Positions 1 to 45,700 are shown, counted from the whole stretch's first letter. The stretch is DNA of 45,700 nucleotides, filler included, from Jimgerdemannia flammicorona (GCA_003990765.1; 2 parts of 2 records of this genome joined end to end with filler, not necessarily neighbours in it), one strand, 5' to 3'. Made by a program: numbers and translations. The notes: a model not told the origin generated them from the sequence alone.

Positions 1-1393
1 CCTTTCTTTATTAAAACACCTATCTATCCTCTATAAAATACACTGTGCCTACTCCTTTCTGATCCCACTAGTGGGCCCCCCTCCCCCCATCCCCTCATGA
101 TGAAAGATAACTTTGTCATTCACCATCTCCACCTACTCACCACTTTGTTCACAGATCTCTTCCACCAGATGGTGATGTTGCTCACCCTGGGGACTCCAAC
201 CAACCTACCACCTAGTCAGCAAATCTCCCATCAACCCCTCCTACCTTAACAACTTCTCCTGTATACCTATTTATTACCTCTCTTTGAAAACAAAGAGCTA
301 ATATTCAGCCAGCCCTACCTATACCACTAAAACCTACTCTATAGTGAGCCAACCATTGCTCACACTACCTACTAACTGAATCTCAAATCCTTCCAGTGAT
401 CTCTCTCTCTATCTGACCTCCTCTCTACCTCCAGCTGGTCCCCTACCATTATCCAAAAGTCCCCCAGAACCTCACACTCTCCTAGCCAATGTTCTGGTAT
501 CTATACAAATCCCCCAACTTGCCCTACATTATAACACTTCTCACAATTCAATTGGCCACCATCCACCAGATGCCCAGCATGAAAATTCAACATAATATTT
601 CTCTGCAGCATCTGCCACCATACTACTCAGAACTTGGGAAGAAGCCACCTCTGCACCTCAGCACTCTGTGACCAGACTCCTGCCCAGTCTCATTCTTCAC
701 CAATCCTCACTATCTGCCAACTACTCAGCCAAAGATCCTGGCCAAGACCCCGCTGACACTCCACCCCATCACTAATATCAAACTCAGTAAGTAGTATACC
801 CCCCAGAAGCAGTCTGTCTCATTTCCACATAGCTGGGCCCCACAGCATCTCCCACTCATTACTTTGCCAGTGCAGGCTGATTCAGTGTACTCCATCCACC
901 ACCCCCCACCAGAAGCTCTTATACCATAGCAATTAGCTTCCATCCAGACTCACCAGAGAGAGCAAATCTCTCCAGGACTCTTGTGGGGAGAACCTCATCT
1001 CCTATACCTTCTATATCAGCAGCACCCAACTCTGTCTCTGCAAATCAATAGCCCATTTCAACCACCATGCTTGCAGGCAGTGCAGCCTCTTAGGAAAGTC
1101 CACTAGGTCTAGCCCTCTCTGAATCATGAGTGTTGCCAGAGTGTTCCAACTTATCTGAGACTATCTTCCTGCCCAAATCTAATCTCTAGCCAGTTTCATC
1201 AGTATCTTCACCACCCAAGCTAGAAAGTTCAAATGATATGCAACATACCACAGTTTAGAGAATCAGTAGATATTCAGGATAGATATCTGGCCTGCTAGAG
1301 AGATGTAGTGACCTCCCCAATCTCTAAGAGCCTTCTCCCAAATGGCCACCCTCCTTTCCCACCACAACTATGGCAAGACAGAATCATATACAG
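1..1393 (-). pseudogene. LINE A ORF2, C-terminal part (post-RT region and Cys-rich C-terminal domain)
   Basis: Continues from 10178 across the Gypsy insertion. Reads WQMLQRNIMLNFHAGHL..CEKC and is homologous to the distal part of LINE B. Confidence 0.8.
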
Positions 1394-1759
1394 TGTCATG
1401 TAGTGGTCGCTGAGTCCTTTAAATATGTCTGATTCTCTTCAAGGTGTATCTCTTAGACTAACTCAAGTTTGTTATAAGCAAGTTCTTATTGGAGTGCCTT
1501 TCCAAGGTCTTATAGTCCTCAAACTTCTTATCTTTTAAACTGTCTTGTTATCTCTTAGATTGCTTGCAAGGAATTGTGTGTCAGTGAACTTGACTGACTT
1601 TATTTCAGAGTAAATAAGAGGAGTATTTATACAAAATATAATTCAATGGTTGCTAAAATATAAAGTTGAATATAAATTCCAATAACTAAAATAAAATGCC
1701 AGGACAGGAAAAACTGCTAAGTTCCAGGGTTGGCACTGATGGTTGTACAGGTTCAGGAT

Positions 1760-1883
1760 GCTGGTATAATTTTAGTGTTACAGGAAAATGGTGCTGGAAT
1801 AATTCAGTGTTACATCAGAATGCTGGTGCTGGCATAACTCAGTGTTATATCAGAATACTGGTGCTGGCATAACTCAGTGTAAC
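1760..1883. repeat. About 3.5 tandem 32-35 bp repeats in G1 U3 (also ~9025-9148)
   Basis: Units TGCTGG(C/A/T)ATAA(C/T)T(C/T)AGTGT.. start at about 1760, 1792, 1827 and 1862. Confidence 0.85.
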
Positions 1884-1892
1884 CAAAGAGCT

Positions 1893-2720
1893 TTAGAGCA
1901 GAATGTTCAAGACTGTAGGGGCTTCATCCTTATCATCACTGAAGGAGATGAGATCTGTGAATTTGTCATCATCATGTCAGTCACACATTTTGTGTACTTC
2001 ACGTGTGTTATGTAAGATGACATCATTGCTGATAATGTCATCATGTTCAGCAGTGGTGGGGGCAGGAACAAGGTGATCTGGAGCTCTCCAGTCTATGAGA
2101 TTCTCTTCCACAAAATAGGGAACAAATGTGGAGTCTTGGAGAGGTCTAATCTGAATTCTTGGGCCTTGGAATACTGAGATCAATTCTTGCAGGAATTGAT
2201 CTGTGTGGTCCTGGAGAATGGGATGCCAGAAGTCTTCTACTTCATCACTATTGAGGGTGATAGTGGACTGGGCTTCTGTAGCCACTCTGGCTTCTAGTGT
2301 ATCAATATGGCAGGCTGACAGGTCTCTGAAATCTGAGACTCTAACATACTCAAAGTTGGGGATTGACCATGGTGCATGCCTGAAGATCTGATGGATCTTC
2401 TTAGCTATTCTTATTTCATGTATATCCATGGGAGTGGTATCTTGTAGCTCTTGAGTGCTGGTCTGTGGAAACTCCTGGCAGAGTAGGTTTCCTATTTGAT
2501 ACTCCTGCCATATTTGGAGGTATTTGGTAGTAATGGTGATCCTTGTTTCCATTTCAGGGCAGTAGAGGATATAATGATAAGAGTCACCAGTACCCAGGTT
2601 CACACTAGGAGTCCTTCTTGTGTGGGTCCTCATGGTCCTTCTGATGTCTTAGAATATCCTTTCTTCAAATGAGGTGCCTTGGTGGTTTCTTGACCTCAAG
2701 GTTTCATGAGCAGCAGGCAT
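1893..2720 (-). pseudogene. LTR(U3)-encoded protein of unknown function, ~275 aa, two premature stops
   Basis: ATG at 2720 is in frame with the 218-aa track ORF 1977-2633 and continues to DEAPTVLNILL* at 1893. The same protein is found in the other two G1 LTRs, and a homolog is at 39977-40903. Confidence 0.85.
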
Positions 2721-3275
2721 GTTGTTTATAGTAAGTCTTTGAGCTATTTTGGGATTGGTAGGTCTTCTTGGTTGCTGCTACTGCAGTTCCTTGATCCTTC
2801 TTTTATATTCCTCAAGATATCTATACTGTAGTCACAATGACTCACAGTTGGTCATCATTGCTCATCTTATATGCCATATGATCTTCTTGTGCTCCAATCT
2901 GGTGGCTTGTAAGGAAAGACTGTCTTCTGTGCTGATGTCATCATTCTGGGGTCACTGTTACATCATCTTTCTGAATAAGGATCTTCTTGAGCATCCTTAT
3001 TCATTGATCCAGTCCTGAAAAATTTGCTGATCTCATAACCTCTGGCAAGGGGTCAAAAAGTGATATTTATAGACTGGTGTCTTCTCTATGTATTTTGGCA
3101 TGATGGTGAAGGGTCACTCCCTTTATATAGAGCAAGGGCCTGATTCTGATCTTAATCAATCAGTTGATAGTTTGAACTCCTCTGGCTTTGAAAGTCTCAT
3201 AGATGAGTAGTTGCTAGTACCATATCTCTTAGAGAATGGTCCAAACAGATAGCCTGCTGGTCATGGAACATGCTG

Positions 3276-4400
3276 TTATGATTTGCAGACTAGAACCTCA
3301 TGGGCAGTTATCACGTTTTGCTTCTCTTATATAGGTTCATAGTACTTCTTGAGTCTGTTCCTATATACTGTGGTAGGCAGTATGGTCTCTGAGATTTTTC
3401 TAAGCCAGAAGGTAGTTTCCTTGATATCTTGCATATAGAAGGGTCCTTCCTATTTGGGCTCCAGTTTTTATGATCATGAGACTTCTACTATATTTCAATA
3501 CAGTAGGACCTTTTCTCCAATTTGGATGGGTTCTAGGGTCTTGTGATTCTTTTCTACATTTTTTTACATCAGCGATTGTGACTTTATGATGTAATTTTCA
3601 GCCTTCTTCCTGATTTGGTATAGTCTCCAGATTTCTGCATCGACCCATCTCTAAGTTAGGTCTAGATTTATAGCTGAGGTTCTATCAGAATCTTCTTCTC
3701 CAAAGAGCAGTTCTCTTAGGGTAAAGTGTGTACTCTGTGACTATATGTCTCATAGGACAGAGAGGGCAGTTGGGAGGTAGTTATCCCAATTCTCGTATAT
3801 CTCTGAGATCTTTACCAGGATGTTCATAAGGGTCTTGTTGGTTCTCTCTGTCTGTCCATTTCCTTGAGGGTGGTATGCAGTAGTCTTGATGTGTTGGATC
3901 TTGTATTTCTGATATATTATCTCATGGAATCCATTGATTAATTCTGTACTGTAGTCTGTTGTGATTTGCTTCAGTGTCTTGTAGTGGCAGATGATTTCTC
4001 GGTACAGGAAGTCAGCTATAGAGAGGGCATTGGCTTCTTGTAATGTTCCTGCTTCTATCTATTTGGTAAAGAGGTCTACAATAACTATAATATAGCAGTT
4101 TCCTGATAGTGTTACTAGTAGTGGCCCAATGATATTCATTGCAATGTAGTGGAAGGGGATAGGCTCAATTCTTGATGACCTGGGTGCCTGGTCTTACTGA
4201 TCTTGTTTCTGTTTTTGGCACTTGTCACACCCTTTGACAAATTGGTGCAGATCTTCTTCCATCTAAGACCACTATATGGTTCTTCTTGCCTTATTATATA
4301 TGTTGGTTCCTCCTAGGTATCCTTGCTCATGTATTTTCTTCATTACTTGATACTTCTTATATTTAGGTATTACTAGCTTTCCTCCTTTTCTGAGTGTAGT
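3276..4400 (-). pseudogene. G1-1 integrase
   Basis: Zinc-binding region (IHEQGYLG...CDKCQK), core motifs IIGPL and TTAYHPQGNGQTERTNKTL, GPF motif, terminal NRLKKY. Many stops. Confidence 0.92.
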
Positions 4401-4515
4401 GTTGTCTAGTTCAAACTGTTTCCAAGTCCTGTTGATGATGGTGATTGTCCAGGGTTCAAGGTAGTTGGACATCATCCACTTCCCAAGATAGCTAATTAAT
4501 CTATAGTATAACTCC

Positions 4516-5790
4516 TTATTCATGTTGAGTAATCTTGATGGGAGTGTTTTGAGGTGTCCTTGAGAGTGCATCAGCATTGGTGTTGGTTCTTCCTGAGCAG
4601 TACTTGATAGTACAGTCATACTCTTGCAGCCTGTAGATCCATCTGACATATATTCCTTTGGGGTTCAGAGTATAGAATAGCCAGGCAAGAGTGGAATAGT
4701 CTGTTTGTATAGTGAAGTATTTTCCAGCTAGGTAGTAGTGGAACTTGTCTACTGCCCAAACTACTGCTAAGCATTTGAGCTTGTATAACTTGTAGTTCTG
4801 TTCTGCTCTGTGGGTACCTCGGCTTGCATAGGAGATGACATATTCATGTCCACCTTTCTTCTGAGCTAGGACTGCTCCAAGTCCTATTGTACTTGCATCT
4901 GTCTGCAGGATGAATTCTAGATTCCAATCTGGTCTTCTGAGGATAGGTGCTTGGGTCAACCTGATCTTGAGTTTATTGAAGGTTTCTTGGCATTCCTTGG
5001 TCCATTCAAATTTGATTTCCTTCTTCAGTAGCTCATAGATAGGTGCTGCAATATTGGAGTATCCTTTGATAAATCTTCTGTAGTAGCTGGCCAGTCTAAG
5101 GAAGGTATGGACTTCTGTGGTCATTCTGGGTCTTGGGTAGGCTGCAACAGCCTCAATCTTCATGGGGTCTGTATGGATTTCAGTCTGGTTGATGAGGTAT
5201 CCTAGATAGGCAATTTTTTGAGCTGCAAACTTGCATTTCTTGGGCTTGATGTAAAGGCCATGCTCCTTGAGCTTCTTGAGGGCTAGCTGTATATGATTGA
5301 TATATTTACATGCAGTGTTGCTGAAGATGATCACATTATCAATATAGATAAAGAGCCATTTTCCAATCTCATTGCTGAAGACTCTGTTCATCATTCACTA
5401 AAAACTTGCTGGGGTATTATACATTCCAAATGGCATTCACAGGTAGATATAGGTGGCATCAGGTGTGATGAAGGCTGATTTCTCACTGGTATCTTGAGTG
5501 AGACCAATCTGATAGAAGCCTGAGAACAGATTCAAGGTGGTGTAGTATTTGGCTTCACTTTCAAGGGTGGTGAAGATTTCTTGAATATTTGATAAGGACT
5601 GCCTATCCTTCCTGGTGATGGCATTGAGCTTCCTGTAGTCAATGCAGAGTCTTGGTGCAAACTCTCCAGACTTGCTTCCTTTCTTTGGGGTGAGGACAAT
5701 GGGTGAAGCCCAGGAACTGATAGCTTGCTTGATGATTCCATTTCCTTGAGTTCTGCTCACAGCTATTCTCTATAGGTAGGTGGCATGGGT
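4516..5790 (-). pseudogene. G1-1 reverse transcriptase and RNase H
   Basis: SSWASPIVL, RLCIDYRKLNAIT, FIYIDNVIIFS (decayed YxDD), KCKF, FILQTDASTIGLGAVL, ADALSR in track ORFs 5437-5760 and 4516-5394. Confidence 0.97.
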
Positions 5791-6027
5791 CTGGCTTTCT
5801 GGTAGATAGACTTGGTATCACCAGTATCAACTTCATGGTAGTACTTGGGTTCTTGATTGTGGATATCCCTGAAGTCTATAGCAAGTACTCCTTTGTTCTG
5901 GTACAGGATCTTGAGAAGTTGTTCTTCCAGGGGAAAGTTTTCTCCAATAGTATTTGTGTACTTGTTCTGGTCCTTGTCTTTCTTGTGTTCAAGTTCAGTA
6001 ATCTTAGTAGTGGCATAGGCTCCTCTT

Positions 6028-6440
6028 CCAGTGGATCCAAAGCCTTGTTCTTCTCTCTTGGTCTTGATGAGTTTGATGGCTTCAGTGATCTTGGGTTTCT
6101 TGATTTCATGGATCAGCACCTGGCCAATCCTGTCATGCTTCTTGACTTTGAATGGGGTGGTGGGGTTGTGATTCCTGACTATGAGGAAGATCTCACCAGT
6201 GTAATCAGAGTCAATTACTCCTCCTTCAACTGAGATTTTGCTTTTGGCCAGACTGCTACTGATCTTGATAATTCTGGTATAGTTCTCTGACAGCTTGACT
6301 CCAATTCCAGTGCCAAGTAGGGTGATGGTCTGTGGTTCAAGGATAGCATCTTGAATACTGGAAAGGTCCATTCCTATGGCTCCTTCAGTCTTGTATTCTG
6401 GGATCTTGGCTTTGGGGTAGAGCTTCTTGACTTTGAGAGT
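6028..6440 (-). pseudogene. dut: dUTPase domain within G1-1 pol, between protease and RT
   Basis: All five trimeric dUTPase motifs in order: AIGMDL, SSSLA, GVIDSDYTGEI, DRIGQ, R.EQGFGSTG. Confidence 0.95.
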
Positions 6441-6789
6441 GATATCTGGTTCTTATTCCTCCTCATCATCACTGTCAGCTTGAAGCTCTGGGGGCTGGTC
6501 ATCTTCTTTGGCTTTCCTTTTTGCTTTAGTGGCTTCTTGCTCATGTTTCTGTTGATGGATTTTCCTGACTTCACTGATACAGGACCAGCAGTCTTTCAGG
6601 TATTCAGAGCAGTACATCCTAGTACCATGGGGGCATCTTCCTTGAGGGATATAGCTATTGATAATCTTGTTATACCACTGCTCATCTGTGAGCTTGGGTA
6701 TCTTGTTCTTGTTCTTATTCACTGAGTGCATGAAGACTACAGTGTCCTCTTCATCTCTTTTCTCCATGTCTGATAGGACTCCTTTGTGG

Positions 6790-7135
6790 ACATTGATAGA
6801 GACTTGTATCTTTCTTCCTCTATAGTTGATCTGTATCTTCTGAGCATTGAGGTCAATGATGGTCTTGGCCTTGTGAAGCCATTGGTTGCTAATGAGAATG
6901 TCATATTTGGTGGCACTTATAACAATCACATTCACTGAGATGGTAGCTCCTCTTATCTTGATGGGGACTTCTTGAATTTTCCCAAGGAGGGTAGCTCATG
7001 TACTACATATCTGCTGTAACATAGACTATCTTGGTGGACTCTTCAATGTCCTAGCCTAGGCAGTCAATTGCCTTCTTGCTCATGAGGCATCCTCAAGCAC
7101 CAGTATCATTGATGGCATCAAAGATACAGTCTTCC
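6790..7135 (-). pseudogene. G1-1 aspartic protease
   Basis: DAINDTGA catalytic motif and YDILISNQWL..KTIIDL (decayed ILG.DWL motif). Confidence 0.88.
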
Positions 7136-7699
7136 ATCTGACATAGGGTATAGGCTGATGTCTTGCACTGGTCTTCAGATTCTTCACCTGAGTTTTTGGA
7201 TTCTTCCTGTGTATTGTGAGCTTCTATAATCTTATACTCTTGATTCTTGGCAGTAGTTGCAAGTCCTACTCTCAACTGCTGTCTGAAGGCAGGGACTTCA
7301 GCTAGCTGTCCAAAAGTAGCATTGACCTTCTGTTTCTTGAGGTCCTTGTAGATATCATACTAGTGGATCTTGGTCTTGTGCAGCTTCTGTTCCTTCTTGC
7401 TTTTGCTTTCTCCAAAGACTGGAGTAGTGCCTTCAATGATTTGGCAGGCAGCTTCATCTAACTCCATGTCTTGATCAATCTCCTCAGGTTGAGTCTTGTT
7501 TTGAATAGTGACAGCTGGGGTCTTCTTTGGTCTTCAAACTGGCTTGCTGTTGCTCTTCTTGCCATAGGGCTTGGACTGGGTTCTGGTATCTTCAGTAGCA
7601 GGGTAGAATTCAAGCTTCTCATAATATTCTTCATCATCAGTATCACCAATCTCCTCGATGACTACTGTATTGGTTTGTTCTCCAGTTCTGCTAGCATTG

Positions 7700-8639
7700 C
7701 TTGGTTGGACTTTACATCTTATTTCAGTTATACAATTCTTTGCATAGTGGCCTTCTTCTCCATATCTGAAGCATGTGATATTGCATTCTTCTGTAGCAAC
7801 TGCAAATCTCTACACTAGTCTCCTGTTGGCACTTCAGACTTCTCTAACAATATCACCAAGGTGTGCAGTCATCTTAGTAAACTGCTTGATGAGTTCCTCC
7901 ACTGGGTCAGCTTTAGGTGCCTTGGGGGTAAGTGGGGTTGGTTGTCTGTTTACAACTGTAGCAGGTATGATACTAGTTGGCTTTGATGGCTCCATCTTGA
8001 TGCCAGTTATTTTCTCTATTGAGTGTTCGGCAGGATGTCTGGCAGTCCAATATCTCTATGCAAAGACCACTTTCTGATCAAGGATCAGTACTGCTGGGGT
8101 AGACCAGATTTCTAGAGAAATTTCAAGGTGAACTCCTTTGAGAAAGGTTGAATCCACTATTTGTTCTTTGAGGGCATCATCATAGCCAGCCAAGACAATC
8201 TGGTGGCAGATTCAGGTATAGAATGAGTTGGGATCTTCACTAAGTCCCTGGTAGATAGTGTTGAGTTGATCCTTGAGAGCTTGCTTGATCTCTTCAATAT
8301 AGTATGTTATTCTGAGGAAGGCTTTCATGTTGGCAAATTTGGCTGCACCATTATTAGCAATAGTGACTGTATTGAACTTGTCTCTGGCAGGTCCTCTGAG
8401 GCTGACTGGTAGAAGGGCCAATTGTGCATCTACACCAAGGGCTCATATGGCAGCAAATTGTTCAAATTCTTAATAAAGGTCAGGATTGACTCTTCAGTAG
8501 TATATTCATAGAATATGGGGAGGTGCATTTCTATCTCATCTTGAATTCTTGCAGGGGTGACTCTTGTAGTCAGAGTAGTTATTGTGGTAGTTATGTATTT
8601 ATTTTTCAGCTTAAAAGTGAGGGATTCATCTTGAATCAC
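7700..8639 (-). pseudogene. G1-1 gag (capsid and CCHC knuckle), frameshifted
   Basis: SLRGPARDKFN and L..I.QG.SE...FY resemble the gag at 42636. Knuckle TCFRYGEEGHYAKNC at ~7735-7780. Confidence 0.8.
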
Positions 8640-8655
8640 CAGCCAATGGGCACCA
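8639..8655 (-). promoter_or_regulatory. G1-1 primer binding site (tRNA unassigned)
   Basis: TGGTGCCCATTGGCTGG begins 3 nt after the terminal CA of the 5' LTR; TGG is complementary to tRNA CCA. Confidence 0.7.
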
Positions 8656-8658
8656 AGT

Positions 8659-10173
8659 TGTCACATAGTGGTTGCTGAGTCCTTCAAATATATCTGATTC
8701 TCTTCAAGGTGTATCTCTTAGACTAACTCAAGTTTGTTATAAGTAAGTTCTTATTGGAGTGCCTTCCCAAGGTCTTATAGTCCTCAAACTTTTTATCTTT
8801 TAAACTGTCTTGTAATCTCTTTGATTGTTCATAAGGAATTATATATAAGTAAACTTAACTGACTTAATTTTAGAGAAAATAAGAGGAGTATTTATACAAA
8901 ATATAATTCAATGGTTGCTAAGATATAAAGCTAAATATAAATTCCAATAACTAAAATAAAATGCCAGGACAGGAAAAACTGCTAAGTTCCAGGGTTGACA
9001 CTAATGGTTGTACAGGTTCAGGATGCTGGTATAATTTCAGTAGTATAGGAAAATGGTGCTGGAATAATTCAGTATTACATTAGAATGCTGGTACTGGTAT
9101 AACTCAGTGTTACATCAGAATGCCAGTACTGGCATAACTCAGTGTAACCAAAGAACTTTAGAGCAGAATGTTCAAGACCATAGGGGCTTCATCCTCATTA
9201 TCACTGAAGGAGATGAGATCTGTGAATTCATCATTATCGCTGATGACATCATCATATTTGGCAGGGGCGAGGGTGAGAACAAGGAGATCTAGAGCTCTCC
9301 AGTCTATAAGGTTCTCTTCCACAAAATAGGAAACAAATGTGGGGTCTTGGGGAGGTCTAACCTAGATCCTTGGGCCTTGGAATACTGAGATCAATCCTTG
9401 CAGAAATTGATCTGGATTGTCCTGGAGAATGGGATACCAGAAGTCTTCTACTTCATCACTATTGAGGGTAATAGTAGACTGGGCTTCTGTAGCCACCCTG
9501 GCTTCTAGTGCATCAATATGGCAGGCTGACAGGTCTCTGAAATCTGAGACTCTAATATACTCCAAGTTGGGGATTGACCATGGTGCATGTCTGAAGATCT
9601 GTTGGATCTTCTTAGCTGTTCTTATTTCGCATATATCCATGGGAGTGGCATCTTGTAGCTCTTGAGTGCTGGCCTGTAGGAACTTGTAGCAGAGGAGGTT
9701 TCCTATTTCATACTCCTGCAACATTTGAAGGTATTCAGTAGTAATGGTGATCCTTATTTCCATTTAATGGTAGTAAAGGATATAATGATAAGAGTCACCA
9801 GTACCCAGGTTGACACTAGGAGTCCTTCTTGTGTGAGTCCTCATGGCCCTTCTGATGTCTTGGAATATTCTTTCTTTGACTGAGGTACCTTGATAGTTCC
9901 TTGACCTCGAGGTTTAGTGAGCAGCAGATATTTTATTTATGGTAAGTTTTTGAGCTAATTTGGGAGTGGTGGGTCTTGTTGGTTGCTACTACTATGGTTC
10001 CTTGATCCTTCTTTTATATTCCTCAAGATACCCATATTGTGGTCACAATGACTCACAGTTGGTCATCATTGCTCAGCTCATATGCCATATAATCTTCGTG
10101 TGCTCTGATCTGATGGCTTGTAAGGAAAGGCTGTCTTCTATGCTGATGTCATCATTCTGGGGTCACCATTACA
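8659..10173 (-). repeat. G1-1 5' LTR (1515 bp)
   Basis: Direct repeat of 1394-2962, differing mostly by transitions plus one 54-bp deletion. Confidence 0.97.
9158..9931 (-). pseudogene. LTR-encoded protein, copy in G1-1 5' LTR (start decayed to ATA, several stops)
   Basis: Track ORF 9362-9763 is near-identical to 1977-2633 and ends at the same VLNILL* stop. Confidence 0.8.
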
Positions 10174-10177
10174 ACAG

Positions 10178-12488
10178 AAAGAAAGATGTCCAAATAGCTC
10201 ACCACCTCTCTTGTAGAGACAATTGTTCCAATGATGTCCCCTCCCATGAGCCCATTCTCCAGCACTATCATCTCACACTTATACCAGTTAAGGTTTGCTC
10301 CAGGATGTGCCTCATACCATTCAACCATCTCCTTAAGTACCTCAACATCCTCTACTGAGCCAAGTCCAATCACCCTATCATCTGCAAAGACCCCCACCTT
10401 CTACACTATACAATATATAGAGAGCCCCACCACCTTCTGTTATATCCTATCCATTAAAGGTTCTAGCAAAAGAGCATAAAGAATAGAAGACAGTGGATCT
10501 CTCTGAGGAACTCCTCTTCCCAAGGGGAACACCAAACCCCAGTGACTATTACACATTAGTACTGTCCTACTGCCCTCCAATAGATTCAATAGAGAAGCTC
10601 AAAATCATAGGGGAATACTAATTCTATCCAGCACCTTACCCAGCCACACCTATCAGACATGGTCATAGGCCTTCTTCTGGTCCAAAAAGACCAGTCTTCC
10701 ATCTAATCCACAAGCTCATACTCCTTCAATAATGCCATGAACTCAGGCTGTCCCATCTCTGATAAGTCTGCCACCATTAAAGCCCTACTACTCCTCACCC
10801 AGCACCTGTTGGGCAACCTTCTGTAGTCTTGCAACAATCACCTCGGTCACTATCTTCCTGTCCATATCCAGAAGCATAATTGGTCTCCAGTTCTTCCAGT
10901 CCTCCCTCCTCTCCTTGTCTTTGTACAACAAGGCCACCAACTCCAAATCCTGCTCTCTAACCCACTCACTATTCAGAAGAACATAGTCACAGAGAGCTGT
11001 CATCTCTTCTAAAACTCAAGGAACCTTCATCATTCTTTTCCAAAAGTCCCAAGGTAACCCATCCTCTCCTGGTGCCATTTCAAGCTTAGTGGCTGCAAGG
11101 ACTCTTTGGATCTCCTCCTCTTGGACTGGAAGGATTAAGTCACCAAGGCTCTCTACTTGTGGTGGTTTCCAATCCTCTAGTATTTCTCCAATTGCCTCCT
11201 CATCCTCACCCCCTTCCTTCTCACTCCACAGACCCCTCTATCTCTCCTTCAGTACTCTCAAGATCTGTTGTATACTATGTACTATTTTCCCCTCTGTATC
11301 CAGGACACTATCCCATTGATGCTATACCCTCCTGGCCTGGTGGAGCCACGATAAATATCTAGTAGGCCTCTCCTCCTCCTCCAGTCTCTACTACCTCAGC
11401 CTGGCTGCTATTCCTTTTATATGTATCTCCTCCTCCTCTCTCAGCACCTGTTGCAGCTCCGTTATCTCTAATTTTGCAAGCTCTAACCTCTAATTATCTA
11501 CCTCACCAGAATTTAACAAATCTGCCCACTCTATCTATAGTCTAACCAACCAATTGGAAGCACACCTCACCATTTTCTTTCTCTGCTTCCCTGCCTCTCT
11601 ACCAGCCCCTCTTCAGTAAACCCAGGCAGTTTCTTTCAACCTCATCCATCAGAAACCTACTGGCAAACCCTCATATATCCAGCCAGCAATATTTACTTGG
11701 ATGTCCTCCATCCATGGGTTTCACAAAACCTTCTCAGCCAGCAGGGAGGAGTTAAGATGCCAATGTCCAGGTCCATTTCCACTCCCCCCAAACTGCCCCC
11801 TCCCCAACAGGCCCCAGTGATCAGACTATTGGCACCACTCCACCTCTAGTATCCTCCAGACATCCACACCCCAGCATTTGGCTGTCAGAATCCAATCAAT
11901 TCTTGTCCTAAGGCCATTCATCCAGTGTGTGTAGATCCTCTTTTCACCCCACCCTGTATGGCCCATATCTCTCAAGGAGCTAAGGTTCTCTACCTCCTCT
12001 CAAGCATCCAGCCCACCACTTCTCTCACCTGCACTCCTCCTTCCATCCAACTCCAGATTCTGTACCATATTAAAGTCACCTCCCAGTATATCAACACTAT
12101 TCTCCAAGAGCACACCCTTCTCCAAAAGCCCCTTAATTTATGTGATCCTCTTACCCCTTGCTGCAGAGCAGTAGTAAGAGCCAACTTTCACTAGCTCTCA
12201 CCTGGATTGATTCCATTCTCCCCATACCAAATAGTCACCCCAGCTCCCAATTCTCCCTAAGTCACCTTCACCTCTCTACACCAAAATCACCACCTTGCTC
12301 ATCCAAACTGTAGCCCCTCCCCATTCTCTAGTCTATTCCACACAGTTATCATCATCTTCACAACATATATCCTATAGCAGAAAGAGATCTGCCTCCAATC
12401 CTTTAAGCCAAGTGAAAATGTTCTTGTGCTACCCAGATTCCCATAACCCATTCATATTCAGAGAGAGAATATTAGTTGTACTGTTCAT
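10178..12488 (-). pseudogene. LINE A ORF2, endonuclease and RT, copy 1
   Basis: ATG at 12488: MNSTTNILSLNMNGL...DLFLL*D, GGDFN, NWRPIMLL, FADD. Confidence 0.9.
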
Positions 12489-12578
12489 AGGGAATAATGT
12501 TTTAGAAATAAGGTCTCACTCATTCTCTATAAAACCACATCCCGTCTCTCCTGTACCAAGTCCAAATTATGTTCCACT

Positions 12579-15026
12579 TCTCTTTCCCACTACAACAATG
12601 GCAAGACAGAACCATATATATAGAAAGAAAGATGCCCAAATAGCTCACCACCTCTTCTGTAGGAACAATTGTTCCAATGATGTTACCTTTCATGAGCCTA
12701 TTCCCCAGCACCATCATCTCACACTTATGTCAATTGAGTTTTGCTCCAGGATATACCTCATACCATTCAATAAGTACATATCTCAACATCCTTCACCAAG
12801 CCAAGTCCAATTACTATATCATCTGCAAAGACCCCCACCTTCAATACTACACTATATACAGAGAGCCCCACCACCTTCTGTCATATTCTATCCATCAAAG
12901 GTTCTAGCAAAAGAGTATAAAGAATAAGAGACAGTGGATCTCCCTGAGGAACTCCTCTTCCCAAGGAGAACACCAAACCCCAATAACCATTATACATTAG
13001 TACTGTTCTACTGCCCTTCAACAGATTCAACATAGAAGCTCAAAATCATAGGGGAACACCAATTCTATCTATCATCTTACCCAGCCACACCTGCCAGACA
13101 TGGTCATAGGCCTTCTCATGGTCTAAAAAGACCAGTCTTCCATAATTCACAAGCCCATGCTCCTTCAATAATGCCATAAACTCAGGCTGTCCCATCTCTG
13201 ATAAGTCTGCCACCAACAAAGCCCTACTGCTCCTCACCCAGCACCTGTTGGGCAACCTTCTGTAGTTTTGCAACAATCACCTTGATCACTATCTTCCTGT
13301 TTATATCCAGAAGCATAATTGGTCTCCAGTTCTTCCAGTCCTCCCTCCTCTCCTTGTCTTTATACAATAAGGCTACCAACCCCAAATCCTGCTCTCCAAC
13401 CCACTCACCATTCAGAAGAACATGGTCACAGAGGACTGCCATATCTCCTAAAACTCAAGGAACCTTTGCCATCCTTTTCCAAAAGTCCCAAGGTAACCCA
13501 TCCTCTCCTTGTGCTATTCCAAGCTTAGTTGCTGCAAGGACTCTTTGGATCTCCTCCTCTTGGACTAGAAGGATTAAGTCACCAAGGCCCTCTACTTGTG
13601 GTTGTTCCCAATTCTCTAGCATTTCTCCAATTATCTCCTCATTCTCACCCTCTTCCTTCTCACTCTACAGACCCCTCCACCTCTCCTTCAGTACTCCCAA
13701 GATCTGTTGTGTACTATGTACCATTTTCCCCTCTGCATCCAGGACTCCATCCCATCAATACCATACCCTCCTGGCCTAGAGGAGCCATGATAAATACCTA
13801 GTAGGCCTCTCCCCCTCCTCCAGTCTCTGCTACCTCAGCCTGGCTGCTATTCCTTTTATATGTATCTCCTCCTCCTCTCTCAGCACCTGTTGCAGCTCCA
13901 TTACCTCCAATTTTGCAAGCTCCAACCTCTAATCAACTACCTCACCAGAATTTAAAAAATCTGCCCACTTCCTCTGTAGTCTAACCAACCAATTGGAAGC
14001 ACACCCCACTCTTTTCCTTCTCTGCTTCCCTGCCTCTCTACCAGCCTCTCTCCAGTAAACCCAGGCAGTCTCTTTCAACCTCATCCATCAGACACCCACT
14101 GGCAAACCCTCATGTGTCCAGCCAGCAATCTTTGCTTGGATGTCCTCCATTCATAGGTTCTACAAAACCTTCTCAGCCAGCAGGGAAGAGTTAAGGTACT
14201 AATGTCCAGATCCATCTCCACTCTCCCCAAACTGCCCCCTCCCCAACAGGCCCCAGTGATCAGACCATGGGCACCACTCCACCTCTAGTATCCTCCAGAC
14301 ATCCTCACCCCAGCATTTGGCTGTCAGAATCCAATCAATCCTTGTCCTAAGACCATTCACCTAGTGTGTATAGATTCTGTTTTCACCCCACCCTGTATGG
14401 CCTATATCTCCCAAGGAGCTAAGGTTCTCTACCTCCTCCCAAGTATCCAGCCCACCACTTCTCCCACCTGCACTCCTCTCTCCATCAGTTCAATCCAACT
14501 CCAGATTCTGCACCATATTAAAGTTACCTCCCAGTATATCAACACCATTCTCTAAGAGCACACCCTCCTCCAAAAGTTCCTTAATCTATGTGATTCTCTC
14601 ACCCATTGCTGCAGAGCAGTAGCAAGAGCAAACTTTCACTAGCTCTCACCTGGGTCGATTCCATTCTCCCCATACCAAATAGTCACCCCAGCTCCCAATT
14701 CTCCCTAAGTCACCTTCACCTCTCTACACCAAAATCACTACCTTGCCCATCCAAACTGTAGCCCCTCCCCATTCTCTAGTCCATTCCACACAGTCATCAT
14801 CATCTTCACAACATATATCCTGTAGCAGAAAGAGATCTGCCTCCAATCCTTTAAGCCAAGTGAAAATGTTCTTGTGCTGCCCAGATCCCCATAACCCATT
14901 CACATTTAGAGCGAGAATATTAGTTATACTGTTTATAGGAAATAATGTTTTAGAAATAAGGTCCTACTCATCCTCTACAAAACCACATCCCACCTCTCCT
15001 GTGCCAAGTCTAAATTATGTTCCACT
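12579..15026 (-). repeat. Tandem duplicate (2.45 kb) of the LINE A endonuclease-RT region
   Basis: Collinear with 1351-1393 joined to 10178-12578. The junction at ~12574-12578 carries CCAC microhomology. Confidence 0.92.
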
Positions 15027-16912
15027 GCCAGCCCCTCCTCTTCAGCCTTCTTTGTCTCTAATCTCTTCAGAAGTTCTGCCATCTCACCATCCTCTTTTTC
15101 CTCAAATTCCTCATGATACTTCAGGCAGGCCTCCTGTCAGAGTTACAAACCATACTGCTCTGCCCAACAGTAAGCAGCCACTTACTGGCAGCATCTACTA
15201 GCTTAGCCTTCCTTTCCTTATCGACCTCATACTCCTCCTTCTCCAGAAAAATTGCAAGTACCTCTGCCTTCAGTGCCTCCACCACACCATTCTCCTACAG
15301 AATCTGTGCCCAGTGATTCTCACTCATTGCTCTCAGGTCCACTTCCCTCAATTCTTCAGCTGTGAAGTTATCATCATCTGATATATCTACAATAGATTAT
15401 CTACTTCTTTCCTCCCCGGAGTTGCCAGCCTTCCTGTATTCATTATTGAGGTATCTGCTCCTATACTTGCAGTCTCATTCCACCCCTCCTCTGGGACATC
15501 TATCAGCTCATCCTTGCCAACTGCCACCACTTGTCCCCCTTTCACCAAATCAGGAACACCAAAGTGGACCTGCTTGGTACTACACATCAATACATCCTCT
15601 GCTGCCCTGCCCTTTACTGCAGGACCCTACCTGAGTAGAGAGGGAGTATTCTTCACAACAGGTTCCCAGACTTCAAATGTACCATCCTCAAATGGATCCA
15701 TATATAGCATCTTTCCAGCCTCCTCCAGAACTCTCTCTACCACTTCTCCTCTCTTACTGGCCCAGACACTCACCTCTGTACCCCCAGACTCCTCAATACT
15801 ACTATCATTCTTCTTCACTCTATCTTCTATACTTGCAAACAGCTCCCTCTACCTCTTATGTCTCTGAGCCCTTTTCCACTACCACAGATATGCTTTCCTT
15901 CTACAATCTCCAAATGTGTTGACTCTACATACCTCTTCCAGGCCTTCACTCTCCACTCAACAGCTTCACTCATCTTCTCCAGAGCCTCCAACAGATCCTC
16001 CTCCTCCTCCTCACTCCCTCTCATCCTTGACACCTGACAAATGAAAGCCCCCCATAGTATCACCAACAGCCAGTTACTTATCTTTCTCATGATCTCCTTC
16101 CCTACCAGTCAAATCCTGATGTCAATATTCTTAGTTCTGATAGTGGTCCCCTCCCATATCTAGAAACCAATATCAACTACATCACCATACTCTGCTATCA
16201 CCTCCTCAACCCTCCTCTTCATCTCAACTGCCATTACTGTAGGCACCCCCTTTACCAGCAACTGAATCACTCTGGGGTCTCACCTAAGACAGCATACTAT
16301 AGGGACCACCACTTCCCCGACTACTACTCCAGTCTTCAGAGCCTCCTCCAGTGGGCCTGCCTCCTCAAAGTCCACCTCAACCCCCTCCAGACCCTTCAGG
16401 AACTTCACTGAGGCAGCCCCAGCCACCTGCTTCAAGAAAATCCCCAGGACCATCCTTGCCATCACTGCCCCAGAAGTACAAGATTACCACAAACTCTAAA
16501 ATCAACTTCTTGAGTAACAGTGCTACCACCAGCCTGTTACACCATCTGCCAGATCCCCCTTCTGCTTTGGAAATCTCTGCCCCACCTTACCATCAGCTAT
16601 TATATCTCATTTTTTTTCCTGATTTTCTGTCACACTCATATTAGCAGTCCTATACCCAGCTATAGCTCCTCTAGCCCCTATGCTCACATCTCTTGCCTGG
16701 GTACTGCTCCCCCTACCAATGCTTGCCTTGCCCTTCCCCTCAGCAGCACCAGTCCTAACACCAACCGGCCATCTACTCCTCTTTACCTTGTCCACAAAGC
16801 TAGAGGGTCCTGGCCTTCCCCTACTTCCACTTGATACTAATCCTTCTTCAGATCCCTCTCCACCCTTCAACCCTCCAAAGGCCCCCATCCCTAGTCCATA
16901 ACCTCTCCCCAC
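14950..16912 (-). pseudogene. LINE A ORF1 (decayed; boundaries approximate)
   Basis: Lies directly upstream of ORF2, with purine-rich minus-strand coding fragments. Homologous pieces at 38010-38785. Confidence 0.6.
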
Positions 16913-16989
16913 ATTTTGCCAGCCAAATGCCCCAGGTCTACCTAACCCAGCACACCTGTCAGAACTCTTGCTTGATGATATTTTTATAA

Positions 16990-17725
16990 TATCTTTTCTC
17001 TGAGTTGTGTTGAAAACTATTGCTTGAAGTTAGTGTAATGTGAATTGTACAGGAGAAAGATGCAATGAGTATTATATTCAATAATTTCTGATATACACTA
17101 TTTATATAATATAGATATTTTTGGTAATTTCCTAATTAGTATAATAAGACAGATTTAGTAGATTTATAGATTCTATATAATATGATAGACTTAGTAAATT
17201 TATATATAATAAATTATTACTTTCTTTTCTTCTTAAATAGTATAGTTTCAATAGACTTGAATAGTACAAATTTAGTGAACTTCTCAAAGAGCAGATAATA
17301 TAAACTTCTTGAATAATAGATAATATAGGCTTCTTTAGGTAATATAAATTTCTTTAAATAGTAGATGATGTAGATTTATTAAGTAGTATATAATAAATAA
17401 TTATGTTCTTCTCTTCTTGAATTATGTAGAATTGTCTAGAGAGTAGATTCTTAAGTTTCTCTGACTTCATCTAAAGTAGACCAAATTGGCAGACTATTCT
17501 TCTTCTTTAATAAAAAGTAGACTAAAGTAGAAAGAAAATAAGTTCATAACTTCTGATAGTAGCTCTTAGTAGATATTTCTCCTAAGTATTATAATTCTCC
17601 ATAGATCAAGTAGCTCTTAGCAGATATTTCTCCTAAGTGTACTAAACTAGATTATTGCTTTCTTTTACTTTCAGACTGAGGTTATAGTACAGAGGGTATT
17701 TATATATATTTGAGACTATAGTTAA
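16990..17725 (-). repeat. Highly decayed LTR fragment (R/U5-like)
   Basis: 17660-17705 on the minus strand reads TATAAATACC..TAACCTCAGTC..AAAGTAAAAG, resembling the G2/G3 LTR core. Short ~30-bp direct repeat at ~17558 and ~17609. Confidence 0.45.
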
Positions 17726-19252
17726 TGTAATGGTGACCTCAGAATGATGATATCAGCACAAGAGACAGCCTTTCCTGGCAAGCCACCAGATTAGATTATA
17801 AGAAGATCATATGATATAACTTATCCAGGCTAATGATGACTAACTATGAGTTATTAGAACTATAATATAAATATCTTGAGGAATATAAAAGAAGGATTAA
17901 AGAACCATAGTAGCAGCAACTCAACAAGACCCACTAATCCCAAAATAGCTCAAAGACTTAATATAAACAAAATGTCTACTGCTTGCCAAACCTCAAGATC
18001 AAGAAATCATCAAGGGCCCTCAGTCCAGGAAAGGATGTTTCAAGACATCCAAAGAGCTATAAAGACCCACACTATAAGGACTCCTAGTGTCAACCTGGAT
18101 ACTGGTGACCCTTATCATTATATCCTCTACCACTGTGAGATAGAAACAAGAATCACCATTGCTATTGAAAACCTCCAGATGTGGCAAGAATATGAAATAG
18201 AAAACCTCCTCTGTTGGGAATTTCCTCAAGCCAGCCCTCAAGAGCTAAAAGATGCCACTTCCATAGATATATATGAAATAAGAATAACCAAGAAGATTCA
18301 TCAGATCTTCAGGCATACACTATAGATAATCTCCAACTTGAAGTATACCAGAGTCTCAGACTTCAGAGATCTATCAGCCCATCATATCAATACACTAGAA
18401 GCCATAGTAGCTACAGAGATCCAGTCCACTATCACTCTCAATAGTAATTGGATAGAAGAGTTCTGGTATCTCATCCTTCAGAACAACCCAGATCAGTTCC
18501 TGCAAGGATTAATCTCAGTATTTCAAGGTCCCAGTATCCAGATTAGATCTATTCAAGACTCTACATTTGTTCCTTATTTTGTAGAAGAGAATATCATAGA
18601 TTGGAGAGCTCCTGCTGCTAAATGTGATGACATCATCAGTGATGACATCATCCTGCATGATATATGCAAAACATGTGACCTATGCAACGAGATGGACAAA
18701 ATATTTGCAGATCTCATCTTCTTCAGTGATGATGAGAATGAAGCCCCCATGGTCCTGAATATTTTGCTTTAAAGTTCTTGATGATACTGAATTCTGCCAG
18801 TATCCTTTTCCTATATAACAGTTAATCCTTCCACTGGTATTCTGATCTTGTATGATATTGAATTCTTTCAGCATTCTGAACTTGTACAACTATCTGTACC
18901 AATACTGGAATCTGTACTGACAACTTTAGTTTTCTATGTTCCAGTATTTTATTCAGTTATTGGAATTTATATATAGCTTTATATCTTAGCAACTATTGAA
19001 TTATATTTTATATAAATACTCCTCTTATTTTCTTTGAAATAAAGTTAGTTTCTTTCAGTACAATATATACAATTCCTTACAAGCAATCTAAAGAGATAAC
19101 AAGATAGTTTAAATATAAGAAGTTTGAGAACTATAAGACCTTGGGAAGATACTCCAATAAGAACTTGCTTATAACAAACTTAAGATAGTCTAAGAGATAC
19201 ACCTTGAAGAGAATCTGATGTATTTGAAGGACTCAGCGATCACTATGTGACA
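17726..19252 (+). repeat. G1-2 5' LTR (1527 bp)
   Basis: TGTAAT...TGACA termini, TATAAATA at 19011-19018, AATAAA at 19038-19043, followed by a decayed PBS. Confidence 0.95.
17972..18772 (+). pseudogene. LTR-encoded protein, G1-2 copy, 266 codons with one internal stop (TGG>TAG at 18323)
   Basis: Track ORFs 17876-18325 and 18338-18772 are in the same frame and match 1893-2720. Confidence 0.85.
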
Positions 19253-21462
19253 ACTTTGTGCTCATTGGCTGGTGATCCAAGACAAATCCCTCACTTTCAA
19301 GCTGAAAAACGAACAACTACCACAACAACTACCCTGACTACAAGAGTCACCCCTGTATGAATTCAAGACAAGATGGAAATACATCCCTCTACATTCTATA
19401 GATATACTACTGAAGAGTCAATTCTGACCTTCATTGAAGACTTTGAACAATTCACCACTGTATAAGTCCTCATAATGGATACACAATTGGTCCTTCTATC
19501 AGTCAGCCTCAGAGGATCTGCCAGAGATAAGTTCAATGCAGCTACTATTACTGATGCTGGTGCAGCCAGACTTGCCAACATGAAGACCTTCCTCAGAACT
19601 ATATACTATATCAAAGAGATCAAGCAAGCTTTCAAAGATCAACTAAACACTATCTGCCAGAGACTCAGTGAAGATTTCAACTTATTCTATACCTGAATCT
19701 ACCACAAGATTGTCTTGGCTGGCTATAATGACTGCCTCAAGGAATAAATAGCAGATTCAACCTTCCTCAAAGGAGTTTACCTTAAAATTGCCCTAGCAAT
19801 CTGGTCTACCACAACTGCACTGACGCTTGATCAGAAAGTGGTCTTTATACAGAGATATTGGACTGTCAAATATTCTGCCAAATACTCAATGGAGAAAATA
19901 ACTGGTATTAAGATAGAGCTATCAAAGCCAACTAGTATTATACCCACTACAGTTATAAACAGACAACCATCTCCACCTATCCCCAAGGTAGCCAAAGCTG
20001 ACCCAGTGGAGGAACTTGCCAAGCAGTTTACTGAGATGACTGCACACTTTGGTGATGTTGTTTGAGAAGTCTGAAGCACCAACAGAAGTATAGAAATTTA
20101 CAGCTGCTACAGAAGAATGCAATATCACATACTTCAGATATGGGGAAGAAGGCAACTATGCAAAGAGTTATATAACTGAAACAAGATGTAAAGCCCAATC
20201 AAGTAATGTTACCAGAACCAGAGAACAAACCAATGCAGTAGTCATTGAGGAGATTGGTGACACTGATGATGAAGAATACTATGAAGAGCCTGAAATCTAC
20301 CCTGTCACTGAAGATACCAGAACCTGGTCCAAGCCCTATGATAAGAAGAGCAACTGCAAGCCAGTTGAAAGACTAAAGAAGACCCCAGCTATCACTATTC
20401 AAAGCAAGACCCAATCTAAGGAGATTGATCAAGATATAGAGTTAGATAAAGCTGCCTGCCAAATCATTGAAGGCACTACTCCAGTTTCAGGAGAAAGTGA
20501 AAGCAAGAAGGAACAGAAGCTGTATAAGACCAAGATCCATTAGTATGATATCTATAAGGACCTTAAGGAACAGAAGGTCAATGCTACTTTTGGACAACTA
20601 GCTGAAGTCTCTGCCTTCAGATAGCAGTTGAGAGTAAGACTTGTAACCACTATCAAGAACTAAGAATACAAGATCATAGAAGCCTACAATGCACAAGAAG
20701 ATGGTCAAGAAGACTCAGGCAAAGAATCTGAAGTCCAGCACAAAACATCAGCCTATACTCCATGTCAGATTGAAGATTGTATCTTTGATGTCATCATTGT
20801 TACTAGTGCTGGAGGATGCCTCATGAGTAAGAAGACAATTGACCACCTAGGCTGGGACATTGAAGAGTCTACCAAGATAGTCTATATTACAGCAGATAGT
20901 ATATAAGCTACCCTACTTGGAAAAATCCAAGAAGTCCCCATCAAGATAAGAGGAGCTACTATCCTAGTAGATGTGATTATTATAAGCACCACTAACTATA
21001 ACATTCTCATTGGCAGCCAATGGCTTCACAAGGCCAAGGCATCATTGACCTCAATGCCCAGAAGATACAGATTAACTATAGAGAAAGAAAGATATGAGTC
21101 TCTATCAATATCTATAAAGGAGTTCTACTAGATATAGAGGAAGAAGATGAAGAGAACACAGAAGTCTTCATACACTCAGTGAATAAGAACAAGAATAAGA
21201 CACCCAAGCTCACAGATAAATAGTGGTATAGCAAGATCATTGATAGCTATGTCTCTCAAGGAAGATGCCCCCATGGTACTAGGATGTACTGCTCTGAACA
21301 CCTGAATGACTGCTGGTCCTGTATCACTGAAGTCAGGAAAATCTGCCAACAGAAGCATGAGCAAGAAGCTGCTGAAGCAAAAAGGAAAGCCAAAGAAGAT
21401 GACCAACCTCCAGAGTTGCAAGCTGACAGTAATGATAAACAGAAACAAAAACCAGACATCAC

Positions 21463-21873
21463 CCTCAAGGTCAAAAAGTTTCACCCTGAAGCCAAGATCC
21501 CTGAATATAAGACTGAAAGAGCCATAGGAATAGACCTTGCCAGTATTCAAGATGCTACTCTTGAACCATAGACCACTACTCTACTTGGTACTGGAATTGG
21601 AGTCAAGTTGCCAGAGAACCATGCTGGAATTATCAAGACCAGTAGCAGTCTGGCCAGGAGCAAAATCTCAGTTGAAGGAGGAGTAATTGACCCTGATTAC
21701 ACTGGTGAGATCTTCCTCATAGTCAGGAATCAGAACCCCACCACCCCATTCGAAGTCAAGAAGCATAACAGGATTAGCCAGATGCTGATCCATGAAATCA
21801 AAAAGCCCAAGATCACTGAAGCCATCAAACTTATCAAGATCAAGAGAGGAGAACAAGGCTTTGGATCTACTAA
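21463..21873 (+). pseudogene. dut: dUTPase domain of G1-2
   Basis: AIGIDL, TSSSLA, GVIDPDYTGEI, NRISQ, RGEQGFGST. Confidence 0.93.
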
Positions 21874-22059
21874 AAGAGGAGCCTATGCTGCCACCAAGAT
21901 TACTGAACTTGAGCATAAGAAAGACAAGGACCAGAGTAAGTACATATATACCATTGGAGAAAACTTTCTCCTAGAAGAATAATTTCTCAAGATCCTACAC
22001 TAGAATGAAGGAGTACTTGCTATAGACTTCAGAGATATCCACAATCAAGAACCCAAGAA

Positions 22060-22811
22060 CTACATGAAGTTGACACCAGTGATACCAAGCCCATCTACCA
22101 GAAAGCCAGATCTATACTACTTGTCTACAGAGCAGAACTCAAGGAAAAAGAAGAAGCTGGAATTATCAAGCAAGCTATTAGTCCCTGGGCTTCACCTATT
22201 GTCAAAAGAAAGCAAGCCTGGAGAGTTTGCCCCAAGACTCTCAATTACCAAGAAGGATAGACAGCTCTTGCTAAATATTCAAGAAATCTTTACTACTCTT
22301 AAAAGCAAAGCCAAATACTACACTACCTTAGATCTGTTCTCAGGCTTCCATGAGATTGGTCTCACTCAAGATGCTAGTGAGAAATCAGCCTTCATCATAC
22401 TTATGCCACCTATATCTACCTGTGAATACCATTTAAAATATATAATGCTTCAGCAAGTTTTCAGCAAATGATGAACAGAGTCTTCAGCAATGAGATTGGA
22501 AAATAGCTCTTTATCTATATTGATGATGTGATCATTTTCAGCAATACTACACAGGGATATATCAATCATATACAGCTAGCCCTCAAGAAGCTCAAGGAGT
22601 ATAGCCTCTACATCAAGCCCAAGAAATACAAGTTTGTAGCTCAGAAAATCACCTATCTAGGACATTTTATCAACCAGACTAGAATCTATACAGACCCCAT
22701 AAATATTGAGGCTGTTGCAGCCTACCCAAGACCCAGAATAACTACAGAAGTCCATGCTTTCCTTAGACTGGTCTCTTACTACAGAAGATTCATCAAAGGA
22801 TACTCTAATAT
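22060..22811 (+). pseudogene. G1-2 reverse transcriptase (with deletions)
   Basis: TTLDLFSGF, FIYIDDVIIFS, YYRRFIKGYS. Confidence 0.92.
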
Positions 22812-22911
22812 NNNNNNNNNNNNNNNNNNNNNNNNNNNNNNNNNNNNNNNNNNNNTTAATTAATTAANNNNNNNNNNNNNNNNNNNNNNNNNNNNNNNNN
22901 NNNNNNNNNNN
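22812..22911. other. Artificial assembly spacer: 44 N + TTAATTAATTAA + 44 N
   Basis: Symmetric 100-bp block; TTAATTAATTAA gives stops in all six frames. Confidence 0.95.
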
Positions 22912-22932
22912 AAAAAAAAAAAAAAAAAAAAA

Positions 22933-25900
22933 GAGAGATACTGGAGTAAAATCTTGCATAGTGTAGAGGTACCATAGAAACTCTGGGATGAGATAATAGC
23001 AGTATTGTTGGAATCAGGTTTATGATGCCATAGAGGCAGCACTTCTGGCAATTGTAACTGATAGGGCTGATTATATATAGGGCCCAAGAAAAGGGCTAGC
23101 AAAGTGGTAGGTGGTATATAAGGAGTACTGTACAGAGTTGATAGCTGTGGACAGTTTGGATTATCAGGAGATCTTGGAGGCTTTGAAGGCCCAACAGAGA
23201 GAGACAGATGAATTGAAGGCTGAGAGGAATTTGGATATTGCTGGGGATGTAGTGAGTATAGAACTATAGAGTAATGGCTGTACTTTAAACAATATTATTC
23301 AAAATGAACAGTACAATCAAAATCTTATCTCTGAATGTCAATGGGCTTTGAGGGGTAGTGAGGCAGTGAAATATCTTTAGATGGCTGAAGGAGACAGAAG
23401 CTGATTTGTTCTTACTACAGGATGTTGGGTGTGATTGAGATCTGGATAGTAAGAACTGAACAAAGACAATGGGGGGTATAGCTGTTTGCCAAGAATGTGG
23501 GGGCATTCTGATTAGGAAGGACAGAGGGGACTTGGGAAAAATTGGACATTGGGGGAGCAGGGTAGTGTGAGGAGTTTGAAAGAGGCCAGGCTGGAGGCCA
23601 TTGATAATTAGATCATATTATTACCCAGCAGAGAGAGAGGAGAGAGTGGAATGAATCTTAGAGCTATGAGAGTCTGGAGCATTGGTGGAGGCAGAGATTG
23701 ATTGTCTAGGGGAGAACTTTAAAATAATATATGATGGAAAGATAGACAGAACTGAGAGTAGGAAGATGATAGGTAAGTGGGGGTATAGAAGCCTGGGAGG
23801 AAGTCGAACATATGAGCTCTTTAGTGGATGCTGGGAGGCTTGGGTGGGGGGATCATAGGGTCTTTATCCACTGGGTGGCAGGGCTAGGCTCAAAGATTAA
23901 CTGAATACTGACTGCAGACTACTGGGGAGCTGATACATATCTGGAGGTCATTGGAGACTATTTGGTATCTATGGTAGGATCACTGGGGTCCTTTAGATGG
24001 GGGGTATTTTGAGAGAGATAGGGAGGGGCCTGGACATTGGCAACTGAATACTTCTTTGCTAGGAGAGGCATCTCTATAGAAGGTATGGGTGATAGTTATT
24101 AGCTTTAGGATTCTTGATTAGAGAGTGATGGGACTGGGAATTGGGAATTGCTGAGTATGATTGAAATCTGAGACACAATAGTACTAGGGGGAGGCAGGGA
24201 GGATATGGAGTACTCAGAGGAGGAAGTAAATGAGGTGGGTCTCCCAGAGGTTGGAAATATTGTTGGCTCTTAGGTGGTTCTGATAAATGAAGGAAAGAAG
24301 GGGGATTGGTATATATAGTGGGCCAGGCTAGAGGTGGAGGAGCTGAAGGGCATTCTATGGCAGGAGGAGGATATACAGATCAAGAGCATGGTGGCCAGAC
24401 TGCTGTTGTAGGGATTGGAGGAGGGGGAATGGCCTACCAAGTTTTTGTCAGAGCTGTTATAGGTGAGGAGAGTTTGGTAGTAGTGGGAGGGAATATTGAA
24501 TGAGACCAGGGAGTTGGTGGTTGAGATACTAGAGATTCTGGACCAGTTGAGCAAATAGTGGAGATATTTATAGAGTAAGAAGGATAGAGGGGAGGGGGGG
24601 TTGGACATTGACAGATACTTGGAGAAATGGCACTCTGATCTGATAGCAGGCTTAGACAATCTTGGGGCTACTGCCCAGGGGGAGGAGATTCAGTAGATCC
24701 TGCTAATAATAAGCTCTGAGACTATACCAGGAGAGGATGGCTTACAGTGGGACTTCTGCAAAAGGATAGCAGGAGTTAGGTTGGCCCTGGAGAAAATGAC
24801 AGCAATGTGTAATAAAGTGATAGACTCTGGAATATAAATTGGAGGGCAGAGCTTGGATCTTCTGGCTCTGCTGTTTATGAATAAGGGGAGGAGGAAGGAG
24901 TGGAAGAACTGGAGGCTGATCATACTTCTGGATTTGAATCACAAACTGATTACAAAATACTAGTAACTAGGCTGCAGAGGGTGGCCCAACAGGTTCTGAG
25001 AGCCAAGTAGTGAGAGTTTGTTGGGGGACATCTGATCAGAGATGGGATAGCCTGAGTACAAGTATATAGTATCATTGAGAGTACTTGCTCTGCTGGAGTA
25101 GATGGACAACTATATTTTCTGAACCAAAAGAAGGCCTATAACAGGGTTTGATGAGTGTGGTTAGAGAGGGTGCTAAAGTATATTAGAGTTCCCCATAGGG
25201 TCAGATGGGCCTTGGTCAGTCTGCTGGAAGGGAGTTGGGCAGCAATTATAGTAAATGGGCACAGAGGGGTTGTATTCTCTCTAGGCAGGAGAGTGCTACA
25301 AGGGGATCCACTGTTACCAATTCTGTATACATATACTGTCCCTGGAGCCACTTTTGGATATAATATGGTGAAAGATGGGAGGGTTGAATATTCTAAGAGT
25401 TAATTTGGAAGGTGAGGGCCTTCACTAATGATATGGTGATCAGGCTGGGGTCAGTTACTGATGTTGTGAAATATAGAGGAGTATGAGGGGTGTTCAGGTG
25501 CCAAGCTCAACTGGTATAAGTGTGAAACTTTGGTACTGGGGAGAGAGATAGTAGGTGTGGATGTGATTGGAACAATTGTCTCAGTGGGAGAGACTATTTA
25601 CCATCTGGAGATTTACTTTTCAATATATAGCTCCTTACTGCCATGTAAGTAGTGAGAGTAGAGATTGGCTGAGTAGGGTAACACTCTCTAGTAGTAGAGT
25701 GGTCACTATATTTCTCTTGCAAAAAGGGTCACAGTATTGAATATCTACTGACTACCTAAGCTATAGTATCTTGGGTACCACTTGGACTTTCCAGTATAGG
25801 TGGTCAAGTGACCACTGAAGATGGTCAGAACCTGGATATAGGTAGAGTGATGGAGTTACATTGGTTGGGAGATATTAACCTAGCTGGTGGACTGGGGAGG

Positions 25901-26970
25901 CCTGGGTCTGGTGGATTTTCCCAAGTATCTTTATTGCTTGAGAGTATGGTGGCTAAGGCAAGTGAGTGAGTTGAGGTGCAGAGAGTGGGTTCTCCTCATA
26001 CAGAGGTTGTGAGAAGCCCAATTCTCCCCTGGGGGTATGACTGGGGAACTTCTTTCTCTAGTAGCTTTGGAGGAGAGTCAGAGGATATAGTATAGGAGAT
26101 TCTGGTGGGGGGTGGCTGATGGGACATATCATATTTGTCTCTGATAGCAGTGTGATGAGATAGAGGAGAAATGGGGACCTTGGATATAGAGGTGAGACAG
26201 CCTTCTATTGGGCAGGATGTTAGTGGATAATTTCTGCTTAGAGGATAGTATGGAGTATCTCCAGGAATAGTATTTGGCAGTGGAGTAAGCAGATGGTAAA
26301 TTAGATTCCCCTCAAGTTCTGGGTGATATAAAGGCAAGTTTTATAGTATAATGTTATGTTGAACTACTAGATGGGCCACTTGGTAGAAGGGAGTACCTAG
26401 GAGTATCAGAATGTCAGGCAGGAGGGAGAGGTGATACAGATCTCTAAATTAGTATGAGATGATGGAGGACTTTTGAAGAGAGATTGAGATATAGCTAGAG
26501 GTGTACTCACCAGGATTAGCAGCTAGAGAGAGGTAGAGTGATCTTCAGAGGAGGCTGGTTCGGGGGTTTGGAGATAAGTGGCTGATATTAGAATGAGTGC
26601 TAGTAATTTGGATCAGAATAACAAGATATTGGCTTTTTGTTTTTGAGGAAGGTCAATAGTTGATATTGGAGATATAAATAGCTAGATAGGAGTTGCTGAC
26701 AATGGATATGTTAAATGGGTGGTGGAGGGGTGGGAGTGCTAGTGGGGGAGTATTGAAGGCAATTGGGGAAGATAATTTATTGGAAGAGTGAGAGAAGAAA
26801 TGGAGTGGTAGGGGGGTTGGCAGTGTTTCAGAGAAATAGTGAGAGAGAGAGAGATTCTCCAAGAAGGATTGGGTGAGGAGCATGTTTATATTAGTAGTAT
26901 ATCATAGATAGTTTGGTAATAAAGTAGAAGTCCATGTAACTATATATAAAAATAAAGATAAAAAAAAAAA
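22933..26970 (+). mobile_element. L1/Tx1-like LINE B (end of ORF1, ORF2, poly(A) tail), decayed
   Basis: ORF2 ATG at 23304: MNSTIKILSLNVNGL..DLFLLQD; KEWKNWRLIILLD, VLQGDPLLP. AATAAA at ~26951 and A-tail at 26960-26970. Confidence 0.92.
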
Positions 26971-26971
26971 T

Positions 26972-27338
26972 AAGAGGTCTATTCTTTATAAAAGTGAACT
27001 TATCCATATATAGAGAGAGATTTAAATGTAAATTTGGAAAACACTTTTATATTGATGAAAATATTGATATAAGTACCAGTACTAATGTAAGCTATATACT
27101 GAGTACTTATATATATAGTAAAGAAGTTTGGCTCATAGATTCTAGTGCAATATAGTATATATATATGTATATATAATAGTATATCATGAGTAGTACTCTA
27201 TATATAGAAGTTTGAGCAATAAAACTAGATGATAATAATATTATCTATACCCAAGACAAGAATAATATATATCAGCATATATTTTTACTAGAAAATTGAC
27301 AAACCCTCAGGCATCTTTGTAAACATACTATGTATATA
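26972..27338 (+). mobile_element. Ty1/Copia fragment (protease region)
   Basis: EVWLIDSSA; matches the reverse complement of ~33400-33720. Confidence 0.75.
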
Positions 27339-27791
27339 TATAATGGTTCTAGTTTTCTAATGAAGAAGTAGCTAAGTAGTAAGTCTAAAGTAGCTCAAAG
27401 AGATACTTGTAGATTCTAGTATTCTCCAAGAAATTCTGAGAGAAAATATTCTGAGCTTTATTCTAGTAGAGAATAAGGATATTTATATATGATCTAAAAG
27501 AAAGATCTGGAAGAATTACAGAAAAGATGAAAAAAGTCAAGAAATAAGTTCTTAGCAAGATGACTAATAGAATTCCATAATGTTTCAAAAGGTTCTATAC
27601 TCAGCTATAATAAGATACTTAGTATCAAGAAAAGATAAGAATGTTCTAATAGTGTATTAGTAGCAAGAGAAGGATTCTAGGCATTCAGAAGATACTGGAA
27701 CATAGTTGGATATTCAAGAAAATATAAGAAAAGACAAGAGAAAAAGAAGCAAAAAATACTAAGATTAAAGTATAACCGTAAAATTATTACA
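27339..27791 (-). repeat. Probable 3' LTR of the chromovirus
   Basis: Starts TGTAAT right after the PPT; the distal end is inferred where Copia homology stops (TATAAT at 27339). Confidence 0.55.
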
Positions 27792-28119
27792 TCTCTCTCT
27801 CCTTAAGAACTAATGTTCTCATTGAGTTCTTAAGTAATATAGGACTAAATATACTTAACAAAAATTTCTCAAACTTATAACAGTGCATTGACAGAGACTG
27901 GTTATCCTCATATAGAGTAGAGGGCCAATTACTAGACTAACTAACTAGGAGGGATTCAAATATAGCTAATAGTTTCATTTCTATGAACTTCTTGTTCACT
28001 ATGTTCTGCTAGTTCTGGGGTCCCAAAGTAAACTTCCAATGTTTAAGGCACTGGTTATTACTATAAATTGTCTACAATCTAAGAAAGTCATTATTGGAAT
28101 TAGATAATATATTTTGCCT

Positions 28120-28275
28120 CAATATCTTGAACTGGGGCTTAAGATTTTTTAAGGTTAATCAGTAGTTCTCAGGTAGTATCATATTTGGGATAGTATATCT
28201 ACTTAACTAGATATTTAGAACAGCAGTAGTGGATTTGCTTGTCAAGGATTTTCTTGACCTCATACTCAATATGAT
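28120..28275 (-). pseudogene. Integrase C-terminal chromodomain
   Basis: EYEVKKILDK....KYLVK*..YP..DTT*E...NL, with W codons decayed to stops. Confidence 0.85.
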
Positions 28276-29209
28276 CTCAATGATCACAGAGACAGATGGC
28301 TTGAGAATATATCCAGGATAGAGTAGTGACTGATTCAAGGTCTTGAAGTATGATACATGAAAGACTGAATATACTCTCATGGTTTCAGATAGCTTGAGAT
28401 AATAGGAGAATACAGAAACTTATTCAGTAATCTCAAAGGGTTCAATATACAGTAACATGCCTGGCTCAATGGAGGCAAATTACAAGGTTGGGGGTTGATG
28501 TAGTTTGGCTTGAGCCCCCAGTTACTTTGTCAAAAAGCAACAAATTGTTCTGAGATTCCTGAGGTCTTTGGTGTTTAGTGGTATAATAGTCAAAGATGGA
28601 TATCTTTGAGCGATTTCCTTATTGGGACGGTTCTCTGAGTATAGTGGCGATTTGTGTGTGAATGGATTTCCTTCTTAGGTCAACTGGGAATTGGTAGAAA
28701 TTCGTGTGTAGCGCGATCTCCAAAAGTATGCAATTTCTGCGTGACAATCTCTGTGTAGCGCGGGTTCCTTATCTGGTAATTTGGTGGATAACTTGATTTG
28801 GCGCGGTTTCTCCTTACTGGGAATAATACTGATGGCGGCGGATGACTTCAATAACATGGGCTACTGGGAACAGATGAATAACTCGGATGGCGCGGATAAC
28901 TCCGGTAACTCGGATGTCGCGGATTCTTCCTGAATCGGCAGGCTTCTGGGAATAATAACTCGGCGGTTCTTCTGGGAATAGCGGATAACTCAGATGTCAC
29001 GGCTTCAACTGGGAAATGTAACAGGCAGCTTTTGGGAAAGGGTCTTTTGGCAAAGTTGCGTCAAAGACTGGCTTCGTTTGCGCGAATGGATTCACTGCAA
29101 AGTTGCGTCAGAAACTGGCTTGAGCAAGGTAGGCTTTCTGGGAATGCAGATAACTTGGAAACGGCGGATGACGCGGATTCTTCCTGAATCAGTGGCTTCA
29201 ACTGGGAAA

Positions 29210-29431
29210 TAACTCGGATTCTTCAGGCTTATCTGGCAAGCGAACCAATAATGTAGCTTATTCCTTAAGCGGTGGGTTTCTTCAAAAGGCGGCGAAGTTT
29301 TTCCTTGAACTTGGTGGTAAACTCGGATCCTTCAGGCTTATCTGGCAAGCGAACCAATAGCGCTACTTATTCCTTAAGCGGCGGATTTCTCTTCAAAAGG
29401 CGGCGAAGTTCTTTACTCGAACTTGGTGGCA
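29210..29431. repeat. Two ~110-bp tandem repeats in the solo-LTR U5
   Basis: AACTCGGAT.CTTCAGGCTTATCTGGCAAGCGAACCAATA...CTTCAAAAGGCGGCGAAGTT..AACTTGGTGG occurs twice. Confidence 0.9.
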
Positions 29432-29650
29432 AAATCAGCTTTGTAGGAAAGTGGACTGGAGTGGGGAAATAAGCTCACAATCTCATAGCAGTGGCTGTAG
29501 AGTTCCTCTCGAAGTGTGGTGGGCAGACTTGTCTTTTGCTTTGAATTTCGGACTGAGGTTTATTCACTCTTGTCTCTGAGGTATTTTATACAAGTTGGTT
29601 GCTATCTGGTTGCTATGTGGCTAACTATAGATTTGCTACTTATGGCAAGT

Positions 29651-29705
29651 TGTGCAGGTCCAGCACAAGTGTGCAGGTCTAGCACAGGTGTGCAGGTCCT
29701 GCACA
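29651..29705. repeat. Three 19-bp palindromic tandem repeats in the solo-LTR U3
   Basis: TGTGCAGGTC(C/T)(A/T)GCACA at 29651, 29670 and 29689; the third is a perfect 8-1-8 inverted repeat. Confidence 0.9.
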
Positions 29706-29914
29706 GATATACCTTTTCTGATAGTCTGGCTATTTATATACTTTTCTGCAGCAATAGTTGCTGTGTCTGGTTACTATGCTGTATGTTCACATTATCTGGC
29801 TAAGTTACTAATTGTTCATATCATCTGGCTAAGGTATAATTTGGGTGGTATGTTTTAGGTATATCACAATACTTAGGTTGAAACTTAATTTGATAGATAG
29901 TTGACTTGAGATTA

Positions 29915-32900
29915 TATTGTAGAATACTTGGAAGAGTGGATAGGAGGGATATTGTTTATTGATGCTAACTTATGTACTTTTATATATATTGATGATATTT
30001 ATATAATAACATAGTTAGAGTTAGGTTATGCTACTATATATTAAGTTATTATAATTAAGATATTTCAATACTTCTGCTCAATGAGATATATCCAGAATAT
30101 GCAGAAATAATAAATAAAAGACTAACTAAATACAACCAACTAGTTGCTATTTAGATGATCAGAAAAGGTCAAAATTTCCTACTTATAAGTATGGAAATAG
30201 ATCAGAAATATAGTGAAAGACTAGAAATATAGATTCAGAATAATGGAATATAAGTAATGTTGAGAAAAATATAAGTAAGATATGCAGGAATATAGAAATA
30301 TATATATAAGATGAAGTGGAAGGCTTTTAGAACTCAGAAATATTCCATGATTTCTATCTAAATACTTGAATATTAATTAATAGTATATAGTTCCTATTGA
30401 TATAGAGTTATCTATTGTAGAATTACTTGTGAGTTCCATTCCTTATATATATATGTCAAACTTTGTCTTTAAAAGAACTTCAGTTAATAAATCTGCTATC
30501 ATATACTGCATTGGGGTATATTCTATATATATAGCACAGTTTTCTATATATTCTTATATAAAATAATACTGTATATCAATATGCTTCATTTTAGTATAAT
30601 GTATAGAGTTCTTTGCCATAGCAATCATAGACTGATTGTTTTGTTGGAATAGTATAGAGTGCTGTTGATCATATCTCAATTACTTTTGCAGTTTCCAAAG
30701 CTATATATATAGCTTTCTTTATTACCATAGATAATACTTAATACTCAACTTATATAGATGATGTTGCCATCAAAGATTGCTTATATATTTGCTATAAAAT
30801 GACAGATTTTAAAGAGGTATCCAGTTATAGAGTACTGATTATTGAGATCTCTGACCCAGTCTACATCATATGTATTGGATAGCCTTATAGTACTTCCATT
30901 TGATCCATTATTATTACTTAAATATAATATATAGTATACTGTACTTTAATATATCTAAAGATATACTTGATTATCATCCAATGTAAATTATCATAGCAGG
31001 ATGAGTACTATACACCTTGTTGACTGCATATGATATATCAAACCTCATCTTGAGTATAAGATATATGAGGGATTCCATAGCTTATTGATAGAGAATATTA
31101 TTATCTTTAGGTATAGTACTGGACTTCTTCAGCTTTACAGATATCTTTATAAGTATTCTATTAGAGTTATATTTACTTATGCTGAATTATTTAAGCATAG
31201 TTCAAATATATAATTTATAATAGGTATATAGTGTTCTTGTATCTATCACATATGATTGATATTTTAAGAAAATAGGACATATTGCCCATCTCTATCATTT
31301 TGAATTCCTGGTATAGTATCACCTTTACATTATTAATCTCACTTATTATTCCTATCAAAATGATATCATTGATTCAAATTTCTAGGTATACTATTTCTAA
31401 GAATATATCTCAGGTATATATTTATAGATCAGGCTTGCAATACATTAATCTATTGCCTATAAGATATTTGTTGATTTTCGATTTCACAGCCTTGCCACTT
31501 ATTTGATACCATAATAACTCTTATATAATTTACATATGGGCTCCTTTTGCTATTGTTATATAGTACATATATATCTTTATAATTAGTGAATATATAGTTC
31601 TGTATCTATATTACCATTAAAGAAGACTGTTTTAATATCTATTTGGTGGATTTTATAGTTATGTGTAGCTCTAATTATAAGAAGTATTCTAAGCTAAGTA
31701 AGCTTGAATATTAGAAAAAAAGTCTCATCATAATCTATACCATATTCTTGTAAATACTCCTTTGCTATAAATCAGACCTTATACTGCTCTATATTACAAT
31801 TGCTATTATACTTAATTATATATACTCATCAGGATCCTATTGCTTGTTAATTTGCTAGAAGAGAGACTAGATCCTAGGTGTCATTCTCAATGAGTGAATT
31901 GTATTCCTCATCTATAGCCTTTTTCCATTCTTTCTTATTATCTAAATGTATGGCTTTATTATGGTTTACTGGTTTACTAGTTATTATAATATAAGCATAC
32001 TTATAAGTATAGTTCATATGATATATATTATTATAATGGAATTTCTTAGACTTATTCCAATAACCTTCTAAATCTACTTCTACCTTATTATATAATCTAG
32101 ATTTGCATTTTTTCTTACTTTTCAGAGAGGTATCCCCATCATCATCCTCATCTATAATTTTTATAATTCTTGGCTCTGATAGCCTCATTGACATGGGTAT
32201 AGATTGCACTAGAGCTGATATAGTTTCACTAGTTATACTATTAGGTTGAATGAGATAGAAACTTCCATATAAATTTCCTACTTAGTTTTCTTAAATTGAA
32301 TACTATATAAGATGATGATATAATATTTCTGTGGATTTCACTATCTATTACTACTTTGTCATATCTAAGGAATATATACTTATCTGCTTTAGGCTCAAAT
32401 TTGCCTCTATTGTTACCCTTATCTAAGATATAAGCCTCAGTTCTGAATATCTATAGAGTGAAATATCTAACTTAGATCTGCTCTATAATTCTTCAGAGGT
32501 TAAATTACTATCATTTCTGAATTATTGATTATTATTATCAGATTTACCAGATCTGCTGGAGTCTTTACTTAAAGCTCAAGAAATATAATGATTTCAAGTA
32601 TATACTACTATATTTACTTCTTGTGCCCAGAAGGAGTATAGAAAGCCAGCCATATTTATTATTATTCAAGCTATCTCTACTACTATTTAATTGAAGTACT
32701 CTACTATACCATTCTGCTCAGATATAGAAGGCTATTATAGAGTATTGGATACTATACTTCTTTAAGAAGTATCTGAAGGCTTTGTTGATATATATATTTC
32801 TTACCATTATCTGAAGTAGGGTCTGTATCTTCTATCTTATTTTATTCTCCATAGTTGCCTTGAATTTTCAGAATTTTTTGAATATCTATAAGGAAGTATA

Positions 32901-34868
32901 TACAAGTATAATTATCAATAAAAGTAATAAAATACTTCTTCTAAGAGTGTATTGCCATTTAAATAGGGCTGGAGATATCCATATATATCATATTGAGAAT
33001 ACTGGTTGCTCATTTTGTCCATTCCTAAAAAGGTTACTGAGAAGTCTTATTTGCTATATATCTATTATAAAAGCTAAAGTCCTGTGATATATAGTTTAGT
33101 AATCTATATCTAGATTTACTCATTATTATTTGTTCCAAGCTCATCTTGCTGATGTGTCTTAAGTATTTATGCCATATATATCAGAGATTCTCTCCAGTCA
33201 TAGCAGAATATGCAAATGATGTATCACTCAGTATACTGTTGATTGTATATAGGTTCTCCTTTTTTGAAAAATATTTTAACTCCTTATTATTCTTTATATT
33301 GATTACTATTATAGTTTTCAGTAATATATACTCCTTTATCTTCTCAAGCCATTATTCAGCTAATTGAGAAGAGGTTCTTACTAATATCTAAAGTATAAAA
33401 TATATTCACAAAGGTGCCTGAGTGTTCATTGACTTTTTCATATAAATGTATACTGATATTTCCTTTGTCTTGAGCATAAATGACGTTATTGTTACCTAGT
33501 TTAATAAGTACAGAATGCTCAAATTTCTCATATATAGAGAACTACTCATAGTGAGCTATCATATATTACATTGTACTGAAATCTATGAGCCAAACTTCTT
33601 TGCTATATATAGGTACTCAGTATATAGCTTACATTCATACTAGTGCTTATGTCTATCTTTTCTATTCCTATGACTCTTTCTGATATAGATAGGTCACTTC
33701 TTCTACAAAAAACAGACCTCTGTAGTTTTTACTGTTTTCATTATTGCTTTTGTTGGTATCTATGATATTCATCTGCCATTGTCCATATTTCTCACCTTGA
33801 CCACTCTTTTTCTTTTTCTTATAGTTGCAATCTTGCTCATAATGTTCAGTAGAAGTATTTACTATCAAATTTTATACATTACTGGTCTTGACTTCATCCT
33901 TTGCTTGGCTTGCCTTTGCCTCATCTATATGCTCCATAGAAAACTTTTTCATCACTATCATTGATGTCACTGCCACCTAGTCTTGATTCCTTATTTAAAA
34001 GGCTTGTAATAATATACATGTAGTCTGATAGTTTACTGGATTCTCTGATAGTAGTAGTAACTACATTATATGTTTGAGAAATCTATATATAAGAACCAGA
34101 ATCTTGTCATTATTCTTGATGAGTTCTGCTAGTATAGAAAGAGAATTTATTTGATTTGTCAGATCATTGACATAGTTGGCATAATCTCAGATACTCTCTT
34201 TGAACTTTATTTAGAGATTAAACAGTTATACTTTCAGATAGAATCTGTTAGAAATGAATGTCTACTGGTGGTGATTGCATAAGATCTCCCAGGCTTCATT
34301 CACTATCATAGCATTAATGATGAGTTTCATTTGTATATTCAAAAGAGTAAATGTAATCTCTCTTAGCATTCTGCAATCCTTTGTAGCTTTGTATACTATT
34401 ACTTATACCTGTAGTGTCCAGTAGATCTCCAAACTGTATTCTTCACAGAGATTCTTCATATGATATACCAATATTGCATAATATTTACCATTATAGACAG
34501 AAATCATCCTCTTTATCATTATTGATATTACTACAGTTATGACCATCATATTAGACATACTGATACTATCAGTTCCTATTTTAGGTCCCATTCTACTTAT
34601 ATTACTTAGACTTGGCATGCTGCTTATACTATTGGTATTGACTGATATATAGTATAGTATAGTATATATATTAGAGGTATATATTAGTTATCAACTTTTA
34701 CTAATAGTGTTCATAACCTTTTATTGTAGAATACTTAGAAGAGTGGAAAGGAGGGGCATTGTTTATTGATATTAACTTATATACTTGATGATATTTATAT
34801 GATAATATGTATAGTCAAGAAGGCTGTACTATTATATATTAAGTTGCAATAACTAAGATATTTTAACA
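29915..34868 (-). mobile_element. Full-length Ty1/Copia LTR retrotransposon, heavily decayed
   Basis: LTRs at 29915-30070 and 34722-34868 (decayed TGTTG..CAACA termini), 5-bp TSD GATTA, PBS-like GGTTATGAACAC. Order gag-PR(WLID)-IN-RT(WKKAIDEEYNSLIENDT)-RH(HIDIQYYFI, ADLLT). Confidence 0.93.
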
Positions 34869-35666
34869 GATTATATCTTGAGATTCTCAGTAGATAGTAG
34901 GACTTAATCATCAATAGTATAGATGACATCATAGTATTTCTTATCAGTATACTTGGCTTAATGCTTTTGGGCCTTTGGAAGGTTTATAATAGCATTCTTG
35001 ATTAGTTTGTCTATTTTGTCTATAAGGTTCTTAATAGTAGAAACTTAAATTTGACTATTTTTCTTAAAAGGAACTAGACTTGCAGAGATCTTGAGATCTT
35101 GACTGTAGAGGAGCCAAAAGGGAGAGAGGATATTAGAAAGTGTTGTTATATATAAATTCTATATATATCAAGTAATGGTCTCAATTATCTTACTTATAAA
35201 AAATATAGTTTCTGAGTATTTGTTCTGGAGTTCTGTCCATGCACTCAGTTTGTCCACTATAGGTGAAAGGCAGTAGACATAGCCTTCAGTTTCCAGAGTC
35301 TTGAAGAGAGTTTGCCAAAAGTGACTGATGAACTTAGAGTCATGATCACTGACAATTACTCATGGTAGGCTATATGATAGAAGATAAACTTGAAGAAGAT
35401 TCTTACAATCTCAGGTATAGTAGCATTAGTAGGAATTGGTTAAGCAACCATAGTCTTTATCAGATGGTCAATAAATATAATGATAGCATCAGAACCAGAT
35501 TGAGTTTGTGGTAGTTAAGTTATAAAGTCTATAGTAACTTACTCAAATTTCTTAGTTGGAATTGGTATTAGTTGTATCACTTAGTTAGTAGACTTGTTGT
35601 ACTGACAGAAGTTATAGCTAGCAATATAGTTCTTAATTTCCTCACTCTAAAATCAATAATATAACA

Positions 35667-37884
35667 GAATGAATGAATCAGACCATCAAGAAAGAACTTG
35701 TCCAAATTAATTCTACCAACCGAAACCTCTGCTTATCTGAGATCCTATGGCAAATTTGAAATGACCCTACTATCTCTATCAAACAAAAGTCATTTGAGAT
35801 AATGTTTGCTAAGAAACCAGAACTACAGACTATGAGAACCTTAGAGATCTCTTCAAGAAGACAGAATAATTTTGTAATCAAGCTCAAGTTCAGATAATCA
35901 AGACCTAAAAAAGATAAAAGAGGTACTATAATTAGAAGTAGAAGGGTCAGTAGATCAAGAGTGAAGATCAAGTATTAGTTTAGAGAAACATAATTGAAAC
36001 AAACTTTACTATTATACTAGAGCTCAAATGATAAGGACCTTACCTTGTAAATAATATCAGAAGAACCAGTATCCATTTAAGAAGTATAGATAGATGTACT
36101 TTGAAGATATCAGTATATATTAATCATCTCAAGATATATCTTCCACAACACTATGAATTAGAGGATTGACCAGTACCTGTAGACTCTCATTCTCAGTTCC
36201 TTACAATTCTTGTCTATTTTTATGCCCACATTCTACCAACTCTAAGGAACTCTAAATAGGCAAATTTAAGTGCATTCTGAAAACCTAGCCATAGTTCAGA
36301 GATTGCTACAAATCTATCAGTTATGTATAAGCCTACTACTTTATCAAACAAGCCCTTTAAGATCCCATATATGTAAGAAGGTCTTTATGTTTAAACTTCT
36401 GAAATGATATAGCTATCAGAAGGATCTATACACTCTATAGAAATAATGAGAAATACTTGCCTAAGTACAGTTTCATCTCAATGATGTCTAAAAGATAAAT
36501 AAAGCTATCTTTAAAATATACTACAATAAGTAGAGTTTCTATTCTCAGAGCTGGAACAATAAGACTCAGATCTTAAATAGAGTGACCCTGACTCTAATAT
36601 AGATGAGAGTATAGACATTGATACAAAAGATGCCTATGCCTACTGAAATAAAGATTAAAGAATAGTCTGAGAACAGACCATTCTTTAGTGGAGACTAATT
36701 TTATGAGTGACATAAGTATAATAGAATAATGTAATATCTATATATCATCATTATCCTCATAGTTACATCTAGTTACTATAGAAACTACATAAATAGTGCC
36801 AGATATCTAGATCAAGACAAATGAATCTTGAAGGTACTGTACTCTGAAGGTACTATACTTTTAGAGTACAAAGAAAGTCACACACTATATGTAATTATGC
36901 TGTACAGTATTCAGATAGCAACTAGATGTAACCAACTTATATAAAATACACCAGAGATAAGAGTGAATAAACGTTAGTCCAAAAAGTTCAAAAGCAGAAG
37001 ACAAGTCTACTTACTATACTTCAAGAAGAACACTAAAGCCACTATTAGGAGATTGTGAGCTTACTTTCTACTTTAGTCTACTTTCTGATATAAAGCTTGA
37101 ATATTTGATACCAAAGTTCAAGTGAAGAACTTTACCACTATTTGAGTAAATCTACTACTTAAGAAAGATTTATCATTTTCAAGAAGTTTGTTTCTTATTA
37201 CAAAGTCAGTCTATCTGATACAACTTTACAGTAAAGCTAGTCCTTAATACAACTCTATACAAACAAAGCCAGTCCTTTGATATAACTTCACAATAGAGTC
37301 AGTTTACCAATATAATCTCATGCAAATGAAGTCAGTCCTTAATGCAACTTTGCAAAGAATCTATACTAACTATATTATCTGAGTTATTATTCAAAACAAA
37401 TATCAATTTAAAGAGAATTCATATCAATTATCATTTTTAAGTAATCTACTAATTCTGAAGGAATTTATGTCATCTGAGTTACTGAGTTATCTACCAACTC
37501 ACCTCTTAAGAAAAATCACCAAATTATTATCTCAAAGGAATTCACTCATACTATATAAGAGATCATTAAACAGAAATCACACACTTTTGAAAGATCACCA
37601 CTACTTAAGAAGGAAACTACTAAATTACTAGAATAGTATACTATATAGAGATTATTTACTATTATACAAAATTATGCTATACTTCAGAACTATTATAATA
37701 AGGAAATTAATTCACAAATTGATCACTATATCCAGATTTAACTATTATACTACTAAATATCAATAATGATATAAGAAATCTTAGAATATTTTATTACTTT
37801 TTAACAAAGTAACTAGGGGCTTAAGCTAAACTACATAAATCTCCCAATCTTGTAATTTGTCTCTATTGAGCTGAGCACATTACA
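35667..37884 (+). mobile_element. Gypsy G3 3' part: integrase C-terminus and 3' LTR (36730-37884)
   Basis: E*MNQTIK..SFEIMFAK and NHLKIY integrase motifs. The LTR (TGTAAT..ATTACA) is homologous to the solo LTR. Confidence 0.75.
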
Positions 37885-38009
37885 ATATATCTTTTCTATC
37901 TATATACAGCTTTTTCTGATCTAATTTATATTATATAAAAAACTTACAATAATTTTTATATTATTTTCTAGAGAAAAGTATTAATAATATATTGATATAT
38001 AGAAGTTTT

Positions 38010-38785
38010 AATAGATATACTAGGTTGGAAGAATCTGGAGAATTTGACTGACAGTATATCAGAAGAGATTATAGTATGAGAATGGGCTTCTTCAGTAATA
38101 TTGGTAGATAGAGGGGAGCTGAAGAAAGTCCTCAGCCCAGTGTAGGCAGTAAGAGATCTGAGTCAATGAGTTTTACTAATAAGGTAAAGATGAGTGACTG
38201 ATCTGAAGATACTAGAGATGAATTGCAAAAGAAGAAGAAAAGGTTAAATATAAAGAGTACTAGAGAGATACTGTCGGATAGAGCAGATATAGGAGCTGAG
38301 AGAGCTATTACTAGAGCTAAGAAGTGACTACTGATAGTAGTATAATAATGGATTTGAAAAAAAATTCAGATATAATAACTGATAGTAGGCTGAGTAGATA
38401 TAGTATATAAGAATGAGTGACCTGCTGGCTAATAGTATGAAGGGGTTGACAGTGGCCCCATTGCTCAGAAGTTAATTTTAGAATTTGTCATCACTTTATA
38501 TTTCTAAGAGCTAGTATTAACTTCTAAGATAGGTTTGGATTTGATCATAAATCTACTGACTGAAGCTATCTTAGTGAAGTTCTGTATAGATCTAAGAAAG
38601 TGGTAGTAGAGTTGGGGAAGAGAGATTATTGATAGAGGCTATAAAGACTAACTATTAATTAGTAATATTATTATACTGATAACTTAGTATCTAAGATGAG
38701 ATCTAAGGTTTGTGTAGCTCTTAGTAAAAGAGATACCTATAGTAATAACTATCAATATAAGAAAGGGAATTGAGGAGGTTATAAA
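38010..38785 (+). mobile_element. LINE 5'/ORF1 fragment (LINE C)
   Basis: Collinear with the reverse complement of ~16195-16950, e.g. AGAAGTT(A/G)ATTTTAGA(A/G)TTTGT and GAAAAAAAAT..GATATAATA. Confidence 0.7.
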
Positions 38786-39771
38786 TAGTGCTCTACAAAT
38801 CCAACCCGATTAACCTGAAACCTGACCTGTAAAACAGCCAACCCAGAATTGGATGTCACCCATCTTTAACCTAACCCAGAATTATATATCACCCATCTTT
38901 AACCTGACCCAGAATTATACATCACCCATCTTTAACCTGACTCAGAATTATATGTCACCCATCTTTAACCCAATCCAGAATTAAACATAACCTATCTTTA
39001 ACCTGATCTGAAAATGTATATCACTTGATCTGTTATTTACCCTTAACTCAAACCTGAATCTGACCCCTGAACCCAACCCTGAACCTAACTCCTGAACCTG
39101 ACCCTAAACCTGACCCTCTGAACTCTGCTCTGAAAAAATAATTTAGAAAATATTTGGATAATATTCAGAGCAATTAGAAGTGAAAAATATGTGAAGACCA
39201 CCAAGAATATAAACACATGAATGCACAAATTGTATTTACACACAAGCTGTTTTGATGTTCAGTCACAAGCTCACTAGCAATAGAAAAAATATATTCAGAT
39301 AGAACAGATGTTGCTGAAATAGCAAGATAATTGTAAGCCATTTATGAAAGATTAGGATATACCAACTGATTTTGCTGCCACCAATCCAGTATATCTATAT
39401 AAGGATCAGCTGGATTCTCTGAAAATAACAGAAATAGAGAAATATGAGTGAAAGTTAACTAAGCCAACCAAAAAACATAAAAACAACACTCACTATTCAA
39501 GCTCATCATCCACATTGATGTGCTGTTTCTTCTCATATATTGAGTTGATAAAATCATTGGCATTATGAGATATTGAGGGTATAATGATAGTATTAACAGG
39601 CTTATACTCCTTTTTCCAGATATATTCCATCTGATTCTTCTATTCATCAATTAAGGATTTTTTCCATTGCTTACAATGGAAATAATATATATTGATACAT
39701 GGATCTAAGACCAAAGCTATATTATATAATGGTGTCATCTTGCAGTAATACTTTAGAAGTTTCATATATAT
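38786..39771 (-). mobile_element. hAT DNA transposon, 3' end (transposase C-terminus, subterminal repeats, terminus)
   Basis: ALVLDP, and dimerization domain DILDWWQQNQLVYPNLS*MAYNYLAISATSVLSE.IFS at ~39270-39400. Terminus TAGTGCTC at 38786; ACCYGA-rich subterminal region. Confidence 0.88.
38841..39005. repeat. Five 33-bp hAT subterminal tandem repeats
   Basis: Unit ACCCAGAATTATAYRTCACCCATCTTTAACCTG. Confidence 0.9.
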
Positions 39772-41741
39772 TGTGACATATGTAATTGACAATAGAGTAT
39801 AGTGACTGCTAAGATCAGACAACATAATGGCATGACAATTGAATAGACAGCCTGACCCATTAGGTGATCACCCCAAAAGGAGCAATGATAATCCAAGCCA
39901 AAAGGAAGACTACATTATGTAAAGAACCATACTCCATCTCAGGAATCAGCACTAAAGAACAAGTACTCACCACACAATGCCTCCTATCTGCCACCCCAAC
40001 CAGACCTCCCGCCGCTCTTCCCCCTTGCCTGGCCCAAAGACTCTAATCCTTGAAGCTATCAAGAAGGCTATTTGGCGCCCAGACACCTCTGAACATCTGA
40101 ACTTCTACACTGAGGATCTTGGACACTTCATCAATTACCAGTACATAATGACCCAACAGCTCAAAGATACCACTGAACAAATGACCCTCTGGCATGATTA
40201 CGAAATTGGACACTGCCTTCATAATGAAACCCAAGAAGGTGACCAGGAAGACCTCATTGCCAAAATGTTAACCACCAGCCAGCTAATCAAGAGAGCCCTC
40301 CATGTCCACCAAATCTTCTGCCATATTCCCTGGGCTATAGCACACTTACAAGGAGTAACTGCTGGAAGTCTTGCCCGTCTCTCAACTGAAGATGCAGACT
40401 GGATAGAATCAGAAGTAGCCAACTCTATTGGTAGTAACTGGGTCGCTGTAGGAAGCCAACAAACCAAGCCCACTCAACCAGGCTTTCACACTACTCTACT
40501 CTGAGACAACCATCAAGGACACCTAATGAGTCTTATGGAAATCTTTGAAGGACCACCTATTACCATTACAACACCTGTTGGAGCAACCCCAACTACTCAC
40601 CACCCTGTCAGCTACAATTTACACCTCATCATTTGGGAACCAAATCAAGAAGTCCCAGGAGTCCCTACCAATACAGAAACTGAAGGACCTGAGGAAGAAG
40701 AAGAGGAGGAACAAAGAATCTACCAATTCTCTGTCCGCCTTCAAGCAGTCCAAGGGTTGGAGGATGTCATCGAGGATGATTGGCCACAATTCTACCCCCT
40801 CACCTCCTGGCCGGCGCTCCCACCCTTTGAAGAACGGGATGAAGAAGTCACAACCCAGCAAGATGATTGGATCACTGATAAAGGGTACTTTGCCATTCAG
40901 TGATCCCACATCTGTTTCCTCAGTCCGGTCAGCCAACGTTTGTCAGCAAGTCAGCAACACCCATTTTCAGTGATACCACCCACAACATCCATATCCAGCA
41001 CTAGTACTCATCTTATCCCAATTTGGTGCAAACAATTGTCACACCCATTTTCAGTAATTAAACCACCACAACATAGTATACCTTAGCCCCCCCCATAGCT
41101 AGCAAATTTGTATAAATAACCCTATATTTTAGAGTGAATAAACCTCAGTCAGTTTGTGTTTAAAAGTAAAAAGAATTACAGAGAAACCTCACTGCCTCCA
41201 AGAGACCAGATAAATTCTGAGAACAAGATAACTAGAGCAATGATCGCTTAAGGTTTGAGTTAAAGAATTTTCTCTTGCCACAGAAAATGTTCAAGATTCA
41301 CTGCTAAAGGAAAGCCGCACAAAAAACTGCTGACCCAACTGTCATGCATTCAGAACCAACCACCATTTGAGGTTCAAGACTGTGCATTCAAGACCACTGC
41401 CATTCAGACTGCCATTTAGACCTCCATTTGAGATTCAAGGCCCAGAAACCCAGCCAAGGAACCCAAGGGTACTAGAACAAGACCACCAGTAAACGAATGA
41501 CCACCAGAACCCGCCCTCAAGTTAAGAACGAATGTTCGACTGAACTGTTGACCCGAACGATTCCGTACTGTGCCATGAACCATGTACATTCAAGAACCTC
41601 CACCATATGAATCGGACGAACCGATCACATGACCATCGACCTGCAACCATCGCAAATGCACTCAGTCATATACCACGCGCTCCACCAAGTGGCACATTGA
41701 GCTGTGCTTGAAACAACTAGGGATACAAACTGCATGCCACA
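39772..41741 (+). repeat. G2 5' LTR (~1970 bp; partner LTR not in the window)
   Basis: Imperfect terminal inverted repeat, TATAAATA at 41111-41118, AATAAA at 41137-41142, PBS 3 nt after the terminal CA. Confidence 0.8.
39977..40903 (+). pseudogene. LTR(U3)-encoded protein of G2, 308 codons with one internal TGA at 40502
   Basis: Track ORFs 39977-40504 and 40526-40903 share a frame. Motifs W..YEIG..L, HQIF.H.PW.I, LS....D..E..VA and FxGP.I.I match the G1 LTR ORF. Confidence 0.85.
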
Positions 41742-41744
41742 TTT

Positions 41745-41762
41745 TGGGGGCTCAACTGGGAA
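41745..41762 (+). promoter_or_regulatory. G2 primer binding site, tRNA-Pro-like
   Basis: TGGGGGCTCAACTGGGAA resembles the canonical Pro PBS TGGGGGCTCGTCCGGGAT. Confidence 0.75.
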
Positions 41763-41975
41763 AGTTTTTTAAAGACTTGACCATTTGGCTCAAGAACCCA
41801 GCTATCTACAGTGGAGAACTTAGCAGGACCAAGTCAGCAACCAAACCAGGGTCAGTGACAGCCCCCCTCAGCAGAAAAGAAAGCCCACACCCTTGTCAGA
41901 ACAGTAGCCAGGACCCTATTCAACACCAGTAGCCAGAAAACCGAATCAGAAGAAAGAAGTGACCCAGATTATGGT

Positions 41976-43615
41976 TTGACTTCAAGAGAAAGGAGACGAC
42001 TCAGAGGACAACCAGAACCACCCCTTCAGATCCAAGACTTAGGCCAAGAAGAAGAAGAGGATATCCCTGAGGAGTATCAGACCCTTACCCACAGGAAGAA
42101 CTCAGACAGAAGTGACTACATAACTACTGTTGTTACTCGAGTCACTCCACTAGACCGGGTATACTTTGAAACATCAGAAGGAGAAGAGAACTACCATCCA
42201 TATCAACCAGAGCAAGACGACGATTGGGGATCAGACCATCAAAGGGACGAATTCAACCTATACTATTATCCAGACAGTGACACAAACCCACAACAAGGCA
42301 AACAAGACCTCACTACTTCACAACAGCAAGAGGCAGACGAACTCACTATCAGTTACATCAGTCGACTCTCACCATCAGTTGCTCGAACTTCAGTACCCTG
42401 GTCACTCACACCTCGCCACTATCACCAGTCAATCAGAAGATCTCCACCACTACCCAGGACTTCAACCCCAGTATTAATCAGAAGAGCCAGATTACTCTCA
42501 CCCTCACCAAGACACCGCCCTCTGCCAGCACCACTAGTTCATCAAGTACTAGCACCACCACCTTCCCCATCACCCTGAAGATCTGCCAGATCTCCCACCC
42601 CTGAACAATACTCAGATAGTGAAGATGAGCCAGACATGAGCTACCTTCAGAAGTTCCAGGGTGCAGACAATGAAGACATCGAGGAATTCTTTGGAGAAAT
42701 TGAAGTTCAAGCAGCTGCCAAACAATGGGATGCTGCAAGAAAACTCAGAATTGTGGAGTCACTCCTGAGAGGACCAGCCCTACAGAGATATAATCAAGCC
42801 AAGCCAGCCAGAGGAGAAATCCATGCAGAGGAACTGAATGATGGCCTTCAACCTGATAGAAACCATGTAGCAAGGTACATGATTTACAAAGCCTGGCTCT
42901 GTGCTCAGTTCAATGGATTTGAGTGCCAACAAGAAGCACAGGAGGCTTTGACCTATATGAGCCAAGCTGCCAATAAAACTCCCAAGAGTTTCTACCATCG
43001 GATTCAAGCTCAAATGATCAAGACGAACCTTCAACCAGCAGTCCAACTGGCTCTAGCCTCAACTACCTTCCTCAATGGCTTATACCCAGAACTCCGAAGG
43101 CATGTTATCAGAATGGGATATCAAAACATTGAACAGCAAGTTGCTGGAGCACAAGGATGTTGGGAAGCAGATTATAGACCAGTACAACAAGTACAAGGCT
43201 ATCATGAGACTATCCAAGCTGAAACCCCCAAGGACCCAAGGAACAACCATAGAGCAAGAGAATGCCTTCCTCAGAGCCCAGATAGCCAACTATGAGAACA
43301 GACCAGTACCCACAAATCCGACTCCATTCAGGCAACCACAGCAGCAGCCACCATCAAGAGTTCAAGAAGACCCCATGACAACACTCACCAAGCAAATGAA
43401 GGACCTGGCCATCGCAGTTGCCCAGCTGAAAAACCAAGGTAGAAGACAACAAGACTACCATTGTGATAACAGACCAGACTACCAGCAACAAGACAACAGA
43501 GGTCCTGCCCCCGCACTACCAGCTGCAACTACAGTCTCATCAGTGACTGGTTCCTATGGTCCCACCTGCTTCAACTGCAGAAATTAAGGCCACATCCAGA
43601 GGAATTGTCCAAGGA
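41976..43615 (+). pseudogene. G2 gag with a long Pro/Ser/acidic N-terminal extension
   Basis: 41976-42578 is in frame with 42636-43295 (one TGA between), frameshift near 43250, knuckle TCFNCRN*GHIQRNCP. Confidence 0.85.
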
Positions 43616-44289
43616 ACCAATCCACCCAGTCCAATGACAGAAATGTTAACCTCTTTCAGGTAGATGAAGAGACTCAGGAGATGGAAGAAGAAGCAGTCTG
43701 ACTCCATGGTCAAGAAGATGACATCTACCCATACTTCAAGGCTTTCCATTCAAGGTGACATGGGAAGCTGCCCCCGCAGAGACCAGAGGACAAGGAAGAC
43801 CATGAAGGAACCCCCCACCTCAACTGCCAGTAACAATATCCACAGGCAAGCATCTGCGACATGGCCATTCTTCTTCAGATACTCTACAAGAACAGGAGAA
43901 GCGAGTTAGAAGAGTTACTCCTGAACCAGAAGCCAGACCATCTAGGACAACCCTCAGCTCTACCCTGCCAGATCTTGAAGAAGATGAGCATATGAGCATA
44001 GAATCTTCAGCTGACGAAATGCCCATCAGGAATGAGAGACTACACCCCAAGGGACCAAGACACCAAAGAAGCAGCAAGCCCCATGCAGCAGCCTCACTTT
44101 GGGAACATATCCGCCTACAGAATGCTGGTCTTACAGTTGAGCAAGTCCTCAAGAATGCACCAGAGGTCATGCGAAAATTCCTGAAAGAAGCCAAGGAAGA
44201 TACCAAGAGACTTCCAGTCCAAGAACCACACACTCAAGAACCTAGCACTATCCACACAGCCCATGAGAGCCAGTGACATGAACATCAAT

Positions 44290-44665
44290 CTACAAGACTT
44301 GCCAATGGAAAAGTGCATGGTGAAAATGCCAGAATTCTTGTCAATACTGGAGCAGCAGTATGCATCATCACCCAAAGGATGTTGGAGCAAATTGGATGGG
44401 GAATAGATGAAGGAATCAAAGCAAAGGTTATCATGGCCAACGGATCAGCTTCCACACCCCTTGGACTTGTCAGAGACATCCCCATTCAAGTCAGAAAGGC
44501 CTGCCTCAATGTACCCAAAGCTGTTGTGACCCCCGCAACCTCCTATGACCTGATCCTGGGAACTGACTGGTTAAGCCAAGTTGGAGCCAATATAGATATC
44601 AAGAAACAACTCCTGGTCTTCTCCATTCATGGACAGAAGCACAAGGTGCCCATTGACTCGAAAGG
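44290..44665 (+). pseudogene. G2 aspartic protease
   Basis: ILVNTGA (decayed DTGA) and YDLILGTDWL. Confidence 0.9.
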
Positions 44666-44929
44666 ATTATCCAAAAGGACGAATCAAGCCACAGAAACAG
44701 AATGGCAAGGACATGGCGACACCCCCACTTCTACTGAGGATGAAAGCGAGGCCAATTTCCTACAAGAACTAGGAAGTGATTTCGATGCCCCAAGGGACCA
44801 AGAAAGTGAACAAGAAGACTCTTTCATTGGAGTTATTAGTGTTGAAGGTCTGGAAGAAAGCATTGACAGAGCCATTAATGCAAGAGCAGCACTTGAGTTT
44901 GCAGGACCATCTGCTCAACCACCACCACC

Positions 44930-45700
44930 ACTGGTAGAAAATCGGATCATATGAGCCTTTCGTCAAGACAGATGTGAACATTTCATCAGCTTCCACTCAC
45001 CAAGAGATGATTGCAGCAATTGCCGAATCCTGGATCTCAAGAAGGTTCCAATGCCAGAAATTGATGATAAGGACGAATTGAAGCAAACACCATCCCACAG
45101 TCGAATATAACCTCCAACCCCGAAAACCTTCAAGAAGACCTATAAGGGAGGACAGAAGTTTCTCACCTGCCAAACATTCGAGTCCCTTACCATCAAAGGA
45201 GAAAGCAGCAGCTCTTACACTATCACCTGAGCCCTCCAGATCACACAGCCCACCTATGACAAGTATCGGAAGAGATTCCCTACCAGTAGGGAAGTCAAAC
45301 AGCGAAATGAAGGCTTTATCAAGAAGGGACATTGTGATTGTGGAAAGACCTTTACCTGCCACTGGTGTGAACATCAAGATGTTCACCTCAGTGAAGATAT
45401 TTACAAGAGCCGAGTCAAAAGAAAGGATCTCACCCTGCAAGAACCTTGAATTCGCTGGGCCTGTCGGAAGTGCAAAGAAATCAACCATGAAGGAGATTAC
45501 AAGTTCAAGAGCAAGACCTCTATCTGGGACCTACTATTGGAAGTTCTTGCCATCATTCGCTGGTACTGCCACCCTCATCAAGGAAAAGAAGGTATCAATC
45601 TTGCCTTCATCCTTATGGAAGCTCTGGACCCTCTAGGAAAGACTGGGTTCAATTATACAAGAAACTCAAAGACAGGAGCTTACTGGCCTTTCTTCAAACT
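44930..45700 (+). pseudogene. G2 post-protease Cys/His-rich domains of unknown function, in the pol frame
   Basis: Same frame as the protease, through four stops: RCEH..DCSNC ... HCDCGKTFTCHWC ... WACRKC. Confidence 0.6.

Follow-up and report, generated by a model that had tools for sequence, protein, structure and literature searches.

A putative accessory gene family inside the LTRs of Ty3/Gypsy elements, present as decayed copies in Jimgerdemannia flammicorona

Analysis of 45,700 nucleotides of Jimgerdemannia flammicorona DNA (GCA_003990765.1; two parts of two records joined end to end with filler, together referred to as the window) points to an undescribed family of accessory genes carried in the LTRs of Gypsy-type retrotransposons, of which the window holds decayed members only. 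Four decayed copies of the ORF are present, three in elements of one type (G1) and one in a second element (G2). The ORF is probably an element-encoded accessory gene of a dUTPase-bearing Ty3/Gypsy clade, situated in the LTR upstream of a TATA/poly(A) core (U3 by position). Retrotransposon LTRs are treated as non-coding control regions and are masked by annotation pipelines by default, and to our knowledge coding within U3 is known only from complex retroviruses, in which U3 holds sag of MMTV and is overlapped by nef and bel2. The family would mean that env-less Gypsy elements can carry accessory functions inside the LTR, where such pipelines mask them and, if the gene modulates transcription or silencing, would offer a new handle on the negotiation over expression between a TE family and its host.

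The G1 Gypsy-type element is represented in the window by one complete copy (G1a) and one truncated copy (G1b), with the following features:

1394..2962, minus strand: G1a 3' LTR, 1569 nt, with TG..CA ends (self-BLAST and sequence)
2963..8658, minus strand: G1a internal region, with gag (CCHC), PR, dUTPase, RT, RNase H and IN
8659..10173, minus strand: G1a 5' LTR, 1515 nt, with TG..CA ends (self-BLAST)
2972-2963, minus strand: G1a PPT, a purine run abutting the TG of the 3' LTR
8655-8643, minus strand: G1a PBS-like site (TGG...), 3 nt past the 5' LTR end
1390..1393, with its partner at 10177-10174, minus strand: G1a target-site duplication, CTGT, 4 bp
17725..19252, plus strand: G1b 5' LTR (self-BLAST)

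Pfam matches on the minus strand of G1a follow the order RVP_2, dUTPase, RVT_1, RT_RNaseH and Integrase_H2C2, with IN after RT, and the gag frame contains a CCHC knuckle. For the RT/RNase H ORF, the ESM Atlas gave a mixture of eukaryote phyla that pointed to no one host. Together with the LTR ends, the target-site duplication, the PPT and the PBS-like site, this domain order identifies G1a as a bona fide, complete Ty3/Gypsy (Metaviridae) insertion; tRNA genes were sought within the window for the PBS and none was found. The insertion is old, since its two LTRs are only 89-92% identical, and stops and frame changes are numerous in its internal region. The internal sequence of G1b reaches approximately position 22811 and is followed by an assembly gap, seen as a run of N near 22860 (X in translation) that terminates the element. 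Four public runs were compared with the element as contigs only, which covered all 30 bins, and in contigs from three of the four, representing other copies of the family, position 8658 was joined to 1394 (the LTR-end/PBS junction). Small shares (0.05-0.19) were recorded for seven public sequencing runs, mostly soil metagenomes and none of them listed as RNA. Differences between the G1a copy and the contigs of the four runs were mostly transitions; for run X1, window 1394-8658 gave 257 A>G, 180 T>C, 156 G>A and 128 C>T, and each transversion type was seen 5-18 times. The decay by cytosine deamination that had been proposed for these copies fits the transition-dominated differences of window 1394-8658 from the contigs of all four runs.

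The frame was recovered from each of the three G1 LTRs at the predicted lengths of 828, 774 and 801 nt:

1893..2720, minus strand: LTR ORF copy 1 (G1a 3' LTR), 828 nt, 276 codons including the stop, LTR positions 243-1070
9158..9931, minus strand: LTR ORF copy 2 (G1a 5' LTR), 774 nt, 258 codons including the stop
17972..18772, plus strand: LTR ORF copy 3 (G1b 5' LTR), 801 nt, 267 codons including the stop

The original prediction of a sense-strand ORF in all three G1 LTRs is right as to the presence of the frame (3/3) and wrong as to its being open, as copies 1, 2 and 3 contain two, three and one in-frame stops, respectively. Those of copy 1 lie at 2651-2649 and 1979-1977, leaving a longest open stretch of 223 codons (1977-2648); those of copy 2, in which the ATG is replaced by ATA and 54 nt are deleted relative to copy 1, lie at 9916-9914, 9766-9764 and 9364-9362; the single stop of copy 3 lies at 18323-18325. 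No frameshifts were found in the three copies, and the last six residues and the stop, the VLNILL* ending already noted in the prediction, are identical in 3/3. When the three LTRs are aligned, each of the three indels within the frame (54, 24 and 3 nt) is a multiple of 3, as had been claimed for the net length differences, whereas beyond the frame this holds for only 2 of 11 indels over 741 nt; the Fisher value for this contrast, computed by hand, is 0.027. At the nucleotide level the ORF is no better conserved within G1 than the rest of the LTR, with G1a versus G1b identities of 0.79-0.80 for the ORF and 0.81-0.83 for the remaining LTR. No copy of the ORF was found between the PBS and gag of G1a, where it is present in both LTRs instead, and no similarity of the LTR ORF to gag or to other internal parts of the elements was found. 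This presence in both G1a LTRs is what was expected of a gene that is doubled at every insertion because of its position inside the LTR, a position in which it would also survive as solo LTRs and share the poly(A) signal of the element. The copies in the window are decayed pseudogene copies in dead elements and, because all four are broken, none shows present-day function in this genome.

The fourth copy belongs to a second Gypsy element and is a distant homologue of the other three:

39977..40903, plus strand: G2 LTR ORF homologue, 309 codons including the stop, at the 5' end of G2
41111..41142, plus strand: G2 core block, TATAAATA at 41111-41118 and AATAAA at 41137-41142, 208 nt past the stop of the G2 ORF

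A single in-frame stop interrupts the G2 ORF, at 40502-40504, and a gag zinc knuckle followed by PR lies downstream of it. The G1 and G2 ORFs share approximately 28% identity over 198 aa, which is comparable to the identities of gag (24-27%) and PR (25-31%) between the two elements, and the ORF has thus kept pace in its divergence with the core genes of the element.

Relatives were obtained from several searches. When 5.8 billion protein clusters were searched by word index, seven relatives at 56-77% identity emerged, and searching 1.84 billion representatives exhaustively with HMMER yielded seven proteins, of which five were accepted, at identities down to 31-45%; the other two (P0010 and P0011) were dropped as repetitive proteins matching by composition. 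A profile search added one further subfamily. The frame is intact in the database relatives, which are 247-342 aa long (for example P0002, 271 aa; P0009, 342 aa; P0013, 325 aa), and the eight clusters that were looked up correspond to 23 member sequences, all from JGI/IMG or ENA and all either nameless or named 'hypothetical protein'. A single host or a small number of related hosts may account for these metagenome relatives. Among viral contigs, the search returned no relative. DNA was available for two relatives, L001 (an intact frame of 323 codons) and L002 (an intact frame of 291 codons); a third candidate from the metagenome scan, L003, was judged to be a spurious match of 15 residues and was left unused. 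The stop of the L002 ORF is directly followed by a purine run and TGTAAT that resemble a PPT and an LTR start (L002:1249-1275), and because of this the ORF may be internal in the L002 lineage, rather than in the LTR. A 33-nt motif occurs at both ends of the L002 contig (170-202 and 1481-1513) at 82% identity.

Substitution tests were carried out on six DNA copies, for the deepest pairs of which dS is saturated. Plain NG86 (Nei-Gojobori) dN/dS was dropped, as it was low in every pair, including 0.38 between the two LTRs of G1a, a pair that serves as a control because the divergence between its members arose only after insertion. Transitions account for 51 of the 64 differences within this pair, which biases NG86 downwards, and the low value between LTRs of the same element led to its replacement by frame-shift controls and by a comparison of 0-fold with 4-fold degenerate sites using Kimura distances (K0/K4):

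G1 versus L001: K0/K4 of 0.27-0.31, p <= 1.4e-5
L001 versus L002: K0/K4 of 0.36, p = 2e-4
G1a versus G1b: K0/K4 of 0.42-0.52, p = 0.005-0.03
the two LTRs of G1a: K0/K4 of 0.62, p = 0.25
G2 versus L002: K0/K4 of 0.81, p = 0.46, saturated, with the contrast not significant

For copy 1 against L001, pN/pS was 0.33 in the reading frame, compared with 1.03 and 1.5 when the two alternative sense frames were used, and the remaining inter-lineage pairs behaved similarly in this frame-shift control. The rates show purifying selection on the LTR ORF between lineages, and the divergence of the two G1a LTRs is consistent with neutral decay (K0/K4 of 0.62, p = 0.25), a pattern as would be expected of a gene that is selected in the replicating lineage and decays in each inserted copy. 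The differences within the G1a pair (1893-2720 versus 9158-9931) number 20, 11 and 29 at codon positions 1, 2 and 3, respectively; this mild third-position excess is not predicted by strict neutral decay and could reflect gene conversion from other copies or site-specific, uneven mutability. Between lineages, alignment of the LTR at the DNA level is possible mainly over the ORF, and beyond it over a leader of ~30-55 nt and a block of 45-86 nt at TATA2/AATAAA (described below), and an M-P start with 15-20 nt ahead of the ATG is common to all four lineages. Among these six copies, the significant inter-lineage K0/K4 ratios are 0.27-0.36 (p <= 2e-4) and the G1 frames are free of frameshifts. The claim of a protein-coding gene in the LTR, made in the original prediction, survives as a gene-like frame upstream of the core block and fails as regards intact copies in the window.

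These data bear directly on the possibility that the ORF is a piece of a host gene caught by one LTR lineage without any role for the element, or a frame left open by chance or by constraint on the DNA itself (enhancers). It would fit such an origin that no domain or fold match suggests a function and that all copies in the window are dead. However, no relative outside the LTR ORF family was found among the 5.8 billion clusters or the 1.84 billion representatives, and no longer or fused form of the protein was found either, which by the search's own note is weak evidence. The ORF is moreover present in two lineages whose gag and PR are equally diverged, and its intact occurrence in separate samples (291-342 codons) makes it more than a chance frame. 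Constraint at the DNA level is disfavoured because it would not produce a frame-specific pattern acting on 0-fold sites, as is seen here. Taking these points together, we regard a captured host fragment or a fortuitous frame as very improbable, and an accessory gene of the element remains the preferred reading.

The signals that surround the ORF in the G1a 3' LTR are as follows:

2801..2807, minus strand: TATA1 (TATAAAA), 87 nt upstream of the ATG
1789..1880, no strand assigned: tandem repeat with a 35-nt unit, 2.6 copies, between the stop of the ORF and TATA2
1599..1631, minus strand: core block of TATA2 (TATAAATA, 1631-1624) and AATAAA (1604-1599), conserved in L001 and G2

The order in this LTR is therefore LTR start (2962), TATAAAA, ATG (2720), stop (1895-1893), repeat, TATAAATA, AATAAA and LTR end (1394), which confirms the predicted position of the ORF upstream of the TATA/AATAAA pair. 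The G1 ATG lies 243 nt into the LTR and the stop 262 nt ahead of TATA2 (LTR position 1332). TATA1 is also present in the G1a 5' LTR, in G1b, in L001 (65 nt before the ATG) and in L002 (80 nt), and G2 has only a degenerate form of it (TATGTAAA). The spacing of TATA2 and AATAAA is 26-27 nt, and the pair recurs in L001 and G2 within the conserved block. The limits of U3, R and U5 were set from motifs: a start ~30 nt past TATA2 would fall on AATAAA, on which grounds AATAAA is taken to be used only at the 3' end of the genomic RNA and the ORF is placed, by position, in U3.

How the ORF is expressed can be approached from this layout. It is close to an even call, among all readings together, that each LTR is a self-contained transcription unit, with a promoter of its own as judged from the motifs. 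From TATA1, 65-87 nt ahead of the ATG, transcription would yield a monocistronic mRNA of ~1.2 kb that runs through the ORF and ends at the AATAAA of the same LTR, so that the 5' LTR, the 3' LTR and solo LTRs would all be able to express the ORF; genomic RNA would start at TATA2, with AATAAA acting only at its 3' end. The conservation of TATA1 in three lineages is the reason for preferring a promoter in each LTR to expression from the 3' copy only. The latter, the route favoured in the original prediction, would employ a subgenomic mRNA in the style of complex retroviruses, in which a leader donor is spliced to an acceptor placed before the ATG. It speaks for this route that genomic RNA, if driven by TATA2, would have the ORF-bearing part of the LTR at its 3' end alone, and that in both G1a LTRs a pyrimidine-rich stretch ending in AG lies inside the LTR ahead of the ATG. 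However, the contigs of the four runs, which are not on record as RNA, showed neither splice-like joints across the element nor any starts or ends; L001, whose contig begins at TATA1, has no evident candidate acceptor; and splicing would leave a conserved TATA just before the ATG without a role. We consider this route unlikely. Still less probable is an arrangement in which TATA1 is the main promoter and the ORF, far from being a U3 gene, lies within a very long R as the first cistron of the genomic RNA, similar to the upstream ORF0/ORF1 of some plant Gypsy elements. The conservation of TATA1 in three lineages would suit this arrangement, as would the fact that the ORF comes before gag both in G2 and, within the 5' LTR, in G1, but it needs an R of ~1.2 kb and a 5' LTR AATAAA that is ignored 1.2 kb from the cap. 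A further point against it is that no non-coding part other than the TATA2-AATAAA block is conserved among G1, L001 and G2, which fits a working core promoter at that block.

Returning to the reading in which each LTR has its own promoter, a further step, which we put forward as rather doubtful, would be that each LTR is an autonomous cassette (TATA, an ORF of 270-340 codons and a poly(A) signal) and that solo LTRs, the remnants of recombination, continue to supply a factor in trans that either activates sister elements or suppresses host silencing. If LTRs were such cassettes, solo LTRs would amount to persistent helper genes for the family, an arrangement that we know of in no LTR retrotransposon.

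The predicted protein was examined at the level of sequence, composition and modelled fold. Pfam gave no family for P0002 at E <= 1 and only three stray sub-threshold matches among the 18 members scanned, and a PDB sequence search with the family profile gave no matches at E <= 10; a match to an already described accessory domain, which would have removed the novelty of the family, was thus found neither in Pfam nor among PDB sequences. In six intact members the maximum 19-residue hydropathy is <= 1.07, the pI is 4.5-4.9 and the net charge is +1 to +8 over the first 45 residues and -16 to -26 over the last third. There is no hydrophobic segment in any of the six, in agreement with the earlier statement that the protein lacks a signal peptide or transmembrane segment and is not env-like. 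The AF2 model of the whole protein has a mean pLDDT of 50.7, and its best match in a wide VIA-align search (Z of 4.7) corresponds to generic helices. A model of the core domain reached a pLDDT of 64.2 and a pTM of 0.50, and with this low-confidence model Foldseek gave no match at E <= 0.001 against PDB and BFVD. The nearest clusters in the ESM Atlas score <= 0.83, and the Atlas model has a pLDDT of 0.35. The models, at low confidence, are mostly helical with a small C-terminal sheet. Composition and models together suggest a protein that is soluble, acidic and mostly helical, its N-terminus rich in arginine and its strongly acidic C-terminal tail studded with conserved hydrophobic residues. 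Such a protein could be a nuclear regulator acting in trans, either activating LTR transcription or countering host silencing. A basic head, a helical core and an acidic tail would fit this role, the charge layout being the one feature that speaks for it, and regulation of the element's own expression in the nucleus is offered tentatively as the leading candidate function.

By geometry, the closest analogue is MMTV sag, a superantigen ORF of ~300 codons in the U3 of a betaretrovirus LTR (>1.3 kb), upstream of the core TATA and present in both LTRs. In each case a gene fills much of a long LTR before the core TATA and is duplicated with it, the G1 frame lying wholly within the LTR (243-1070) and upstream of a core promoter placed by its motifs (TATA2 at 1332). 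Sag, however, is encoded by a vertebrate retrovirus and is a membrane glycoprotein of type II, whereas the G1 protein belongs to a Ty3/Gypsy element without env, has no hydrophobic segment or Pfam match and is not a membrane glycoprotein related to Sag. Lentiviral nef and foamy-virus bel2/bet are 3' accessory ORFs that start upstream of the PPT and overlap U3, and are alike in that accessory coding sequence extends into U3. They differ in that they only overlap the LTR, whereas the G1 ORF starts 243 nt within it and stops 262 nt before TATA2; a start upstream of the PPT is not found in G1, the M-P start is shared by all lineages, and L002 may differ in this respect. HTLV Tax and foamy Tas are element-encoded soluble transactivators that act on U3 repeats, and any likeness to them would be one of function only: the 35-nt repeat before TATA2 in G1a, the basic N-terminus and the acidic tail are compatible with such a protein, to which no similarity was found in sequence or, with the low-confidence models, in fold.

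Extra ORFs are also described in other Gypsy elements. The accessible part of one report places ORF0 of rice Retrosat2/RIRE3/RIRE8 and of plant Tat/Ogre likes upstream of ORF1/gag-pol and not in the LTR (PMC3485330). According to the same part of that source, ORF0 resembles the LTR ORF in being an extra ORF with unknown function in a long-LTR Gypsy element, lineage-restricted, faster evolving than pol and without outside relatives (PMC3485330). It differs in having no sequence relation to the LTR ORF family, beyond which the searches found nothing, and an internal position between the 5' LTR and gag is not what is seen in G1a. The bdelloid rotifer elements Juno, Vesta and TelKA are described, in the portion of the text available, as Gypsy-like, with a dUTPase between PR and RT and with diverse captured ORFs (PMC5408684). 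As far as that portion extends, their extra genes are ORF3s past pol (env-like, GDSL esterase, DEDDy exonuclease), whereas the G1 ORF is in the LTR and is without such a domain (PMC5408684). In the available part of a survey of LTR structure in the Metaviridae (PMC3601003), 'ORF' and 'open reading frame' have 0 occurrences, and the accessible sections of the crapaud paper (PMC10787394) and of a Blumeria preprint contain nothing bearing on the LTR ORF. Searches of open-access full text by exact phrase returned no report of an LTR-embedded ORF in Ty3/Gypsy elements; Repbase notes may hold a prior description.

Several observations concern the surroundings of the elements in the window. G1a sits inside a minus-strand non-LTR (LINE-like) retrotransposon (window 10176-15026 and 1-1390), in which Pfam detects Exo_endo_phos and RVT_1 within 10176-12620 and the RT frame of which is cut exactly at the G1a LTR. 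A LINE-like stretch of 2.4 kb is directly repeated at 91% identity (10176-12578 versus 12622-15026). C strongly exceeds G across the LINE-like region, with a skew of -0.35 to -0.52, and window 1-1000 shows this excess as well; window 23001-27000 has a strong GC skew in the opposite direction, +0.36 to +0.54, and may be a similar repeat in the other orientation; the one ORF tested there (24270-24689) is without a Pfam match. Finally, an ORF on the minus strand at 31874-32281, in an AT-rich part of the window (26-30% GC), is likewise without a Pfam match and has an end that looks similar to the start of a copia-type RT.
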